From Microgenomates group bacterium GW2011_GWC1_46_15 (lineage in GTDB: Bacteria > Patescibacteriota > Microgenomatia > UBA1400 > UBA12028), in the NCBI GenBank assembly GCA_001002285.1, contig LCLX01000001.1, forward strand, positions 64,030 to 128,029: a stretch of 64,000 nt of DNA, written 5' to 3'. Below the pieces are notes generated by a model. That model did not search any database and was not told the origin of the DNA. It saw only the letters and a list, made by a program, of their open reading frames with translations. The number at the start of each line of letters is the position of its first letter. The first letter of the stretch is position 1. Of this stretch, positions 1 through 64,000 are shown in pieces. The translations under genes and the position numbers were made by a program.

Positions 1-1089
1 TTTCGTGTTCGAACTTTTTTAGTTCAAAAACAAGCCCACCGGTCTTTTTAAGTTCGTCTAAAGCCTCCGGCATTTCTTTGAGGAGAAACTCTTGCGGTTT
101 TGTAAAATCAATTGGATATGCATGCAGCCCATCGTCTATCGCGACTACCGTATTTCCTGGACCGACAGTAACGGTTAATCCCGTAAAAGAACTAAGCGTA
201 TACACGGGGTATGTATCTGTTTTTTTTCTGAAAATAACCATCCACGATTGTTGATCCCGCCAACCAAGGTCAATTTCCGTACGAAACAACATTTTTTGTT
301 GTGCTGGTTGATCAGATTGCATCAACATACCATTTCTCGTTTGAACAACTTCATACCCACTCATGTCATACCCTTTTTCTTGTAAAAATTGTTGAGCTGC
401 TGTAATAGCTAGCTCTTTCGTCGGGGCGGGACCCTCTTGAGGTTTCGTAAAATACCGGTATCCATCATCAAACGCATTAATCGCCAATACTCTGTCAGTC
501 GTTTTAAACAGGAAAGATTGAGGATTCATGTTATCCAATCGTGTATGGGGTGTGTTTATTGAGAATTTTTTTGCAAGATCAGTTGCTTCTTGTTCTGAGT
601 ACTGTCCAAAAAAAATGGAGTAAATGGGAATGGTATGTGTTGTTTGCGCAAACGCTTGTTGAATAAACCGCATTGACTGTTGCTGTGGGATTTCAATCTT
701 TAAGTTTCTAATATGTGTACCATTTTCCTCACCAAGAGAATAAAGCGGAATGTCTTTTTTAACCCGGGGACTTGTTGGGGGAGTTGGAGCAGTAGAATTG
801 TTGCCCTGTTGATTTTCCTGTTGGCGAAGCAACTCTGAAAGCGGAAGTCCCTCAAAACTTGGTTTTACTTCCGTAAAAATTTGTTCAGTTAGTTTTTCAA
901 CAGGTTTATTTTTTTGAAACAAAAAGAAAAAAACAGCCGATAAGAAAGAAAAAATTGTAAGAAGTGTACAAGCAACAACAAATCGTTTATATAACCTAAT
1001 TCGAGACCAAATTGGTAATAACGTGGATTTTTCTTGTGCAGAAATTTGAAGTTTATCATCCTTGGGAGTCATAGAAATGTGTGGTACTT
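1..1089 (-). CDS. hypothetical N-terminally membrane-anchored protein (partial, runs off the window edge)
   Basis: No complete ORF of 60 aa or more is listed in 1..1060, yet my reading of the reverse complement gives a long open frame starting at ATG (complement of 1087-1089), translating MESEVPHISMTPKDD..., with one hydrophobic helix (FVVACTLLTIFSFLSAVFFFLF). No recognisable domain. Confidence 0.35.
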
Positions 1090-1106
1090 CTGATTCCATA
1101 TTCACT

Positions 1107-1721
1107 CTATTTTTTCATCGACACATATCTCGCCTCAACCGCTTGCCAATCAACAACATTCCACCACGCGGTAACGTAATCCGGGCGCTTGTTTTGATAC
1201 TTCAAGTAATATGCGTGTTCCCATACATCCAAACCAAGAACGGGGAACTTGCCCTCACTCAATGGGTTGTCCTGGTTTGCGGTTGACATGATTGCCAGTG
1301 TTCCGACTGCATCGGCAACAAGCCACGCCCATCCACTTCCAAACCGCCCACCTGCTTCTGCGGCAAACTTTTCCTTAAACTGGTCAAATCCGCCAAATGT
1401 TTTTGTGATTGCTTCAGCCAAAGTACCAACGGGAACATCGCCTTTTCCTGGTCCCATAATGGTCCAGAACATCGAGTGGTTGTAGTGTCCGCCGCCGTGA
1501 TTTCGAACGGCGGTACGGATTGCCTCGGGAACCGTGTTTAAATCTTTCAACAGTTCTTCAATGGGTTTATTTTGCAGTTCTGGAGCCGATTCCAACGCTG
1601 CGTTCAATTTATCAATATACGCCTGGTGATGTTTTGTGTGATGGATTTCCATCGTCTGCGCGTCAATATGTGGCTCAAGCGCGTTATACGCGTACGAAAG
1701 TTTCGGAAGTGTGTGTGGCAT
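1107..1721 (-). CDS. sodA: Fe/Mn superoxide dismutase
   Basis: [35 protein letters not shown]... and the C-terminal [18 protein letters not shown] are hallmark Fe/Mn-SOD motifs. Confidence 0.9.
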
Positions 1722-1779
1722 GTAGCCTCCTGTAATAAAAATGTTTGTGGTTTATGTACATCTAGGATAGCATAGTTAT

Positions 1780-2664
1780 ATGACGCTGTCCGATATCCAG
1801 ACGAAAACCGGAAAATTTACAATTGCGGCGTGTGATCAACGCGCGTCGCTTGCGACAATGCTTGGCGTTGATCCGATGAGTGAATCGGGAAAGTCCACGC
1901 TCGAGCGCGTAAAAACGGTGTTCATGGAAACATTTTCTCCGATATGTTCTGGGGTGTTAGTTGATCCCGAGTTTGGCATGCCGAGCTTGGAGAAAAAGGG
2001 AAGGTCGGGCCTTTTGCTTACGCTCGAGAAACCACCATATAGTTCGTTTAATCCAGACGACATTCCAGATCTGTATGATGACGGTCTATATGGGAAGGTT
2101 GGGCCTTTTGCTGGGAATGGAACTGCGGCGGCAAAAATACTCCTGTGGTACAACCCATTAAGCAAAAACGCAGAGCTAAAACAACAGCTTATTCAGGAAC
2201 TGTATAAACAGGCGCAGTCCGCACACACGCCATTTTTGCTGGAAATTTTACTTCATCCACTTGAAAAAAAGTTTCGTTCTAGTGAAGAAGCGTTTAAGCT
2301 TCAACTAGAAACGGTGCACACATTTGCAAACCAGTGCGATGTATTAAAACTTGAAGCTCCCGCACTGCCAAGCGAACCATTAGATATTCCAGCCTTTGAA
2401 AAGCGGTGCACTCAAATTACACAAGAGATGAAAAAACATTCTGGCACAAAAACAACGCCATGGATTTTACTTACCCGTGGCACAGCATACGAGCGGTTTT
2501 TGCTTGCACTCCAACTTGCGATGAAACATGGCGCAAGCGGATTTGCCGCCGGCCGCGCAGTATGGAAAGAGTTCGCAGAGTTTCCGACGGAAGAAGAGCA
2601 GTTCAAGTTTATCCGCACGGTCGCGCGCAAGCGCATGGAAAAACTCATTGAAATTGTTGTTTAA
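1780..2664 (+). CDS. LacD-family class I aldolase (tagatose-1,6-bisphosphate aldolase-like)
   Basis: VLVDPEFG, GLLLTLEK and KILLWYN align with LacD ILLDPEYG / GLLLAYEK / KFLLYYD blocks, as recalled from memory. Confidence 0.55.
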   Translation: MTLSDIQTKTGKFTIAACDQRASLATMLGVDPMSESGKSTLERVKTVFMETFSPICSGVLVDPEFGMPSLEKKGRSGLLLTLEKPPYSSFNPDDIPDLYDDGLYGKVGPFAGNGTAAAKILLWYNPLSKNAELKQQLIQELYKQAQSAHTPFLLEILLHPLEKKFRSSEEAFKLQLETVHTFANQCDVLKLEAPALPSEPLDIPAFEKRCTQITQEMKKHSGTKTTPWILLTRGTAYERFLLALQLAMKHGASGFAAGRAVWKEFAEFPTEEEQFKFIRTVARKRMEKLIEIVV

Positions 2665-2670
2665 CCGTAC

Positions 2671-3720
2671 TTGCCCGCCCGCGAAATATATGGCATGAAC
2701 AAAAAACTTTTACACACAGTGTTGTTTGCTTGGTTCCGCAAACACGGGCGCATTTTGCCTTGGCGCATGCGGGAATTATCAGCATTGCATAAAGCAAAAA
2801 AAATCAGCAAAACAAAAGTATCCGTACTTCGCGACTCAACCATTGCCAGCTACTTCACGACGAAATGGAATCGCGATCCATACACGATTATTGTTTCCGA
2901 ACTCATGCTCCAGCAAACGCAGGTAGACCGCGTGCTGCCGAAATTTGAATCGTTTATCCGCAAATGGCCAACAGTTCACGATCTTTCCAAAGCAAAACTT
3001 TCTGAGGTGTTGATTGAGTGGAAGGGTTTAGGATACAATCGCCGCGCAAAATTTCTGCATGAAATGGCTCACGCAGTTGTTCATACCCATAAGGGAAACT
3101 TCCCGAAAACCGAAGAAGAACTACGGAAACTTTCCGGCGTTGGCGAGTACACCGCGCGCGCAGTTCTGACATTCGCGTATGGAAAAGATATCGGTGTTGT
3201 AGATACAAATATCCGGCGCATATTTTCCCGCGTCATGTTTGGGAAAGAAGCGGGGCAAGTTGATATTTCCACCAAAGAATTTTTTGCAGTTATTGATCAA
3301 TCCGTGCCGCGCGGGAAAGGTGATCCGTGGAATCAAGCACTGATGGATTTTGGCGCACTTGTGTGTACGGCTAAGGCCCCAAAATGTGATGTGTGCCCGC
3401 TCCAAACGGTGTGTATAGCGAATCTTTCTGAACAAAAACACGGATTCAGAAACTATGCTGATTCACTCGCAACAAAAAACAAAAAAATCAACATAAAAAA
3501 GAGTGGGGCGAAAAAAATTCCGTTTAAACAAGCCGACCGGTACTTTCGCGGAAAAGTTATTGATATATTACGCGATGGCCATCAGCATATGGAAAAACTT
3601 TATCAGCAAGTAGAGCGTGATCATAAACTCCGTGATAAAAAACGGTGGGGAAATATTATTGAAAGCCTCATGATTGATGGGCTTATTGCTATTCGCGGCT
3701 CGACAGTGTCATTAGCATAA
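2671..3720 (+). CDS. HhH-GPD DNA glycosylase (MutY/Nth family) with 4Fe-4S cluster loop
   Basis: VSELMLQQTQVDRV...GLGYNRRAKFLHE...LSGVGEYTARAVLTFAYG...VDTNIRRI matches the HhH-GPD fold; the Cys cluster CTAKAPKCDVCPLQTVC is present. The likely ATG is at 2695 (MNKKLL). Confidence 0.75.
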   Translation: MPAREIYGMNKKLLHTVLFAWFRKHGRILPWRMRELSALHKAKKISKTKVSVLRDSTIASYFTTKWNRDPYTIIVSELMLQQTQVDRVLPKFESFIRKWPTVHDLSKAKLSEVLIEWKGLGYNRRAKFLHEMAHAVVHTHKGNFPKTEEELRKLSGVGEYTARAVLTFAYGKDIGVVDTNIRRIFSRVMFGKEAGQVDISTKEFFAVIDQSVPRGKGDPWNQALMDFGALVCTAKAPKCDVCPLQTVCIANLSEQKHGFRNYADSLATKNKKINIKKSGAKKIPFKQADRYFRGKVIDILRDGHQHMEKLYQQVERDHKLRDKKRWGNIIESLMIDGLIAIRGSTVSLA

Positions 3721-3781
3721 AAAGGAGGAGGAAGGAAGATAGTCTTGCAAACCACACCGCTTTTCTTTACCCTACACACGT

Positions 3782-4372
3782 ATGCAGTATGTTTTCCTAG
3801 ACGTTGAGACACAAAAATCTTTTGACCAGGTTGGAGGCAACTTCCCTGACCGCCTCGGCATCTCCTACGTTGGGATCTGCGTGCGAAACGGCTCATCCGG
3901 TAAAGGAGAAATGCAAGGATTTTTTGAGCAGGATCTTCCCAAGTTGTGGCCGATTCTCGAACACGCCGACGTCATCGTCGGATTCAACATTATTACGTTT
4001 GATTTTGAAGCGCTCCGTCCGTACTACACGGGCAATATCCGTGAGTGGCCGGTGCTTGATTTGCTTGACCGCGTAAAAGACTCAACTGGCCACCGCGTGA
4101 GCTTGGACTCAATTGCAACACAAACCCTCGGAGTGCAAAAAAGCGGTTCGGGACTGGACGCATTAGAGTACTATGCAAAAAAACAGTTCGACAAACTATC
4201 CATGTATTGTTTGAAAGACGTTGAGATCACGCGCGATGTGTATGACTATGGTGCCTCAAAAGGAAACATTAAATTTTTGAATAAGTGGAATCGGCTCATT
4301 GAAGCAAAAATAGATTTTGGGTTTGCGCCCAAAAAACACGTTGGTGTGCAGATGACACTCATGGGGGCATAG
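3782..4372 (+). CDS. DEDD-family 3'-5' exonuclease (DnaQ/epsilon-like)
   Basis: VFLDVETQ (Exo I motif) and IVGFNIITFDFEAL (Exo II) are present. Confidence 0.65.
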   Translation: MQYVFLDVETQKSFDQVGGNFPDRLGISYVGICVRNGSSGKGEMQGFFEQDLPKLWPILEHADVIVGFNIITFDFEALRPYYTGNIREWPVLDLLDRVKDSTGHRVSLDSIATQTLGVQKSGSGLDALEYYAKKQFDKLSMYCLKDVEITRDVYDYGASKGNIKFLNKWNRLIEAKIDFGFAPKKHVGVQMTLMGA

Positions 4373-4377
4373 TCGAG

Positions 4378-4977
4378 TTGGCACACCCTCAGGTTTATAC
4401 TATGACCATGGCAAAACTTTCAGAGTACAAAGGAAAGCGGTGTTTAACCGCTTCCGGCTGGCTGATTTACAACGATAAAGTCTTGTTTGTGAAACATGCG
4501 TTGTTAGGCATTTGGCTTTCCCCCGGTGGCCATGTTGAAGAACACGAGCTCCCGCACCTCGCCGCGGAACGCGAGTTTTTTGAAGAAACGGGGATTCAGG
4601 TGAAGGTGGTGAGCGCGCACCCGGAAGTTGTGTCTGCGCCGGAAACAGAAAATTTGCCACTCCCATTTGTGTATAACGTACACTGGATTAATCCGCCAGG
4701 TCAAGCAAAACCCAGTCCAACCACAGGAAAAATTTGTGAACAGCACTATGTGTTTGGATTTTTTGTTGAACCTGTTAGCAACATGGCCGATATAAAAATC
4801 AGCGATAAAGGGGTTGAAGAAGTGCGGTGGTTTTCACGCAAAGAACTTGCGGATGTGCAGACAACGAACACAATCCGCAATGAGGCGTACTATGCGTTTG
4901 ACCGGCATCCTTCCGCAAAGAAAAACTCAACATCATCCCACCGGGCTATGGCTGCCCGCAAATCAGGCAAACATTGA
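4378..4977 (+). CDS. NUDIX hydrolase
   Basis: Nudix box GGHVEEHELPHLAAEREFFEETGI. Confidence 0.7.
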   Translation: MAHPQVYTMTMAKLSEYKGKRCLTASGWLIYNDKVLFVKHALLGIWLSPGGHVEEHELPHLAAEREFFEETGIQVKVVSAHPEVVSAPETENLPLPFVYNVHWINPPGQAKPSPTTGKICEQHYVFGFFVEPVSNMADIKISDKGVEEVRWFSRKELADVQTTNTIRNEAYYAFDRHPSAKKNSTSSHRAMAARKSGKH

Positions 4978-4995
4978 TCTCTTCCTGTACAATAC

Positions 4996-5739
4996 TTGCT
5001 CAAAGCGCCTATGTTGAAGATTACAAACCTCCACGTTTTTGTTGAAAAAACACCGATTCTTTCCGGCGTTTCGTTGGTGGTAAAACCTGGCGAGGTACAC
5101 GCCATTATGGGGCCAAACGGAAGTGGAAAGTCCACGCTGGCGTATACATTGGCCGGCCATCCAAAATATAGCGTCACGAAGGGTAATGTAAAACTGGACA
5201 AGCACAACCTTCTTGAAATGACTCCAGACGAGCGTGCCCGTGCGGGGTTATTTTTGGCATTCCAGTATCCCGTGGAAATTGGCGGCGTTTCTGTACAGAA
5301 CTTCTTGCGCGCGGCATACGAAGCAAAGTTTGGTCCGCTCAAAAGCATTGTAGAGTTCCGCGAAATATTGCGGATTGAAGGGGAGAAAGTTGGAGTAAAA
5401 AAAGAGTTGTTAGAGCGCAATGTAAACGAAGGATTTTCTGGTGGTGAAAAAAAGCGGTTGGAGATTTTGCAGATGATGGTGTTAAAACCGAGCGTTGCTG
5501 TGTTGGATGAAACCGATTCAGGTCTTGACGTTGACGCGATTAAAACCGTTGCTCGCGGAGTTCGCGCAGTGATTGCCGCGCACAATACTGGAGTGATTGT
5601 GATTACGCATTATCAGCGTATCTTAAAATACCTTGAACCCGAGTTTGTGCACGTGATGGTAAAGGGAAATATTGTCAAAAGCGGCGGACAGAAATTTGGT
5701 GAAGAGTTAGAAAAAAACGGATATACATCGTATGTCTAG
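4996..5739 (+). CDS. sufC: Fe-S cluster assembly ATPase SufC
   Basis: Walker A GPNGSGKST, ABC signature FSGGEKKR, and the SufC-typical length. The start may be at MLKITNL (5011). Confidence 0.9.
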   Translation: MLKAPMLKITNLHVFVEKTPILSGVSLVVKPGEVHAIMGPNGSGKSTLAYTLAGHPKYSVTKGNVKLDKHNLLEMTPDERARAGLFLAFQYPVEIGGVSVQNFLRAAYEAKFGPLKSIVEFREILRIEGEKVGVKKELLERNVNEGFSGGEKKRLEILQMMVLKPSVAVLDETDSGLDVDAIKTVARGVRAVIAAHNTGVIVITHYQRILKYLEPEFVHVMVKGNIVKSGGQKFGEELEKNGYTSYV

Positions 5740-8278
5740 ATTCGCTCCGATTAAACAACAGAAAAAACTCAAACTTCCCACAGATCCTGGTTACGCCTAC
5801 GGCTTCTCCGATCCAACAAACACGTATGCGTTTATCGAAAAACCCGGCCTTTCTCAAAGTGTTGTTGAAAATATTTCGAGTATGAAGGGCGAGCCAACAT
5901 GGATGCGGACAAAGCGCCTAGAGGCACTTAAGATTTTTCAATCAAAGTCCATGCCTCCTTGGGGCCCAAAACTCAACATAAACTTTGACGCGGTTCACTA
6001 TTACCTCAAGCCGGTTCAGCAGGAAACACAAAAATGGGAGGACGTTCCGGAGTACATTAAAAAAACATTTGACCGGCTTGGTACCCCGCAGGCTGAGCGT
6101 GAGTACTTGGCTGGTGTGAAAAATCAATTTGATTCAGAAGTTGTGCAGGGGAGCCTCAAAGACGTGTGGAAAAAACAGGGTGTCGTGTTTTTATCAATGG
6201 ATGAGGGACTGCGCCAGTATCCGGATTTGGTCCGTGAGTACTTTGGCAAAGTTATTCCGGTTGGCGACAACACATTCGCGGCGCTCAACACTTCGGTATG
6301 GAGTGGTGGTTCATTCGTGTACGTGCCGAAAGGCGTTGAAGTCACTTTTCCTTTGCAAGCGTACTTCCGTATTAACTCGCCCAACGCGGGGCAGTTTGAG
6401 CGCACGCTGATTATTGCCGATGAAGGGGCAAAAGTTTCGTACATTGAGGGATGTACTTCGCCGAGTTTTTCTTCTTCAAGCCTCCATTCCGCGGTCGTTG
6501 AAATTTTTGTGAAAAAAGGCGCGCGCGTGCAGTACACCACCGTGCAGAATTGGTATAAGCACGTGTACAACTTAGTAACAAAACGCGCGTTTGTGGAAGA
6601 AGAAGGCGAAATGATTTGGACAGATTTTAATATGGGCTGTTTAAGCGAGAGTTCTCGTTTATTTATAAAGGGAAGAGGATGTATTTCTATTAAAGATGTA
6701 AAAGCGGGAGACATTATTTGGTCTGTTGATATGCCGAACTTACAACCAATACAATCTCGCGTTATAGCATCAAAAATGACTGGAGTAAAACAAATTTTTC
6801 TCTTGGAAACAGAAAATCATCGTGAAATTGAAGCAACGAGTAATCATCCATTTCTTGTTCTCTCTCACGAGTCTGTGATGAAACATTATCAAACACTTCA
6901 ATGGAAGCAATTAAAAGATATTAAAGTAGGAGACTACATAGGAACGTCTAAGGGGCTTACAGATATATACCAAAGCAAACAATTGGAGTTTCATTTTACC
7001 AAAAAAAGAAAAACAAACAAAGTTATACATGACCCAACAATTCCTTCTAGCACATCAGAAAAATTGATGTGGATTATTGGTGCATATATGGGAGATGGGT
7101 ATTGTGAAAAGAATTCAAAAAAACAGTGGATTCGTGTATATTTTGCCATTCCCCCAAAGGATAAAATCAGGAAAAAAATGGAAAATACCCTTCAGGAAAT
7201 ATTTCATGTACTTCCGAAACCAAAAGGAATCTGTCTCACAATTCCTTCCATCATTGTTGCTGAATTTTTCCGTAGTTTACAACTCGGTGATACTGCAAAA
7301 ACCAAAAGAATTCCCTTTTGGATATATGAACTTCCGTTAAAAGAGAGACTTGCTTTTATTGAAGGGTACATGGATACAGACGGATCTGTCCGGGGAAATA
7401 AAAAAGACAAAAATGGTATACAACTTGGCCAAATTATATTTGCAAGCGTTCATAAATTATTACTTGAAGATTTGAAATTACTTATGATTAGTTGTGGTCT
7501 AAATCCACTTAAAATTTCTACATATACAAAGTTTCGAACATTATATAAAGGTAAATGGAAATACTACACATGTCACTTTCTCACGCACAATATTAGAGAT
7601 TACTTAACTTATATTAGGAGAAACGTTGAAGTACCGTCTCCTAGGATTGAATTTGTTCGAGTTGTGTCGATTATTCCACAGGGGAAAGAAAAAACATACG
7701 ATCTAGAAATTAAAGGAACATCTAATTTTATTGCAAATGGAATTATTGTTCATAATAGCAAGCTCACAATGAAGTATCCCTCGTTCATTTTGGCGGGCAA
7801 GGGTGCAAAAGGAGAAACGCTTTCTATGGCGTTGGCGGGTGCTGGCCAACACTTGGATACAGGGAGCAAAGCGATTCATCTCGCGCCATACACGTCGTCA
7901 ACGATTATCAGCAAATCTATTAGCAAAGACGGCGGGCGGACAAGTTACCGCGGGTTGGTGAGTATTGGCCCGAACGCGCACGGAAGCAAAAACAAGGTTG
8001 TGTGTGACGCACTTATTTTAGATTCACAGTCGCGGTCCGACACATACCCAACCGAACGCGTTTTGACGAACGACGTTTCGTTGGAGCACGAGGCAACGGT
8101 CTCAAAAATTGGCGAAGAACAACTCTTTTATTTGATGAGTCGCGGGCTTACAGAAGAACAGGCAAGCAAAATGATCGTGCGTGGCTTTGCCGAACCGTTG
8201 GTACGCAAACTGCCGCTTGAGTTTGCAGTAGAAATGAATCGGCTGATCGATATGGAAATGGAAGGATCGGTGGGATGA
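5732..8278 (+). CDS. sufB: Fe-S cluster assembly protein SufB interrupted by an in-frame intein
   Basis: The N-extein and C-extein (…TWTDFNMG / SKLTMKYPSFILAGKG…STIISKSISKDGGRTSYRGLV…EHEATVSKIGEEQLFYLMSRG) match SufB. A 373-aa insert runs from Cys (6638) to His-Asn (7756), and the +1 residue is Ser. Confidence 0.9.
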   Translation: MSRFAPIKQQKKLKLPTDPGYAYGFSDPTNTYAFIEKPGLSQSVVENISSMKGEPTWMRTKRLEALKIFQSKSMPPWGPKLNINFDAVHYYLKPVQQETQKWEDVPEYIKKTFDRLGTPQAEREYLAGVKNQFDSEVVQGSLKDVWKKQGVVFLSMDEGLRQYPDLVREYFGKVIPVGDNTFAALNTSVWSGGSFVYVPKGVEVTFPLQAYFRINSPNAGQFERTLIIADEGAKVSYIEGCTSPSFSSSSLHSAVVEIFVKKGARVQYTTVQNWYKHVYNLVTKRAFVEEEGEMIWTDFNMGCLSESSRLFIKGRGCISIKDVKAGDIIWSVDMPNLQPIQSRVIASKMTGVKQIFLLETENHREIEATSNHPFLVLSHESVMKHYQTLQWKQLKDIKVGDYIGTSKGLTDIYQSKQLEFHFTKKRKTNKVIHDPTIPSSTSEKLMWIIGAYMGDGYCEKNSKKQWIRVYFAIPPKDKIRKKMENTLQEIFHVLPKPKGICLTIPSIIVAEFFRSLQLGDTAKTKRIPFWIYELPLKERLAFIEGYMDTDGSVRGNKKDKNGIQLGQIIFASVHKLLLEDLKLLMISCGLNPLKISTYTKFRTLYKGKWKYYTCHFLTHNIRDYLTYIRRNVEVPSPRIEFVRVVSIIPQGKEKTYDLEIKGTSNFIANGIIVHNSKLTMKYPSFILAGKGAKGETLSMALAGAGQHLDTGSKAIHLAPYTSSTIISKSISKDGGRTSYRGLVSIGPNAHGSKNKVVCDALILDSQSRSDTYPTERVLTNDVSLEHEATVSKIGEEQLFYLMSRGLTEEQASKMIVRGFAEPLVRKLPLEFAVEMNRLIDMEMEGSVG
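6638..7756 (+). mobile_element. intein with LAGLIDADG homing-endonuclease domain inside sufB
   Basis: It begins CLSES… and ends …IVHN followed by S. Two LAGLIDADG-type motifs are present (LMWIIGAYMGDGYC and LAFIEGYMDTDGSV). The block is markedly A+T-richer than the flanking extein. Confidence 0.8.
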
Positions 8279-8751
8279 ACGCACAAAAGAAAAATATTAT
8301 TGATGTATCAGGGAAATCAGGCAGGTATGAAGTTATCCTAAACCGCGCTGGGATGGAAGTGAAGATTATTGGCGCGTTCCATCTCGCTGGAAATACCAAG
8401 CATGAGTTATCGCTGTTTATTGTGCATAAGGCACCAAGAACGCGCGCGGAAACAGAGTTGCGGGGAGTTGTTGAAGGCCACGCATCGCTCACATTATCCG
8501 GCACGATTATCATTGAAAAAAAAGCGCAAAAAAGCGAGTCATTTTTGCGGGAAAAAGTATTATTGCTTTCACCGACAGCGAAAGCAGAAGCAGTCCCCAA
8601 TCTAGAAATTTTGGCAGATGACGTAAAATGTTCACATGCCGCGACAATGTCGAATATTTCAGAAGAGCAGATTTTTTACCTGATGAGCCGTGGACTCACA
8701 CGCAAAAAAGCAGAAAAAATGATTGTTGAAGGATTCTTGCAGATTGGTTAA
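8275..8751 (+). CDS. sufD: short SufD-like protein (C-terminal beta-helix only)
   Basis: Sits in the SufD position of the operon. The C-terminus MSNISEEQIFYLMSRGLTRKKAEKMIVEGF parallels the SufB/SufD C-terminal helix. Only 158 aa, against about 400 for canonical SufD. Confidence 0.55.
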   Translation: MNAQKKNIIDVSGKSGRYEVILNRAGMEVKIIGAFHLAGNTKHELSLFIVHKAPRTRAETELRGVVEGHASLTLSGTIIIEKKAQKSESFLREKVLLLSPTAKAEAVPNLEILADDVKCSHAATMSNISEEQIFYLMSRGLTRKKAEKMIVEGFLQIG

Positions 8752-9680
8752 TGGAATAGTGATAACACTCTTGGTTCCGGGAACACAACCGGCAGTGGCG
8801 AAAACCCTTCTTTGAACACGGTAAATCCTTTCCACCCCTTATATGTTTTTGGATACCGCTCATCGTATACTCCGCCAAAATCAAAAATCTGGCAACCCTC
8901 GGCCTTACTTTGAAGCATGGCATACCAAGTGAGCGCGGTAGGAGCGTGGGAAGCAAAACCCTCTGGTAAAGCACAAGCGCAGTAGTACGTAGCCATCTTT
9001 TCCCACACTGGAACGTACAACGCAGCGGCAAGTATGTTTCCGAGGTGGGCGGTGTACACATGGCCGTGTCCAGTAAAGTTGCGGACGAAATGGTGAAGAA
9101 AATCCTCAGGGAAACTTAATGCGTGTGGGCGGGATCGACGCCATTTTTTTTGAAGGTCGAAAAGTTCCTGTAAAACAGCGGGAGTGCATTTGGCAAACGA
9201 GATACGCGAAAGTTTCAACAGCCCTTTGCGTTGAGTGAGACCGATGTTATATCGCATCTTTTGTTTCATTTGGCTGAGTAATTGAGCTTCGGATAATCGC
9301 AGATCAATGAGCATGGTCTTGGAGTGTGCGAGTGGAGTGCATTGTTTTTTTATCCCATATCTAGCGAGCGTTGTATCCCAAACCGCATGATGTCCGGGCA
9401 AGTATGTGAGTTTTTTCTTTCCATACTGGAGTGCAACAGCGGGCTCTAACTGGAATAGCAATACGCGTTCTTTTTTCTGAACAAACCACAAAAAATTAGG
9501 ATCGAATGTGTCAAAGTGTTGGGCCTTGGCAAACGCGACTGGTCCAATCCGGCGCACAAACACTTGATTTCCGGGTTTACCATACACCTGCCAATGAATA
9601 TCGCGCATAATCTGTGCATGCATCGGTGTTTGATGGAGATCATGCTTCGTTGCAAAGAGGGTAAAAAGGTTTTGCGGCAT
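8748..9680 (-). CDS. FemAB/GNAT-fold acyltransferase-like protein (peptidoglycan bridge formation family?)
   Basis: 310-aa antisense ORF embedded between sufD and sufS. Its length and C-terminal GNAT-like features suggest the FemAB family, but I cannot verify a strong motif. Confidence 0.4.
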   Translation of the reverse strand: MPQNLFTLFATKHDLHQTPMHAQIMRDIHWQVYGKPGNQVFVRRIGPVAFAKAQHFDTFDPNFLWFVQKKERVLLFQLEPAVALQYGKKKLTYLPGHHAVWDTTLARYGIKKQCTPLAHSKTMLIDLRLSEAQLLSQMKQKMRYNIGLTQRKGLLKLSRISFAKCTPAVLQELFDLQKKWRRSRPHALSFPEDFLHHFVRNFTGHGHVYTAHLGNILAAALYVPVWEKMATYYCACALPEGFASHAPTALTWYAMLQSKAEGCQIFDFGGVYDERYPKTYKGWKGFTVFKEGFSPLPVVFPEPRVLSLFH

Positions 9681-9719
9681 AAAAATGGCCTGTGCGAGTA
9701 TAGCGAGTATAATCGGGGT

Positions 9720-10946
9720 ATGTTTGACCCGAATATCATTAAAAAAGACTTCCCCATTCTAAACCGGACTGTGCGGAACGGCAAACCGCTCGTGTATCTC
9801 GATTCTGCCGCGACCAGCCAAAAACCGCAGGCGGTCATTGATTCGATTGTTGAGTACTACACGCAGCACAATGCAAATGTGCACCGCGGAATTCACGCTT
9901 TGGGCGATGAAAGTACACGCATGTTTTATGCCGCCCGCAATACAATTGCAAAGTTTTTTAGTGCAGATACGAATGAGTTGATTTTGATGCGTAATACAAC
10001 CGAAGCGATTAACGCGGTGGTGTACATGTGGGCAGAAGATCATGTTTCTGTAGGTGATGTGATTTTGACAACAGAGATGGAGCACCACAGCAATCTTGTT
10101 CCGTGGCAGGTGTTTGCGAAACGCAAAGGTTGCTCGATTGAGTATGTACGGGTTACGGAGTCCGGTGAGTTGGACATGGCCGATCTCAAAAAGAAACTAC
10201 GCAAAGGTGTAAAACTCGTTGCGATGTCGCACGTTTCAAATACATTGGGCGTGATGAATCCTGTTGCTGAGATTTCTAAACTGGCTCATGTAGTCGGAAC
10301 GCTCGTTCTTGTCGACGGCGCGCAAAGCGCGCCACATCTTCCGATTGATTTCCACAAACTTGGATGTGATTTCTTTGCGTTTTCCGGACACAAAATGGTG
10401 GGACCAATGGGGATTGGTGGCTTACTTGTCCGCGCCGAAGTATTCAAACACATGCATCCGTTTTTGTACGGCGGCGGCATGATTAACGAAGTGAGCTTGG
10501 ACACCACCACGTTTGCCGATGTACCAGACGCATACATCGCCGGAACCCCAGATGTAGCAAGTACGGTTGGGCTCGCGGCGGCGTGCAACTATTTGTCAAA
10601 ACTTGGCATGGAACAGGTGGTAAAACACGATGCTGAGTTGGTGAGCTACGCGCTTAACCAACTCAAAAAAATTTCACAACTTCATATTGTTGGCCCAATG
10701 GATGCAAGAAAGCGGTGTGGAAGTGTTGCGTTTATCTACGACGGCGTACACGCGCACGATGTTGCGCAAATTTTGGATAGCGAAGGAATCGCAGTACGTT
10801 CCGGCCATCACTGTACGATGCCGCTCCATGCAAAATTTAAATGGGGAGCAACAACGCGGGCAAGTTTTAATGTGTACACAACAAAAGAAGATATTGATGT
10901 ATTGATTCGCGGAATTCAAAAAGTAAAAGAAGTATTTGGAAAATAA
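9720..10946 (+). CDS. sufS: cysteine desulfurase SufS (class V aminotransferase)
   Basis: MFDPNIIKKDFPILNRTVRNGKPLVYLDSAATSQKP, the PLP lysine region SGHKMVGPMGIG, and the catalytic loop RSGHHC. ATG at 9720 chosen over the upstream alternative start. Confidence 0.9.
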   Translation: MFDPNIIKKDFPILNRTVRNGKPLVYLDSAATSQKPQAVIDSIVEYYTQHNANVHRGIHALGDESTRMFYAARNTIAKFFSADTNELILMRNTTEAINAVVYMWAEDHVSVGDVILTTEMEHHSNLVPWQVFAKRKGCSIEYVRVTESGELDMADLKKKLRKGVKLVAMSHVSNTLGVMNPVAEISKLAHVVGTLVLVDGAQSAPHLPIDFHKLGCDFFAFSGHKMVGPMGIGGLLVRAEVFKHMHPFLYGGGMINEVSLDTTTFADVPDAYIAGTPDVASTVGLAAACNYLSKLGMEQVVKHDAELVSYALNQLKKISQLHIVGPMDARKRCGSVAFIYDGVHAHDVAQILDSEGIAVRSGHHCTMPLHAKFKWGATTRASFNVYTTKEDIDVLIRGIQKVKEVFGK

Positions 10947-10951
10947 CATGT

Positions 10952-11314
10952 ATGTCCGACCTTTACCAAGAAATTATTCTTAACCACGCGGGCAATCCCC
11001 GAAATTTTGGCACGCTTACTCATCCAACCCACACGCTGAAAGAAGCGAATGCAAGTTGTGGTGACATGGTTGAAATGCAGCTGCTTGTTAAAAATGGCAA
11101 GGTCCAAGACGTCAAATGGCGCGGTGTGGGATGCGCAATCAGCACGGCAAGCTGCAGTATGGTTTCTGAGCTTATTAAAGGAAAACCGATTGCGTTTGCA
11201 AAAAAACTCACAGAAAAATTGTTGCTTAAAGAGATGGGGATGAATGCCATTCTTCCAACACGCGAGAAGTGTCTTTTACTTCCTCTGCGGGCGCTTCAGC
11301 ATCTCTCACAGTAA
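10952..11314 (+). CDS. sufU: SufU/IscU-like Fe-S scaffold/sulfur acceptor
   Basis: LNHAGNPRNFG, CGDMVEMQL and GCAISTASCS carry the conserved Cys triad. Confidence 0.8.
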   Translation: MSDLYQEIILNHAGNPRNFGTLTHPTHTLKEANASCGDMVEMQLLVKNGKVQDVKWRGVGCAISTASCSMVSELIKGKPIAFAKKLTEKLLLKEMGMNAILPTREKCLLLPLRALQHLSQ

Positions 11315-11338
11315 GCACCTGAGGTACAATACGCCTGT

Positions 11339-12409
11339 ATGAAGATTGTTCATCTCAGCACAACACCAGCGCGTGAAGTCATTACGGCCGCTATTTCCAC
11401 ACTGAAAAGCGGTGGGCTTGTTGTGTATCCCACGGAAACGACGTACGGCATTGGTGCAGATGCAACAAATCAAAAAGCAGTAGACAAGCTTTTGCAGTAT
11501 AAAAAACGGCGGGAAGGCAAGCCACTTTCCATCGCGGTTTTCGATCAATCAATGGCAGAAATATATGTTGAGTTAAATGCAGCAGCAAAAAAAGTATATA
11601 CAACATTTTTACCGGGCCCCATAACAGTTGTTTCAAAAAGCAAAGGAAATGTTGCAAAAGGAGTAACTTCGGAAACTGGAGCATTGGGAATCCGCATACC
11701 AAATTACCCACTCATACTTCAATTGATAAAAGCATATGGAAAACCGATTACAGCAACGGGTGCAAATGCGTCGTATAAAAAACGACCGTATACGATTCAA
11801 GATATTTTTAGCAACATTTCAGAAAAACAAAAATCGCTGATTGATGTAGTACTGGACGCGGGCGAGCTTCCGCACAACGAACCGTCTACAGTGATCGATA
11901 CAACGTTAGATGATATCGAAGTCTTGCGGCAAGGCAGTATTACGTTTTCGGAAACATCACAGATAAAAACGCACAGTACGGAAGAAACAGTTCGCCTCGG
12001 GAAAAAAATAGTGCAGAAATACAAAAACCTGTTAAGTTATAAAGCGCTTGTTTTTTGTTTAGTTGGTGAGTTGGGAGCGGGCAAAACACAGTTTAGTAAA
12101 GGAATTGCTGAGGGACTAGGAATTAAAAAAACGATTGTTTCCCCGACATTTACACTTTCACGCAACTATCCGTTTGAGGGTGAGGGGAAAAAGTTAGAGT
12201 TCGTACATATTGATACGTGGCGCCTTTTTTCCAGCAAAGAATTTTTAGATTTAGGGTTTGCACAGATGATTGATTCATGCGATGTGATTGCGGTTGAGTG
12301 GGCGGATAAAGTGCATGATGTGTTGAATCAATACAGCGATGAAGCCAAACTTATTTGGGTGAAGTTTGAGTATGGTAAGGATGAAAACGAAAGAACAATC
12401 ACGATATGA
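11339..12409 (+). CDS. fusion of TsaC/Sua5 (YrdC domain) and TsaE (P-loop ATPase) for t6A37 biosynthesis
   Basis: The N-terminal half has GGLVVYPTETTYGIGADATN (YrdC/Sua5 signature). The C-terminal half has LVGELGAGKTQFSKGIAEGLGI (TsaE/YjeE P-loop). The two sit in one ORF. Confidence 0.75.
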   Translation: MKIVHLSTTPAREVITAAISTLKSGGLVVYPTETTYGIGADATNQKAVDKLLQYKKRREGKPLSIAVFDQSMAEIYVELNAAAKKVYTTFLPGPITVVSKSKGNVAKGVTSETGALGIRIPNYPLILQLIKAYGKPITATGANASYKKRPYTIQDIFSNISEKQKSLIDVVLDAGELPHNEPSTVIDTTLDDIEVLRQGSITFSETSQIKTHSTEETVRLGKKIVQKYKNLLSYKALVFCLVGELGAGKTQFSKGIAEGLGIKKTIVSPTFTLSRNYPFEGEGKKLEFVHIDTWRLFSSKEFLDLGFAQMIDSCDVIAVEWADKVHDVLNQYSDEAKLIWVKFEYGKDENERTITI

Positions 12410-13437
12410 ACATTTTAGCGATTGATACTTCATGTGATGAAACATCGGTCGCGGTTGTGCAAGATGACCGTATTGTTGCGAATATTATTTCTTCGCAGGT
12501 TGAGTTACACACACCATTTGGCGGCGTTGTTCCGATAGTTGCGAAACGCGCGCACGAGGAACGCATTAATCTTGTTGTTGAAAAAGCGCTCAAACAAGCG
12601 CGGGTGAAACTCAACAACATTGATGTGTTTGCCGTTACATATGGCCCCGGCCTAGCCATTTCGCTGGAAGTCGGGGTGCGCAAAGCAAAAGAATTTGCGC
12701 GTGAGTATCACAAACCATTAGTTGCGGTAAACCATATGGAGGGGCACATCTATGCGATGTTTGCCGGTGGTAAAAAAGTAATCCCATATCTTCCGTTGTT
12801 AGCACTGCTTGTTTCCGGTGGGCACACTGAGTTAGTGCTGATGAAAAATCACGGCGTATATAAATTAGTAGGACAGACGGTTGATGATGCGGCTGGCGAA
12901 GCATTCGACAAAGTTGCCCGCATGTTAGGACTTGGATATCCTGGTGGGGCTTTGCTTGCCAAACTTGCGGAAGAGGGAAATCCGCGCGCGTATCCGTTTA
13001 CCATTCCTATGACGCGAACGGGCGATTTGAACTTTAGTTTTTCCGGCATCAAAACGGCAGTCATGCGGTTGATGAAAGAACTCACTCACGATGGTGCCCG
13101 TACGTTAACGAAAAAAGAAACTATGGATATTGCCGCGTCGTTTCAGCATATTGCGATTGAGCATTTAGTGAGAAAGACGGTAAGGGCAGTTGAACGTACG
13201 CATGTTCAAACGGTGATCATTGGCGGCGGTGTTTCTGCAAATCTATTATTGCGGAAAACATTGCGGGCGCGATTAAAACCATTGGGTGTTTCTGTCCTGT
13301 ATCCCACAGATAAAAAGTTGTGTATGGATAACGCGGCCATGATTGGAATTGTTGCGTACTACAAAGCTCAGCGCGGAGAGTTTGTACAAGATATTGAAAA
13401 ACTTGATAGAAATCCAGTTGCGGAAATTACGGATTAA
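12406..13437 (+). CDS. tsaD: tRNA N6-adenosine threonylcarbamoyltransferase TsaD (Kae1/YgjD)
   Basis: MNILAIDTSCDETSVAVV, the metal-binding motif NHMEGHIYA, and GGVSAN. Confidence 0.9.
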   Translation: MNILAIDTSCDETSVAVVQDDRIVANIISSQVELHTPFGGVVPIVAKRAHEERINLVVEKALKQARVKLNNIDVFAVTYGPGLAISLEVGVRKAKEFAREYHKPLVAVNHMEGHIYAMFAGGKKVIPYLPLLALLVSGGHTELVLMKNHGVYKLVGQTVDDAAGEAFDKVARMLGLGYPGGALLAKLAEEGNPRAYPFTIPMTRTGDLNFSFSGIKTAVMRLMKELTHDGARTLTKKETMDIAASFQHIAIEHLVRKTVRAVERTHVQTVIIGGGVSANLLLRKTLRARLKPLGVSVLYPTDKKLCMDNAAMIGIVAYYKAQRGEFVQDIEKLDRNPVAEITD

Positions 13438-13709
13438 CGGCCAGAGTTTGCACGTCCATCCATGCGGTGAAATCCAGGGGGTGGGTCCCAATGTCTATCT
13501 CCACCAACACTTTCGGGGTGAAGGTTTTGCTTCAGTAGAGCACGATATTCTGCCTGAATATTATTAGGTAACCTTCTAAACATTTCAGCTAAAACTGCCG
13601 GAGCGACAGTTTCATCAGAAAAATATACACCAACAACTTCACCACTGTTTATTTTTGATCGAATAAATGTCATAAGATGCAAACGACCTTCATCATTCAT
13701 ATTTTCCAC
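13434..13709 (-). CDS. hypothetical small protein
   Basis: 91-aa ORF in a 327-bp gap, with a GTG start (ATG three codons in). No motif recognised. Confidence 0.25.
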   Translation of the reverse strand: MENMNDEGRLHLMTFIRSKINSGEVVGVYFSDETVAPAVLAEMFRRLPNNIQAEYRALLKQNLHPESVGGDRHWDPPPGFHRMDGRANSGR

Positions 13710-13764
13710 ACTATCACATCTTTTAACCTACAATCCAGCCCCGTATATCAGATATAATACAAGT

Positions 13765-14304
13765 ATGAATATTGTTGTCGGCAGTACAAATCCGGTAAAA
13801 ATTGAGGCGGTTCGGCAAGCCTTTTCGCATCTGGGCATAGAAATTCACATTGAAGGGATTGATGTTGAAAGCGGTGTTTCCGCGCAACCACGGTCGGATA
13901 CAGAAACAAAGCGCGGGGCGGCTCAGCGCGCACGCAAAGCGTTGAAACGTACCCCGACTGCAGATGTTGGCATTGGACTCGAGGGTGGCGTGCACAAAAC
14001 ACGCAGTGGATTATTGAACACGGTATGGGTGTGCCTGATTGATAAAAAACATCATCGTGAGTTCGTTGCGAATGGCGAGCGGTTTTACTTGCCTCCCGCC
14101 GTTGCGCGCCACATTTTAAATGGTAAAGAAATGGGGCCAGCACTTGATGAAATTACCGGTGAGGCGAACATCAAAAAAGGCCGGGGCATGATTGGTGTCA
14201 TCACCAAGGGTCTGCTCACACGCACGGAAATTTACGCGCATTTAGTAAAAATAGTTGTTGGATTATGGCATGGGCAGGGCTGGGAAGAGGCATACTCGAA
14301 GTAA
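13765..14304 (+). CDS. yjjX: inosine/xanthosine triphosphatase (YjjX family non-canonical NTPase)
   Basis: MNIVVGSTNPVKIEAVRQAF...GIGLEGGV...GVITKGLLTRTEIYAHLV aligns with E. coli YjjX along its whole length, as recalled from memory. Confidence 0.8.
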   Translation: MNIVVGSTNPVKIEAVRQAFSHLGIEIHIEGIDVESGVSAQPRSDTETKRGAAQRARKALKRTPTADVGIGLEGGVHKTRSGLLNTVWVCLIDKKHHREFVANGERFYLPPAVARHILNGKEMGPALDEITGEANIKKGRGMIGVITKGLLTRTEIYAHLVKIVVGLWHGQGWEEAYSK

Positions 14305-14325
14305 AACTGGTAGAATACACACCAT

Positions 14326-15306
14326 ATGGTAAAACATCGTGTTTTATCCGGCATTCGTGCAACAGGCCGCCTTCACCTCGGCAACTATTTTGGTGCGGTA
14401 AAAGGAATGTTGGCTTTGCAGAATGATCCTGACTACGAAACATTGTATATGGTTGCGGATGTGCACACGCTCACCACGCCATATACCATTGAAGAACTCC
14501 GCAAGAACCGCCGCGAAGTAATTCTTGATTACTTGGCGGCCGGGCTTGATCCCAAAAAAAGCATTTTATTCCAGCAAGCGGAAGTCAATGAACACATCGA
14601 GTTGGCATTTTATTTCTCCAGCGTCGTAACGATTGCAAAAATGCAGCACTTGCCAACATTTAAAGATAAAGTCAAACAGTACCCCGAACATGCCACAATG
14701 GCGCTCTTAAACTATCCAATTTTGATGGCGGCAGATATTTTGGTCTACAAAGCTTCGCTTGTACCGGTGGGCATTGACCAGGAACCACACTTAGAAGTTG
14801 CGCGCGAAATTGCTCGCCGCATGAATCAGGACTATGGTACCGATTTCCCTGAACCCAAGCGTTTTGCCACAAAAGGCGAGTACATTCCATCGCTTACTGG
14901 CGAAGGAAAAATGAGTAAGTCGGTTGAGGGAAGCTACATTAATTTGACCGATGATCTTGAAACAATCCGCAAAAAAATCCGTTCGGTGCCGACTGCGACA
15001 ACGGCGGGTGGAGAAATGCCTGTCGGGGTGAAAACACTATTTGCGTTTTTAAATCTTGTTGATCCAGGCTTGGTAGAAAAGTTTCAAAAAACATACGATG
15101 CAGGAACACTCAAGTTTGTTGAGCTGAAAGACCACGTTGCCGAGGCTATTTCCAAAGAACTTCAACCGTTTCAGCAAAAACGGAAAGAACTAGAAGAAGA
15201 TACGGCATATGTTGACCGCGTGATTGCGGAAGGTGCAGAAAAAGCCCGCGCCATAGCACAAAAAACAGTGAAAGAAGTGCGGGAAAAGATGGGACTATTA
15301 TCTTGA
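14326..15306 (+). CDS. trpS: tryptophan--tRNA ligase
   Basis: HIGH-type motif GIRATGRLHLGNYFG, KMSKS motif GKMSKS. Ends with TGA. Confidence 0.9.
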   Translation: MVKHRVLSGIRATGRLHLGNYFGAVKGMLALQNDPDYETLYMVADVHTLTTPYTIEELRKNRREVILDYLAAGLDPKKSILFQQAEVNEHIELAFYFSSVVTIAKMQHLPTFKDKVKQYPEHATMALLNYPILMAADILVYKASLVPVGIDQEPHLEVAREIARRMNQDYGTDFPEPKRFATKGEYIPSLTGEGKMSKSVEGSYINLTDDLETIRKKIRSVPTATTAGGEMPVGVKTLFAFLNLVDPGLVEKFQKTYDAGTLKFVELKDHVAEAISKELQPFQQKRKELEEDTAYVDRVIAEGAEKARAIAQKTVKEVREKMGLLS

Positions 15307-15641
15307 GCGTAAAAGAGGAAAACGTGCCAGAAACAGATGAGCAATTTGCCGCAAGCATTAAAGAATCGGTTGGAGAATCCCGTCAAACTGTTGTTGGTAT
15401 GGCAATTAATGCGAGGAATGCCAGGGACATAGCGGTAATGTATATGAAAGAAGGAAATGCCGAAAAGGAAAAAGAGTGGAAAGAAGAGAAAGAAAAGTTA
15501 GAACGATGGCTAAAAATTCATATTCGTAAATATGGGGGGGTACAAGCCATTGATGATTGGTTGAAGGAACACGATCCAGGACACGCCCTTTTAATGACGA
15601 TTCCCAATATGGATTGGTCATTTCTTGAAAAAGCCTCCTAG
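15303..15641 (+). CDS. hypothetical charged protein
   Basis: 112-aa ORF overlapping the trpS stop. E/K-rich, with a non-ATG start (TTG or GTG). Confidence 0.3.
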   Translation: MSVKEENVPETDEQFAASIKESVGESRQTVVGMAINARNARDIAVMYMKEGNAEKEKEWKEEKEKLERWLKIHIRKYGGVQAIDDWLKEHDPGHALLMTIPNMDWSFLEKAS

Positions 15642-15644
15642 AAG

Positions 15645-16076
15645 TTACCCAAGAAATTCAAATTCACGCACAAACATTTTCTTTAACCCCTTATCAAATG
15701 TTGCGATGCGTGTTGTTTTAAAATGCCGTGCGTACGCGATAATGCTGCAATCTTCCATGGATAACCAAGACGAAGTTTGTTTTGAGAAAATATCGAGTGT
15801 TTGAGAAAAAAGCGGATGTGTACAAAAAACAAGCGCAGTGTTTTTTGTTTGTTTATCAACAAAATGCCGCAGTAAACGACCAATGAGTTGTATTTGTTTC
15901 GTTTTTGTGAGTAAAACTGTTCCAACTTCTGCCAAAATTAAGTCGGATAATACTTTTTGCTGTGCCTCAATTTTTTTGACAAGTAACACCGCGCGCTCAT
16001 GGAGCGAATCATGTTCATTAAAGTATGCGATTAAAACATTTGAATCGAGAATAATTGGTTTATTTTTCATCTTCAT
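15645..16076 (-). CDS. vapC: PIN-domain ribonuclease toxin (VapC-like)
   Basis: MKNKPIILDSNVLIAYFNEHDSLHERA... carries the PIN acidic residues. Start taken at the internal MKNK, which gives a 17-nt overlap with the upstream antitoxin. Confidence 0.7.
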   Translation of the reverse strand: MKMKNKPIILDSNVLIAYFNEHDSLHERAVLLVKKIEAQQKVLSDLILAEVGTVLLTKTKQIQLIGRLLRHFVDKQTKNTALVFCTHPLFSQTLDIFSKQTSSWLSMEDCSIIAYARHFKTTRIATFDKGLKKMFVREFEFLG

Positions 16077-16356
16077 GAAGTTTTCCTCCATAAAGAATTT
16101 CATCAACACTTTTATCTTCAAAGTATGTTTTCCCACGCCAAGCATACAGTGTTGCAAGATCAGCAAATGTCATTTTCTTTCCCATTCTTTTTATCCGCAT
16201 CTTTTTTAATTCCTTGGCAACGATAGGTTCCAGCTTACCCCGTACAAAAGCAGAAACAGGAACTCCTTCATGTTGCGCAACGTACCGCAAATCACTGTAA
16301 AACGCGTCGGACACTTTTAATGGAAAGATTTTTTTCTTTGTTTTTCTATAGTTCAT
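16060..16356 (-). CDS. putative antitoxin (RHH/CopG-like) of the VapBC-type module
   Basis: 98-aa ORF immediately upstream of the PIN gene and overlapping it. FPLKVSDAFYSDLRYVAQHEGVPVSAFVRGKL resembles a ribbon-helix-helix fold. Confidence 0.5.
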   Translation of the reverse strand: MNYRKTKKKIFPLKVSDAFYSDLRYVAQHEGVPVSAFVRGKLEPIVAKELKKMRIKRMGKKMTFADLATLYAWRGKTYFEDKSVDEILYGGKLHEDEK

Positions 16357-16425
16357 GGTATATACACTTTATCAGAATCGTATATACATATCAATCGTCA
16401 GATATCTGCGGTTTATCGGATTTTC

Positions 16426-16839
16426 GTGTTGTTTCACCTGTTTTTGGATGATACAATCTCAGCCATGTCGCCAGAGCCAACACAATCAGCAGTGCAGTCA
16501 GCAACAAAGTCTTCAATTGCGTATGCGGATTTTGATAAACTCGACATCCGTGTAGGCACAGTGATTGAGGCGAGCGCGCCGGAATGGTCCGCCAAATTAA
16601 TCCGGTATGTCGTTGATTTTGGTGAAACCATTGGAAAACGCGTCCTTTTCTCCGGTATCCGTAAGTGGTATGCTCCGGAAGACTTAATCGGCAAACAGTA
16701 TTGTTTTGTGGTCAATCTCGAGCCCAAGAAAATGGGTGAAGAGGAAAGCCAAGGTATGATGATCATGGCCGACACAGAGAAGGGGCCGATTTTAACTCCG
16801 TTCTCCCAACCGGTGCCCAACGGGACAGGTGTGAGATAA
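16426..16839 (+). CDS. tRNA-binding domain protein (CsaA/Myf/EMAP-II-like OB fold)
   Basis: DFDKLDIRVGTVIEA...YVVDFGE...GIRKWYAPEDLIGKQYCFVVNLEPKKM is a classic tRNA-binding OB domain. The start is probably ATG 16465. Confidence 0.6.
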   Translation: MLFHLFLDDTISAMSPEPTQSAVQSATKSSIAYADFDKLDIRVGTVIEASAPEWSAKLIRYVVDFGETIGKRVLFSGIRKWYAPEDLIGKQYCFVVNLEPKKMGEEESQGMMIMADTEKGPILTPFSQPVPNGTGVR

Positions 16840-16872
16840 TACGCTTGAGAAAGAACGGGAAAGAACATTTTT

Positions 16873-18840
16873 ATGGAAAAACAGACGAAAAAGCACATGA
16901 AGCATGACGTAAAGACTCCAGCACCTGCGCAGGAAAAATCTTCGCAACCCCAATCTACTCCGCAAGCTCAACAGACTCCGCGCAATGGCAGGCAAATCAA
17001 ACGTATCGAAATTCAAGTCGGCATGGATCCGCGCAAAATGTTAACGTGGGCGCTCATTGGATTACTTTTTATCCCATACATTATTGCTTTACTCAATGGC
17101 AGTGGCAATGAAAAAATTGCGCTTTCTCAACTTGTGAATGATGTGCGGGATCAAAAAGTGCAAAAGATTAAGATCATGGGGCAAAATATTGAAGTGCAGT
17201 ACAAGGATGGAAGCAAGAAAATCTCGCGCAAAGAAGATAGTCAAAATCTTGTTGAGGTTATGAAGGCTTCGGATATTGATCCGGCGCAGGTTGAAACGGA
17301 AATCATCACGCCGTCAGCACTCTCGCAGTTGTTCACATTTTTTGTGAGTTATATGCTTCCCGCGCTTGTTGTTGGCATACTGATTTTGATTGTGATGCGT
17401 CGGCAGATGGGTGGTGACTCCGGTATTTTTGCGATTGGTAAATCGAAAGCGAAACTATTTAACAAAGGCAAACAGAATGTAAAGTTTTCCGATGTTGGAG
17501 GTTTAACAGAAGCCAAGCGCGAACTCGAAGAAATTGTAGACTTTTTGAAGAATCCAAAAAAATACCGCGATGTGGGTGCGCGCGTTCCAAAAGGAGCGCT
17601 TTTAGTTGGCCCAAGCGGAACGGGCAAAACGATGCTTGCTCGAGCCGTAGCCGGAGAAGCCAACGTCCCGTTTTTGTCCATGGCTGGCTCAGAGTTCATG
17701 GAGATGTTGGTCGGCGTTGGTGCTTCCCGCGCCCGTGATTTATTTGAAACGGCAAAGCGCGTCGCCCCCTCTATTATTTTCATTGATGAAATTGATGCAA
17801 TCGGCCGTATGCGCGGATTTGGTTCGATGGGCGGACACGATGAGCGCGAGCAAACGCTCAACCAGATTTTAGTTGAGATGGACGGATTTACACCAAACGA
17901 TACAGTAATTGTACTGGCAGCAACAAACCGTGGCGACTTGCTCGACCCTGCGTTAGTCCGGCCGGGACGCTTTGACCGGCGTGTCACCCTCGACCTTCCG
18001 GATCTTGAAGAACGCAAGTTTATTCTTCGCATCCACGCAAAAAACAAACCATTTATCAAGGATTTGATTTGGGAAAAAATTGCTAAGCGCACTGTTGGTT
18101 TCTCCGGCGCCGATCTTGAAAACATGCTCAACGAGGCGGCCATTCTTATCGCGCGTGAAGGACGGACAAGTATTACGGCAAAAGATATTGAAGAGGCGGC
18201 ACTCAAAGTTAAACTTGGCCCGGAAAAGAAAAGGCTCCAGTCGGATTACGAAAGAAAAATGACCGCGTATCACGAGGGTGGGCACGCTATTTTGGCCCAC
18301 TACTTGCCAAACACCGATCCTGTGCACCGCATTTCTATTGTGTCGCGTGGCCGTGCGCTTGGATTTACGATGACGCCGCCGGAAACCGATAAGTATCAGC
18401 AAACACAGTCTGAGTTAGAAGATGAGATTGTTGTACTGTTGGGCGGTCGTACTGCGGAAAAATTAATCTTCAACGAGCTCACTGGCGGAGCAAGTAGCGA
18501 TATTGACCATGCAACGCGCATTGCCCGTGCAATGGTGATCGACTATGGGATGTCCAATCTTGGCCCAGTGAATCTTGGCCCGCAGTATGATGTTTCGGAC
18601 TATGGTCGCTCAATGTATGAACCACCAAAGTTGAGTGACGACATGCAGGCAAAAGTTGACAAGGAAATCAGTCAAATTATTACTATTGCAATGAAAAAGG
18701 CAGAAGTGCTTTTGGCAAAATATAGGAAAGAACTTGATAAAGTTGCAGCAAAGTTGCTCGAAGTTGAAACGCTTGAAGGCGAAGAATTTGAAGCCCTGCT
18801 TGACTCGAAGAAAACAAAACCAAAACACACGGGTATGTGA
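16873..18840 (+). CDS. ftsH: ATP-dependent zinc metalloprotease FtsH
   Basis: AAA+ [18 protein letters not shown], Walker [10 protein letters not shown], second region of homology, and zinc motif HEGGHA. Confidence 0.92.
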
Positions 18841-18852
18841 TATGCTTGAACA

Positions 18853-19287
18853 ATGAGTGGACAATCCCATCGTTTAACACGGCGTCTTTTTCATCACCGC
18901 AAGTTCCGTACGGTATTTGTTCTCATTTTAATATTCACAGTTGTATTGGGTTTTACCATCGTTCCCATTGAAGCAACAAGTCCACTGGCAAGAATACACA
19001 CATCTGAAGAGGGGTTATGGTGGGCAGTTACCACAGTGACCGGTGTTGGATATGGCGACTTTGTTCCGATCACAACATTGGGGCGAGTGGTTGGCGCACT
19101 TCTGCAAATCTCCGGCGTTCTCATGTTTGGTCTTATTATCGGTATTATTGGTGTGACACTCACAAAACGGCAGGAAGAGTACTCATGGTTCCGTTTGTTC
19201 GACCGATTAGATCAGTTGGAAGAAAAACTGAACGCGTTAGAAAAAAAGAGCAAGTTTTTAATTCACAATGGGGAAGAAAAAGGGTAG
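18853..19287 (+). CDS. 2-TM potassium channel (KcsA-like pore)
   Basis: Two hydrophobic helices flank the selectivity filter TVTGVGYGDFVP, followed by a short coiled-coil tail. Confidence 0.75.
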   Translation: MSGQSHRLTRRLFHHRKFRTVFVLILIFTVVLGFTIVPIEATSPLARIHTSEEGLWWAVTTVTGVGYGDFVPITTLGRVVGALLQISGVLMFGLIIGIIGVTLTKRQEEYSWFRLFDRLDQLEEKLNALEKKSKFLIHNGEEKG

Positions 19288-19303
19288 GGTAGTCATATGT
19301 GTA

Positions 19304-19723
19304 TTATTTCAACACAATGAGATATGTGCCAAGAAGAAGGAAAAAGATGCCGAGTACTCCGAACTGTGAGATTTTTTCCTTAAACAACAGTACGCCAAGC
19401 ACAATTGCAAAAATAAAACTTAATTTATCAATAGGTACGACTTTGTGAACATCTCCAATCTGAAGCGCGCGGAAATAGAACAGCCACGAAAGACCTGTTG
19501 CAATACCGGACAATCCTAAAAACACCCACGTGAGTGTTGAGAATTTCCCAGCGTCTTTCAGATTTCCCTGAACGAGAACGATCAATAACGCAAACGGGAG
19601 GATAAAAAGGATGCGGATGAATGTTGCGAGATTGCTATCCACGCCCTTCATGCCGATTTTCGCAAAAATTGAGGTAAGCGCTGCAAACACCGCGGAGGCA
19701 AGAGCAAAAAGAAACCAATTCAT
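19304..19723 (-). CDS. small EamA/DMT-like half-transporter
   Basis: Four hydrophobic helices with EamA-like composition. Start taken at MNWFLF to avoid overlap with the 5'-3' exonuclease gene. Confidence 0.55.
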   Translation of the reverse strand: MNWFLFALASAVFAALTSIFAKIGMKGVDSNLATFIRILFILPFALLIVLVQGNLKDAGKFSTLTWVFLGLSGIATGLSWLFYFRALQIGDVHKVVPIDKLSFIFAIVLGVLLFKEKISQFGVLGIFFLLLGTYLIVLK

Positions 19724-19760
19724 ATTTCTAGTGTAGTCCTGGTGTAAAATAAGGGCAACT

Positions 19761-20705
19761 ATGATGCCCACCCATAAACCCATCCTTGTCCTCATTGATG
19801 GCCATGCTGTGGTGTTCCGCGCGTTTTACGCGTTCCCACCGCTTACGACCTCCGAGGGCGAGTTGGTCAACGCAGTCTATGGATTCACGCGCATCGTTCT
19901 TAAAGTGATCCGAGACCTTCATCCTGAGTACATCGCGGTATCGTTTGACATGGCGAAACCAACATTTCGGCATACCGCGTTTGCGGGATACAAAGCCCAG
20001 CGCAAAGAAGTGCCGAGTGAGTTGTTGGGTCAGTTGGGACGGGTGCACGAAGTGGTACGGGCTCTCAATATTCCTATTTTTGAAATTGGAGGGTACGAAG
20101 CGGACGACATTATTGGAACAATAGCAAAAAAAGCCGCGGGAAAGTCATTAAAAACGATTATCGTAACTGGCGACCGCGACGCATACCAATTAGTGAAAGA
20201 CGGAATTGTTACGGTGTACATGCCACCTCGCGGAAATGATGATGCAAGAGAATACGCGGAAGAAGATGTGAAAGAAAAAATGGGCATTGGGCCAGATCAG
20301 ATTATTGATTACAAGGCGCTCGCGGGAGACGCGTCAGACAACATCCCAGGAGTTGCCGGCGTTGGTCCAAAAACAGCGATCACGTTGTTACAAACATTTG
20401 GTTCTGTAGATGGAATTTATAAAGCATTAGTGCATCCTCAAAAACTGACACCAAAACGAAAAGTCGTCTTAAAAGAATCATTAGTGAAAAAACTTGTGGA
20501 CAGTCACGAAAACGCACTGCTCAGCCAGAAGCTTGCAACAATTGATTGTGATGTTCCGCTCACGTTTAACGTAAAAGATTGCGCGGTCTCCGGCTATGAC
20601 AAAAAAACCGCGGTAGAGCTCATACAAAAACTTGGATTTAAAAGTTTAGTGAACATGTTGCCGGCAGACGAGTTTGAGCAGGAAGTTCAGGGAGCGCTGT
20701 TCTAA
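19761..20705 (+). CDS. stand-alone 5'-3' exonuclease / flap endonuclease (Pol I N-terminal-like domain)
   Basis: LVLIDGHAVVFRAFYA, GYEADDIIGT, TGDRDAYQL and ALAGDASDNIPGVAGVGPKTA (H3TH) are the canonical 53EXO motifs. No polymerase domain follows. Confidence 0.85.
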   Translation: MMPTHKPILVLIDGHAVVFRAFYAFPPLTTSEGELVNAVYGFTRIVLKVIRDLHPEYIAVSFDMAKPTFRHTAFAGYKAQRKEVPSELLGQLGRVHEVVRALNIPIFEIGGYEADDIIGTIAKKAAGKSLKTIIVTGDRDAYQLVKDGIVTVYMPPRGNDDAREYAEEDVKEKMGIGPDQIIDYKALAGDASDNIPGVAGVGPKTAITLLQTFGSVDGIYKALVHPQKLTPKRKVVLKESLVKKLVDSHENALLSQKLATIDCDVPLTFNVKDCAVSGYDKKTAVELIQKLGFKSLVNMLPADEFEQEVQGALF

Positions 20706-21820
20706 TGAAAAACACACGCAGCCTACGTGTCGCATTAGTTCATGATTATTTCCGCGAGTACGGTGGTGCAGAACGCGTTGTTGAGACGCTGCACGAGATG
20801 TTTCCAAACGCGCCGGGGTACACGGCATTTGTGGATAAACACGCGTTAGGAAAACAATGGCAGCGATTTGCCAACTGGGATATTCGAGAATCTTGGGCGG
20901 CACGCATTCCCGGTATTAAAACACTCTATTCGCCACTGCGTATTTTTTCTGCACAATTTTTTGAGTCATTCGATTTTTCCGCATATGATCTCGTCATTTC
21001 ATCAACAAATATGTACATGGCAAAAGCCGTGCGGACACAACCGCCAACAAAACATCTCTGCTACTGCCACACACCGCCACGCTCACTTTATGGCTACACC
21101 ACGATGATGGACTGGAAAAAGAATCCGGTAATCCGCGTTGGTGGAGAACTGATTAATCACTTTATGAGGATGATTGATTTCCGCACCGCGCAAAACCCAG
21201 ATCTTTTTATCGCGAACTCAAAAGAAGTTCAGCGCCGCATTCAAAAGTTTTACCGCCGTGATAGCGTAGTGGTATATCCACCGATTCATGTTCCGTCTAC
21301 TCCGCCAGCCCAATCAGCAAAAAAAGAAAACTTCGTCCTGTATGTTGGAAGACTTGGTGCGAGCAAACATGTTGATGTCGTGATTAAGACATGCAATCAA
21401 CTCAAACGGCCACTCAAACTTGTTGGTGTTGGCCGCGATATGGAGTACTTGAAATCGATTGCTGGTCCATCAGTGGAGTTTTTGGGAAGTGTGTCTGATG
21501 AAATACTGCATGGTTTGTACGCCCGCGCCCACGTGCTTATCTATCCCGCGGAAGACGAAGACTTTGGCATGATTCCGGTTGAAGCGATGGCGTATGGAAC
21601 ACCGGTGATTGTTCATCACTCCGGTGGATTTTTGGAGACGGTGATTGAGGGAAAGACGGGGGTGTTTATACATGAACTTACCACGAGCGCGATGATTGAA
21701 GCATTACACAAAGCCGATCGCGTAGAGTGGGATCCGCGCAAACTTTACGACCACGCAAAAACATTTTCAAAAGAGCGGTTTACGAAAGAAATATTGCGTG
21801 TTATTTCACAAGTTCAGTAG
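20705..21820 (+). CDS. glycosyltransferase family 4 (GT-B fold)
   Basis: The C-terminal E-x7-E region PAEDEDFGMIPVEAMAYGTPVI is typical of GT4. Confidence 0.75.
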   Translation: MKNTRSLRVALVHDYFREYGGAERVVETLHEMFPNAPGYTAFVDKHALGKQWQRFANWDIRESWAARIPGIKTLYSPLRIFSAQFFESFDFSAYDLVISSTNMYMAKAVRTQPPTKHLCYCHTPPRSLYGYTTMMDWKKNPVIRVGGELINHFMRMIDFRTAQNPDLFIANSKEVQRRIQKFYRRDSVVVYPPIHVPSTPPAQSAKKENFVLYVGRLGASKHVDVVIKTCNQLKRPLKLVGVGRDMEYLKSIAGPSVEFLGSVSDEILHGLYARAHVLIYPAEDEDFGMIPVEAMAYGTPVIVHHSGGFLETVIEGKTGVFIHELTTSAMIEALHKADRVEWDPRKLYDHAKTFSKERFTKEILRVISQVQ

Positions 21821-21824
21821 AGAG

Positions 21825-23342
21825 TTATTTCTGCGGAGTGAGTTTAATAAACGCTACGCTGTTCGGGAGCATAGGGATTTGAACACGCAACTCCGCTTCA
21901 GTTGTTGCGACTTGCGCCGATCGTTGCATCCCGTCCAAAAATGTTTGTTCCAAAAGAAATGATTGATCTAAAAGGTTTGTAAACGTAACAGGAACCGTTT
22001 CGCCGTGTTTGCCAACGGGGTCAAAGTTTGCAAGTACAACCGTAACAGCATCACCTAGCCGCGCGGCCATTCCTTTTACCCACGTTCCTTTTCCAAGCAG
22101 TTGAAGCCGCTGATCACCAATGCGGTCAATCAATCGAAGTGCCGCATACCGCGGCTTTTGCCGTGATCCACTGGACTGGCTGGTAAACAACCCCCACCGT
22201 CCCCAGTACTGTTTACCCGCGGGGTCTGTACTGTCCTGAATCTCGAACACAAACCCGCGCTGAACACTTCCCATCATCTCGCTCGCCACCGCGGCCGTAT
22301 GCGCAGCCCCGTACCCTCCGTCATAGCCCGCGTCGTTTTTGGGATCGTGACCCCACTCGGTAATATGAAACTCTAGCGTAGGATACTGCGGATACGCGTC
22401 AAGCCACTCTTTGGCATTCGCAACATCTTTTTGATACACGTCAATCTCGCGGTCATACCGGTGCCATGAGAAAAAATCCAACCGTAGTCGATTATCCGAC
22501 GCAAACTTCAACACATTATCAAACCAGTTTTTGTAGAGCGCGGTGATTGCGGGTCCGCCAAACTTAAACGGCTTTGCCCCGTTATCCGCGGCCGCATCAG
22601 CGCCACGTGCTGCGTACGAATACAGCGTAAGATAATTTTTTGGTCCGTATGTTTTCCATCCGCCAAACAAGTCTGGCTCGTTCCACACTTCATAGATGAC
22701 ATTGTCAATCCCGCGGTCTTTGCTTAGGTGCTCGACCGTTTTTTGAATGACGAGCTGATACGCACCCCAATCGGTTGGAGTACCGGTAATATCACCATTT
22801 GGCGCGAGTGACATTGGCGTATATGAAAGTGAGACATATGGTTTCGCGCCAACTGCGAGAATGTCAGAAATAATAAGATCAAATTTTTCCCAGTGAAAAG
22901 TTAAGTTCCTTGGAGTGCCTTGCACAATGTCATAAAAATCGTAAATATGATCAATGCGGATGTATTCTGGATGCAACGCTTTCACTTGATCTAAAATAGG
23001 GGTGATCCGCCAATTTTTATCTTCACCGCCTTGAGCAAGATTCCGCCACGGGCGGGGCATGGGCCCAAGCACCGCCTGCGTATCAATCATGATGTTTGCG
23101 GGATCTCCAGTCGCGCCAATAAACAATAGGCGGAGCGTTTTGATGTTTAAGACACCAAGGACAATGCCAAGACCTAAAATAGCCAAAGGCAATAGAATAC
23201 TCATCGCTTGCTTTATATGCGATTTTTTCGATGGAAACCGCCCAGAAAAACTTGACGAAGATGATGAAGGGGGAGAAAAAATCTTCACGTATCCAGCGTA
23301 TGGGAAGGTTGGCATAAATGCAAGGCTGTGGTATTCTCCCAA
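21825..23342 (-). CDS. membrane-anchored glycoside hydrolase, clan GH-A (GH5/GH39-like TIM barrel)
   Basis: Catalytic acid/base context VIYEVWNEPDLFG and nucleophile context FHITEWGHD. N-terminal signal/anchor MSILLPLAILGLGIVLGV (alternative start 23204). Confidence 0.55.
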   Translation of the reverse strand: MGEYHSLAFMPTFPYAGYVKIFSPPSSSSSSFSGRFPSKKSHIKQAMSILLPLAILGLGIVLGVLNIKTLRLLFIGATGDPANIMIDTQAVLGPMPRPWRNLAQGGEDKNWRITPILDQVKALHPEYIRIDHIYDFYDIVQGTPRNLTFHWEKFDLIISDILAVGAKPYVSLSYTPMSLAPNGDITGTPTDWGAYQLVIQKTVEHLSKDRGIDNVIYEVWNEPDLFGGWKTYGPKNYLTLYSYAARGADAAADNGAKPFKFGGPAITALYKNWFDNVLKFASDNRLRLDFFSWHRYDREIDVYQKDVANAKEWLDAYPQYPTLEFHITEWGHDPKNDAGYDGGYGAAHTAAVASEMMGSVQRGFVFEIQDSTDPAGKQYWGRWGLFTSQSSGSRQKPRYAALRLIDRIGDQRLQLLGKGTWVKGMAARLGDAVTVVLANFDPVGKHGETVPVTFTNLLDQSFLLEQTFLDGMQRSAQVATTEAELRVQIPMLPNSVAFIKLTPQK

Positions 23343-23353
23343 CGGAGGGGAAT

Positions 23354-23665
23354 ATGAAATTTTCTAGAGAAGATGGAGCAAGAAGAGTGCTACTTGGAAG
23401 TGCTGAGGGGGCAAAGGTGACTAATCCAGTATTTTTTGAATGTGATGTAGACTCAATACAACCTTATCTTCTCAAAGATATTGTTGTGGACAAGACAATG
23501 TTTGTCCATGCGAACCAGAAGCTTGGACTTATGTTACTGATTCTTGCTGAGGGAACATATGGTGATGGAACTCCCTGTTTTATCCTCGGTATAGAGGGCA
23601 AAAGGTATCTTCGCGTCCCGAAACAGAGTAAAAAGCTCAAACTCTTTCTTGGTAGTCAGGGATAA
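23354..23665 (+). CDS. hypothetical protein
   Basis: 103-aa ORF with a good RBS (GGAGGGGAAT ATG). No motif recognised. Confidence 0.35.
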   Translation: MKFSREDGARRVLLGSAEGAKVTNPVFFECDVDSIQPYLLKDIVVDKTMFVHANQKLGLMLLILAEGTYGDGTPCFILGIEGKRYLRVPKQSKKLKLFLGSQG

Positions 23666-23704
23666 TTCTCCTAATTTTTCACATTTTTCCTATAAAAACT
23701 CTTC

Positions 23705-23742
23705 TTGACACCCAATTAGCACTCATGCTATTATTCTGCTAA
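23705..23742 (+). promoter_or_regulatory. sigma-A-like promoter (TTGACA at 23705-23710) overlapping a degenerate CIRCE operator (TTAGCACTC-N9-TTCTGCTAA, 23716-23742) upstream of hrcA
   Basis: The left half-site matches the CIRCE consensus TTAGCACTC perfectly. The right half matches 6 of 9 (consensus GAGTGCTAA). It lies directly upstream of hrcA-grpE-dnaK-dnaJ. Confidence 0.6.
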
Positions 23743-23753
23743 TTGGAGGACGA

Positions 23754-24488
23754 ATGATTGATCTCACCTCGAGACAAATTCAGATTTTGCGCGCTGTTAT
23801 AGAAGAGTATTTGGAGACAGCGGAAGCGGTTGGGTCGGAGACGATCGACCGTAAATACAACCTTGGTGTTTCCCCTGCAACAATCCGCAACGAGATGGTT
23901 TATCTTTCCGAGCAGGGCTATCTTAAACAGCTGCACACCTCCGCGGGGCGCGTTCCAACTCCGCTGGCACTCAAACTCTATGTGAAAGAGTTGATGAACA
24001 AAAAAAACTTATCTGTTGCTGATGAAGTTTCAGTCAAGGAAAATATTTGGGAAAATCGTGATAATCTCGAACACCTTCTTCGTCATGCCGCAAAAGAATT
24101 GGCTGACCGAACAAAATCCATCGGTATTGCACTCACCGACGATCATCAAACATATGCGTCGGGATACGCGTATCTACTCAACATTCCCGAGTTTATGAAC
24201 ATTGATGTTACGCGCACACTGTTTTCTTTGTTGGAAGAAACGCAACAGCTTGAACACATTTTTCATAAAGAAAGCACGGGGGAAGAAATCGTTCACATGG
24301 TTTTTGGTGGAGATCTTGGAAATCAATATCTTGATCCGGTAAGTATTTTGTTTACAAACTTTACGTGCGCAAATACGCGGTGCTCGCTTGGAGTGATTGG
24401 ATCCAACAGCGTCGATTATTCATACATTATTCCCATGCTAGAGCATGTACATAACATGATGGCAACGCTTGTTCCTGGAAAAAAGTAG
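23754..24488 (+). CDS. hrcA: heat-inducible transcription repressor HrcA
   Basis: LTSRQIQILRAVIEEYLETAEAVGSETI...ATIRNEMVYLSEQGYL matches the HrcA N-terminal winged helix. Sits in the operon with grpE-dnaK-dnaJ. Confidence 0.85.
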   Translation: MIDLTSRQIQILRAVIEEYLETAEAVGSETIDRKYNLGVSPATIRNEMVYLSEQGYLKQLHTSAGRVPTPLALKLYVKELMNKKNLSVADEVSVKENIWENRDNLEHLLRHAAKELADRTKSIGIALTDDHQTYASGYAYLLNIPEFMNIDVTRTLFSLLEETQQLEHIFHKESTGEEIVHMVFGGDLGNQYLDPVSILFTNFTCANTRCSLGVIGSNSVDYSYIIPMLEHVHNMMATLVPGKK

Positions 24489-24500
24489 AAAGGGCACACT

Positions 24501-25010
24501 ATGGCAGATAACACAAAGAAAAAACATCAACAAAAATTAACCCGCGATTCACGTGTAGAAGAGCTAGAAACTCAACTTATAGAGAAAGATACCGCGCATA
24601 AACGCGCGCTTGCGGACTATCAGAACTTGCAAAAGAACACGCGCGAAGAACACGAGCGGTTTGCAAAGATGGCTTCGGCGCTTTTGATTCAGGAGTTGCT
24701 TGTGCCGATTGATCATCTGGAAATGGCGGTTGCGCATATGAAAGATACATCTTTGGAGTTGATCCACCGCCAGTTTATGCAGGTTTTGGAAAGAGAGGGT
24801 GTAAAAGAAATTGAAACATTGGGAAAAACATTTGACCCGCACACCATGGATGCCATTGATACGGAAACAGGAGAGAAAGACAAAGTCATCCGTGTCGCGC
24901 AAAAAGGATACACGATCAGTGGTGTCATACTTCGTCCGGCCAAAGTCATTGTGGGCAAAGGAGAGAGTGATGATAAAAATAGTACAAAGGAAAAGGTAGT
25001 AGAAGAATAA
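24501..25010 (+). CDS. grpE: nucleotide exchange factor GrpE
   Basis: [13 protein letters not shown]...FDPHTMDAI...[17 protein letters not shown] is the GrpE signature. Confidence 0.85.
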
Positions 25011-25021
25011 TAAGGAGGAAT

Positions 25022-26983
25022 ATGTCAAAAATCATAGGCATAGACTTAGGAACAACAAACTCGGCAGTTGCCGTGATGGAAGGTGGAACACCAAAAATCA
25101 TTCCAACCGCGGAAGGGCAAAACACGTTTCCGTCCATTGTAGAGCCGGTTAAGAACCTAGTTGGAGTTCCTGCCAAACGGCAGATGGTACTCAATCCAAA
25201 AAGTACAATCGTTTCGGTAAAACGTTTGATGGGGCGGAAACTCAGTGATCCGCAGGTTGAACTTACCAAGAAGCGTTTTGGATACAGCATTGTTGCTGGT
25301 AAAGATGGGATGGCCGCGGTTGAAGTGGCTGGTAAAACATATACGCCACAGGAAATTTCCGCTCGCATTCTTTCCAAAGCAAAAGCCGATGCCGAAGCAT
25401 ATTTGGGTAGCACGGTTGACCGTGCGGTGATCACTGTTCCCGCATACTTTGATGACTCACAGCGTCAGGCAACCAAGCAGGCCGGCGAGATTGCGGGACT
25501 CAAGGTTGAGCGCATTATCAACGAGCCAACCGCTGCTGCGCTTGCGTACGGTTTGGATAAAAAGAGCAACGAAACAATCGTTGTATACGACTTGGGTGGT
25601 GGAACGTTCGACATCACGGTGCTTGAAATTGGCGGCGGTGTATTTGAAGTAAAAGCAACCAATGGTGATACGTTCCTGGGTGGCGATGACTTTGACGCGA
25701 AGATCATTGATTGGATTATTTCGGAGTTCAAAAAAGAAAACGGTGTGGATTTGGGCAAAGATCCACAAGCGCTCCAGCGCGTTCGCGACGCAGCGGAAAA
25801 AGCGAAGATTGAACTCTCATCTGCTCAGCAGACCGAGATTAATCAGCCGTTCATCACGCAAAGCAAAGATGGGCCTGTTCATCTCACGATGACACTCACC
25901 CGTTCCAGGTTGGAAGAGTTGGTTGATGACCTCATCACAAAAACGTTTGGACCAGTAAAGCAGGCGCTCAAAGACGCCGGTATGACAACGGCAAAAGTGA
26001 ATGAAGTCATACTGGTTGGCGGAATGACGCGCATGCCAAAGGTGCAGTCTGAAGTGAAAAAATTCTTCGGCAAGGAGCCACACAAAGGGGTAAACCCCGA
26101 TGAAGTGGTCGCGGTTGGCGCGGCGGTACAAGGCGGTGTGATCGGCGGCGATGTCAAAGATATTGTTCTGCTCGATGTTACTCCGCTTACGCTTGGACTG
26201 GAAACAATGGGTGGCATCCGCACCGCATTGATTCAACGCAACACCACAGTGCCAACGAGCAAGTCGCAGATCTTCTCAACCGCGGCGGACAACCAAACGC
26301 AAGTGGAGATCAATGTACTGCAGGGTGAACGCGAAATGGCAGTGGACAACAAGTCGCTTGGCCGGTTCATTCTTGATGGTATCCCGCCAGCGATGCGTGG
26401 TATGCCTCAAATCGAGGTAACGTTCGACATTGACGCGAACGGCATTCTGCACGTTACAGCGAAAGATAAAACGTCGGGCAAAGAGCAGAAAATCTCGATT
26501 CAGAACTCGACAAACTTGTCAGAAGCAGAAATCGAGCGGATGAAGAATGAAGCTGAAAAGCACGCCGATGAAGACAAGAAGAAGAAAGAGTCGGCCGAGT
26601 CGCGCAACAACGCGCTTCACGTTTCATTTGAGATTGAGAAACAACTCAAAGAACACGGAGACAAGTTGCCGGAAGAAGAGCGCAAGAAAATTGAGGAAAA
26701 CGTGAAGAAGCTCAAAGAGCTTGCTGAAAAACCCGAGTCCACAAAAGAAGAGTTGGACACGGCTTCACAAGAAACGTTGACCTCCGCGCAAAAAATCGGC
26801 GAGATTTTAGCAAAGCAGAACGCGGCACAACCTCAGGGGGCAGCCCAAGGTGGAGATGCGGCGCAGGCAGCGGGTGACAGTGCTGGCGAAGGTGAAGAGA
26901 AAAAAGGTGAGGAAAAGAAAACAAAGAAAAATGGAAAAGCACATAAAGGCAATGTTGAAGAAGGCGAAGTCGTAAAAAAGTAA
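25022..26983 (+). CDS. dnaK: chaperone DnaK (Hsp70)
   Basis: [30 protein letters not shown] and [12 protein letters not shown]-terminal acidic/GG tail. Confidence 0.95.
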
Positions 26984-26987
26984 ACGT

Positions 26988-27034
26988 GAACCGCCGCCTT
27001 CTCGATTAAACATCTGGAGGGTGGCGGTTTTTTG
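26988..27034 (+). terminator. rho-independent terminator after dnaK
   Basis: aaCCGCCGCC..loop..GGTGGCGG, followed by TTTTTT. Confidence 0.6.
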
Positions 27035-27077
27035 ATCTATAATAGACTTATCTCACGACAAGTCTAATCAGTACCTT

Positions 27078-27947
27078 ATGACAACCAAACGCGATTTTTA
27101 CGATATTTTGAGTGTAAGCAAATCGGCTTCTAAAGACGAGATTAAAGCCGCGTACCGTAAGTTAGCATTGCAGTACCATCCCGACCGCAATAAAGCCGCG
27201 GATGCGGAGCAAAGATTTAAAGAAATTAACGAAGCATATCAAGCGCTGAGCGACGACGAAAAGCGCAAGGCATATGATCAGTTTGGCCATGCGGCGTTTG
27301 ACCCCGCTTCCGGCTTTGGAAGTAATCCATTTACCGGTGGTTCCCGCCAGGGTCCATTTACATATACATATAGTTCAACAAGCGGAAATCCGTTCGCTGG
27401 GTTTGACTTTGGCGAAGGTGGGGGTGACCCATTTGAGATCTTTGAAAGTTTCTTTGGTGGAAGCAATCCATTTGGCGGTCGTGCGCGCAGGAAGCCGCGA
27501 TATACATTGACAATTTCATTTATGGAAGCCGCAAAAGGAACAGAAAAAAAAGTTGCGATTGACGGACAAGAGCACGTCATTAAAATTCCCGCCGGCGCAG
27601 ACGATGGGACACGCATCCGGTTTAACGAGTTTGATATCACACTCAATGTTCAGCCCGATACGACGTTTAAACGTGATGGATACGATCTTTATATTGACCG
27701 CGAAATTCCATTTGCTACCGCAGCACTTGGCGGCACCATTGACGTGCCAACACTTGAGGGTGAGATGACACTCAAAATCCGTCCCGGCACGCAACCCAAC
27801 ACAATGATCCGGTTGCGCGGAAGTGGTATTCAAGAAATTAACGGTCGTGGTCGCGGTGATTTGTATGTTCGTATCATTGTTCGTGTTCCGGAAAAACTTA
27901 CTCGCAGACAACGCGAGCTTATTGAAGAGTTTGATCTTTCCGACTAG
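27078..27947 (+). CDS. dnaJ: DnaJ-class co-chaperone lacking the CxxCxGxG zinc-finger domain (CbpA/type II-like)
   Basis: J-domain DFYDILSVSKSASKDEIKAAYRKLALQYHPDRNK, a G/F-rich region, and C-terminal beta-domains. No Cys repeats anywhere. Confidence 0.8.
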   Translation: MTTKRDFYDILSVSKSASKDEIKAAYRKLALQYHPDRNKAADAEQRFKEINEAYQALSDDEKRKAYDQFGHAAFDPASGFGSNPFTGGSRQGPFTYTYSSTSGNPFAGFDFGEGGGDPFEIFESFFGGSNPFGGRARRKPRYTLTISFMEAAKGTEKKVAIDGQEHVIKIPAGADDGTRIRFNEFDITLNVQPDTTFKRDGYDLYIDREIPFATAALGGTIDVPTLEGEMTLKIRPGTQPNTMIRLRGSGIQEINGRGRGDLYVRIIVRVPEKLTRRQRELIEEFDLSD

Positions 27948-27972
27948 ATTTATAAATCACAGTAGTAATTTT

Positions 27973-28665
27973 TTACATCATTCCATGTTCACGAAATGAA
28001 AATGCATCATCCTTCGTCAAAATCATGTGATCGGCCAACTCTATTCCAAGGAGTTCGGCGCCCGCGCGGATTCGTTTTGTAAACACAATATCTTCCTCTG
28101 ATGGCTGTGGATTTCCCGATGGGTGGTTGTGCACCAAAATCAGCGAAGAAACGGGATATTGTTTGATTGGCAAAAACACATCACGGGGATAAATCAATGT
28201 CTGATTCAACGATCCCATCGCCAATACTTCTTTGTGTTCCAGCGTATACCGCGCGTTTAAATACAAACACACGATCATTTCTTTTTGTGATTCACGCATA
28301 TCGTGTAAAAATGCCGCAACCGCGTTTGGCGAAGTAAGTGGCGTTGAAGTTTCCATCCGCAGACGTTCTGCAAGTTCCCACACCGCGAGTACCATGCAGG
28401 CCTTTGCTTTCCCGATCCCCTTAATCCGCAAGAGCGTGTTCACATTGATTGTTGCAAGCGATTGTTTTTGCAGGAGTTCTGCCAGAGTTTTTGCCACAAC
28501 TTCAACAGACCGCGTTTTTGTTCCCGTTCCCAGTAAAATACAGAACAGTTCGTAGGTATGAAGTGCTTTTGGCCCAAGCGCAAGCAAACGCTCACGTGGT
28601 TTTAGCGGAGAACTTCCAGTAGTAGTGCGTGGTTTTTTTGAAGATAGACTTGAAAAAGCGTCCAT
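27973..28665 (-). CDS. radC: RadC-like JAB/MPN domain protein
   Basis: HhH-like N-terminus and the JAMM motif ILVHNHPSGNPQPSEEDI. Confidence 0.8.
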   Translation of the reverse strand: MDAFSSLSSKKPRTTTGSSPLKPRERLLALGPKALHTYELFCILLGTGTKTRSVEVVAKTLAELLQKQSLATINVNTLLRIKGIGKAKACMVLAVWELAERLRMETSTPLTSPNAVAAFLHDMRESQKEMIVCLYLNARYTLEHKEVLAMGSLNQTLIYPRDVFLPIKQYPVSSLILVHNHPSGNPQPSEEDIVFTKRIRAGAELLGIELADHMILTKDDAFSFREHGMM

Positions 28666-28668
28666 ACA

Positions 28669-29016
28669 CTACACTGTAGAGCAGAAATCTTGCAAACACC
28701 TTACGAAATCATTATTGGTCTCAATGAATTTGGTGTCTGCGGGAAAAAGATGCCGACGTTCCATGAGTCCAAACACAAAAAGAGGAATTCTTTTTAAGGA
28801 AGGCTTTTTTTGTAACACTTCTAAAAACATTGAAACTTCAAAAATAGGAAGTGCTCCGTCCAAAATAATCAGATCGGGAGGAGTTAAAATAATGTGCACA
28901 AGTGCGTCTGCAATAGCGCGCGCGGAGTTTGGTTCACATGTAATATTTTGTGTGAGTTCGTGATATACTCTACGTGTGCGAGAGTTCTGACTGATAAAAA
29001 GCACTTGAGGTAACAT
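28669..29016 (-). CDS. CheY-like receiver-domain protein with a degenerate acidic pocket
   Basis: VLFISQN...PDLIILDGALPIFEVSMFLEVLQKKPSLKRIPLFVF follows the receiver beta-alpha pattern and has the phospho-acceptor Asp, but the DD pair is replaced by SQN. Sits 4 nt from radC. Confidence 0.4.
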   Translation of the reverse strand: MLPQVLFISQNSRTRRVYHELTQNITCEPNSARAIADALVHIILTPPDLIILDGALPIFEVSMFLEVLQKKPSLKRIPLFVFGLMERRHLFPADTKFIETNNDFVRCLQDFCSTV

Positions 29017-29095
29017 AAGTAGGGTATCTATCTAAGATAGGTAAAACTCTACATTGAGAAGATACTCTTGTCAAGGGGATAAGAGAAAAAAAGAT

Positions 29096-29446
29096 ATGTA
29101 CGACAAAAAAATGCTCGGAAAACGAATTCGGGAAGCGCGCAACCGGGCGGGACTATCACAACAACAGTTGGCGTCTGCAATCGGTGTTTCAGATAAAACA
29201 ATTTCGGCGTACGAAGTCGGACGCGTTGACCCCCCACTTGAGTCTTTGGACAAACTAAGCACCGTCACAAAACACCCCGTTGGATTTTTTATTGGCGATG
29301 TTTCCAGCAATATTGAAGCTCGTCTGAACAGTATTCTTTTTGAACTAGAGGAAATTTGTGGAGTTCTTAAAGATACCGGTATGGTAAAGACGAGTGTTGT
29401 CAAAGAGGCGATGGCAAAAAGATCTTCACTATCTTCTCAAGAATAG
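29096..29446 (+). CDS. XRE-family helix-turn-helix transcription regulator
   Basis: LGKRIREARNRAGLSQQQLASAIGVSDKTISAYEVGRVDP is a canonical Cro/C1-type HTH. Confidence 0.65.
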   Translation: MYDKKMLGKRIREARNRAGLSQQQLASAIGVSDKTISAYEVGRVDPPLESLDKLSTVTKHPVGFFIGDVSSNIEARLNSILFELEEICGVLKDTGMVKTSVVKEAMAKRSSLSSQE

Positions 29447-29480
29447 TGTGTATTTGCTGAATTTTTTATAGTGTTTCCTG

Positions 29481-29489
29481 ATATAATGC
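29481..29489 (+). promoter_or_regulatory. extended -10 element TGATATAAT upstream of tRNA-Ser
   Basis: cctGATATAATgct, about 70 nt upstream of the tRNA. Confidence 0.4.
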
Positions 29490-29558
29490 TCCCGTTAGTA
29501 TGAATGGCCTCTTGGAGGAGTCGTCCCACAAGGGGACTTCTAATTGTAAAAATATTTT

Positions 29559-29643
29559 GGAGGAGTCGCATAGTGGCCAATTGCACGTGCTTGGAAAGCA
29601 CGAGCCCGCAAGGGCTCCGTGGGTTCAAATCCCACCTCCTCCG
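29559..29643 (+). tRNA. tRNA-Ser (anticodon GGA), type II with long variable arm; CCA not encoded
   Basis: Hand-folded. Acceptor GGAGGAG/CTCCTCC, 3-bp D stem, anticodon stem CGTGC/GCACG, loop TTGGAAA, variable arm AGCCCGCAAGGGCTC, T-loop GTTCAAATC. Confidence 0.85.
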
Positions 29644-29672
29644 CAGAGAAAGAGTACAATAATAAAACGGCT

Positions 29673-30923
29673 ATGAAGAAACAATTTCTTTCAACTCTTC
29701 AACAAGAACTTTCCCGCCTCGATACTGTTGGCATTTCCAAGCGCCGCGAGCGTGTCATAGAAAAGTTCACAGACGATCCCTCTCCGCAAGCCGTTATCCA
29801 AAAAAAGGCCCGCCGCATTTTTAACTCAAACGACTATCTTGGACTGCGTTTTCATCCAGCGCTTAAAAAAGCAGAACATGAGGCGTCGGAAAAATATGGT
29901 GTTGGCCCCGGAGCAGTACGGTTTATTTCTGGCTCGTTGGAAATTTACCACGAACTCGAACACGAAATCGCGAAGTTTCACAACAGAGAAGACGCGATGG
30001 TTATTTCTTCCGCGTTTGCGGCGAACGTCGCGGTTATTCCATGTTTTATCAAAGGTCAAAGTAAAGACTCGCTCGTGAGTGAGAACGCGCTTGTCGTGTC
30101 CGATGAGCTGAATCACCGCAGCATTATTGAAGGAGTACGTGCCGCAAGCATTGATTCGTTCCATAAAGCGATTTTTAAGCACATGGACGCGGAAGATTTG
30201 CGCCGCGTGTTAAAAGAAAATGAAGGAAAGTTTACGCGTGTTGTTGTGGTAACGGACGGTATTTTCAGCATGCTCGGCGAGTATCAGGATATAAAAAAAC
30301 TCCGCGCTGTTTGCGACGCATTTGAACAGAAGTACGAGGAGGGGATTGTGCTGATTGTTGACGACGCGCACGGTGTTGGATGTTTTGGAAAAACCGGCCG
30401 CGGTGTGGAAGAAGTATGTGGAGCGCGCGCAGATATTTTAGTGGGTACATTGGGGAAAGCATTTGGTGTAGACGGTGGATATATTGTTGGAGATACAATT
30501 GCGATTGATTACCTACGCGAGGCGGCGGCGACGTACATTTACTCCAATCCAATTTCTCCGGGAGCGGCGGGTGCGGGAGTTGCGGCATTTGAACTTATGC
30601 AAAGAGCAGAAGGAAAAAAACTTCTCGCGCAGTCACAGCACAACATCGCGTTTTTTAAATCACTCATGAAAAAAGAAAAGTTCCAGTTTTCAGCAGACTC
30701 GCACCATCCTATTCAACCGTTGTTTGTTGGTGATTCGATTATTGCAAAATCACTTGCGCAAGCGCTATTTGATGAAGGATTTTTAGTGACGAATATTAAC
30801 TATCCCGTTGTGCCAAAAGGGAGAGATGAAATCCGTATTCAAATCAGCGCGATCCACACGGAAGAAGACATCCGGATATTCGTTGAAACGCTCAAAAAAC
30901 TCCGCAAAACAATAAAGTTTTAA
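29673..30923 (+). CDS. PLP-dependent alpha-oxoamine synthase family acyltransferase (AONS/KBL/SPT-like)
   Basis: Fold-type I AOS features: substrate-binding NDYLGLRFHP, the TLGKAFGVDGGYIVG lysine region, and DDAHGVGCFGKTGRG. Confidence 0.8.
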   Translation: MKKQFLSTLQQELSRLDTVGISKRRERVIEKFTDDPSPQAVIQKKARRIFNSNDYLGLRFHPALKKAEHEASEKYGVGPGAVRFISGSLEIYHELEHEIAKFHNREDAMVISSAFAANVAVIPCFIKGQSKDSLVSENALVVSDELNHRSIIEGVRAASIDSFHKAIFKHMDAEDLRRVLKENEGKFTRVVVVTDGIFSMLGEYQDIKKLRAVCDAFEQKYEEGIVLIVDDAHGVGCFGKTGRGVEEVCGARADILVGTLGKAFGVDGGYIVGDTIAIDYLREAAATYIYSNPISPGAAGAGVAAFELMQRAEGKKLLAQSQHNIAFFKSLMKKEKFQFSADSHHPIQPLFVGDSIIAKSLAQALFDEGFLVTNINYPVVPKGRDEIRIQISAIHTEEDIRIFVETLKKLRKTIKF

Positions 30924-30924
30924 T

Positions 30925-31674
30925 TTACTTGTGAAGTGTGTACGGAACTTTCAACTTAAACTCTTGGTTTTTCATTCTCTGAACAACAGGATGTTCACCT
31001 GGGACAGTTTTTTTCTGGTCAACAACTTCTTCCAATATGGTATCCGCCTCCTCATATGTGAATCCAAACTCCTGTTCATCTGTTTGCCCGTTCCACAATC
31101 CAGCGGATGGATGTTTCGCTAAAATCTGGTGTGGTAATCCAAGGTACTGCGCGATCTGCCGAACTTGCGTTTTATACAGATGCGCAATAGGCTCAATGTC
31201 GGATGCCGCATCGCCAAACCGCGTAAAATAGCCCAAGTAATGTTCTGATTTATTTTCTGTTCCACACACCAGCGCGTTGAGCGACTTTGCGAGATCAAAC
31301 AATATAATCATGCGGACGCGCGCCATAATATTCCCTTTGCGAATGGTTTCGGAAGAAGAAACGCGTACATCTCTACACAATGTATCAACGGGTTTTTTTA
31401 TATTCATAATTTTCCACTGCATGGGAGTAAAAGAGTTCCACACACACATTGTTTTTGCATCATCCATGTTTTGTTTTGCGTATGGCAGTAACACCGGAGT
31501 AATGTGCTCCACCCCAAGCGCACGAGTGAGCAACGTAAGCGCAAGTGCAGAGTCAATGCCGCCGGAAACACCAATCACCGCGTAATGAATCTGTTGTTGC
31601 GCAAACGTGTTGCGGATGAACAAAACAATACGGTCAATATGTTTTTGCGCGATAGTATTTGTCATGTCGTTCAT
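30925..31674 (-). CDS. nadE: NH3-dependent NAD+ synthetase
   Basis: PP-loop VIGVSGGIDSALALTLL. Confidence 0.85.
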   Translation of the reverse strand: MNDMTNTIAQKHIDRIVLFIRNTFAQQQIHYAVIGVSGGIDSALALTLLTRALGVEHITPVLLPYAKQNMDDAKTMCVWNSFTPMQWKIMNIKKPVDTLCRDVRVSSSETIRKGNIMARVRMIILFDLAKSLNALVCGTENKSEHYLGYFTRFGDAASDIEPIAHLYKTQVRQIAQYLGLPHQILAKHPSAGLWNGQTDEQEFGFTYEEADTILEEVVDQKKTVPGEHPVVQRMKNQEFKLKVPYTLHK

Positions 31675-31683
31675 GGTTTTATT

Positions 31684-32238
31684 TTATCCGACGTAGAGTC
31701 TATTTTCCTGAATATACTGCGTAACTGCTGGAGGAACAAGATTGTGTAGGGATTGATTGTTTTTTACGCGCGCACGGACTTCAGTGGAAGAAATATCAAT
31801 TGTTGGCATGGTAGTCAATCCCACCATTCCTGGGAGCAAACCGTTAAGTGGAAAACCAGTGCGCGGATATACATATATCTTGAACTTTTGCAGAAGCTCT
31901 GTATAGTGATGCCATTTTGGAAATAATGGAAGCTGATCGCTGCCGATGAGCCAAGAAAAGGAGTCCTGCGGTTGGGTTACCGCAAAATGGTTAAGCGTAT
32001 CAATAGAGTAACTTGGCCGGTGAGACTCAGCTTCAAAAAGATTGATTGTGTGGGCGTGAAGGAGTTTTAACATTGCAATACGGTGGGTGGTTGGACTCAA
32101 ATGTTTGGCAAACGGGTGTTTCGCGCACGGCACAAACCACGCCTCATCCGCAACGTTGGCTTGAATAATGTGATCGGCTACTTTGAGATGGCCATTATGT
32201 GGGGGATCGAAGCTTCCGCCAAAGAGCGTGATGTGCAT
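31684..32238 (-). CDS. nadD: nicotinate-nucleotide adenylyltransferase
   Basis: ITLFGGSFDPPHNGHL is the (H/T)xGH nucleotidyltransferase motif. ATG at 32238, with a longer alternative start to 32304. Confidence 0.85.
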   Translation of the reverse strand: MHITLFGGSFDPPHNGHLKVADHIIQANVADEAWFVPCAKHPFAKHLSPTTHRIAMLKLLHAHTINLFEAESHRPSYSIDTLNHFAVTQPQDSFSWLIGSDQLPLFPKWHHYTELLQKFKIYVYPRTGFPLNGLLPGMVGLTTMPTIDISSTEVRARVKNNQSLHNLVPPAVTQYIQENRLYVG

Positions 32239-32312
32239 AGGGTGTATTGTAGCGCATGGGACATATCTGGGATGACATGATAAAATATGCCTTTGATACA
32301 TCAATAAACGAA

Positions 32313-32398
32313 GGAGGAGTGCAACAGTGGTCCACTTGGGCGGTTCGCTAAACCGCTGAGTCGAAAGACTCGCGTGGGTTCGAATCCCACCTCCTCCG
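32313..32398 (+). tRNA. tRNA-Ser (anticodon GCT), type II
   Basis: Hand-folded. Acceptor GGAGGAG/CTCCTCC, anticodon stem GCGGT/ACCGC, loop TCGCTAA, long variable arm, T-loop GTTCGAATC. Confidence 0.85.
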
Positions 32399-32407
32399 CA
32401 TATTTCT

Positions 32408-32842
32408 ATGATTACGCCAACCGTTTTTCCATCAGAAATTCCAATTTATGTGGGTGATTCCAAAATTCCTGGAGTAGTCCGTGGAATTATGGCGTCCCGC
32501 GACATTAAAAAAGGCGAGTTGATCGAAAAATGCCCGCTTGTATTTATTCCAATATCAGAAGAAAAATACATCAAGAATACCGTCATTTGGAAGTACTATT
32601 TTGAGTGGACAAAAAAATATCATATCCTCGTTCTTGGATACGGGAGTTTATATAACCACTCATTCGAGCCGAATGCACAGTACTCGCACGACTACAAAAA
32701 GAATTTTTTACTATTCCGCGCAATCAAGAATATTCCAGCGCACGAAGAAATTTTTGTGAACTATAACTGGCATCCAGACAACGTTGAACCGCTCGACCCC
32801 GTGCACGGCATTCCGGACTTTTCTGGCGCCCAAGCAAAGTAA
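32408..32842 (+). CDS. SET-domain protein (putative protein-lysine methyltransferase)
   Basis: GSLYNHSFEPNA (the NHSxxPN motif) and HEEIFVNY (the ELxxxY motif) are the two signature SET motifs. Confidence 0.65.
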   Translation: MITPTVFPSEIPIYVGDSKIPGVVRGIMASRDIKKGELIEKCPLVFIPISEEKYIKNTVIWKYYFEWTKKYHILVLGYGSLYNHSFEPNAQYSHDYKKNFLLFRAIKNIPAHEEIFVNYNWHPDNVEPLDPVHGIPDFSGAQAK

Positions 32843-33298
32843 TTATTTTTCTGATTTTTCCGCGAGATATTCCTCTCCTTGATCCACATCTGAGACTCCA
32901 TGAATTTGACGAATCTGTGTGGTATGTGCATCAAGGCGACTCGTTGTTGATTGACGGATTTCATGAATATCTTCCCGCATGGAAATTAACTGCACCTCTA
33001 CACGGCCTAATCGCGCTTCAATGGAACCAAATCTTGAATTTATCTCAACAAATCGCTTCTCCATTTTTATATCGTACAGTTCAAACGACTCTTTCAGCTC
33101 GACTTTTGTTGCAAACGTTGTGTTCATATATGGAAGCATCGTGTGTTCCCAAAACCTTGCAATGGTTTTTTGTACAACCTCTTGTACGATATTCGGAACT
33201 TCCTCACGGATAATTTCGCGCACAATGGTTTTTACGTCATCCTTTGTGACTGGTTTTTCATCACGTTGTGTTGAACGCATACGACCTCCTTTGGCCAA
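32843..33298 (-). CDS. hypothetical coiled-coil protein
   Basis: 151-aa charged ORF with heptad-like periodicity. No domain recognised. Confidence 0.35.
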   Translation of the reverse strand: MAKGGRMRSTQRDEKPVTKDDVKTIVREIIREEVPNIVQEVVQKTIARFWEHTMLPYMNTTFATKVELKESFELYDIKMEKRFVEINSRFGSIEARLGRVEVQLISMREDIHEIRQSTTSRLDAHTTQIRQIHGVSDVDQGEEYLAEKSEK

Positions 33299-33561
33299 GT
33301 GGCCAGACTATGTAAAGAATAATGAGATCGCTCGCTGTGTGGAATGTGGACGCCCCTATATGTAGGTAAAAACAGTATGAGGGCGACGAACGTATGATCG
33401 TTATACACGCACTTTTTTCACCGGTCAACGGAATCTTTATATATCATCATGCATCATCCTTCTGCGTTGACCCAACTCCCGCCATGTGATACACTACCGC
33501 AGGTCATTGAACGGTATAAGAAGAGGTGGGGTTTCCCGCCTTTTTGTTTCTAAGGAGCACT

Positions 33562-35034
33562 ATGGCAACACTACAGCACGCACAAATGCGATCGGATTTT
33601 TCAATTGCGCTCAACCAAATCGCAACAGAGCGGGGTATTGAACCAGACATTGTTCTCAAATCAATTGAGGAGGCAATTGTCGCGGCATACAAAAAAGACA
33701 TGAATATTGCCGCCGATGATGAAGTTGCGATTGACGTTTCTTCCGTTGAGTATGACGACAAAGCCATCCCCGCTGTGAAATCTGATCCAGGCGTTTCGTA
33801 TGTTGGGCAGCTTGATCCAGTGACCGGCGAAGCAAAAGTATTCAAACTTGATGGAAAAAAGAAAACAGACGTAACCCCCGCAGGCTTTGGGCGCATTGCG
33901 GCACAGACTGCAAAACAAGTCATTCTCCAAAAAGTCCGCGAAGCAGAAAAAGACGCGGTTATTAAAGATTTCACCACAAAAATCGGAACAATTATGGCAG
34001 GTATGATTGTCCGCTACGACGGCAAAAACGTCATTGTGGACATCGGCCGTGGCCAAGGATACATGCCGCCGGAAGAGCAGATGCGCGGCGAGTTTTACCG
34101 CATTGGTTCCCGTCTCACTGTGTATATTGCAGACATCCGCGAAACCATGCGCGGCCAAACAATTATCGTGTCGCGCGCAGCCAAAGAGTTGGTTGTTGAG
34201 TTGTTCCGCCGAGAAGTTCCAGAAGTTGCTTCTAATGCGGTTGAAGTAAAAGCAATTGCCCGCGAAGCAGGCGTGCGCACAAAGATTGCGGTGTTTTCAT
34301 CGCAGACAGGTGTTGACCCGGTTGGTTCATGCGTTGGTCAAAAAGGTGTTCGTGTACAAGAAGTCATCCGTGAACTGAACAACGAAAAGATTGACATCAT
34401 TCAATACACCGAAACACCAAAATTATTTCTTGAAGCAGCACTTGCTCCAGCCGAGAACTTGTTGATTGATATTGATGAAAAGAAGCATTCTGCGAATGTT
34501 ACATGTCCAGACGACCAAGTGTCGTTGGCAATTGGCCGCGGCGGGCAGAACGTGCGCTTAGCCGCTAAGCTGACAGGATACAAAATCAGCATTAAGTCGG
34601 CTTCCGGTGTTCAGGCCGCAACCGCGACCGGCGACGAAGAGTTTGAGATTGATCAGCTCCCACTTACGCCTGAAATCCGCACAATGCTTGTTGAAAAGGG
34701 ATACACGATGTTGTTCCAGCTCCGAGAGCATTTTGCAGAAGTTGAAGCAATTGATGGAGCAAAGAAAAAAGATGTAGATGCATTGAGAAAATCATTGGAG
34801 GCTGGTCAGCCAATACGGCCAGTTGAACCGGTTGTGGCGGTAGTTGCTCCAACAGCGCCGGTTGCAGAAGAGCCAGCAGTTGCAGAAGAGCCAGTAACTC
34901 CGGTAGTTGCGCCAGCAGTAGAAGTGGCACCTATGGCTGCAGAAGCAGCTCCAGTTGTCGTAGCGCCCACGGTGGAAGAAGTAAAGCCCATTGAAGAAGT
35001 GAAACCAGTCATTGAAGAGGCTAAACAGCAATAG
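33562..35034 (+). CDS. nusA: transcription termination/antitermination factor NusA with P/A/V/E-rich C-terminal tail
   Basis: MATLQHAQMRSDFSIALNQIATERGIEPD..., the S1 and KH regions, and RBS AAGGAG at 33552. Confidence 0.9.
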   Translation: MATLQHAQMRSDFSIALNQIATERGIEPDIVLKSIEEAIVAAYKKDMNIAADDEVAIDVSSVEYDDKAIPAVKSDPGVSYVGQLDPVTGEAKVFKLDGKKKTDVTPAGFGRIAAQTAKQVILQKVREAEKDAVIKDFTTKIGTIMAGMIVRYDGKNVIVDIGRGQGYMPPEEQMRGEFYRIGSRLTVYIADIRETMRGQTIIVSRAAKELVVELFRREVPEVASNAVEVKAIAREAGVRTKIAVFSSQTGVDPVGSCVGQKGVRVQEVIRELNNEKIDIIQYTETPKLFLEAALAPAENLLIDIDEKKHSANVTCPDDQVSLAIGRGGQNVRLAAKLTGYKISIKSASGVQAATATGDEEFEIDQLPLTPEIRTMLVEKGYTMLFQLREHFAEVEAIDGAKKKDVDALRKSLEAGQPIRPVEPVVAVVAPTAPVAEEPAVAEEPVTPVVAPAVEVAPMAAEAAPVVVAPTVEEVKPIEEVKPVIEEAKQQ

Positions 35035-35084
35035 GCATCATGGAATACGCACTATGAAAACCGTGCGCCGAAAGGATTTGAGAC

Positions 35085-36614
35085 ATGGCAATGCAAGAAC
35101 GACCACCCGTCGTTACAATCATGGGTCATGTCGATCACGGCAAGACCTCGCTTCTTGATGCGATTCGCAAAACATCCGTTGCCGCAAAAGAAACCGGCGG
35201 TATTACTCAGCACATCGGTTCCTACCAAATTCAGCACAAAACCAAAACAATCACTTTTATTGATACACCAGGCCACGCAGCGTTTTCCGCGATGCGTTCC
35301 CGTGGCGCTCAGGCAACCGACATCGTCATTCTCGTGGTTTCTGCAGCCGAAGGTGTAAAACCGCAAACGGTTGAGTCCATTCAGCACATTAAAAAGGCTG
35401 GCGTCCAGTATCTTGTGGCGTTGACAAAAATGGACTTGCCGGATGCCAACCCGGAAATGGTGAAGGCCCAGCTTACCGAACGCGAAGTATTTGTCGAGGG
35501 ATACGGTGGAGATATCGTGTGCGTTCCCGTCAGCGCGAAAAAGGGCGAAGGGCTAGATAAATTATTAGAAATGGTTTTACTTATTGCTGAACTGGCCGAG
35601 CTCAAAGCGGATCCTGTTGGCGCGCTCCAGGGCGTTGTCATTGAGTCCAAGCGCGACGCACACCGCGGAACATTGGCAACGATTTTGGTGAAAAACGGCA
35701 CGCTCCGTGTTGGCGATACCATCTTTGCGGAACACGTAGAGGCAAGAGTCCGCACAATGCAGACGGCGGATGGTGTTTCGATCAAAGAAGCGGTCCCCTC
35801 AATGCCGGTAGAAATTGTTGGGTGGGAAGGTATTCCAAAGGTGGGGAGTTCGGTTACATCAACAAAACAAGAAGTGATTGCGATAGCGCCCGCCATAGTT
35901 CCGGAACTTCCAGCTGCTTCAACCGCTCCCGCAGTGCAAGAACTTCCTCCTGTAACAGGATTGGCTCTACCCACCGCAGTTACTGTTACCCCAGTTACCG
36001 TCGCTACTCCCGCTCCTGAAGAAAAAGAGAAACCAAAACTTAAGATCATCCTCAAGTCCGACACCGTTGGCACGCTCGAGGCCATTCAAGCCAGTATTGC
36101 GGGCGACGAAATCCTCACAATCTCCTCTGGTGTTGGCGAGATCAACGATGCCGACGTCCTTATGGCAGAGTCAACCGGCGCACGCATCCTTGGATTTAAC
36201 GTAAAAGCAGCAAGTTCAGTCAAGAAAATTGCCGAAACGCACGGTGTCAAACTCAAAACATACACGATTATTTATGACTTGATCGAAGATGTGCAAAAAC
36301 AGGCGCTTAAGCTCATCGAACCCACGATTGACGAAGAGGAACTTGGTTCAGCAGACGTGATTGCGGTGTTCGAGATGAAAGGCGAGCGGATCGCAGGGTG
36401 CAAAATAAAAACCGGCGAGATTACCAAAACCCAGCTCTATCACATCAAGCGTGGCGGCGAAATTATCGCCAACCCCAAGATTAAATCTATCCACCACAAT
36501 AAGCTGGATATTGAGTCCGCCAAGGCGGGCACCGACTGCGGCATTGTGTTCCGCGGTTTTAGCGATGCCCAGATTGGCGATCTTCTTACCTCATACCGCG
36601 TGAAGGATGAGTAG
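35085..36614 (+). CDS. infB: translation initiation factor IF-2 (short form, G-domain onward)
   Basis: VVTIMGHVDHGKTSLLDAIR, DTPGHAAF, ALTKMD, and C-terminal beta-barrels. A P/A/V-rich insert follows the G domain. Confidence 0.9.
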   Translation: MAMQERPPVVTIMGHVDHGKTSLLDAIRKTSVAAKETGGITQHIGSYQIQHKTKTITFIDTPGHAAFSAMRSRGAQATDIVILVVSAAEGVKPQTVESIQHIKKAGVQYLVALTKMDLPDANPEMVKAQLTEREVFVEGYGGDIVCVPVSAKKGEGLDKLLEMVLLIAELAELKADPVGALQGVVIESKRDAHRGTLATILVKNGTLRVGDTIFAEHVEARVRTMQTADGVSIKEAVPSMPVEIVGWEGIPKVGSSVTSTKQEVIAIAPAIVPELPAASTAPAVQELPPVTGLALPTAVTVTPVTVATPAPEEKEKPKLKIILKSDTVGTLEAIQASIAGDEILTISSGVGEINDADVLMAESTGARILGFNVKAASSVKKIAETHGVKLKTYTIIYDLIEDVQKQALKLIEPTIDEEELGSADVIAVFEMKGERIAGCKIKTGEITKTQLYHIKRGGEIIANPKIKSIHHNKLDIESAKAGTDCGIVFRGFSDAQIGDLLTSYRVKDE

Positions 36615-36628
36615 CAATAATCGTGCGT

Positions 36629-36895
36629 TTAAGGCTTATACACTTCTTTGCGATGAGCAATGCGCATGATAGAAATATGTTGATTTGATTTTTGCTTATG
36701 TACCACGTAAATAATGCGGTAATCACCCGAACGTAAACGGTAAGTATCGCGTTCTCCATGAAGCTTTTTACATCCGTGTGGAAACGGTTCATTCGAGAGA
36801 AGATCGATTTTTTTAACAATTTGAAACTTGTTGCCTGAGGGAAGTTTGAGTAATGCACGCTTTGCCGAGGGAATAATGGTGACTATGGCGGGCAT
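36629..36895 (-). CDS. RelE/ParE-family toxin
   Basis: 88 aa. YRLRSGDYRIIYVV...ISIMRIAHRKEVY follows the RelE/ParE pattern. Abuts a Phd/YefM-like gene. Confidence 0.7.
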   Translation of the reverse strand: MPAIVTIIPSAKRALLKLPSGNKFQIVKKIDLLSNEPFPHGCKKLHGERDTYRLRSGDYRIIYVVHKQKSNQHISIMRIAHRKEVYKP

Positions 36896-37164
36896 TAAAG
36901 ATAATCCTCCGCCTTAAATGGAACTGCCTTTTTTAATTCTCCCGCAGCTATTGCCCGACGTACCTCCGCAGCATCTCCCTTGTCGTAAAATCCGTTGGCA
37001 TATTTCTCGAGGTATTCAAGATATTCCGGGTCAACCAGAGCAGCTTTTGGCTTACTATTTTGCACAATAATAATAGGCTCAATTGCCGATGTAAGCCGAT
37101 CAAGCCAGGCGTTAAGGTTCTGGCGAAAATCGGTAACAGATACAATATTTTGTACAGTAAACAT
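36895..37164 (-). CDS. Phd/YefM-family antitoxin
   Basis: 89 aa. N-terminal VSVTDFRQNLNAWLDRL...PIIIVQNSKPKAALV is the Phd/YefM signature. Confidence 0.65.
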   Translation of the reverse strand: MFTVQNIVSVTDFRQNLNAWLDRLTSAIEPIIIVQNSKPKAALVDPEYLEYLEKYANGFYDKGDAAEVRRAIAAGELKKAVPFKAEDYL

Positions 37165-37223
37165 AACAGAATTATGTACGTTATTTGAACTATTGTCAAT
37201 AGGTAAGCGAAACAGTGTGTTTC

Positions 37224-37250
37224 GAGGAACTCAGGGTAGTCCCCCCTCAA
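37224..37250. repeat. partial copy of the GAGGAACTCAGGGTA palindromic-element core
   Basis: gaggaactcagggta is identical to the core at 61426-61440. Confidence 0.5.
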
Positions 37251-37258
37251 GTGAAATA

Positions 37259-37311
37259 GTTATTCTTTTTTGAACTCAGGGTGCAGGGTTCCCTGGAGAG
37301 AAAAAGAATAA
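37259..37311. repeat. palindromic element: A/T-rich inverted flanks (ttattcttttt / aaaaagaataa) around a GC hairpin GAACTCAGGGT-GCA-GGGTTCCCTGGAGA
   Basis: Read directly from the sequence. A second full copy lies at 61415-61473. Confidence 0.6.
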
Positions 37312-37345
37312 CAATGAACATTTTCATTGATTGTTCCGCCCCCGG

Positions 37346-37354
37346 TGGTATAAT
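37346..37354 (+). promoter_or_regulatory. extended -10 TGGTATAAT, 6 nt upstream of ATG 37361 (leaderless transcript likely)
   Basis: cccggTGGTATAATgcgcgcATG. Confidence 0.5.
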
Positions 37355-37360
37355 GCGCGC

Positions 37361-38392
37361 ATGATTGTTCCACAGGACGTGGTCTCACTCAAAGAGGTGT
37401 TCCAAAAAGCTCAAACGGCGTACGTGCTGATCAGCAGTTTTCCTACGTATGACAGTGTCGCCTCAGCCCTTGCGCTGTACTTTGCGCTCACTGATGCGGG
37501 TAAAGACGTCCATATCGCCTGTCCCGCACCCATGCGTGTCGAGTTTTCCCACCTATTTGGCGTGGATAAAATCAGCGAAAAAATGGGCAACCGTAACCTG
37601 ATGGTTTCGTTCGATTACGAGGAAAACAGTGTCGAGAAGGTCAGTTACACGATCAGCGATGACGGAAAAAAGTTTAACCTCATTATTTCGCCAAAAACCG
37701 GTGGCCGGTCACTTGATCCTGCAAAGATCGAGTACTCACACACGGGCGCCGAAGCAGATCTCGTGTTTATGGTTGGCGTTTCCCAGTTTGAAGATCTTGC
37801 CGAGTTCTATGAAAACGAGCGTGGATTGTACACAAGCGCCTACACCGTTGCCATTTCTCCATATGAAACCACACCGTTTGCTGCATTGACGCTGAACACC
37901 GAAGGCCAGTCGTGTATTTCAGAAGGCATGACCGTGTTGTTGAAGGAACTTGGGATAAATCCGCATGATGACGTTGCAACCAACCTCTTGTCTGCGATGG
38001 AGCAGGCCACCAACCGTTTCCAGTCGCTTGGCATGACCGCCGAAACATTTGATCTGGTTGCGTACCTATTGCGCAATGGCGCCCGCCGGTCTACACCTAT
38101 CACAATGAATCCCGCGCTCAATCCTCACGTTTCGGGTTCGACTCCTTCATTTGCTGAGGTTTTGCGTGCTCGGGCACAAGGCCAACCTATCCCAGTAATG
38201 CCGGTGCAGCCGATGCTCGTAACACAACCAATGATGTCGGGCCAGCCCGGAATAACAGGCCAGCCAGGTGTGCAAAATCAAAACGTCATTCACCAACTCC
38301 AGCATGAAGAACAGCACATCGTTCAGCCAACCCAACCTGCGCCAGACGAATGGACCAAGCCAAAGATTTTTACGGGGAAGACAATGGTGTAA
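37361..38392 (+). CDS. DHH/DHHA1-like protein with degenerate catalytic motifs (NrnA-like fold suspected)
   Basis: AYVLISSFPTYDSVASALALYFAL parallels the NrnA N-terminus, but the DHH and GGGH motifs are absent. Q/P-rich C-terminus. ATG chosen because the -10 box lies inside the longer TTG-initiated ORF. Confidence 0.35.
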   Translation: MIVPQDVVSLKEVFQKAQTAYVLISSFPTYDSVASALALYFALTDAGKDVHIACPAPMRVEFSHLFGVDKISEKMGNRNLMVSFDYEENSVEKVSYTISDDGKKFNLIISPKTGGRSLDPAKIEYSHTGAEADLVFMVGVSQFEDLAEFYENERGLYTSAYTVAISPYETTPFAALTLNTEGQSCISEGMTVLLKELGINPHDDVATNLLSAMEQATNRFQSLGMTAETFDLVAYLLRNGARRSTPITMNPALNPHVSGSTPSFAEVLRARAQGQPIPVMPVQPMLVTQPMMSGQPGITGQPGVQNQNVIHQLQHEEQHIVQPTQPAPDEWTKPKIFTGKTMV

Positions 38393-38436
38393 AAAAACTA
38401 CCATTTTCTCTAGAACATTCCCAAACTTGACAAGAA

Positions 38437-38451
38437 GTGTGTGTGTGTGTG
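38437..38451. repeat. (GT)7 dinucleotide microsatellite between a TTGACA hexamer (38427-38432) and the RBS of the first gene of the 38.5-44.3 kb operon
   Basis: gtgtgtgtgtgtgtg, read directly. Confidence 0.8.
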
Positions 38452-38483
38452 ATGCTGATGTTACGAGATATTAAAGGAGCGTT

Positions 38484-39350
38484 ATGGCTTTTACCCCAGA
38501 TCAAGTACGGCAGAGCATTGAGTCTTCAGCCGCAAACCCAGACCAATTAAGTACGGATCTTGCAAAAGAGCTTACACAAGATCGTTCTGAGCAAGTAGCA
38601 GCAAATTTAAAACTCGATGAAGTTTACGCCCAACTAGAAGGATTAAATCCTTCTGCGCGCATCGCCGAGTTAGCGCGTTTGGCAATTGGAGGAATTGGCG
38701 AGTTTGCGAAGGGGTATAGTAAACACCTTGAGAAGTCGGGTGAAGGAAGAAAGAAAAAGAAAGAACAGTATCAAGCGACTGTAGAGAAAACGCGTGGTCG
38801 CTGGGAAAAAATGGAAGAAAAAATGCGATTGAGAGAGGTCGCAGATAGAGCGGTAAGCAGGATTATGCAGGATGATGAGTACTTCGTTGGAAGGGATCGG
38901 GGGAGATTTGGACGCATAAAAGGTTGGGCAGAGCGTGGAAGAAAATGGATAGAAGAAAAAACAATAGGATTCCCCGAGTGGAGATCAAGAGTTAATGCGA
39001 AAAAAGAACAACAACATCTTGAGGGTGCAGCCAAGTATGCTCGACTTGCAGAAAAGCTGGGAGTAGTGAGTGAAGAAATAAGAAAACTGTTCAAAGAGAT
39101 GGATGCTGATGCAAGTCGGACAGCCTCGGGCAATCTTAATGAAGCAATGACGGAAGAACAGCGAACTGGTGCTAATGTTACCCAAACAGAACAGATGTTT
39201 GGGAAATCAATGAGTCCTGCCGCAGAAGCAATAGGTGAAGCGACTCGTGCCGCAATAAAGCAAATGAATCCCACAGATACATTGGCTCAAGGACAGCGCG
39301 CAGAACAAGGAATTTCGGAACAAGCACAACAAGTACAAAATGAGTATTAA
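38484..39350 (+). CDS. hypothetical highly charged coiled-coil protein (operon gene 1)
   Basis: 288 aa. No TM segment and no catalytic motif. K/E/R-rich. RBS AGGAG four nt upstream. Confidence 0.5.
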   Translation: MAFTPDQVRQSIESSAANPDQLSTDLAKELTQDRSEQVAANLKLDEVYAQLEGLNPSARIAELARLAIGGIGEFAKGYSKHLEKSGEGRKKKKEQYQATVEKTRGRWEKMEEKMRLREVADRAVSRIMQDDEYFVGRDRGRFGRIKGWAERGRKWIEEKTIGFPEWRSRVNAKKEQQHLEGAAKYARLAEKLGVVSEEIRKLFKEMDADASRTASGNLNEAMTEEQRTGANVTQTEQMFGKSMSPAAEAIGEATRAAIKQMNPTDTLAQGQRAEQGISEQAQQVQNEY

Positions 39351-39364
39351 ATAACGGAGAATAT

Positions 39365-39589
39365 ATGGATAAAATTGTGCAAATTATAGAGGAACTCACA
39401 CAGACGATACTTTCAGATACAATGTTGGATGAGTCAACAAAAAGCACCCTTTTAGATCTTGCTGGAGAGGTTTCTCAAGATCCGACACCAGAAAATGTTA
39501 AGGCGCTTGTTCTTACATTGAAAACGCTTTCTAAAACAGAGAGATATCTCACCGCACTTGAAACATTGACCAATCTTTCAGCGGATTAG
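39365..39589 (+). CDS. hypothetical small acidic protein (operon gene 2)
   Basis: 74 aa, starting 14 nt after gene 1. Confidence 0.4.
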   Translation: MDKIVQIIEELTQTILSDTMLDESTKSTLLDLAGEVSQDPTPENVKALVLTLKTLSKTERYLTALETLTNLSAD

Positions 39590-39668
39590 CCTTTTTCTTT
39601 CTCATATTGACTCTCTTTATGTGTAATGAAATACTACTGGTATTCTTCTTGTATGGTGAGGGAGATTT

Positions 39669-42110
39669 ATGGCTGAAGAGATGCACAGTAGTGACTACGA
39701 AAAAGCGAAAGCTGATGCTACGAGTAAAGTTGCAGAAATAACGGCACAAAAAAACCAACTCGGAATGAGTGTTGAGGACGCACAACGCCAACAACAAAAC
39801 TTGCGTGATATTTCAACGAAATTAAGCGAGCAGGAGCAAAAAGCTGGAGAAGTTCATAACGAACTCACTACACTTGACGTCAAAAGAAAGCTGTATCAGG
39901 AATTATTTACAAAACGCCAGAGAACAATAACTGAGGAAGAACAAAGATTACGACAAATAGAAGAGAGACTATCCGTTAAAGAGAAAAACTTTTTTGTGAG
40001 AGTTATAAATAATCCGCAAACCCCATCACTTCTGAGAGATTTAGCAAGAGGAATGTCTCAAAACACAATAGACTATGAATCCGAGAAGGAACGACGCGCT
40101 CAAACAATGAATGTTCTCAGGGCTTTTGAGGCAATGGCAGTAGAAGACGAAAAAAACCTAGAAGAATTATCAATAAAAAGAACGAAGATTGAAGAACAAC
40201 TTGAACAAGTCCAGGGCGTTGCTGCAGAACTTGCTCGGCAAAAAGGAGAAGTAGAATCTTCCCCAGATGCCCAACGCGCAACCCTTGTTCTTGAAATGCA
40301 GCAAACGCTCGAAAAAGCAGAACAGGAACTTGAGCGTATTTCTGGAGAGGAACAAAAATATTGGAAGAGCTACAAAGAGAACATGTTTAATGATCTTGGT
40401 ATTACAGAAGAGGATGTAAAGAAGTGGGAAGAAGATGCTATTAATGTTCGCAAGAAGATAGAGGCGAGGAGTCCAGAGGAGAAAACGGAAGCAGAGGATA
40501 AAATTGTCGAAGGTATGGATATTGGGAGAACGAGAAGACTTTGGATTACAAATAACCCATACGAAACTGCAGTTGACGTTCGGTATAACGAAAAAGGCGA
40601 AGAAAGACCCCTTATTGAATCAGCTGACAACCTTTCCCGGCGCGCACTTTCTGCTGTTGAGTATTTCAAACATATGAGAGAATTGGCAAAAGAACATCAA
40701 GCTAACCTTCCTGGAATTATTGAACAAAGGCAGGAGTATTATGATGGCCAGGTTCGTGAGCTCTCTGAAGCAAAAAGAAAAGAGCTGTATGCCAAATTCG
40801 GGGTTCCTACAGATGAAGAATATAAAGCGCGCGTAAATGAAATACGGGAAAATGGAGTGTTGCTGGAAAATATTGATCAACTGCAGTGGGAAGCAGACAC
40901 GTTTGGGACAAAAGCGAAAAAAGATAAATTACAAAAAGCGCTAGGAAGAATTGAAAAGGAAGTTGACGCATATAACAAACAAATACAAGCATTAAAAGAT
41001 CAAGCACAAAAAGAACTTGAACAGTGGGTTGAAGAAGAACTGAAGCCATTATTAAAATATTTAGCCGCTGATATGGCAAACTCCATAGAACATACTTGGG
41101 AAACATTCGAACATCTTCCAATGAATGCGAAACAAATGATAGCGAGTGGAGAATATGATACCGCTCTTACTCAGGCTGAGGCTGTTACACAGAATGTAGA
41201 CAAACTCCGCGCGTTATTTACAGAAAAAGATGAGATTCTTGGAAAACTTAGTGAAGTTATTCTTGAACAAGAAAAAGAGATGGAGCAAGTTTCACAAAAA
41301 ATGAAATCTCTTCGAGATAGAATGGAAGAACTTCAAATGCAAGTTAATGGTATGGAAGATATGCTTGCGACCATTCCATCAAGATCAACGAAGCAAAGAA
41401 GATCAATAGAGTTAGTAAGGCGGGGATTTAAGGAACAGATTGAAATTGGAAGGCGCGATTTAGCAAAATTTGAAAAGTTACGAGTCAGAGCACTGGAGCA
41501 ACAAAAACAAATTTTGGATGCAGAAAAAGCAAAGTACTATCCCGTAGAACTTCTTGGTGGGAACCTTTTTGGTGATGAAGAGGGGGGAGAAGTTGCAGAA
41601 ACATATAAAGCCTCTATGTATGGAAAGTCTGGAGTAGAAATTGCAAGAAAAGTAGGGAACGAACAAATAAGATTGAAAGTAGATGGTCAGTTAACCGATT
41701 GGGAACAATTGCGCCAGGGAATTGAGAATGATATACAAGAATTTGTTCAAAAAAAGAAGGAAGAAGAACAGAAAGCGCGTGAACGAGCAGAGGGAACTGA
41801 AGCGCAAAAAAGGGCAATAGAGCTTGTTGAACAAATGAGGAGTTCAAATGAAGAACTTTTGAATCTTATGTTAACAACAGAATTTAACAACGAACATCCT
41901 GCAAATAATCAAGAAATCGTACAACAAGTTGCAAAAGACATGGATACTGTTATGGATTGGGTTGACGCCGTTGGTGATGATGAGGTAAAACGGAAAAAGC
42001 TAGCGGATGTTCTTGGGGCAATGGCGAAAGTTCTTGATGAGGGTGGTGAGTATAGAAGAATGAAAAAAACACTTGAAAACTTATCAGCCGGACTCCGATC
42101 CAGCACATGA
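39669..42110 (+). CDS. hypothetical 813-aa coiled-coil protein (operon gene 3)
   Basis: E/K/Q-rich with heptad character throughout. No Walker motifs seen, so not an obvious SMC/Rad50 ATPase. Confidence 0.55.
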   Translation: MAEEMHSSDYEKAKADATSKVAEITAQKNQLGMSVEDAQRQQQNLRDISTKLSEQEQKAGEVHNELTTLDVKRKLYQELFTKRQRTITEEEQRLRQIEERLSVKEKNFFVRVINNPQTPSLLRDLARGMSQNTIDYESEKERRAQTMNVLRAFEAMAVEDEKNLEELSIKRTKIEEQLEQVQGVAAELARQKGEVESSPDAQRATLVLEMQQTLEKAEQELERISGEEQKYWKSYKENMFNDLGITEEDVKKWEEDAINVRKKIEARSPEEKTEAEDKIVEGMDIGRTRRLWITNNPYETAVDVRYNEKGEERPLIESADNLSRRALSAVEYFKHMRELAKEHQANLPGIIEQRQEYYDGQVRELSEAKRKELYAKFGVPTDEEYKARVNEIRENGVLLENIDQLQWEADTFGTKAKKDKLQKALGRIEKEVDAYNKQIQALKDQAQKELEQWVEEELKPLLKYLAADMANSIEHTWETFEHLPMNAKQMIASGEYDTALTQAEAVTQNVDKLRALFTEKDEILGKLSEVILEQEKEMEQVSQKMKSLRDRMEELQMQVNGMEDMLATIPSRSTKQRRSIELVRRGFKEQIEIGRRDLAKFEKLRVRALEQQKQILDAEKAKYYPVELLGGNLFGDEEGGEVAETYKASMYGKSGVEIARKVGNEQIRLKVDGQLTDWEQLRQGIENDIQEFVQKKKEEEQKARERAEGTEAQKRAIELVEQMRSSNEELLNLMLTTEFNNEHPANNQEIVQQVAKDMDTVMDWVDAVGDDEVKRKKLADVLGAMAKVLDEGGEYRRMKKTLENLSAGLRSST

Positions 42111-42119
42111 TGGAAATCC

Positions 42120-44003
42120 ATGACAGAGGCTCCCCCAACTCCTCCGTTAGAAGCGGAAACAGATATACAGACAGAACGACAATCTCCGAAGCTCGTTATT
42201 TCTTCAGAAAGAGTAAAACAATTTAGAGGAAAATACCCTCATATTGTTACCATGCGGGAAGCGATGCTTTCTGATCTAGAGCAAGATGAATCACAATTTG
42301 ATGCAAGTGTTGTTGGCAAAGACGTTGCTCGAGCAAATTTTAAACGATATGTTGATGAGATTCGCTCCTCTCCCCTTACAACAATTCCATCTTTTGAAGA
42401 GATGCAAGAGTTTTTTTCACAGCCCACCAAATCCCAGGAAATTCCTGATGAGGAGGTTGTGGACGATACCGATCTTGATGAAAGAATTGTTCAATTTTGG
42501 AAAGAATATGATGATGTCAAAAATGCATTCACGAATGTATCCGTGACTATAGATCCCTCCGTTGCAGAGTATGTAAATTCTCAATTCGCTCAAATAGATC
42601 AGTTATCAGAGCTGAGTCTTTTTACAAGAGAGAATGTAGCTCGTGCGGAAGAAAAATTAGCAACAATACGTCGAAAATTAGATGAGCATTCTGGTGAAAC
42701 ACAACGGAAAGCTGAAGAATTAAAACAAGATCTTCAAAACAGGGTTCAGGCCGTTAGGACTCAACTCGAGGCATGGAAGGATAAGTTCGATCCAGATGAC
42801 TATCAATCTATTTTGGAAGAGTGTGTGTATTTGGAAAGTGAAATGAATTCCGCCGTACTTGCTCGACTTAACTATATTAATCTTAGATTGGCTCACCTCG
42901 AAACTAAAGTTTCACAAAGTATTAATGCAATGATTGAAGATATCGAAAGAGCCCAAAGAACGTTTCCTGAGGTACTACGAGATTTTCTTAAAGAAACGAA
43001 AAACGCAAAAGGGAAAAATATTGTTGAGGGAGTAATGAATAAGATTTTTGGTAAAAATGAAAAGGAACATCAAGAAAAACTCGCACATTATTTATCGTTT
43101 TTGTTAGGTCTATGCACTTCTTATGGATTGCTTCACGCAGGACACGTTGATGCAGGCCTGAGTTTTAATTTTGCAGTATTCTCAGAAGTTTTTTCCGGAC
43201 TTGCACAACTTACAATAAGTCGAGGAATGCAAGAGCGTGTTGAAATGCTCGAGTATCATCCTCGTGCGAAAAAGATTTTTGGTTCTCTTGCAGAGAAACA
43301 TACGATTTCTTCTCTCATGGGAAGAAGTAGAGAAATTAGTAAGTATGTGTGGTCGGGTATCCACGGTATTGCGGCTGGGGCGGTTTTGCACACGGGATCA
43401 ACTTTTATTGAAAACGCTATGAATACAAGCGCGCATCAACACAAAGAAGTCGCATCACTTACAGGGAAAGCCCATCAAGAACAACCGGTACAGCCGCAAG
43501 GTGATGGAGGTACCTCGACTGGAACGGGTGGAGAAACGGGGGAAGCAGGGGGAATTCCACCAGCCGAAACTCCAACGGTGGGACCACTAAGCGAACCAGT
43601 AAATATCAATACTATGGTGAGTCAAACAGAAGTTGATTTTATTGGGAAATTAGGACATACAGATTTTCCCCGTGCGAGCATGAATCTTCTGGATCACATT
43701 GACCACGCAATTGCCGAAATCAATGGCATTGATCTTACACGTCTCGCCCAAAACACAACGATAGAACTTTTTAATAGAACATATGCTAAAGAAGCCATAC
43801 AAGCCTTACAGAGTGCGCTCCACGAACTTCCAAAAAATGTGCAACTCTATCAAATTCCAATGGACTGGCCAGCTGGTAAACGGTATCTTGTAGAAACGGC
43901 ACTTTCTGGCTATGTCCGAACAGACCCCATGTATCAAGGATTACAACCCATAAACATGGAACATATAAAGGCGATTATTGAGTATTTGAATACATTACAT
44001 TAA
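42120..44003 (+). CDS. hypothetical 627-aa protein with central hydrophobic segments and a G/T-rich linker (operon gene 4)
   Basis: Coiled-coil N-terminal half. Hydrophobic stretches LAHYLSFLLGLCTSYGLLHAG and VWSGIHGIAAGAVLHTG. Low-complexity GDGGTSTGTGGETGEAGG. Confidence 0.5.
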   Translation: MTEAPPTPPLEAETDIQTERQSPKLVISSERVKQFRGKYPHIVTMREAMLSDLEQDESQFDASVVGKDVARANFKRYVDEIRSSPLTTIPSFEEMQEFFSQPTKSQEIPDEEVVDDTDLDERIVQFWKEYDDVKNAFTNVSVTIDPSVAEYVNSQFAQIDQLSELSLFTRENVARAEEKLATIRRKLDEHSGETQRKAEELKQDLQNRVQAVRTQLEAWKDKFDPDDYQSILEECVYLESEMNSAVLARLNYINLRLAHLETKVSQSINAMIEDIERAQRTFPEVLRDFLKETKNAKGKNIVEGVMNKIFGKNEKEHQEKLAHYLSFLLGLCTSYGLLHAGHVDAGLSFNFAVFSEVFSGLAQLTISRGMQERVEMLEYHPRAKKIFGSLAEKHTISSLMGRSREISKYVWSGIHGIAAGAVLHTGSTFIENAMNTSAHQHKEVASLTGKAHQEQPVQPQGDGGTSTGTGGETGEAGGIPPAETPTVGPLSEPVNINTMVSQTEVDFIGKLGHTDFPRASMNLLDHIDHAIAEINGIDLTRLAQNTTIELFNRTYAKEAIQALQSALHELPKNVQLYQIPMDWPAGKRYLVETALSGYVRTDPMYQGLQPINMEHIKAIIEYLNTLH

Positions 44004-44011
44004 GGAAAAAT

Positions 44012-44323
44012 ATGGCAGATACATCAGGTATTGTCCGTTGGATTGAACTGTTAAAGCAACAGGGAAAAACTGAAGAAGAAATTCAGAACGCTCTTATGGA
44101 TTTGAAGAACATGAGTTCACTAAATGTGTATACAACACTTGCAATAACTTTCACAGAAGATGAGTTAAAACAGATTGAAAGTATTACAGATGACCAAGGG
44201 GCAGAGAAAAAAGTTGAAGAAATGTTTCTTGCAAAGACAGGAATGAGTATTGCTGATCTTGTAAAGAGTGTTCAAGATGGGGTGGCAGGGCACGCCGTTC
44301 AGCAATTGCAAAAGAAAAGTTAG
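44012..44323 (+). CDS. hypothetical small protein (operon gene 5)
   Basis: 103 aa, 8 nt after gene 4. Confidence 0.4.
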   Translation: MADTSGIVRWIELLKQQGKTEEEIQNALMDLKNMSSLNVYTTLAITFTEDELKQIESITDDQGAEKKVEEMFLAKTGMSIADLVKSVQDGVAGHAVQQLQKKS

Positions 44324-44351
44324 AACTCTTTCCCCTCAAGTTCTCCAGATA

Positions 44352-44360
44352 TGGTATAAT
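44352..44360 (+). promoter_or_regulatory. extended -10 TGGTATAAT for rpsO, with an about 90-nt leader
   Basis: ccagataTGGTATAATaccc. Confidence 0.45.
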
Positions 44361-44454
44361 ACCCCCAATACTATTCGACTAGATACTTTTCTGTCTTGCG
44401 TTTCTCCGTATACAACGACTGAAACATTCAAGCTCGGCAGACAAGGGAGGACAT

Positions 44455-44724
44455 ATGGCACTCAATGTAACTGCCAAGAAAAAAATTATTCAGGACTTCG
44501 CCACAAAAAAAGGCGATACTGGTTCACCAGAGGTGCAGGTTGCACTTCTCACCGAAAAAATCAATCTTCTCACTGACCATTTGAAGAAACACCGCAAGGA
44601 CAATCACTCCCGCAAAGGTTTGCTGAAGATGGTTGCAAAGCGTCGCAGACTGCTCAACTTCCTTGAGCGCAAAGACGCAAAGCGGTACAATGAACTTCTC
44701 AAGCGGTTAAAGTTGGAAAAGTAA
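44455..44724 (+). CDS. rpsO: 30S ribosomal protein S15
   Basis: [51 protein letters not shown]. Confidence 0.9.
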
Positions 44725-44770
44725 GAATTTTCTCTCACGAAATCAGAAATGTAGTGATATAATACCAGAT

Positions 44771-45112
44771 ATGCAAAGAGTTTCTGCCTTGAGTGTACAG
44801 CATACTGTTTCCACACCTCTTCCTCGTGCTTTTTATACATATTTTTGGGATATCTCACCGAAAAACATTGATGTCCAGAAACATACAAAATATATTATTG
44901 AGCGCATCATGACGTGGGGAGATGAAACTGCGTGTAGGTGGATGCACAAAACTTTTAGTTTAGAAAGTATTCGTGAAACACTGAAAACTTCAAGGAACTT
45001 GGACAAAAAAACCGCGGTCTTTTTCTCGTACATCTATGATGTTTCCCAAAAGGAGGTGCGATGTTTACAGAAACAGTCTCCCCCGAGACCAAGCGCATTT
45101 TGGCCCTATTAG
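44771..45112 (+). CDS. hypothetical protein, possible partner/antitoxin of the downstream AbiEii-like gene
   Basis: 113-aa ORF with an extended -10 TGATATAAT (44755-44763) only 7 nt upstream. Overlaps the next gene by 52 nt. Confidence 0.3.
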   Translation: MQRVSALSVQHTVSTPLPRAFYTYFWDISPKNIDVQKHTKYIIERIMTWGDETACRWMHKTFSLESIRETLKTSRNLDKKTAVFFSYIYDVSQKEVRCLQKQSPPRPSAFWPY

Positions 45113-45690
45113 CAAAAGAGCCATTTGTCCGTAAATACTATCTTGCTGGTGGGACTGTGCTCGCATTGCACTATGGTCATCGTATCTCATACGATCTTGA
45201 TTTTTTTAGCCAAACTCCCGAGGAAAAACATATCATTGTAGACCGATTAACTGCATTGGGAAAAGTATTCATTAAACAGAATGATCAAGGAACATTTAAT
45301 GGGATTCTCGATGATGTAAAGATTAGTTTTTTCATCTATCCCTATCATCTTTTAAAACCGACAACACGAGTATTGGATGTTGAAACCGCAAGTTCATTGG
45401 ACTGTGCATGTATGAAACTTGACGCAATCGGATCGCGCGGATTAAAAAGAGATTTTTATGACCTCTACATGATTTTACATGAATATACACTCGACGAACT
45501 TTTGCATGCGTTCAAAGAGAAATATAAGACGGCAAGTACGGACCCATTCCATGTTCTTCGGAGTCTTACATATTTTATTGATGCAGAGGAAGATGAAGCA
45601 ATCAATCTCCTTAAACCACTCGAATGGGATACAGTAAAAACTTTCTTTATCAAACAAGTGAGTAGCTTTACACGGGAACGTCTGGTATAA
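45061..45690 (+). CDS. nucleotidyltransferase AbiEii/AbiGii-like toxin family protein (DUF1814-type)
   Basis: KRILALLAKEPFVRKYYLAGGTVLALHYGHRISYDLDFF is the family's N-terminal signature. Confidence 0.6.
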   Translation: MFTETVSPETKRILALLAKEPFVRKYYLAGGTVLALHYGHRISYDLDFFSQTPEEKHIIVDRLTALGKVFIKQNDQGTFNGILDDVKISFFIYPYHLLKPTTRVLDVETASSLDCACMKLDAIGSRGLKRDFYDLYMILHEYTLDELLHAFKEKYKTASTDPFHVLRSLTYFIDAEEDEAINLLKPLEWDTVKTFFIKQVSSFTRERLV

Positions 45691-45836
45691 TAGTTTGGAT
45701 TAGGATTATATAAGAGAAAGGAATGGAGTTTTGGAGGGATTGAGTATTCACATGTGCGTGAGCATACCTATCGCGGGTAGTAGCCGAAAACGTAGATGCG
45801 AACACTGAATTCCTCTCAAATTTTCCAGTTATTGAT

Positions 45837-48260
45837 ATGAAGAAACCAAGTGTTTCAAACGTGTATTCCAAAACCGTCCACGTGGGCGGAAAAGAAATTA
45901 AACTCGAGGTCGGAAAGTTTTCCGAACAGGCCGCGGCCGCTGTATTGGCGACATGTGGCGAAACGGTCGTGCACGCAACAGTCGTGGGTGGCCGCGAGAG
46001 TACATTGGACTACTTCCCATTGCAAGTTGAGTATGTTGAAAAGCTCTTTGCCGGTGGGAAAATTAAAGGTTCACGATGGGTTAAGCGCGATGGTCGTCCA
46101 AACGATGACGCTGTGTTAAAAGGTCGTCTTATTGACCGTGCGATCCGCCCGTTGTTTCCCGAAGGTTTGAAGAACGAAGTGCAGGCAATTGCGACAGTGC
46201 TTTCGGTTGATAATGCAAACGATCCAGACATGGTTGCGATGGTCGCTATTTCCACTGCACTCTCAATTTCCAACATTCCATGGGATGGCCCAATCGCGGG
46301 TGTCCGCATGGGATATGTCAAAGAATTCAAAGAATTTTTGTTGAATCCGACATACGAAGAGCGCGCAAAATCGCAGTTAGATTTGGTAGTTGCGGGTTCT
46401 AAAGACGCGATTGTGATGGTTGAGTCCGGCGCGGATGAAGTAACAGAAGACGTGATGATTGACGCGCTCGCGAAAGCGCACGAAGCGATCGTTGGCGTTG
46501 TCGTAGATCTCGAAAAAATGGTCAAAGACATTGGACAGGAAAAGTTCACGTTTACACCCGTGGTTGCAGACGAAGCATTGGTAAAAACACTCGGAAAAAA
46601 GTATGCAAAAGAAATAAAAGAGTTCGTGAAACATGAAGCACTGCTTGAACCGGTTGGCGTGAGCGAGCTGGTTACCACGATGATTGCCGAAGATGAAACA
46701 CAAGATGTTGGCAAACTTAAAGAAGCATTCCACGTGTTGATTAAAGAAGAAGCGCGCCGCCAGACTTTAGAAGATAAACTTCGCCCGGATGGCCGCAAAC
46801 TTGATGAGATCCGCCAAATCACGTGTGAAGTAGACATTTTGCCACGGCCGCACGGGTCGGCAATGTTCAAGCGCGGATCCACCCAAGCATTAACAATTAC
46901 GACATTGGGTGCCCCATCATTGGGCCAACTCATTGAAGACATGGAGGGTGAGGAAGAGAAACACTACATTCATCACTACGAAATGCCGCCGTATGCTTCG
47001 GGTGAAGCCGGCCGTTTGGGAAGCCCGCGCCGCCGCGAAATCGGGCACGGTGCTTTAGCCGAGCGCGCGTTGTTCCCGATGATTCCCGCGCAAAACGAGT
47101 TCCCGTACACGATTCACGTTGTTTCAAGCATTATGAGTTCGAATGGTTCAACATCAATGGCTTCGGTGTGCGGAAGCACGATGTCGCTGATGGCCGCCGG
47201 TGTTCCAATCAAAAAACCGGTTGCCGGTATTGCGATGGGATTAATGACCGATGGCAAGAAGCACGTTGTCCTTTCCGACATTCAAGGAATGGAAGATCAC
47301 ACAGGCGACATGGACTTCAAAGTTGCGGGAACAAAAGATGGTATCACCGCGCTCCAAATGGATATCAAGGTGAAAGGAATTTCAGTTGATATTTTGCGCA
47401 CAGCACTTGGCCAAGCAAAAGACGGCCGATTGTTCATTTTAGGCAAGATGCTCGAAGCAATTGCTGAACCACGCAAGACATTATCGAAGTACGCGCCAAA
47501 GATTGTTCAGATTGAAGTTCCATTCGACCGCATTGGCGAGTTGATTGGCCCGGGCGGCAAGGTGATTAAAAACATCATCGCGACAACTGGTGCGCAGGTT
47601 GATGTCGAAGAAAATGACGAGAAAACAAAAGGCATTGTGAACATTTCTTCACAGGATGATGAAGCGATTGAAAAAGCCCGTGCATGGATCAGCGGTATGA
47701 TGCGCGATGTTGTTGCCGGCGAAGAGTTTGACGGTATCGTAACACGGATTGAAAACTTCGGCATTTTTGTCGAGTTCTTGCCAGGCCGCGACGGACTTGT
47801 ACACGTTTCGCGCATGAGTACTGAGTATGTTTCCGATCCACACGTGTTGTTTAAGATTGGTGACTCCGCGCATGTTCGGTTAACTGAAGTTGACGACCAA
47901 GGCCGGTACAACCTCACGATGCTCACAAAAGAGCAGGAAGAGGCGGCCCGCGCAAAACGCAGTAGCGAAGGAAGTGGAGAAGGCCGCGGAGGAAGTGGTT
48001 ATGGTGGCGGTAGCTCCTCTGGAGGATTCGGTGGTGGCGGACGCAGCTTTGGCGGAGACCGTGGTGGCAGCCGGGGCGGATACGGTGGCGGCCGAGGTGG
48101 ATCAGGTGGTGGCTATGGTGGTGGACGAAGCTTTGGCGGTGACAGAGGCGGTCGTGGTGGATTTGGCGGAAGCCGTCCCAGCTTTGGATCAGGCGGCGCA
48201 GGTGCGAACTCCGGCGGCGAACGTAAATCTCCAGGATATGCTGCGCAAAAGCAGTACTAA
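45837..48260 (+). CDS. pnp: polynucleotide phosphorylase with an about 100-aa RGG/GYGG low-complexity C-terminal tail
   Basis: Two RNase PH domains, KH and S1 regions (GDSAHVRLTEVDDQGRYNLTM), then GSGEGRGGSGYGGGSSSGGFGGGGRSFGGDRGGSRGGYGGG... Confidence 0.9.
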   Translation: MKKPSVSNVYSKTVHVGGKEIKLEVGKFSEQAAAAVLATCGETVVHATVVGGRESTLDYFPLQVEYVEKLFAGGKIKGSRWVKRDGRPNDDAVLKGRLIDRAIRPLFPEGLKNEVQAIATVLSVDNANDPDMVAMVAISTALSISNIPWDGPIAGVRMGYVKEFKEFLLNPTYEERAKSQLDLVVAGSKDAIVMVESGADEVTEDVMIDALAKAHEAIVGVVVDLEKMVKDIGQEKFTFTPVVADEALVKTLGKKYAKEIKEFVKHEALLEPVGVSELVTTMIAEDETQDVGKLKEAFHVLIKEEARRQTLEDKLRPDGRKLDEIRQITCEVDILPRPHGSAMFKRGSTQALTITTLGAPSLGQLIEDMEGEEEKHYIHHYEMPPYASGEAGRLGSPRRREIGHGALAERALFPMIPAQNEFPYTIHVVSSIMSSNGSTSMASVCGSTMSLMAAGVPIKKPVAGIAMGLMTDGKKHVVLSDIQGMEDHTGDMDFKVAGTKDGITALQMDIKVKGISVDILRTALGQAKDGRLFILGKMLEAIAEPRKTLSKYAPKIVQIEVPFDRIGELIGPGGKVIKNIIATTGAQVDVEENDEKTKGIVNISSQDDEAIEKARAWISGMMRDVVAGEEFDGIVTRIENFGIFVEFLPGRDGLVHVSRMSTEYVSDPHVLFKIGDSAHVRLTEVDDQGRYNLTMLTKEQEEAARAKRSSEGSGEGRGGSGYGGGSSSGGFGGGGRSFGGDRGGSRGGYGGGRGGSGGGYGGGRSFGGDRGGRGGFGGSRPSFGSGGAGANSGGERKSPGYAAQKQY

Positions 48261-48278
48261 TGTTTCATGGTACGATAG

Positions 48279-49355
48279 TTGTATATGCCCGACGCAGCCC
48301 CTAACGATCAAAATCTCCTTGCAGAGTTAACGCAGCTCAAACAAAAAGCCGATGCGGCAACGCTTCCCGAAGACTTAAAAGCAAACATTGATCAAATGCT
48401 TTCGCGTCTTCAGCGCATGGCGTCGCTCAGCACGTACTCTGAGGAGTACGACCGGACATCACACTATATTGATTGGATTGTTTCCCTGCCGTGGGATAAA
48501 AAATCAGACGATGTCATGGATTTGGTAAAAACGAAAGAAGTATTTGAAAAGCATCACTTTGGCATGGTTGACGTGAAGGAGCGGTTTTTTGAGTACGTCT
48601 CTGTTTTAAAATTGAAAGCGGGGCAGGAAGGAACGAAAGGAATTGTGCACGCGCCAGTGTTACTATTGGTTGGTTTAGTTGGAACAGGAAAAACAACATT
48701 TGCCTATTCATTAGCTGAGGCGTTAGGAAGAAAAATAGTCCGTATTCCGTTTGGCGGTATGAGTTCCGCGCGGGATTTACGCGGGCAGTCGCGTCTGCAC
48801 TTGGAAGCAGAACCGGGGTATATTATAAAATCACTGCGCCAGGCCGGTGTTCGCAACCCTGTCATTTTGCTTGATGAAATTGACCGCGTTTCCGATGATA
48901 CGCGCGGCGAAATCATGGGTGTGTTGGTTGAGCTATTGGATCCTGAACAAAACAAAGCGTTCACCGATTACTATATTGATTATCCATTCAACTTGTCCGA
49001 AGCAATTTTTATTGCCACGGCAAATAATACGGAAAAAGTTGCAACCGCCGTACTCGATCGTTTGGAAACGATCACAATGCCGTCGTACACCGACGAAGAA
49101 AAGATTCAGATCGGTAAAAACTACTTGTTGCCGCAAGCGCTGGTCGAGGCAGGCCTCAAACCTGAGCAGTTAATGATTGAAGAAGCATTATGGCCGCAGA
49201 TTGTTCGTCCTTTGGGGTATGATGCTGGCATTCGTACGCTACAAAGAACGGTTAAAGGTATTGCGCGCAAATCCGCAAAACAAATTGTTGAAGGATCACT
49301 TCAGCAAGTTGTGATGAATCAGTCAAATATAAAGGAATATTTACCGACGTATTAG
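48279..49355 (+). CDS. Lon-like AAA+ ATPase module without N-domain or protease domain
   Basis: VLLLVGLVGTGKTTFAYSLAEALGRKIVRIPFGGMSSARDLRGQSR...VILLDEIDRVSDDTRGEIMGVLVELLDPEQNKAFTDYYIDYPFNLSEAIFIATAN aligns block-for-block with the Lon A-domain, as recalled from memory. The ORF ends before any Ser-Lys protease domain. Confidence 0.7.
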   Translation: MYMPDAAPNDQNLLAELTQLKQKADAATLPEDLKANIDQMLSRLQRMASLSTYSEEYDRTSHYIDWIVSLPWDKKSDDVMDLVKTKEVFEKHHFGMVDVKERFFEYVSVLKLKAGQEGTKGIVHAPVLLLVGLVGTGKTTFAYSLAEALGRKIVRIPFGGMSSARDLRGQSRLHLEAEPGYIIKSLRQAGVRNPVILLDEIDRVSDDTRGEIMGVLVELLDPEQNKAFTDYYIDYPFNLSEAIFIATANNTEKVATAVLDRLETITMPSYTDEEKIQIGKNYLLPQALVEAGLKPEQLMIEEALWPQIVRPLGYDAGIRTLQRTVKGIARKSAKQIVEGSLQQVVMNQSNIKEYLPTY

Positions 49356-49368
49356 AATAATACACACG

Positions 49369-50004
49369 ATGATGATGATGAACAAAGCAGCCGCACTCAA
49401 AGATATCCGCGCCCAGCTCGAAGCAGATTATGCCGACCTCCCCCTTGTTTCCAAACCCGAGGATATCGTTCCTGGCGAAGGAAATGGTGAAGCAGAGATT
49501 CTGTTTATCGGTGAAGCCGCCGGGCGCAACGAAGCAATTCAGCGCCGCCCATTTGTTGGACTTGCCGGAAAACTCGTTGACCGCCAGCTTCAAAAAATAA
49601 ACATCAAACGTGAGGATGTGTACATCAGCAACGTCGTGAAGTGCCGTCCGCCGGAGAACCGCGATCCACTGCCGGAAGAAATTGCCGCGTTCGCGCCGTA
49701 CCTCGATAAAGAAATCGAGATTATTGATCCAAAACTCATCATCACGCTAGGCCGATTCAGTATGGGAAAGTTTATTCCCGATGTCAAAATCAGCATGATT
49801 CACGGGCGATTACATAAAGTAAAGTTCAAAGGAAAAACGCGGTTTGTTTTGCCGTTTTATCATCCGGCGGCAGCGTTACGGCAAGGAAAAGTGATGGACA
49901 TGTTTGAGAAAGATTTTTTGCGCGTACCAGCAATTCTCAAATATATTAAAGAACACGCGCAAGATATTCTTGTAGAAGAAACTATTATAGAAACGTTATT
50001 TTAG
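49369..50004 (+). CDS. uracil-DNA glycosylase, family 4/5 (thermostable UDG-like)
   Basis: Motif A GEAAGRNE and motif B FYHPAA. The start is probably ATG 49378. Confidence 0.65.
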   Translation: MMMMNKAAALKDIRAQLEADYADLPLVSKPEDIVPGEGNGEAEILFIGEAAGRNEAIQRRPFVGLAGKLVDRQLQKINIKREDVYISNVVKCRPPENRDPLPEEIAAFAPYLDKEIEIIDPKLIITLGRFSMGKFIPDVKISMIHGRLHKVKFKGKTRFVLPFYHPAAALRQGKVMDMFEKDFLRVPAILKYIKEHAQDILVEETIIETLF

Positions 50005-50044
50005 CCGCGCATATGCAGCACGGCTGAAACGTGAAAGGAAAAAT

Positions 50045-51706
50045 ATGAATGCATTAAAAATTATTCCGCTTGGCGGAATGGGAAACGTCACACGCAATAT
50101 GTTCGTGTATGAGTATGACAATGAAATACTCATCGTGGACTGCGGTATCGGATTTCCCGAAAAATACATGCTCGGAGTTGATGTGCTTATCCCGGACGTG
50201 TCGTATATTCAAAAGCGCTTAAAAGAGGGGGCGAAAATTATCGCGCTGTGTTTGTCGCACGGGCACGATGATCACATCGCGGCTCTGCCGTACATTTTAC
50301 CCATGCTCGATGCAGAGTTCCCGATCTTTGGATCTCCGCTCACCGCGGCGTTTGCGAAAGCCCGCATGGCCGACCACGGAATCGAAAAAGAAGTGCTTGA
50401 GTACGACGAAACCCGGCCGATGAAGTTTGGCAAGTACTTTGCGGTTGAAACGATTCGGATGACGCACTCGGTGCCGGACACGCGCCACCTCGTGATTCAC
50501 ACGCCGGAAGGTTCTGTGTATCACGGTTCGGACTTTAAACTGGACATGAACCCTGTCGATGGCATCCGCCCGGATTTCTCCAAAATCGCGACGATTGGAA
50601 ACGCTGGTGTATTGTGCGCGCTCGTTGACTGTCTGCGCGTTGATCGCCAAGGATGGTCGCCTTCCGAAACCATTATTCTTGATGCACTGGAACGCGAGAT
50701 ACGTGACTGCAAAGGCAAGATGCTGATTACGTTGATGAGCTCAAACATTCATCGCGCCCAGCAGGCAGTGGACGTTGCGGTGAACCACAATAGAAAAGTT
50801 GTGTTGGTTGGCCGGTCCATTGAGCAAAACGCAGAAGTCGCCCAGCAACTTGGTATGTTGAACATTCCAAAAGGAACACTTGTGCAGAAAAAACACATGG
50901 ACGAATACAAAGATAATCAACTGCTGATTATCATTGCCGGAAGCCAGGGCCAGCCAGGGTCCTCGCTTGTGCGCGCGGTGTACGGGGAACACCCACTTAT
51001 TACCATTGGCAAGAACGACAAAGTTGTGTTTAGCACAGAACCAATTCCCGGCAATGGGCCGAACGTGTACGAAACAATTGACGAGTTGTCGCGCAACAAC
51101 ATTGATGTGTCGTACTCCGACATTGATGACGACTTGCACGTTTCCGGACACGCGGGAGTTGTTGAACAGCAGCTGCTCATTTCATTGGTGAAACCAAAGT
51201 ACTTGATACCAATTGGCGGCACCGATCGCCACCGTGTCCAGTTCCGCCAAATGGCGATGAGGTTAGGATACGATGGCCGGCAAGTTCTGCTCCCAAAGAC
51301 AGAGCAAACTGTTGTGATGTCGAAGGGTCAAGCCTCACAGGGCGAGGAAGTTCCACTCAAAGACCTCATGGTTGATGGGCTAGGAATTGGCGACGTTGGG
51401 AACGTTGTTCTCTCTGACCGCAAACTTATGGCCGAAGAAGGAATGGTTGTCGTCATTATCCCCATGAGTGATGGCGTGTGGGACCTCAAACGCATCGCCG
51501 TGGTCAGTCGAGGCTTTGTGTTCATGAAGAAAGCCGACGAGATGGTCCGCGCGATCAAGGAGGAAACAACCGAGATTTTGACAAAAGAGGGCAAGCGCCT
51601 CGATGAAATCGAGCTCAAGCGGACGATTGAAAAACGGTTGACAAAGCGGATGGACGCATTGATCGGCCGAACGCCGCTCATTTTACCGGTGTTTTACGAG
51701 GTATAA
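50045..51706 (+). CDS. rnj: ribonuclease J (metallo-beta-lactamase/beta-CASP)
   Basis: LSHGHDDHIAALPY, the beta-CASP region, and the C-terminal domain. Confidence 0.85.
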   Translation: MNALKIIPLGGMGNVTRNMFVYEYDNEILIVDCGIGFPEKYMLGVDVLIPDVSYIQKRLKEGAKIIALCLSHGHDDHIAALPYILPMLDAEFPIFGSPLTAAFAKARMADHGIEKEVLEYDETRPMKFGKYFAVETIRMTHSVPDTRHLVIHTPEGSVYHGSDFKLDMNPVDGIRPDFSKIATIGNAGVLCALVDCLRVDRQGWSPSETIILDALEREIRDCKGKMLITLMSSNIHRAQQAVDVAVNHNRKVVLVGRSIEQNAEVAQQLGMLNIPKGTLVQKKHMDEYKDNQLLIIIAGSQGQPGSSLVRAVYGEHPLITIGKNDKVVFSTEPIPGNGPNVYETIDELSRNNIDVSYSDIDDDLHVSGHAGVVEQQLLISLVKPKYLIPIGGTDRHRVQFRQMAMRLGYDGRQVLLPKTEQTVVMSKGQASQGEEVPLKDLMVDGLGIGDVGNVVLSDRKLMAEEGMVVVIIPMSDGVWDLKRIAVVSRGFVFMKKADEMVRAIKEETTEILTKEGKRLDEIELKRTIEKRLTKRMDALIGRTPLILPVFYEV

Positions 51707-51711
51707 CGAAA

Positions 51712-51731
51712 GATCGGGACTTCCCCTACCC
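51712..51731. repeat. GATCGGGACTTCCCC motif copy 1
   Basis: Read directly from the sequence. Confidence 0.5.
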
Positions 51732-51821
51732 TATATGAAAGATTGATAGATAGGACAAAGATGGAAGACCGTTTTTGAGTACTGTATTATATATAGTTCA
51801 AACTGAATCAAAAAGAGCAGA

Positions 51822-51840
51822 GATCGGGACTACCCATATA
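51822..51840. repeat. GATCGGGACTACCC motif copy 2 (direct)
   Basis: Read directly from the sequence. Confidence 0.5.
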
Positions 51841-51905
51841 CCAGCACTTCACAATCTAACAATTGGTATTAAAAAAACCTGTTCTGTCAAATAAAAAACA
51901 ACATT

Positions 51906-51921
51906 AACGGGAAGTCCCGAA
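51906..51921. repeat. inverted copy 3 (AACGGGAAGTCCCGAAC)
   Basis: Read directly from the sequence. Confidence 0.5.
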
Positions 51922-51971
51922 CTTACCTGGTAGCCTTCCACCCCTTCCCCCCTTGTGCTAGGATAAAACGT

Positions 51972-54152
51972 ATGGCACGTCGAGGAAGAAAACGGGCACT
52001 TTTCAAGGTAAAACTACGGGCGGAAACGCTCCACTCGTTGGGCGCACTTACACTGTTTGCGTGTGCTGGGCTTGTCGCGGCCTCATTCTCTGGCCAGGGT
52101 GAAATTCTGCAGGGAATGAATGACTTTCTCCGGCATATGCTCGGTCCGGTCGCGCTTTTTGTGCCATTTCTTTTTATCTCTATGGGTCTTGTGCTCACCG
52201 GCGTACGGTGGTCGTTTGCCAAACCACAGGTGTTACTCGGGAGTATATTGTTGACGCTTTCTATTGCGGTACTTGGGAAAACAGGAACACTCGGCGTGGA
52301 TATGTACAGAAACCTAAGTGTCCTTATTCTGCCAGTCGGTACAAACATGTTGTTCATCACGATATTTGTTGCATCACTTTTACTCATGAGTGATACGTCA
52401 ATTGGCGATATTTTCCGCTTTTTCCGCTCATTTATTGAAGTGCAAAAGGGTGGAGTGAGGCCGGAAAAAGGTTTTTCAAAAATTGCTCTCCCAAATATGA
52501 TTTCTGGTGACTTTAAGATCCGGGGTGGTAATCAGGCACAAAAAGCAGCGGATGCCGCGCTTGCGCAAAAAACTGGCCTTGGTGGCCTTACCCAACAGCA
52601 AAAAGATGAAAAAAGAGAAATGGAAATTTATCACAAACGGCCTATTCTGTCTGATGAATCTGGGCTTCCTGAAAAAACGCTTCTCAATGTTCCTGGCGAA
52701 CAAATGGTGTGGCAGCTTCCCCCGCTGAGTATGTTAGATCAGCGGTCTGGTGGCCAAGCCGACCGCGGTGATGTAAAAGGGAGCGCCGAGATTATTGAAA
52801 AAACGCTGGACTCGTTTGGTATCCGCTCAAAAGTGCGCGAGGTAAACCTTGGTCCGGCGGTTACGCAGTACGCACTGGAAATCGCGTTAGGCACAAAGTT
52901 GTCCAAAATTACGTCGTTGTCCAACGACTTGGCACTTGCTTTGGCCGCTCCAACGGGCCAAATCCGTATCGAAGCGCCAATTCCTGGCCGCGGGTATGTT
53001 GGCATCGAAATTCCAAACCGCTCACCTGAACTTGTCACAATGCGCGCGATGCTCACGAGCGATGCAATGAAGAAGGCAAAATCAAAGTTGTGCGTTCCGT
53101 TGGGGCTCAATGTTTCCGGCGAGGCGGTTGTTACTGACATCGCGAAGATGCCGCACTTGCTTATCGCCGGCGCTACGGGTTCGGGTAAATCGGTTGCTGT
53201 GAACGCGTTTATTTCATCAATCCTATTCCGCGCGTCACCAAACGAAGTGAAGTTTATTCTTGTTGATCCAAAACGTGTTGAGTTGACGCAGTACAACGAT
53301 ATTCCGCATCTTTTGACTCCGGTTATCGTGGAGCCAAAAAAAGTTGTTTCGGCGCTCAAATGGGCCATGAATGAAATGGATCGCCGGTACAAAACGTTTG
53401 CCGAGGTTGGCGTTCGCAATCTTGAAGCATTTAATGAGCTATCCGGATTCCAGGCGCTTCCGTACATCGTCATTATTATTGATGAGCTGGCGGATATTAT
53501 GTTGTTTAACCCGGCCGATGTTGAAGAAGCCGTAACGCGCATTGCACAAATGGCGCGTGCCACTGGCATCCACTTAGTCCTCGCGACGCAGCGCCCTTCG
53601 GTTGATGTTATTACCGGTCTTATCAAAGCAAACATTCCTGCGCGTATGGCATTCAACGTTACCTCAATGACAGACTCGCGTGTTATTTTGGACAGTCCAG
53701 GTGCGGAAAAACTACTGGGCCGTGGAGACATGCTGTATACTCCTCCCGATCAAGCGAAACCGAGCCGTATCCAAGGTACGTATATTACCGACAAAGAAGT
53801 GCGCGCGCTCATTGATTTCATCAAGAAAAACGGGTTGCAGCCGCAGTATCAGGAAGAAATTACAACCAAGTTTATTTCCAATAAAGTCGGGGCGCGTGGT
53901 GGAACAGCGGGCAATGGTTCAGATGAAACCGACCCACTGATTGATGAAGCAGTTCGCATTGTCATGGAGTATGACCGCGCATCCGCCTCAGTCTTGCAAA
54001 GAAGATTATCGGTTGGATACTCGCGCGCGGCCCGCATTATTGACCAGCTTTTTGAACACGGCATTGTCAGCCCGCCGGAAGGAAGTAAGCCGCGCGATGT
54101 AAACATGAAAGCCGCGCAGGACTATTTGGCGAGTAAAGAACAAACCTCATGA
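51972..54152 (+). CDS. ftsK: DNA translocase FtsK/SpoIIIE
   Basis: N-terminal TM helices, Walker A GATGSGKSV, Walker B IIIDELAD, and the C-terminal gamma winged helix. Confidence 0.85.
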   Translation: MARRGRKRALFKVKLRAETLHSLGALTLFACAGLVAASFSGQGEILQGMNDFLRHMLGPVALFVPFLFISMGLVLTGVRWSFAKPQVLLGSILLTLSIAVLGKTGTLGVDMYRNLSVLILPVGTNMLFITIFVASLLLMSDTSIGDIFRFFRSFIEVQKGGVRPEKGFSKIALPNMISGDFKIRGGNQAQKAADAALAQKTGLGGLTQQQKDEKREMEIYHKRPILSDESGLPEKTLLNVPGEQMVWQLPPLSMLDQRSGGQADRGDVKGSAEIIEKTLDSFGIRSKVREVNLGPAVTQYALEIALGTKLSKITSLSNDLALALAAPTGQIRIEAPIPGRGYVGIEIPNRSPELVTMRAMLTSDAMKKAKSKLCVPLGLNVSGEAVVTDIAKMPHLLIAGATGSGKSVAVNAFISSILFRASPNEVKFILVDPKRVELTQYNDIPHLLTPVIVEPKKVVSALKWAMNEMDRRYKTFAEVGVRNLEAFNELSGFQALPYIVIIIDELADIMLFNPADVEEAVTRIAQMARATGIHLVLATQRPSVDVITGLIKANIPARMAFNVTSMTDSRVILDSPGAEKLLGRGDMLYTPPDQAKPSRIQGTYITDKEVRALIDFIKKNGLQPQYQEEITTKFISNKVGARGGTAGNGSDETDPLIDEAVRIVMEYDRASASVLQRRLSVGYSRAARIIDQLFEHGIVSPPEGSKPRDVNMKAAQDYLASKEQTS

Positions 54153-54787
54153 CAGAGATGAAGTCGGTTGGACGCCTTTTTCAAGACGAGCGGAAGCTCC
54201 AGCACAAAACGTTGGAAGACATTGCGAAACGCACCAAGATTCATGTAGAGTTTTTATCTTCGATTGAATCGGATGATTTTTCTGCGCTCCCGCAAGGCCC
54301 GTTTGTAAAAGGATTTATCCGCACGTACGCGTTGGAGCTTGGATTGGATCCGGAGCATGTATTAGCGATCTACCGCCGCGATTTTGGCGTGCAGCCTCAG
54401 CAAAAACTTGTTCCTGATGGTGTGTTGTATCCGCTCAAACGGTCTGTGTGGAGATGGTTTTCACCAAAAACGCTTGGAGCACTTATTGTAACTTGTGTTG
54501 CGGGCGTGTTTCTCATCTTTCAATTGATCTCGCTTCAACGACTGCCCATTGTAGTAGTCAGTAGCCCTTCGGACAACACATCAACAAAAAGTCCGGTATT
54601 TGTGAAGGGGAGAACGGATACCGATGTTGTTATAACAATAAACGATGCGCAAATTTCGTTAAATCAAGATGGTGAGTTTCAAACATCGCTTGAACTTTCA
54701 ACTGGAGACCAAACAATAACGGTGCGTGCCGAAAATAGAAAAGGAAAAAGTACGATTGTCCGGCGTTCGATCAGTGTTGTACAATGA
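54149..54787 (+). CDS. rodZ: RodZ-like HTH/transmembrane protein
   Basis: LEDIAKRTKIHVEFLSSIESDDFSALPQGPFVKGFIRTYALELGLD mirrors the RodZ N-terminal HTH. One TM helix follows. Confidence 0.55.
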   Translation: MTEMKSVGRLFQDERKLQHKTLEDIAKRTKIHVEFLSSIESDDFSALPQGPFVKGFIRTYALELGLDPEHVLAIYRRDFGVQPQQKLVPDGVLYPLKRSVWRWFSPKTLGALIVTCVAGVFLIFQLISLQRLPIVVVSSPSDNTSTKSPVFVKGRTDTDVVITINDAQISLNQDGEFQTSLELSTGDQTITVRAENRKGKSTIVRRSISVVQ

Positions 54788-54802
54788 AAAGAAAGGAAAT
54801 AT

Positions 54803-55072
54803 ATGGATCCACTTGTTCTTACACTCACTATTGTTAGCTCGGTGCTCGCAATTTTCTTAGTTATTCTTGGAGTACAGGCATTTTTAACGCTCCGCGATGT
54901 ACGCGCGACATTAAAGAGAATAAATACGATTATGGATGTTACACAAAACACCGCGCTCCGGGCGCTTGTGCCATTTTCAAACATGGGCGGATTTGTTACA
55001 GGCATTAAAAGCGGGCTCAAAGTATTTGAAACATTCGTGCAGTATCTCCACAGGAGTATGAATGAAGAATGA
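54803..55072 (+). CDS. hypothetical small membrane protein
   Basis: 89 aa, one TM helix. Confidence 0.35.
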   Translation: MDPLVLTLTIVSSVLAIFLVILGVQAFLTLRDVRATLKRINTIMDVTQNTALRALVPFSNMGGFVTGIKSGLKVFETFVQYLHRSMNEE

Positions 55073-55421
55073 TATGCAAACGCAGGAAAAGAACTCCGGG
55101 GGTTTTACCGCGGGAATCGTTCTTGGTGCGTTAACCGGCATGGTCGGGATGTTTTTGTTCGGCACAAAAAAAGGCGAGAAAACATTGCATAAGCTAAAAC
55201 AAAAATGGGAAACGATCAAGCCTACAATTGAAGCAGAACTTGAACAAGAGGGCCACATACTCGAGAAATCGAAGAAGCCGTTTTTCCAAGCCGTTGGCGA
55301 GATTGTTGATTATGTCGCGGACTCTCTGGAAAGTGGAGAGAAAAAATCAAAGCCTTTCATGATCGGTGGGACAAGGCAGCAGTCTCAGCAGGTGAAAAAG
55401 CGGTATTTCAAGAAAGCATAA
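55062..55421 (+). CDS. hypothetical small membrane protein
   Basis: 119 aa, one TM helix (GIVLGALTGMVGMFLFG). Confidence 0.35.
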   Translation: MKNDMQTQEKNSGGFTAGIVLGALTGMVGMFLFGTKKGEKTLHKLKQKWETIKPTIEAELEQEGHILEKSKKPFFQAVGEIVDYVADSLESGEKKSKPFMIGGTRQQSQQVKKRYFKKA

Positions 55422-55445
55422 CTTTCCTCTGGTATAATCTTCTGT

Positions 55446-57377
55446 ATGACTCCCAACGACCTTCGCACACAGTACATTGCATTTTTCTTTGTTCGCGGGC
55501 ACGCAGAACTCCCTTCAGCCCCGCTTGTTCCGGAAAACGATCCCACCACGCTGTTTACAGGTTTTGGTATGCAGCCGCTCGTTCCATATCTTTTGGGTCA
55601 GCCCCATCCTGAAGGGAAACGCTTAGTAAACTCGCAAAAAAGTTTCCGGTCGGGGGATATTGAGGAAGTTGGGGACAATCGGCACACCACATTTTTTGAG
55701 ATGCTTGGAAATTGGTCGCTCGGCGACTACTTTAAAAAAGAGCAACTCCAATGGTGTTTTGAGTTTTTAACGCAAACGCTTGAACTCGACCCAAAGAAAT
55801 TATTTGTAACGGTATTCCGTGGAAACGATGCAGTTCCACGCGATACCGAGTCGGTGAAGATTTGGAAAACGCTTTTTTCCGATGTTGGTATGCAGGCGCA
55901 GGATGTTGATTTTTCTGAGCGCGACGGGATGCAAAACGGCCGCATTTTTTACTACGATGAAAAGAAAAACTGGTGGTCGCGGTCGGGCGTTCCCTCTGCA
56001 ATGCCTACGGGTGAGCCTGGTGGACCGGATAGCGAAGTGTTCTATGATTTTGGTGCAGAACTGGGTTTGCATGAGTCCTCGCCATACAAAAATCAGCCAT
56101 GCCACGTAAACTGCGACTGCGGCCGGTTTTTGGAAATCGGCAACAGCGTGTTTATGCAGTATCAAAAACAAGCCGATGGTTCGTTTACTGAACTTCCACA
56201 AAAAAATGTTGATTTTGGCGGTGGCTTGGAAAGAATTTTAGCTGCAGTACATGATGAACCAGATATATTCAAAACAGAATTTTTTAGTGATTTAAGAAAT
56301 AAATTACTCGACGGAATAAATAAAGTAATAATAGATCAGACCAATCCAGAGTATACAAAATTGACTAATACAAGGGAATCTAGAGTAAGAATATTTTTAG
56401 ACCACTCAAGGGCTGTAATATTTCTTATGGGTGAGGGCATAAAACCAGGGAAAAACGAAAGAGAATATGTGGTGCGTAGATTAATTAGAAGAGCTGATGA
56501 TCAGTTATCTATCCTTAAATTAGACCACGAATTGTACTGGAAGGAGGCAATTTCTCATTATAAAAAAGTTTACAAAAATGTTTATAGTGCCTCATGGGAT
56601 CAAGAAAATATTCTAGGCATCATAATCAATGAATTAAGAATATATGGTACTGTTTTTAAAAATGTTGAGAAAATAAAAATAGAATTAATAAAATTAAAAG
56701 AAAAATTTTCACCAATTTCCCTTGCTTCAACATACGCTGGTCCAGTTTTATTTCATTATCAAAGTACGTATGGAATACCTAGTACAGCAACTCTCCCATT
56801 AATAGAAGAAGTTGGTTTATTACCAAAATATGCTTTTACAAGTTTTAATAAAGAAAAAGCGTACCATCAGGAAAAATCACGCACGGCATCCAAGGGTATG
56901 TTTAAAGGGGGACTTGCGGATCACTCAGAAAACGTAACGAAGTACCACACTGCAACGCACCTTCTGCACGCCGCGCTGCGCAAAGTACTCGGTGAACACG
57001 TTTCTCAGCAGGGCTCAAACATTACGGGTGAACGACTGCGGTTTGATTTTTCGCATCCCACAGCGCTCACAGAAGAACAAAAAAAGAAAGTTGAAGATAT
57101 GATCAATGAAAAAATCAAAGAAGATCTTCCCGTAACGCAAGAAATGGTGTCCAAAGACGAGGCGCTCAAGCAGGGGGCGATGGCATTTTTCAAAGAAAAA
57201 TACGCCGATACCGTTTCCATGTATACGATCGGCAAAGATCTTAAAAAAGGCTGGTTTTCTAAAGAGTTGTGCGGCGGCCCGCACGTTGCGCATACCGGTG
57301 AAATTGGCCCAATAAAAATCACAAAAGAGGAATCAGTTGGCTCAGGGATTCGGAGAATCTATGTGCAGTTTGCCTAA
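55446..57377 (+). CDS. alaS: alanine--tRNA ligase, short form (catalytic + recognition + editing domains, no C-Ala domain)
   Basis: FTGFGMQP, FFEMLGNWSLGDYFK and GGGLERI form the class II core. The editing HxxxH...CGGxH is present (HTATHLLHAAL...ELCGGPHVAHTGEIG). Only 643 aa. Confidence 0.85.
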   Translation: MTPNDLRTQYIAFFFVRGHAELPSAPLVPENDPTTLFTGFGMQPLVPYLLGQPHPEGKRLVNSQKSFRSGDIEEVGDNRHTTFFEMLGNWSLGDYFKKEQLQWCFEFLTQTLELDPKKLFVTVFRGNDAVPRDTESVKIWKTLFSDVGMQAQDVDFSERDGMQNGRIFYYDEKKNWWSRSGVPSAMPTGEPGGPDSEVFYDFGAELGLHESSPYKNQPCHVNCDCGRFLEIGNSVFMQYQKQADGSFTELPQKNVDFGGGLERILAAVHDEPDIFKTEFFSDLRNKLLDGINKVIIDQTNPEYTKLTNTRESRVRIFLDHSRAVIFLMGEGIKPGKNEREYVVRRLIRRADDQLSILKLDHELYWKEAISHYKKVYKNVYSASWDQENILGIIINELRIYGTVFKNVEKIKIELIKLKEKFSPISLASTYAGPVLFHYQSTYGIPSTATLPLIEEVGLLPKYAFTSFNKEKAYHQEKSRTASKGMFKGGLADHSENVTKYHTATHLLHAALRKVLGEHVSQQGSNITGERLRFDFSHPTALTEEQKKKVEDMINEKIKEDLPVTQEMVSKDEALKQGAMAFFKEKYADTVSMYTIGKDLKKGWFSKELCGGPHVAHTGEIGPIKITKEESVGSGIRRIYVQFA

Positions 57378-57404
57378 GCTCCTCTTTCTTGATTAAATAG
57401 GGGT

Positions 57405-59744
57405 ATGGGTCTGCCACATCTTTTTCCTGGTGCGAAAAAAACCACAGATCAGCGGGTGTTTCTTTCCCTGGATATTGGAGAAGAAACGATCACTGCTGGG
57501 TTGTGGAAGATTGAGAATAATACCATTGAGTTCCTCAAGACAAGTAGTCCAATTGAGTGGAAAGATACGTCTCCCACAGATGCCGCCGAGGCTGCGGACG
57601 TTGCGCTTGGAGAACTTGGCCAAGACGCCGACAACGTGCACGATATTGTGTTTGGACTTCAGGAATCTTGGGTGCGGGGGCAGACTATCGTTGTTGACCG
57701 CAAACCCGTTCTCAAACTTCTCAAAGAACAACTTGAGCTTCACCCCTTAGGATTTGTTGTAACAACAGAAGCGTTGCTCCATTATCTGCAAGCTGAAGAA
57801 GGCGGACCGATCAGCTCGATTCTTCTGCAGTACACAAGTGAGCACATCATTGTTACGCTCGTGAAAGCGGGCAAAGTGATTCGGACAGAACAGGTTGGTC
57901 GGAGTGGAAGTAGTGTTGCCGATGTTATCGAGGGATTAACGAGGTTTTCCGGTACCACATTACCATCGCGCATGATTGTGTACAGCGTCCGCATGAAAGC
58001 GGAGGAGTTGGAGCGGGAAAAACAAACGTTGCTCACGCAGGAATGGCAAAAGGCTGTGAAGTTTCTCCATGTTCCAAAAATTGATGTGCTCCCCCCACAT
58101 ACGGTGATTCGGGCGGTGTGTGTTTATGGAGGGACAGAAGTCGCGGTGTCGCTTGGATATATTCAGCGCGGTGAAGCGGAGTCGCTTGTTCAATCGGGAG
58201 TTGCGGTGGGAAACGTGCACGAGGAAGAACCATTGCCTGCAAAGCGTGGGAAAAGAATGGTTGTTGAAGAAGTTGTGCCGGATGTCGTTGTACCTCCACA
58301 AAAATCACCAATAACAATGAGTTCCGCGGAAGAGTTTGGATTTCATGATGTTGGGAGCGCTACGGGTGTGGAACAAGAACAACCGCGGGAAGAAATAAAA
58401 ATCCGCGGGTATGTAACAGAAGAAGATACTTCGAATGTTTCTGGTATGGAACAGGAACGCGTAGAATTGCAGCCTCTATCGCAAATACAAAAACGCGCGT
58501 TCACCCTCCCCTCATTGGGGGCAATGTTTAGTGCAGTGCGTCTGCCTAAAATATCTCTGCCAAAAATTTCTATTCAACTACCGTCACTTTCCGGCGGCCA
58601 GACGGGACTAATGATTGGTATCGTACTCGTTGTTCTTCTCCTGGGAGTTGGCGGCGGCGCGTTCGCGCTTTCAAAAACAATGACGACAGCGTTCACCGTT
58701 GTGCTTAACACATCACCCATTTCAAAAGACATTGATATTACGTTGGATCCCACCGCAGCGCAGTCTAACCCCGAAGCAAATGTGGTAAAAGCGACAGTTA
58801 TAGAAAAAGAAGTATCGGGCGCGATGGAAGGTGCGACAACGGGAACGAATATTGTTGGCGACAAGGCAAAAGGAAAAGTAACGATATATAACGCAACGGG
58901 GAGCGAGAAAAAGTTTCCTGCGGGAACAACAATTACTGCGGCCAACGGCTTTAAGTTTACGCTTGATGGAGAAGTGATCATTGCAAGTTCTTCCGGCTCT
59001 TCCGCGCTCAACTCTCAGTTGGGTCAGGCTGATGTAACAGTGACTGCCGCAAAAATCGGCGCAGACTCTAATCTCCCAGCAAAAACGGAGTTTTCTGTAG
59101 CGAACTTTGACAAAAAAACGTATGTTGCGTCTAATGCCGATGCTTTTTCAGGTGGAACGAGCAGAGAAATTCAGGCGGTTTCAAAAGCAGACATAGACTC
59201 TCTTTCCAGCCTATTAACAGAAGATCTTAAGAAAAAAGCAAAAGACGCGCTCGTCCAGGGGGAAATTGGTGACATACACATCATTCCGGCGGATGAGTTT
59301 GAAGTCAAAAGCCAGCAGTTTAGCGCAAAAGCGGGTGACGAAGCAAAACTGGTAAATGTTTCGATGACGCTTACGGCAAAAGGCGTGTCATATACCACCG
59401 CCGACCTCCTTCCGATCGCGCAACGGCAGCTTCAAGATCTCTTGCTCGATGGCGCAGTGTTACGACAGGAAAAAACGCAGTTAACTGTACAATCGCTCGA
59501 GCGTGACAAGGAAGCATATCAGCTGAAAGTTTCACTCGTGTCAGAAACAATTCCGGCGTTTGATAAATCTTCCGCGATCTCAAACATTATGGGTAGAACA
59601 CTTTTGCAGAGCGTGAACATACTCAAAGACATGAAAGAGGTACAAGACGCGCGTGTTGTTGTTTTACCAGGCATCGCAAAAACTGTTTTTGGCGTGGTTC
59701 CAAAAGATACGAAACGCGTAACAATGCAGACAACGTTAGAGTAA
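57405..59744 (+). CDS. large membrane protein: cytoplasmic FtsA/actin-like N-terminal region, one TM helix, extracellular beta-rich C-terminal half
   Basis: VFLSLDIGEETITAGLWKIE resembles the actin-fold phosphate-1 loop. TM helix LMIGIVLVVLLLGVGGGAFAL near aa 400. Confidence 0.45.
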   Translation: MGLPHLFPGAKKTTDQRVFLSLDIGEETITAGLWKIENNTIEFLKTSSPIEWKDTSPTDAAEAADVALGELGQDADNVHDIVFGLQESWVRGQTIVVDRKPVLKLLKEQLELHPLGFVVTTEALLHYLQAEEGGPISSILLQYTSEHIIVTLVKAGKVIRTEQVGRSGSSVADVIEGLTRFSGTTLPSRMIVYSVRMKAEELEREKQTLLTQEWQKAVKFLHVPKIDVLPPHTVIRAVCVYGGTEVAVSLGYIQRGEAESLVQSGVAVGNVHEEEPLPAKRGKRMVVEEVVPDVVVPPQKSPITMSSAEEFGFHDVGSATGVEQEQPREEIKIRGYVTEEDTSNVSGMEQERVELQPLSQIQKRAFTLPSLGAMFSAVRLPKISLPKISIQLPSLSGGQTGLMIGIVLVVLLLGVGGGAFALSKTMTTAFTVVLNTSPISKDIDITLDPTAAQSNPEANVVKATVIEKEVSGAMEGATTGTNIVGDKAKGKVTIYNATGSEKKFPAGTTITAANGFKFTLDGEVIIASSSGSSALNSQLGQADVTVTAAKIGADSNLPAKTEFSVANFDKKTYVASNADAFSGGTSREIQAVSKADIDSLSSLLTEDLKKKAKDALVQGEIGDIHIIPADEFEVKSQQFSAKAGDEAKLVNVSMTLTAKGVSYTTADLLPIAQRQLQDLLLDGAVLRQEKTQLTVQSLERDKEAYQLKVSLVSETIPAFDKSSAISNIMGRTLLQSVNILKDMKEVQDARVVVLPGIAKTVFGVVPKDTKRVTMQTTLE

Positions 59745-59766
59745 TGCGCGGTACAATACTATTCCT

Positions 59767-60594
59767 ATGCAAAAAATCGTGTACAAGAAAGCGAGTCGGG
59801 TTTCCGTACAGCGGAACAGTGTTCCTGCGCCGTACCATCAAACAAAAAGCCGGAGGTTTGTCCACATCATTCCCGCGGTTTTAGTAACACTGGGGAGTAT
59901 GCTGATTGCAAACGTGTTGTGGCCGATTATTTCGTATCAACTCTTCGTTTCTCCATCACTGCAAAAACAAGCGCTTCTTTCGCCGGTTGCGGATACTTCA
60001 TTTGATGAAACTGGTTCGTACATTCAACAGGTGTTGCCTGTCCGCGCATTGGGTGATGAAAGAATTCCGCGCGAGCCAAAAATTTTAACGGAAGAGTTGG
60101 ACTACACAAACCTTTCACAATGGTTCCCAACGCAGGAAATTCCGGAAGTTCGGCCGGAAGAAGCAATCACGTATGAAATTGACATTCCCGCTCTGCGTAT
60201 TCAGCAGGCAAAAGTGAAGGTAGGCGGGCTTGCTCTTGATAAAAACTTGATTCAATATCCTGGTACTGCTAATCCTGGTGAACTGGGGTCGCCGGTGATT
60301 TTTGGACACTCCGTTTCGCCATTGTTTTATAATCCCTCGCTCAACAACCCACGGCGGTACGTTTCAATTTTTACAAAAATTATGGACTTAAAGAAGGGTG
60401 ATACAATCACTGTCCGGTACGACGGTATTACGTATACCTACCGTGTAACGAACAAAATGGAAGTGAAACCTGAAGATACGTACATTCTTCAGCAAAGATA
60501 TGATGTCCGGGAGCTGAAGCTTGTTACATGTACACCGCCGGGAACGGTACTGCGGCGCGGTATCGTGTTTGCCCAACTGGAAGACATACAATGA
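59767..60594 (+). CDS. sortase-family transpeptidase
   Basis: N-terminal anchor. VIFGHS...KKGDTITVRYDGITYTYRVTNKMEVKPEDTYIL...LKLVTCTPPGTVLRRGIVFA parallels the SrtA His, TLxTC Cys and Arg triad. Confidence 0.7.
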   Translation: MQKIVYKKASRVSVQRNSVPAPYHQTKSRRFVHIIPAVLVTLGSMLIANVLWPIISYQLFVSPSLQKQALLSPVADTSFDETGSYIQQVLPVRALGDERIPREPKILTEELDYTNLSQWFPTQEIPEVRPEEAITYEIDIPALRIQQAKVKVGGLALDKNLIQYPGTANPGELGSPVIFGHSVSPLFYNPSLNNPRRYVSIFTKIMDLKKGDTITVRYDGITYTYRVTNKMEVKPEDTYILQQRYDVRELKLVTCTPPGTVLRRGIVFAQLEDIQ

Positions 60595-60971
60595 AACTTT
60601 TAGCGATTGATTATGGAACAAAACGTGTTGGTGTTGCGCTCAACCACGAGTGGCTCGCCGAACCGTTCGCGGTGTATGAGCGGTCTACCGCTTTGGATGA
60701 AGTTGTGAAGTTAGTGCGGTCAGAATGTATTGAGGCAGTGGTGATTGGTATTTCTGAGGGAAAAATGGCTGAAGATGCCCGACGTTTTACGCATGAGGTG
60801 TGTGCAAAGACCGGCGCCAAGTATATTGAAGTTGACGAAACGCTCACCAGCAGAGAAACGCATGAGAAACTTGCAAGTAGCGCAATGTCAAAACAAAAAA
60901 GACAAAAGCCGATTGATCACTACGCCGCTGCGGCAATCCTACAGGACTATCTCGACACGCATCAATCGTGA
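60591..60971 (+). CDS. ruvX: YqgF/RuvX-like Holliday-junction resolvase / pre-16S processing nuclease
   Basis: MKLLAIDYGTKRVGVAL. Confidence 0.8.
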   Translation: MKLLAIDYGTKRVGVALNHEWLAEPFAVYERSTALDEVVKLVRSECIEAVVIGISEGKMAEDARRFTHEVCAKTGAKYIEVDETLTSRETHEKLASSAMSKQKRQKPIDHYAAAAILQDYLDTHQS

Positions 60972-60975
60972 ATAT

Positions 60976-61389
60976 TTATTTCTTGAGTGCTAACGCACGG
61001 TCAAATGTTTTTTTTGCTGCTTCAAATCCCAAAAGTGATTTCACTTCGTGTTCATCGGCCCACTTCACGTCTTCCATTTCCCAATCGTGGTCGGCAATAT
61101 TGCCGGACACGTACTCCATCACATAGTACTGGACGGTTTTAGAAATTTTTTCACCGTTGAATGTATAAAAATATGATTCTTTTTCTTGAATTAGCGTGAT
61201 GATGTTTGCGGTGATGCCGGTTTCTTCACGCACCTCACGGATTGCCGTTGTTTGAGCATCCTCCCCCGGGTCAATCAAGCCTTTTGGAAATGCCCATTTG
61301 TGATAGCCAGAGTGCTTTGCGATCAACCACAATGTTTTACCGCCTTGGGTTTTAAAGACGATTCCGCCAGCCGAATGTTCAGTTTTCAT
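60976..61389 (-). CDS. NUDIX hydrolase
   Basis: Nudix box GLIDPGEDAQTTAIREVREETGI. Confidence 0.75.
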   Translation of the reverse strand: MKTEHSAGGIVFKTQGGKTLWLIAKHSGYHKWAFPKGLIDPGEDAQTTAIREVREETGITANIITLIQEKESYFYTFNGEKISKTVQYYVMEYVSGNIADHDWEMEDVKWADEHEVKSLLGFEAAKKTFDRALALKK

Positions 61390-61414
61390 AGATGTATTAT
61401 TCTCTAGGTGAGAT

Positions 61415-61473
61415 GATTTCTTTTTGAGGAACTCAGGGTATCGGGTTCCCTGGAGACGAAAAAAAGAAATGAT
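61415..61473. repeat. second full copy of the palindromic element (tttcttttt-GAGGAACTCAGGGTATCGGGTTCCCTGGAGA-cgaaaaaaagaaa)
   Basis: Shares a 15-nt identical core and the same flank architecture with 37259-37311. Confidence 0.6.
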
Positions 61474-61483
61474 CGAACACCTG

Positions 61484-61555
61484 TGCTCCCAAGTGGAATC
61501 GAACCACTACCTCAAGGTTCGGAACCTTGTGGTCTATCCGTTAGCCTATGGGAGC
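61484..61555 (-). tRNA. tRNA-Arg (anticodon CCG)
   Basis: Hand-folded on the reverse complement. Acceptor GCTCCCA/TGGGAGC, anticodon stem CAAGG/CCTTG, loop TTCCGAA, T arm AGTGG-TTCGATT-CCACT, discriminator A. Confidence 0.8.
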
Positions 61556-61613
61556 GAACAGCCCAATTATACCAGGCTTTCCTTTTTCCTATTCAGTCAT
61601 ATAATTCAAGCCT

Positions 61614-61964
61614 ATGTTTGAAAAAGACAGTATTGAGTACAAACGCGTGGTTTCTCCAGGACATATTCGTCTGAGTGCGGAGTTACATGGAAAAATTGTT
61701 GGATCTGTGATCATCTTCATTCTTGAAAAGATTGCATTGCTCGAAAAATTTCATGTTGATTCAGAAGTAAGAAAAAATGGAGTAGGGACGCATATGCTTG
61801 AAGAAGTTGAGGCACTTTGTGTGGAACAAGGCGCTTTTCAACTTTTGCGCATTGGTATGTTTTGTGACGCAGACTCAATTTTTGAATATATCGCTATTGT
61901 GCAATTTTTACGCAAACGCAAATACAAATATCGAGGTATTTGGTTGTCCAAGAAACTTCGCTAA
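61614..61964 (+). CDS. GNAT-family N-acetyltransferase-like
   Basis: VRKNGVGTHMLEEVEALCVEQG resembles GNAT motif A. Confidence 0.45.
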   Translation: MFEKDSIEYKRVVSPGHIRLSAELHGKIVGSVIIFILEKIALLEKFHVDSEVRKNGVGTHMLEEVEALCVEQGAFQLLRIGMFCDADSIFEYIAIVQFLRKRKYKYRGIWLSKKLR

Positions 61965-61999
61965 TAGGGTTCTGTTCATCCATACGGTAAAATGGGCGG

Positions 62000-62953
62000 A
62001 TGACCATGTGGCAGATACTTCCTAAACCATTCACAATTCTTGCCCCCATGGAGGAGGTAACGGATACCGTGTTCCGGCAGATTGTCACGCGCGCAGGCAA
62101 GCCGGATGTGTTTTTCACGGAGTTTTGCAATGTTGATGGTTTGCAGTCCAAAGGAAGGGAAAAAGTAATTCATCGCTTGCAGTACACAAAAGGCGAACAT
62201 CCGATTGTTGCGCAAATCTGGGGAAACACGCCCGAGCATTACTACACAACCGCGAAAGAACTCGTAGAGATGGGATTTGACGGCATTGATATCAACATGG
62301 GATGTCCAGAAAAAGACGTGATTAAAAGCGGGAGCTGTATTGCACTTATCAACAACCGCACGTTGGCGGCAGAAATTATTGATGCAACACGGCGCGGAGC
62401 CAGAAAGTTACCTGTGAGTGTAAAAACGCGGATTGGTCTAAACACCATTGCAACAGAGGATTGGTGCGGGTGGCTCCTTTCCCAAAACCTTGGCGCGCTT
62501 ACCGTACATGGAAGAACAGCAAAGGAACAATCTATGGTGCCGGCGCACTGGGATGAGATTGGGAAAGTGGTGAAGCTGCGGGATCAGATGAAACTCAAAA
62601 CAATGATTATCGGCAACGGTGACGTGCGGGACAAACATGATGCAGAAGAAAAGGCGCTGATATATGGTGTTGACGGCGTGATGATCGGCCGCGGAATCTT
62701 TGAGAACCTGTGGTGTTTTTCTAACCATCAGCCAACAAAAGACGAACGCCTGCATATGTTGATAGAACACGCGCGGCTATGGGAAAAAACGTGGGGCAGT
62801 ACAAAACACTTCGCGATTATGCGCAAGTTTGTGAAGGCATACGTAAAAGGATGGGATGGCGCAAGTGAGTTGCGGGCAAAGTTAATGACGGCGAACTCTG
62901 CTAGTGAGATGGAGAAGATAATTTCGACTTCACATGTCGAGACTTCAAAATAA
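62000..62953 (+). CDS. dus: tRNA-dihydrouridine synthase
   Basis: ILAPMEEVTDTVFRQI...GFDGIDINMGCPEKDVIKSGSCIALI with the catalytic Cys, and KTRIG. Confidence 0.8.
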   Translation: MTMWQILPKPFTILAPMEEVTDTVFRQIVTRAGKPDVFFTEFCNVDGLQSKGREKVIHRLQYTKGEHPIVAQIWGNTPEHYYTTAKELVEMGFDGIDINMGCPEKDVIKSGSCIALINNRTLAAEIIDATRRGARKLPVSVKTRIGLNTIATEDWCGWLLSQNLGALTVHGRTAKEQSMVPAHWDEIGKVVKLRDQMKLKTMIIGNGDVRDKHDAEEKALIYGVDGVMIGRGIFENLWCFSNHQPTKDERLHMLIEHARLWEKTWGSTKHFAIMRKFVKAYVKGWDGASELRAKLMTANSASEMEKIISTSHVETSK

Positions 62954-63359
62954 TCAACATAATAATGACGTTCATGATAGCAAGCGCTAATGGATACAGA
63001 TATGTGGCAATGTTGTATTGTCCCAAAGCAGTAATAGATAAACCGTGTCGTAGCGCGTGTAAAACATAACTCACGAACGTTTCACTCTCCGGAGCTTTTA
63101 TTGTTTTTCGTATTGTTGGAATAAATGCAAGTACGTCAACCGTTGTGAGAATAATAATGGATAGGGTTGGATCGTTTGTTAACAACCACGGAATAATCGC
63201 GAGCAAAGCCGCAATAAATATAATGACATCAGACCTTGTAATGTCCTTACTTCCATACTTGAAGGAAATAAGCGCGATGAAAATTGTGAGTAGTCCAGTT
63301 ACTCCCGTTGTCCACGAACCAGCACCTCCTCCTTTATTTAGCCTTTTCTCATTTGCCAA
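62901..63359 (-). CDS. hypothetical multi-pass membrane protein
   Basis: Four hydrophobic helices. Confidence 0.35.
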   Translation of the reverse strand: MANEKRLNKGGGAGSWTTGVTGLLTIFIALISFKYGSKDITRSDVIIFIAALLAIIPWLLTNDPTLSIIILTTVDVLAFIPTIRKTIKAPESETFVSYVLHALRHGLSITALGQYNIATYLYPLALAIMNVIIMLIILKSRHVKSKLSSPSH

Positions 63360-64000
63360 AAAAGAGCAAGAAGAACACCAAGAAATGTTGCAGCAGAAAG
63401 CACATCAACAGCCATTCTTTGCGGTGTTTCGGTCATCTTCGACACAATGAGATTTTGTCCTTTAGGAATGGGGAACACAAGCATACCGGAGTTTGTAGTG
63501 TCTTTGTAGTTCACATCCACCTCTGTTCCATTGACCCAAACCCTCCAGCCAGGATAGTACATAGTGTGCTCGACAAGCGTTGTGGCCTGAGGCGCATAAG
63601 CAGAATACTGATGTTCTTGCGTTTTCCAGGATGTAACGTGAATCTTTGTCTTTGGCGCGCGCGACTCAACTTTTTGTACTGGAAGACCTTGTGGTTTTGG
63701 TACAAGCCATTGTGTTGCCTGTTCATCGGCCCACGTGGTCGTCCCCTCAATCGCATCACCTGTAAACTTTTCTTCAAACACAACCTGATTGACATGCCAC
63801 TCGTCTTTGGCGATGGCAAACACGAAAACGATAGAAATAATCACAACGAGCCACGTCACAAAAGGTTTCCAGTTCATCTTTTTTGATATGTAGTACAAGC
63901 CGAAACTTGAAAGAATACTCAGCGAAGAAACAGTGATCATGAGGAACCGCCATGGGAACTGGACAAAGGGTAAAAGCGGGATACGGTCCCACAACGGTTT
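63338..64000 (-). CDS. hypothetical membrane-anchored protein (possibly 5'-partial at the window edge)
   Basis: N-terminal TM helices followed by a soluble beta-rich domain. The ORF reaches the last 6 nt of the window. Confidence 0.4.
   Translation of the reverse strand, partial: KPLWDRIPLLPFVQFPWRFLMITVSSLSILSSFGLYYISKKMNWKPFVTWLVVIISIVFVFAIAKDEWHVNQVVFEEKFTGDAIEGTTTWADEQATQWLVPKPQGLPVQKVESRAPKTKIHVTSWKTQEHQYSAYAPQATTLVEHTMYYPGWRVWVNGTEVDVNYKDTTNSGMLVFPIPKGQNLIVSKMTETPQRMAVDVLSAATFLGVLLALFWQMRKG

Follow-up and report, generated by a model that had tools for sequence, protein, structure and literature searches.

What kind of system is formed by a block of uncharacterised genes lodged, in a precisely bounded and replaceable slot, within a gene cluster that ranks among the most conserved in bacteria? 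The question is raised by a 64,000-nucleotide stretch of DNA (the window) from a groundwater Microgenomates bacterium, whose nusA-infB-rpsO-pnp cluster hosts five co-directional ORFs of 288, 74, 813, 627 and 103 aa (genes A to E). A preliminary description had reported these ORFs, tightly packed between a DHH-like gene and rpsO, as an operon of uncharacterised proteins. All five are present, with intergenic gaps of 14, 79, 9 and 8 nt, a 91-nt spacer separating A from the DHH-like gene upstream, a 131-nt spacer between E and rpsO, and a GGAG-like ribosome-binding site before each ATG. The features of the locus are as follows.

37361-38392, + strand: conserved DHH-like gene, left border (alternative TTG start at 37331)
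38437-38450, + strand: (GT)7 microsatellite, within the 91 nt that separate the DHH-like gene from gene A
38484-39350, + strand: gene A, 288-aa ORF
39365-39589, + strand: gene B, 74-aa ORF
39669-42110, + strand: gene C, 813-aa ORF
42120-44003, + strand: gene D, 627-aa ORF
44012-44323, + strand: gene E, 103-aa ORF
44352-44360, + strand: extended -10-like element TGGTATAAT, in the 131-nt spacer before rpsO (from sequence reading only)
44455-44724, + strand: rpsO (Pfam Ribosomal_S15), right border

The block is lower in G+C than its surroundings, as had been judged by eye, at 0.38-0.45 per gene versus 0.46 in the background and 0.44-0.51 in the immediate neighbours. This difference is due to third codon positions: GC3 is 0.30-0.34 in the block genes, compared with 0.458 ± 0.042 in 21 background genes and 0.52-0.56 in infB, the DHH-like gene and rpsO. 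The same dip is present at the slot in the relatives L007, L008, L015, L016 and L010. Because it recurs in most relatives, it is not a sign of recent transfer or acquisition, and low GC3 is in most of them a standing property of whichever genes fill the slot. The (GT)7 repeat noted ahead of the block occurs as a single copy in the window, with 0 expected from 100 shuffles, and begins 3 nt after a TTGACA at 38428-38433. It is neither conserved nor polymorphic; being identical in six copies recovered from other assemblies of the same population and missing from the spacer of the closest relative, L017 (92% identical), it has no demonstrated role. Reading of the sequence finds no acceptable -10 box at the right spacing from the TTGACA, and a promoter scan lists nothing there.

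The gene at the left border has 149 homologues in Patescibacteria. This is the neighbour that had been called DHH-like, but the DHH histidines are missing, with SFDY in place of DHH in the alignment. Assignment as a DHH phosphoesterase was rejected on a Pfam DHH match of E = 0.094 (13.4 bits versus a cut-off of 28.1) and the single invariant Asp in the motif I region.

The region between the two borders is a replacement hotspot, in which contents can be swapped wholesale between the DHH-like stop codon and the region upstream of rpsO. The window and L017 share 92% nucleotide identity up to 38391, i.e. the DHH-like stop codon, and the last 67 bp of L017 are unalignable. The clearest case is that of L015 and L010, which are 95% identical in IF2 and 92% in the DHH-like protein and carry unrelated slot contents of 5.1 kb and 5.7 kb: genes C, D and E in L015 and four unrelated genes in L010. 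The borders are sharp; left similarity stops at the DHH-like stop codon and returns 60-75 bp past the last cassette gene, upstream of rpsO. The slot measures 0.3-6 kb, and across eleven lineages it holds at least six kinds of contents, with more distant relatives carrying other orphan genes. Among the alternative occupants, L014 has an extracellular, Cys-rich repeat protein with a signal anchor, and L012 and L010 have proteins whose TM helices are clearer; the alternative cassettes have no defence-family match in PADLOC. No integrase, tRNA or repeats were found at the borders. Two gene pairs, ParE/Phd and DUF6922/AbiEii, flank the window copy, and both are missing from the relatives. The earlier reading of this DNA had missed the slot as a replacement hotspot.

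The proposed five-gene operon does not hold as a single unit: only C, D and E form a conserved cassette, in six lineages including this one, whereas A and B have no detectable homologue among the relatives recovered. The synteny for which a check in relatives had been proposed is found in L007, L008, L009, L015 and L016, where the trio occupies the same slot, always between the DHH-like gene and rpsO. Gaps of 1-39 nt between C and D (except in L007) and 3-12 nt between D and E are tight enough for co-transcription, and the three genes are probably translationally coupled. The first slot gene in each of L007, L008 and L009 encodes a homologue of C (BLAST E 5e-12 to 4e-23; 22-25% identity), and a 993-aa protein of L015 is a weaker one (hhalign probability 75%, E 2.5e-5). 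The D profile matches the second slot gene in all five relatives, and HMMER, run exhaustively over 1.84 billion cluster representatives, returned only 3 relatives of D. Trees of D and E recover the host groupings (window, L007, L015) versus (L008, L009), although with no more than six lineages they are star-like and weak. Descent of the cassette thus appears to have been mainly vertical, within one subclade of Microgenomates-type Patescibacteria. Between lineages, identity is 16-25% for C, 18-30% for D and 22-40% for E, versus 62-77% for IF2, 65-72% for NusA, 75-86% for S15 and 68-75% for PNPase; the slot genes diverge several-fold faster than their flanks.

Gene A encodes a charged, helical protein with heptad runs (coverage 0.48 versus 0.13 in shuffles), has an AGGAG ribosome-binding site and a GC3 of 0.336, like the remaining block, and is deposited as a hypothetical protein (KKT97841). 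Gene B, the weakest of the five gene calls, is small and acidic and starts 14 nt after A, with a GGAG ribosome-binding site and a GC3 of 0.32. Neither has a homologue in the slot or locus of any relative recovered, and gene A has no family match in Pfam, NCBIfam, PHROGs or PADLOC. It is doubtful, though conceivable, that A and B, and possibly the N-terminal extension of D, have no selected function and are ORFs of recent, lineage-restricted origin, either born in or captured by a permissive slot between genes. The missing homologues in relatives and database searches fit such an origin, as do the length of B (74 aa), the departure of the closest relative's sequence right after the DHH-like stop codon, and frameshifted pieces of gene A, at an A-rich tract, in other assemblies. 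However, gene A runs for 288 codons in AT-rich DNA, is preceded by a ribosome-binding site and shows heptad periodicity clearly above that of shuffled sequences, and in every long assembly both genes are uninterrupted and identical. For C, D and E, protein-level conservation across deep divergence makes a lack of function inapplicable.

Gene C, which opens the cassette, encodes a very acidic (net -34), Cys-free, coiled-coil-rich protein. It had been described as almost entirely heptad coiled coil; the protein is indeed heptad-rich, but this was an overstatement, since heptad-patterned windows by a simple score cover 61% of it (versus 12% ± 6% in shuffles, and 40-66% in homologues). Leucine zippers are the only matches of the C profile to the PDB. 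The conserved islands, listed here as invariant columns of the C family alignment, lie mostly outside the heptad runs.

About aa 229-232: KYWK
About aa 299-314: ETAVDVR..GEERP
aa 494-500: SGEY..AL
aa 625-650: PVE..G / Y.A.M

Gene D is the second cassette gene, and family alignments divide its product into a lineage-specific part and a conserved part.

aa 1-290: lineage-specific N-terminal helical extension
aa 321-342, 348-369 and 412-434 (nt 43080-43421, + strand): conserved core, made up of three Gly/Ala-rich helices of weak hydrophobicity
About aa 455-497 (nt 43482-43610, + strand): P/T/G/Q-rich linker
aa 498-627 (nt 43611-44000, + strand): conserved C-terminal helical domain

In place of the two hydrophobic segments described previously, D thus has three conserved helices of weak hydrophobicity, followed by a Pro/Thr-rich linker, an arrangement kept in 6/6 D proteins. 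These helices are too weakly hydrophobic for a confident TM prediction, with an approximate dG_app of +4 to +7.5 kcal/mol versus -0.7 for a classic TM helix and Kyte-Doolittle 19-residue window means of 1.1-1.5. K+R counts around them are 4 / 0 / 8 / 2, which is compatible with an N-in/C-out topology. The AF2 model of D is all-helical with a mean pLDDT of 50.6; it is confident only at aa 116-275, and confidence is low across the conserved part of the protein. The most conserved part is the putatively external C-terminal domain.

Gene E, the third and best-conserved cassette member, encodes a small, acidic protein that AF2 models as a bundle of seven short helices. Its invariant residues are W10, G18, D60 and A64.

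No significant match to A-E was found in Pfam, NCBIfam, PHROGs, PADLOC or PDB sequences, in keeping with their description as uncharacterised. The reported lack of a catalytic motif also holds: a regex search finds no Walker A/B, HExxH, CxxC or GxSxG in any conserved region, and the invariant columns of the C, D and E families contain no catalytic-type residues. Neither a known-family match nor lost synteny combined with phage hallmarks, the two outcomes named beforehand as counting against a novel system, was observed. Long coiled coils are common to the cassette and to SMC/MukB/Rad50-type ATPases, but A-E have no head or hinge domain, no Walker A/B, and no SMC_N, MukB or AAA match in Pfam; the NCBIfam touch of D to the Rad50 coiled coil (E 3.7e-4) is sub-threshold, scoring 18.6 bits versus a cut-off of 700. 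Flotillin/Band-7, phasin and PspA/Vipp1 (ESCRT-III) give no Pfam match for A-E even at E <= 1. Among PADLOC-DB v2 defence systems the best hit is LeoBC, on a coiled-coil stretch of D (E 3.8e-4, 17.7 bits), and A, C and E have no match there.

The best explanation, which we favour tentatively, is that C-D-E, housed in a swappable slot, encodes non-enzymatic, acidic, all-alpha proteins that work together as a structural module of the envelope or cytoplasmic membrane. The non-enzymatic, helical part of this reading is suggested by the lack of family and motif matches, the absence of catalytic-type invariants, the all-helix AF2 models and the heptad enrichment. An envelope-associated structural role, with the proteins possibly membrane- or envelope-associated, is preferred because the helices and linker of D are conserved, because of the K+R pattern, and because alternative slot occupants are of membrane or extracellular type. 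The anatomy, distribution and evolutionary behaviour of the block are established; what we infer about function is conditional throughout. In such a module, C would be a long cytoplasmic coiled-coil scaffold and D its anchor, with a cytoplasmic N-terminal coiled coil followed by three membrane-embedded or membrane-associated helices. If the N-in/C-out topology holds, the Pro/Thr/Gly-rich spacer would display the conserved C-terminal domain outside the membrane, and E may assist as a small adaptor, or as a partner akin to a chaperone. Fast divergence and swapping could then reflect diversifying pressure, from phage or host-cell contact, on an envelope-linked structure; flexible genomic islets of other bacteria show such divergence and cassette swapping. 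Low expression or weak constraint fits the fast evolution and low GC3 equally well. Several observations weigh against the envelope reading: the proteins show no homology to any characterised protein, the D helices fall short of a confident TM prediction, AF2 confidence is low for the conserved part of D, A-E carry no signal peptide, the putatively external domain of D is its most conserved part, opposite to simple diversifying selection on an exposed domain, and the toxin-antitoxin/Abi modules flanking the window copy point to conflict systems.

Two known arrangements resemble the envelope-associated module in part. In replacement-type flexible islands, such as S-layer/O-antigen cassettes and defence hotspots, conserved flanks and sharp borders enclose unrelated contents that are fast-diverging and lower in GC3 than the core, as in the slot. 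Unlike these islands, the slot is tiny and lies inside a translation/RNA-turnover cluster, it has no glycosyltransferase, S-layer or defence domain, and its C-D-E type persists vertically across deep divergence. The Mycoplasma terminal organelle is built from lineage-restricted, large, non-enzymatic proteins, namely the HMW2 coiled coil and the acidic, Pro-rich HMW1/HMW3, and a possible likeness to the cassette lies in the acidic/Pro-rich partners of a coiled coil in small-genome, host-associated bacteria. Organism class and envelope differ, however, with no homology to HMW proteins detected and no EAGR box/APR domain identified, and we know of no attachment organelle in Microgenomates.

The Candidate Phyla Radiation (CPR) accounts for a large part of bacterial diversity, and its proteome is in good part unannotated. 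C-D-E is a coherent three-gene unit from this dark matter, kept together across deep divergence and unrelated to described families. If it is a membrane or envelope structure, it would add a new class to the cytoskeletal or surface apparatuses of bacteria, and could bear on host attachment or phage evasion by episymbiotic ultra-small cells. Even with a mundane function, the slot would offer a compact model for orphan gene birth, swapping and diversification in reduced genomes, because its borders are sharp, its alleles in sister lineages are unrelated and, in most of these, its GC3 is below that of the flanks.

A cytoskeletal or division scaffold confined to the cell interior and without surface exposure, comparable to crescentin, FilP/Scy, DivIVA or EzrA, is an unlikely account of C-D-E, in which fast evolution would follow from the tolerance of coiled coils and linkers for substitutions. 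Consistent with it, none of the five proteins A-E has a signal peptide, the D helices are marginal for membrane insertion, and the co-directional cassette is vertically inherited inside a housekeeping cluster; CPR genomes are also known to lack many canonical division and shape proteins. C, being long, acidic and heptad-rich, fits the pattern of crescentin, FilP/Scy and Helicobacter Ccrp proteins, which are long, charged, heptad-rich, alpha-helical and non-enzymatic and are often encoded beside partner coiled-coil genes. With its extended heptads and no enzymatic motif it resembles the crescentin/FilP/Scy rods in a compositional and architectural feature only: C shares no sequence similarity with these proteins or Ccrp and has conserved non-heptad islands, and those systems have neither an obligatory D-E partnership nor a replaceable slot. 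More generally, no similarity to any known cytoskeletal family was found, the linker of D after the hydrophobic helices resembles wall-spanning spacers, and full replacement in a sister lineage with 95%-identical IF2 is hard to square with an essential role.

It is quite unlikely that C-D-E is instead a novel conflict system (anti-phage, abortive-infection or toxin-immunity-like) in a defence or integration hotspot, with C as sensor or scaffold, D as membrane-perturbing effector and E as inhibitor or adaptor. Wholesale cassette replacement between near-identical flanks is what such a hotspot would show, and the flanking ParE/Phd and DUF6922/AbiEii pairs, the low GC3, the rapid divergence and the conserved, weakly hydrophobic Gly/Ala-rich helices of D point the same way, as do sub-threshold PADLOC touches to coiled-coil regions of LeoBC, LeoA and ZorA (E 4e-4 to 0.05). 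Yet none of these matches is significant, and effector domains, whether ATPase, nuclease, protease, NADase or another kind, are absent. Moreover, defence systems are patchy and horizontally shuffled, whereas C-D-E keeps to one position across the majority of lineages sampled from its subclade, with a host-tracking phylogeny, and the alternative cassettes likewise match no defence family.

The envelope-associated structural module can also be drawn in a bolder form, which we consider distinctly improbable. Here C-D-E would be a hitherto undescribed envelope-spanning apparatus of ultra-small Patescibacteria, with C as cytoplasmic coiled-coil filament, D as membrane anchor and displayed domain and E as adaptor, in a slot for swappable 'identity cassettes'; the L010, L011, L012 and L014 types would be cassettes of analogous function, traded under frequency-dependent selection that phage or hosts drive.

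That the block is left over from a prophage or mobile element, for example one encoding tape-measure-like or scaffold proteins, is very improbable and already largely refuted: D resembles phage tail tape-measure proteins in being long, helical and fast-evolving with Gly/Ala-rich hydrophobic segments, it weakly matches a tail tape-measure PHROG (E 1.3e-3), and GC3 is low with TA/Abi genes nearby, but D is chromosomal with no phage context or homologue, C-D-E keeps its position and follows the host phylogeny in six lineages, no hallmark genes occur in the block or its flanks (infB, DHH-like, rpsO, pnp), the borders are free of integrase, tRNA and repeats, tblastn searches with C and D find nothing in 50,697 phage genomes, and an IMG/VR scan and a BFVD fold search of E are empty.

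Gene E (and B) was also considered as a WXG100-type small T7SS substrate and rejected: Pfam WXG100 gives no match, the invariant W10 and G18 of E are 8 residues apart and near the N-terminus, and the AF2 bundle of short helices takes the place of a helical hairpin. Gene A touches EspC in Pfam, at E = 0.25 only.

Genes C, D and E, the last three of five co-directional open reading frames (A to E) between a DHH-like gene and rpsO, form a real, co-inherited, tightly coupled and non-enzymatic-looking three-gene module. All five lie on the plus strand, exactly where the preliminary description had placed them:

33526-35034: nusA
35085-36614: infB
36629-37164, minus strand: ParE/Phd pair between infB and the DHH-like gene
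37361-38392: DHH-like gene
38437-38450: (GT)7 repeat, the sole copy in the window (0 expected by chance)
38484-39350, plus strand: gene A, open reading frame of 288 aa
39365-39589, plus strand: gene B, open reading frame of 74 aa
39669-42110, plus strand: gene C, open reading frame of 813 aa
42120-44003, plus strand: gene D, open reading frame of 627 aa
44012-44323, plus strand: gene E, open reading frame of 103 aa
44455-44724: rpsO
44771-45690: DUF6922/AbiEii pair between rpsO and pnp
45837-48260: pnp, with an AAA/Lon-lid gene, UDG, RNase J and FtsK downstream

The intergenic gaps from A to E measure 14, 79, 9 and 8 nt, and a GGAG-type ribosome-binding site precedes every one of the five start codons. 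Pfam, NCBIfam, PHROGs and PADLOC gave no significant match for any of the five proteins, and Walker, HExxH, CxxC or similar motifs are absent from the conserved regions of all five. Matches to SlyX, Rad50, LeoA/LeoBC, ZorA, tape measure, Imm11 and EspC fell far under curated cut-offs and were discarded as coiled-coil or composition noise. Likewise, no block protein could be assigned to the SMC/Rad50, tape-measure, flotillin/phasin/PspA or WXG100 families or to PADLOC defence systems. By every family test applied, C-D-E and A/B are new families.

The block recurs unchanged on at least 23 groundwater-metagenome contigs and in two metagenome-assembled UBA genomes. The six long copies retrieved are 100% identical across the block and therefore stand for one population. 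Database records list the proteins as hypothetical under 'Microgenomates group bacterium' (UX00_C0007G0101-0105, KKT97841-45) and again under 'Candidatus Pacebacteria'. Literature searches by accession gave no result, and no paper judged relevant by title or abstract turned up for coiled-coil proteins of Patescibacteria.

Loci of relatives, given L numbers here, were first reached through the DHH-like neighbour by collecting 149 Patescibacteria homologues and looking up their contigs. Every relative shares the order nusA, infB, DHH-like gene, a variable slot, rpsO and pnp, with slot contents that differ by lineage. In L007, L008 and L009, genes of ~880, 370-490 and 102-107 aa fill the slot; BLAST (E as low as 4e-23) and profile searches identify them as homologues of C, D and E respectively. 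An exhaustive HMMER search with D against 1.84 billion cluster representatives returned only three relatives besides its own fragment, two of which led to further loci of the same arrangement: L015 (infB, DHH-like gene, a 993 aa gene, D, E) and L016 (a large gene, D, E, rpsO, pnp). The large L015 protein matches the C family at profile level only (hhalign probability 75%, E 2.5e-5). Since the homologues co-occur in these five loci, C-D-E is a cassette conserved, with the window, in six lineages and always in the slot; C and D are separated by 1-39 nt except in L007, and D and E by 3-12 nt. The distribution is very narrow. No confirmed relative emerged when GTDB representative genomes were scanned with the DHH-like protein and with the D alignment, JGI metagenomes with alignments of E and of D, or IMG/VR. 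The L007 locus also carries an extra 875-aa gene (7413-10040), 6 nt past E and in the place of rpsO, on a contig that stops before the right flank; it has no match in Pfam, NCBIfam or PADLOC.

The five-gene unit of the preliminary description therefore divides: its C-D-E part stands, with conserved synteny in the same slot of relatives, but A and B have no detectable homologue in any relative locus compared. The window lineage has gained these two orphans together with a long N-terminal extension of D. For A and B, the idea that they are young open reading frames without a settled function seems unlikely. In gene A, two protein fragments from other assemblies (P0127 and P0128) lose frame exactly at the A-rich tract GAAAGAAAAAGAAAG (38746-38763), probably through sequencing or assembly slippage, though real frameshift variation may occur there.

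C-D-E diverges very fast. Identity to the window is 63-68% for IF2, 65-72% for NusA, 75-86% for S15, 68-75% for PNPase and 45-59% for the DHH-like protein in the flanks, against 22-25% for C, 22-30% for D and 24-37% for E. Even L008 and L009, whose IF2 proteins are 77% identical, share only about 23-25% in C, 26-28% in D and 33-36% in E; divergence is close to saturation. The D and E trees nonetheless regain the host groupings—window, L007 and L015 against L008 and L009—and descent of the cassette is on that basis mainly vertical.

The key exception is L010, very nearly the same organism as L015 (95% identity in IF2 and 92% in the DHH-like protein). Its slot contains a four-gene cassette (L010 11429-16960; 892, 125, 618 and 198 aa) that replaces C-D-E and has no DNA or protein similarity to it. 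The 618- and 198-aa proteins have a common C-terminal domain (36% identity, E 4e-28), and none of the four has a family match. The slot borders are sharp: the L015/L010 DNA alignment runs at 82-86% identity until the DHH-like stop codon, ends there, and restarts at 95% upstream of rpsO, 60-75 bp past the last cassette gene. The window and its closest relative, L017, align at 92% nucleotide identity, again ending exactly at the DHH-like stop codon. Other orphan genes fill the slots of more distant lineages: 531 + 112 aa, 473 aa, 96 aa and, at 816 aa or more, a Cys-rich one. None has a match in Pfam, NCBIfam or PADLOC. By hhalign, C, D and E showed no distant homology to the alternative proteins in the L010 and L011 slots. 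The slot is thus a replaceable interval within a housekeeping cluster, behaving in miniature like replacement-type flexible genomic islands.

The low G+C of the block, earlier judged by eye, is real on calculation. Third-codon-position G+C (GC3) is 0.30-0.34 in A-E versus 0.458 +/- 0.042 in 21 other window genes, while infB, the DHH-like gene and rpsO reach 0.52-0.56; because GC3 is low too, the Glu/Lys/Gln-rich composition is not the sole cause. The same dip relative to the flanks recurs in L007, L008, L015, L016 and L010, and is therefore a standing property of the slot rather than a mark of recent transfer. Recent horizontal acquisition is discarded as its source, given the dip in most relatives and a cassette phylogeny that follows the host. 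The (GT)7 microsatellite noted ahead of the block is present and unique in the window. A role as a phase-variable promoter spacer is discarded, as its length is constant in six assemblies and it is not conserved in L017; no usable -10 box for such a promoter was found.

Protein C carries a net charge of -34, consists of 36% D+E+K+R, and has no Cys and no hydrophobic segment. Heptad-patterned windows cover 61% of it versus 12% in shuffles, interspersed with conserved non-repetitive islands (KYWK, ETAVDVR..GEERP, SGEY..AL..N..KW and LPVE..G...Y.A.M). In architecture it resembles intermediate-filament-like coiled-coil-rich proteins. Against PDB sequences, the C, D and E family profiles matched leucine zippers or designed repeats only.

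Protein D begins with its lineage-specific helical extension (aa 1-290), which AF2 models confidently for aa 116-275 only. A conserved core of three weakly hydrophobic, Gly/Ala-rich helices follows, then a Pro/Thr/Gly/Gln-rich linker and a conserved C-terminal helical domain of ~130 aa with invariant V500, E504, F507, N522, L524, L550, R553, A556 and P610. The K+R counts around the core helices (4, 0, 8, 2) are consistent with an N-in/C-out three-span topology, but the insertion energies, estimated at roughly +4 to +7.5 kcal/mol, are marginal, making D at most a candidate membrane protein. The AF2 model from four family sequences is poor (pLDDT 50.6).

Protein E is acidic, ~100 aa long, with invariant W10, G18, D60 and A64. 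Its single-sequence AF2 model is a bundle of seven short helices (pLDDT 78.8, pTM 0.64), for which Foldseek found no significant neighbour in PDB (best E 0.77) or BFVD (best E 0.88). A CARD-like fold was considered for E, and the comparison pointed clearly neither way. Matches to designed helical-repeat proteins in PDB were discarded because they are sums over an idealised helix-loop-helix motif, no single stretch passing alone. Genes for RbfA, YlxP and YlxR usually lie near rpsO, and RbfA and YlxP-type proteins have alpha/beta folds; E as a diverged member of any of the three was discarded, with Pfam negative and the model all-helical.

Our tentative reading is that the C-D-E products assemble into an all-helical structural complex located at the membrane or envelope. 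In it, C would act as a cytoplasmic coiled-coil scaffold, D as an anchor whose C-terminal domain is displayed on a wall-spanning-type linker, and E as an adaptor; pressure on such an envelope-linked structure could drive both slot swapping and divergence. We take the trio to resemble Mycoplasma terminal-organelle proteins. Some support comes from alternative slot contents. The L014 slot gene (11155-13602, continuing past the contig end) codes for a signal-anchored protein built of repeated Cys-rich modules, with ~75 cysteines, and of Pro/Thr linkers; it is clearly extracellular or at the surface. Slot proteins of L012 and L010 have clearer TM helices. A purely intracellular cytoskeletal or division scaffold is doubtful, weakened by the wholesale replacement in L010. 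Less probable again is the view of C-D-E as a new conflict or defence system sited in a hotspot: toxin-antitoxin and Abi neighbours and the hotspot-like slot favour it, but effector domains are absent and descent is vertical and host-congruent. A phage remnant is highly improbable and essentially excluded.

The preliminary observation stands with corrections, and its proposal of a candidate novel system survived its own refutation tests, but the unit is C-D-E plus two orphans, so far confined to this lineage, in a swappable slot. CPR genomes commonly carry orphan coiled-coil genes; what is unusual here is a co-inherited trio without enzymatic domains, near-saturated divergence and a clean cassette swap within nusA-infB-rpsO-pnp, features that make the locus directly testable.

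Several other features of the window also deserve mention. The ParE/Phd pair is missing from L007-L015, and L017 has a Phd gene at the equivalent place. In relatives, pnp directly follows rpsO without the DUF6922/AbiEii pair; the window AbiEii nucleotidyltransferase toxin gene overlaps the DUF6922 gene and has a low GC3 (0.34). In the DHH-like protein and its Patescibacteria homologues, SFDY replaces the DHH histidines and most motif I/II aspartates are lost, while a C-terminal P-x-(E/D)-W-x-x-P-K-(I/V)-(F/Y)-x-G motif is kept after a variable Q/P-rich tail; the family may have arisen from NrnA-type phosphoesterases as a non-catalytic derivative. An Ala/Pro/Val/Glu-rich tail at the end of NusA (~34800-35034) makes it 60-100 aa longer than in relatives, and PNPase ends in a Gly/Arg-rich (RGG-like) low-complexity tail of ~105 aa (~47930-48260). 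SufB (5732-8278) is split by an intein that carries a LAGLIDADG homing-endonuclease domain, which accounts for a G+C dip at 7-8 kb. Finally, a 779-aa protein (57405-59744) beside alanyl-tRNA synthetase matches Baseplate_J-like (28.5 bits, E 1.2e-6), a phage-tail or contractile-system-type domain unexpected in that position.

Follow-up and report, generated by a model that had tools for sequence, protein, structure and literature searches.

A domain-scale replacement very probably made alaS of a groundwater Pacebacteria species a natural chimera

The alaS gene of this Pacebacteria species (Patescibacteria/CPR) is very probably a natural chimera (we put the probability at roughly 90%), whose mid-domain was replaced, in frame, by the corresponding domain of a low-G+C relative. 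The gene lies at 55446-57377 (+ strand) in the 64-kb stretch of DNA that we analyzed ("the window"), which is from a groundwater Pacebacteria genome. The composition of the gene breaks at two places, the part between these breakpoints has a different ancestry than the rest and took the place of a native domain, it matches one structural module, and the same mosaic is present in other assemblies.

The gene and its foreign tract

The reading frame is open, as had been described, and encodes 643 amino acids. The protein has a catalytic core, a helical tRNA-recognition domain, and an editing core, which is the short form of AlaRS (alanine--tRNA ligase) from Patescibacteria. In Pfam, PF01411 (tRNA-synt_2c) matches residues 6-503 without interruption (E = 1.2e-87) and PF07973 (tRNA_SAD) matches residues 590-639 (E = 3.5e-18); NCBI's name for the exact protein is alanine--tRNA ligase, from Candidatus Pacebacteria. 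The catalytic core is of the class II AlaRS type, with motif 3 (GGGLER) at amino acids 258-263. The editing domain has the zinc motifs HxxxH (H501, H505) and CxxxH (C609, H613), which do not vary among 120 homologues. AF2 gave a confident model (mean pLDDT 87.4, pTM 0.80), and Foldseek matched it to catalytic fragments of AlaRS (TMt 0.74-0.83) and to AlaX-S (TMt 0.82-0.84).

The preliminary description of this DNA mentioned the absence of the C-Ala domain together with the foreign segment. C-Ala is indeed missing, and the protein stops at amino acid 643, directly after the editing core with its CxxxH zinc site, but this is separate from the event. Each of the 119 closest homologues is 615-651 amino acids long, has the same two Pfam domains, and lacks C-Ala. 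In the short Patescibacteria form, this absence is a trait of the lineage; it is unconnected with the swap, and it is no ground for excluding the window's protein from AlaRS.

A segment of about 650 nt within alaS had been described as A+T-rich, with flanks of higher G+C, and we agree: the G+C content is 0.306 for 56220-56870, as compared to 0.479 for 55446-56219, 0.467 for 56871-57377, and 0.453 for the entire window. With the boundaries that we settled on (56222-56864, or codons 260-472), the G+C content of the tract is 0.302 and its G+C content at third codon positions (GC3) is 0.192, while the flanking parts of alaS have G+C of 0.47-0.48. Most of the drop is at third positions (GC3 of 0.18-0.19 inside and about 0.49-0.51 outside), so it is not an effect of amino acid composition alone. 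A small share of the 17-point drop is intrinsic, as the mid-domains of this family all have a slightly lower G+C than their flanks: in the four other contigs that we compared (L004 and L006-L008), the mid-domain is 2-7 points below its own flanks.

The sliding-window check proposed in the preliminary description came out in its favor, with a drop that is large and significant. The windows of 200, 400, and 600 nt with the lowest G+C in the whole 64 kb all lie within this tract. A likelihood scan of GC3 with two changepoints gave a log-likelihood ratio of 34.5, while shuffling the codons gave 5.8 ± 1.7 with a maximum of 13.5 (0 of 500 shuffles reached the observed value). Among 793 windows of 213 codons from the 25 long ORFs in the window, the alaS tract has the lowest GC3 (0.19; mean 0.447, standard deviation 0.095). 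The tract with the second-lowest GC3 is an intein-like stretch in sufB (around 6522-7881).

A sister contig (L004) has the same gene order, with FtsK, a protein with an HTH_25 domain, two small ORFs, alaS, and a large downstream protein (779 amino acids in the window). L004 and the window differ at about 8% of nucleotides overall and at about 20% of third codon positions. In blastn comparisons, the two are 92.2% identical over 49375-56275 and 92.1% identical over 56865-58705, and nothing between 56276 and 56864 could be aligned. Within alaS, the native 5' segment (55446-56221; amino acids 1-259, or the class II catalytic core as far as motif 3; G+C 0.480, GC3 0.486) is 91.6% identical to L004 (65 mismatches in 776 nt), and its product is 94% identical to that of the sister protein (P0002). 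The native 3' segment (56865-57377; G+C 0.470, GC3 0.491) encodes a linker helix, the RTASKGMFKGG block, the editing core, and the stop codon. It is 90.5% identical to L004 over 56861-57377 and 95% identical to P0002 at the amino acid level. For the mid segment, the amino acid identity to P0002 is just 33%. Among all pairs of the 120 homologues, the window's protein and P0002 are the most extreme outlier for identity by segment (z = -5.5). We saw no other swaps among the 120 homologues: the 15 most discordant pairs all (15/15) include the window's protein.

Both junctions can be placed closely. On the left, the crossover zone (56199-56221) is a 23-nt run, CAAAAAAATGTTGATTTTGGCGG, with the motif 3 codons for Q-K-N-V-D-F-G-G. 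This run is identical in the sister and nearly so in L006 (AAA AAT GTG GAT TTT GGC GGA), whose mid-domain resembles the foreign one. Dense differences from L004 begin at 56222, which is the first foreign base. The tract had been described as lying between motif 3 and the editing domain; it is the mid-domain, but it starts inside the codons for motif 3 and not after them. Changepoints from composition only (56160 or 56184) are slightly too early, because the native sequence at 56160-56221 is already fairly A+T-rich. On the right, the GC3 changepoint is at 56858, the crossover zone is 56859-56884, and the tract ends at about 56859-56868. Host-level G+C resumes at codon 472 (GCG), and from 56865, CA.CAGGAAAAATCACGCAC again matches the sister. 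This junction is a few codons ahead of the conserved HQEKSRTASKGMFKGG block, and the similarity to the available genes with related mid-domains is limited there to a short stretch.

In the AF2 model, the acquired segment is helical, from H261 to H460-485, with pLDDT mostly 80-97. The swapped piece starts with the helix that follows the final beta-strand of the catalytic core, and it stops halfway along the long helix ahead of the editing domain. This is exactly the all-helical tRNA-recognition module, and the domain at 56222-56864 is complete.

Ancestry of the mid-domain

We built neighbor-joining trees, with bootstraps, for each part of the protein. In the trees for the N-terminal and C-terminal parts, the window's protein groups with P0002, with 100% bootstrap support in each. 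In the tree for the mid part, it groups with P0003, P0009, P0050, P0241, and P0242, also with 100% support, so the phylogenies of the segments conflict. We will refer to the mid-domains of this second group, which are rare, as type-B. The best matches to the window's mid-domain are those of P0003, P0009, and P0050 (50-55% amino acid identity), and the type-B domains share motifs (RIFLDHSR, PGKNEREY, RRLIRRADDQL, and YQSTYG) and indels with it. Compared with the mid-domains of the clade of P0002 (P0004-P0014), that of P0002 is 62-72% identical and the window's just 31-34%.

We examined the contigs of three type-B carriers (L006-L008), and the G+C content of these contexts is 0.31-0.39. Their mid-domains have G+C of 0.305-0.338 and GC3 of 0.20-0.26, so the composition of the acquired block fits the type-B carriers and not the gene that it is in. 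Separate trees for the domains and a search for relatives of the mid-domain had been suggested as checks on the preliminary description, and both bear it out: the trees are incongruent, with full support on both sides of the conflict, and the nearest relatives of the mid-domain differ from those of the flanks and have 31-39% G+C in their surroundings. L006 also shares the synteny of alaS with a large protein and a sortase, which implies that the donor group is related CPR. The donor was probably a low-G+C relative, an as yet unsampled CPR bacterium that is likewise Microgenomates-like.

We did not find a close donor in a search of 5.8 billion proteins, in a library of representative sequences, in GTDB species genomes, or in JGI metagenomes. 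For the GTDB genomes and the JGI metagenomes, we used six patterns of 8 residues from the mid-domain, and these identified no close relative. An exhaustive search of the representatives with the mid-domain gave 46-49% identity at best (P0241 and P0242). This search did not return the window's own protein, so a close donor might be hidden behind a cluster representative. (A protein of 1569 amino acids with 13 matched stretches in this search, P0243, is a junk ORF with tandem repeats, and we rejected it.) Word-indexed searches with the mid-domain alone or with a profile of four type-B sequences found nothing but AlaRS sequences that were short or incomplete, at 28-49% identity; they missed even the query's own protein and P0003, P0009, and P0050, so they are uninformative about the donor. 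The full-length search is the better argument against a close donor having been sampled: a protein with a near-identical mid-domain would have a score below that of P0002 (1025 bits) and above that of P0003 (856 bits), which no protein had.

How the chimera might have arisen, and alternatives

We propose that after this lineage split from that of L004, a double crossover exchanged about 640 nt (amino acids 260-472) for a type-B domain, homologous but highly divergent, from a low-G+C relative. The left crossover was in the strongly conserved codons of motif 3 and the right one a few codons before the conserved block, and with these positions, the reading frame and the domain boundaries were kept. 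In the product, the catalytic and editing cores are native and the tRNA-binding module between them is foreign. The DNA might have entered by uptake, followed by homologous recombination or by homology-facilitated illegitimate recombination. In view of the short similarity at the right junction, the double crossover may not have been purely of the RecA type. The chimera is probably functional and fixed in the species.

Because sufB has an intein-like tract and the tract in alaS looks similar (A+T-rich, in frame, and within a conserved gene), we considered whether an intein or another selfish element had inserted into alaS. This is vanishingly improbable. The whole tract has homology to the AlaRS mid-domain (both by the match to PF01411 and by phmmer and hhalign comparisons to residues 219-414 of E. 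coli AlaRS), neither a Hint nor an endonuclease domain was matched in Pfam at E ≤ 1, and AF2 predicts a normal helical domain. Furthermore, the sister has at this place an equivalent mid-domain of comparable length (561 nt or 187 codons, versus 639 nt or 213 codons in the window); the two are homologous but look unrelated. Since this domain is in place in the sister, whose flanking sequence is 92% identical, the event was a replacement and not an insertion, as the preliminary description had argued in proposing a low-G+C donor. A scenario without any transfer, in which the mid-domain evolved rapidly in place and drifted towards A+T under relaxed constraint, is hardly believable either. In this family, the mid-domain is less conserved than the other parts of AlaRS (its mean identity to the query is 31%, versus 75% and 66% for the flanks), and it always has a G+C content a few points below its flanks. 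But rapid evolution would not account for the specific similarity to another clade, or for the abrupt change at both ends, and it is not credible that the mid-domain fell to 33% identity while the flanks changed by 5-6%.

An artifact, in which reads from a co-occurring low-G+C organism were joined into alaS at conserved stretches, is extremely unlikely. The gene is conserved, metagenome assemblers can switch between genomes at shared k-mers, and the left junction is within a conserved run of 23 nt. But the assembler would need to switch twice, at short runs that are identical in the sister (23 nt at the left junction, about 17-20 nt at the right), and these are far shorter than the final k of the assembly (k127 or k141, as inferred from contig names). 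The frame, the domain boundaries, and the confident fold are all intact. Moreover, the mosaic DNA is 100% identical over 3.1-7.9 kb in contigs from three other assemblies or pipelines (ENA ERZ909589, ENA ERZ28564264, and Logan SRR6482851), which shows that it is not an assembly chimera, and 22 contigs, the longest of 422 kb, encode exactly this protein (NCBI is among the listed sources). Alternatively, the transfer might have gone the other way: type-B might be ancestral to the window and L004, with the L004 lineage regaining the mid-domain that is typical of the clade. This pair has only two members, and its polarity leans on outgroups and on composition. We still think the reverse direction is very unlikely. 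The L004 mid-domain has host-like composition (G+C 0.433, GC3 0.35), its similarity to the mid-domains of its clade fits the identities of the flanks (about 0.70-0.79), and everywhere else in the clade (P0004-P0015 and others) the mid-domain is of the alternative type, type-A. Also, the window's mid-domain has retained a GC3 of 0.19 in a gene with a GC3 of 0.49, so it has not ameliorated and its arrival was recent. We found neither a second copy of alaS nor a leftover native mid-domain within the 64-kb window.

Relation to known systems and tRNA recognition

Mosaic genes that form by partial horizontal transfer or intragenic recombination, such as the mosaic penA of Neisseria, are well known. 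The classical donors are roughly 80-95% identical in DNA, and selection is by antibiotics. A general treatment of mosaic genes from partial transfer is given in PMC3241670. As in penA, an internal block of alaS was exchanged, in frame, for the homologous block of another lineage, with sharp breakpoints, trees that conflict by segment, and a change in composition. In contrast to the classical mosaics, the incoming block shares only about 33% of its amino acids with the block it replaced, the gene encodes an essential aminoacyl-tRNA synthetase of a CPR bacterium, and the block is one complete structural and functional module. As a mosaic gene made by partial gene transfer, it adds one clear case to a process that is already known.

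Horizontal transfer of whole genes is well established for many aminoacyl-tRNA synthetases (reportedly described by Wolf et al. in 1999 and Woese et al. in 2000). Those transfers also bring in foreign synthetase sequence, which is tolerated because the identity rules of the tRNA are shared. In this case only the tRNA-recognition domain moved and the catalytic and editing domains are native, so the foreign module must work with partners that it did not co-evolve with. Separable modules of AlaRS are known: AlaX proteins are free-standing editing proteins, and E. coli 1-441 is an active catalytic fragment. In Nanoarchaeum equitans, AlaRS is divided in two, AlaRS-alpha and AlaRS-beta (PMC11392972). 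These modules can work when uncoupled or recombined, and the editing core of our protein is similar to AlaX-S; unlike the split or truncated forms, the alaS of the window has a middle module that was replaced between two native modules that were kept.

If our reading is correct, then nature has carried out an unusually clear domain swap here, in an essential enzyme of translation. It would indicate that the modules of AlaRS are interchangeable in vivo over large sequence distances, and that recombination in CPR can work at the scale of single domains, even in core informational genes. Such recombination would be a caveat for phylogenies from single genes or concatenated markers and for quality checks of metagenome-assembled genomes. 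The swap also draws attention to a divergent family of mid-domains and, more widely, to the AlaRS of Patescibacteria.

In its position, its all-helical fold, and its DH..R, RRxxRRA, and TYG.P motifs, the acquired domain is like that of canonical bacterial AlaRS. It differs at two sites that are linked to tRNA recognition. In E. coli AlaRS, Asn303 reads U70 in the major groove and Asp400 reads the 2-amino group of G3 in the minor groove (PMC6055181). We aligned the residues by sequence only, using phmmer to 3HXU and hhalign of a type-B profile to E. coli residues 219-439. In these alignments, the window's protein lacks the Asn/Asp pair: Lys336, followed by Asn337 (PGKN; codons at 56451-56456, + strand), is at the site of Asn303, and Ser440 (YQSTYGIP; codon at 56763-56765, + strand) is at the site of Asp400. 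Across 75 related AlaRS, the Asn303 column is N in 67 and K in 5, and all five (the window's protein, P0003, P0009, P0050, and P0242) are type-B. The Asp400 column is Ser in 6 of 6 type-B sequences and E or Q in type-A sequences from Patescibacteria; it is never D. Loss of these side chains is tolerated in human and archaeal AlaRS (PMC6055181).

A more speculative idea, which we consider unlikely, is that type-B is a distinct and undescribed class of tRNA-recognition domain, which lacks the "universal" Asn/Asp readers of G3:U70 (having Lys/Asn and Ser instead), is exchanged among CPR as a cassette, and was swapped into this gene by selection and not neutrally. Without the Asn/Asp readers, such a domain would have to make other contacts to the acceptor stem of tRNA-Ala. 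The benefit might be altered discrimination against competitor tRNAs, for example, or escape from targeting of the interface between AlaRS and the tRNA. We found no tRNA-Ala gene (to look for G3:U70) in the window, in the 10 kb past either end, or at the L004 and L006-L008 loci. Whether recognition of G3:U70 is general could be tested directly with the window's enzyme, the sister enzyme P0002, and their reciprocal chimeras. The acquired domain and its native counterpart differ in their similarity to E. coli AlaRS: the acquired domain scores 48.7 bits, versus 160 bits for the sister's native domain. Judging from these sequence scores, the domain that was displaced was far more canonical than the acquired one.

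A low-G+C segment within alaS

According to the preliminary description, the alanyl-tRNA synthetase (AlaRS) gene alaS (55446-57377, plus strand) contains an A+T-rich tract through which the reading frame stays open. Both points are borne out: the ORF is intact (643 aa), and G+C is 0.306 in 56220-56870, vs. 0.479 and 0.467 in the remaining gene and 0.453 in the whole window. Whether windows of 200, 400 or 600 nt are used, the lowest G+C in the 64 kb falls in this interval. Third codon positions carry most of the drop (GC3 is 0.18-0.19 within the interval vs. 0.49-0.51 outside), so amino-acid composition alone is not a sufficient explanation. The drop is significant: a two-changepoint scan of alaS gave an LLR of 34.5, vs. 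5.8 ± 1.7 for codon shuffles, and 0 of 500 shuffles reached the observed value. Among 793 windows of 213 codons from the 25 long ORFs in the window, the alaS mid segment has the lowest GC3, followed by an intein-like tract of sufB. In homologues (on contigs L004 and L006-L008), G+C falls by 2-7 points from the flanks to the mid-domain; in the window it falls by 17 points.

The nearest homologue of the window's AlaRS is P0002, which sits on a 9.5-kb sister contig (L004). The two are syntenic across UDG, RNase J, FtsK, an HTH_25-domain protein, two small ORFs, alaS, and the large downstream protein. By blastn, L004 is 92.2% identical to the window over 49375-56275 and 92.1% identical over 56865-58705, with no alignment at all in between. 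Similarly, amino-acid identity to P0002 is 94% for residues 1-238, 33% for 239-471, and 95% for 472-643. When mid-domain identity was related to flank identity for every pairing among 120 homologues, the window protein and P0002 deviated most (z = -5.5), and the window protein is present in 15 of the 15 most discordant pairs.

On the left, the window equals L004 over 56100-56176 and is nearly identical up to 56221. Dense differences begin at 56222 (GGT GGC TTG GAA AGA ATT TTA GCT GCA vs. GGA GGA TTA GAA CGC ATA CTT GCC GCG in L004). Just before this break, the 23 nt that specify Q-K-N-V-D-F-G-G in motif 3 (56199-56221) are almost the same in the type-B gene of L006, a distant contig discussed below. 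The composition changepoints (56160/56184) are slightly early because the native upstream sequence is itself A+T-rich. On the right, host-like sequence returns between 56859 and 56868 (GCG TAC CAT CAG GAA AAA TCA CGC AC), just ahead of the invariant RTASKGMFKGG block. The replaced tract is thus about 56222-56864 (residues 260-472), with 639 nt vs. 561 nt in the sister. It had been placed between motif 3 and the editing domain; it does end before the editing core, but it starts within the motif 3 codons.

Third-position divergence between the window and L004 is 0.20-0.23. Within alaS, it peaks at 56862-56960 (codons 473-505), directly right of the right junction, where 12-14 of 24 codons differ at the third position (mean 5.2, sd 2.6). 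This patch has host-like GC3, and its protein sequence is identical to that of L004. The cause could be heteroduplex repair, or else another small recombination event in either lineage.

We modeled the window's AlaRS with AlphaFold2, using 120 homologues (pLDDT 87.4, pTM 0.80). The swapped residues are predicted to be all helical, from the first helix past the last catalytic strand (261-268) to the first half of helix 460-485; next come a linker modeled with low confidence (484-491) and the editing core. Foldseek matched the model to AlaRS catalytic fragments that include the tRNA-recognition domain (TMt 0.74-0.83), and the C-terminal part to AlaX-S (TMt 0.82-0.84). Since the limits of the swap coincide with the helical module, the exchanged unit, as modeled, is the complete tRNA-recognition module, and the crossovers fall in conserved sequence on either side of it.

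Ancestry of the mid-domain

The window's mid-domain is 31-34% identical to those of the sister's clade (P0004-P0014) and 50-55% identical to those of P0003, P0009, and P0050, which carry a rare and divergent kind of mid-domain (type B). The catalytic parts of these three proteins are more distant from the window's (64-66%). In neighbor-joining trees for each domain (75 sequences, 100 bootstraps), the window protein groups with P0002 for the N-terminal and C-terminal parts (100% bootstrap for each), while the mid part groups with P0003, P0009, P0050, P0241, and P0242 (100%). The domain phylogenies are therefore incongruent. A word-indexed protein search with the mid-domain alone returned only short or partial proteins. 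With domain queries of 215-233 aa, that search missed the window's own full-length protein and the known relatives at 50-55% identity, so an empty result is not evidence that relatives are absent.

The composition of the window's mid-domain (G+C 0.302, GC3 0.192, in a context of 0.454) is matched by all three type-B carriers: L006, with P0003 (0.338 and 0.262; context 0.377), L007, with P0009 (0.305 and 0.199; context 0.309), and L008, with P0050 (0.305 and 0.218; context 0.387). Because the GC3 of the acquired block is that of donor-like genes, there has been no amelioration. L006 keeps the order of alaS, large protein, and sortase, which suggests that the donor group was related CPR bacteria. 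(Downstream of alaS in the window, both on the plus strand, come a 779-aa protein at 57405-59744, which has a weak match to Baseplate_J and a predicted membrane segment, and the sortase at 59767-60594.)

Given the identities to the sister, the conflict between trees, and the match in composition, the earlier proposal of a domain replacement from a low-GC donor is supported. We estimate a probability of roughly 90% that the domain was recently replaced by that of a low-GC CPR donor not yet sampled; by these comparisons, the swap is later than the split from L004. The exchange might instead have run the other way, with P0002 as the recipient. However, the P0002 mid-domain has 62-72% identity to its own clade (N-terminal parts, 76-79%) and host-like composition (G+C 0.433, GC3 0.353, context 0.483), as vertical descent predicts, so we consider this improbable. 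Fast evolution in place is less probable again, as it would not make the domain specifically similar to type B. An intein, which the preliminary description had argued against, is the least credible explanation: the tract replaces a homologous segment in the sister, and Pfam finds only tRNA-synt_2c (residues 6-503, spanning the tract) and tRNA_SAD (590-639). The protein does lack the C-Ala domain, as had been noted, but this absence is shared across the clade and is unrelated to the swap.

The low-G+C tract is also very unlikely to be an assembly artefact. A chimera would require a double switch at shared runs of only about 17-23 nt, while contig names imply assembly with k of 127 and 141. Furthermore, contigs from three other assemblies (ENA ERZ909589, from groundwater; ENA ERZ28564264; and Logan SRR6482851) are 100% identical to the window's DNA over 3.1-7.9 kb, and these alignments span both junctions. 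The exact protein is found in 22 contigs, the longest being 422 kb, and is named by NCBI as an alanine--tRNA ligase of a Candidatus Pacebacteria MAG.

Possible origin and effects on tRNA recognition

What is observed is an in-frame replacement flanked by conserved stretches. The replacement might have begun when DNA of a low-GC relative was taken up; for CPR, natural transformation is a common proposal. Some 3-10 kb past the end of the window (13148-20432 of the flanking sequence L010) is a type IV pilus-like cluster that includes T2SSE, T2SSF, and N_methyl pilin genes and is a possible uptake apparatus for foreign DNA. Integration would be by a double crossover, anchored on the left in the motif 3 codons and resolved on the right via short homology ahead of the RTASKG block, either by homologous recombination or by homology-facilitated illegitimate recombination. 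Since alaS is an essential gene, selection would retain only products that are in frame and functional. The chimeric enzyme is probably active, given its intact ORF, the identical allele in all contigs, the invariant catalytic and zinc motifs, and the confident fold.

The mid-domain that was acquired is an unusual one. When compared with E. coli AlaRS, it scores 48.7 bits (E = 8e-12), vs. 160 bits (E = 5e-46) for the native mid-domain of the sister. In E. coli, Asn303 and Asp400 read G3:U70 of tRNA-Ala. By sequence alignment (phmmer and hhalign, independently), Asn303 corresponds to K336 (56451-56453; PGKN where the family has PSNK) and Asp400 corresponds to S440 (56763-56765; YQSTYGIP, vs. 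LYDTYGFP in E. coli). The D400A and D400N variants of the E. coli enzyme are nearly inactive, and human and archaeal AlaRS tolerate these substitutions (Chong et al., PMC6055181). Among 75 AlaRS from Patescibacteria, the Asp400 position is Glu in 44, Gln in 24, Ser in 6, Ala in 1, and never Asp, which suggests that this lineage may read G3:U70 differently. The Asn303 position is Asn in 67, Lys in 5, and Ser, Gln, or Pro in 1 each. Ser at the Asp400 position occurs only in the six type-B sequences, and all five Lys at the Asn303 position are type B. Type B might even be a mechanistically distinct and exchangeable cassette for recognizing tRNA-Ala, but we consider this doubtful. Neither the window nor the 10 kb flanking each end contains a tRNA-Ala gene.

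Horizontal transfer of whole aminoacyl-tRNA synthetase genes is classical, and penA is an example of a mosaic gene that arose by partial transfer. Such mosaics are a well-known class (PMC3241670). In our full-text search, which covered part of the literature, neither a domain-level swap in AlaRS nor any peculiarity of AlaRS from CPR turned up. The swap in alaS is remarkable because it matches the domain boundaries so precisely, because the incoming module is so divergent, and because the gene is an essential one of translation.

Other features of the window and its flanks

The second-lowest-G+C tract of the window (about 6522-7881) lies in an 848-aa SufB ORF (5732-8278, plus strand). It resembles an intein that carries a LAGLIDADG homing endonuclease (MGC/LSESS ... 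IVHN/S). NCBI's gene call over this stretch has 548 residues, with Pfam hits to Intein_splicing, LAGLIDADG_3 (weak), and SUFBD_core. A 173-aa ORF (15645-16166, minus strand; G+C about 0.36) looks like a PIN-domain (VapC-like) toxin and is possibly the remnant of a mobile toxin-antitoxin system; it lies between trpS-like and FtsH-like genes, as labeled from reading the translations. Genes for tRNA-Ser are abundant in the window and its flanks (GGA, GCT, CGA, TGA, and ACT). ARAGORN places two of them side by side roughly 8.6-8.8 kb before the window begins (19247-19433 of the flanking sequence L009), with the unusual anticodon ACT beside TGA.
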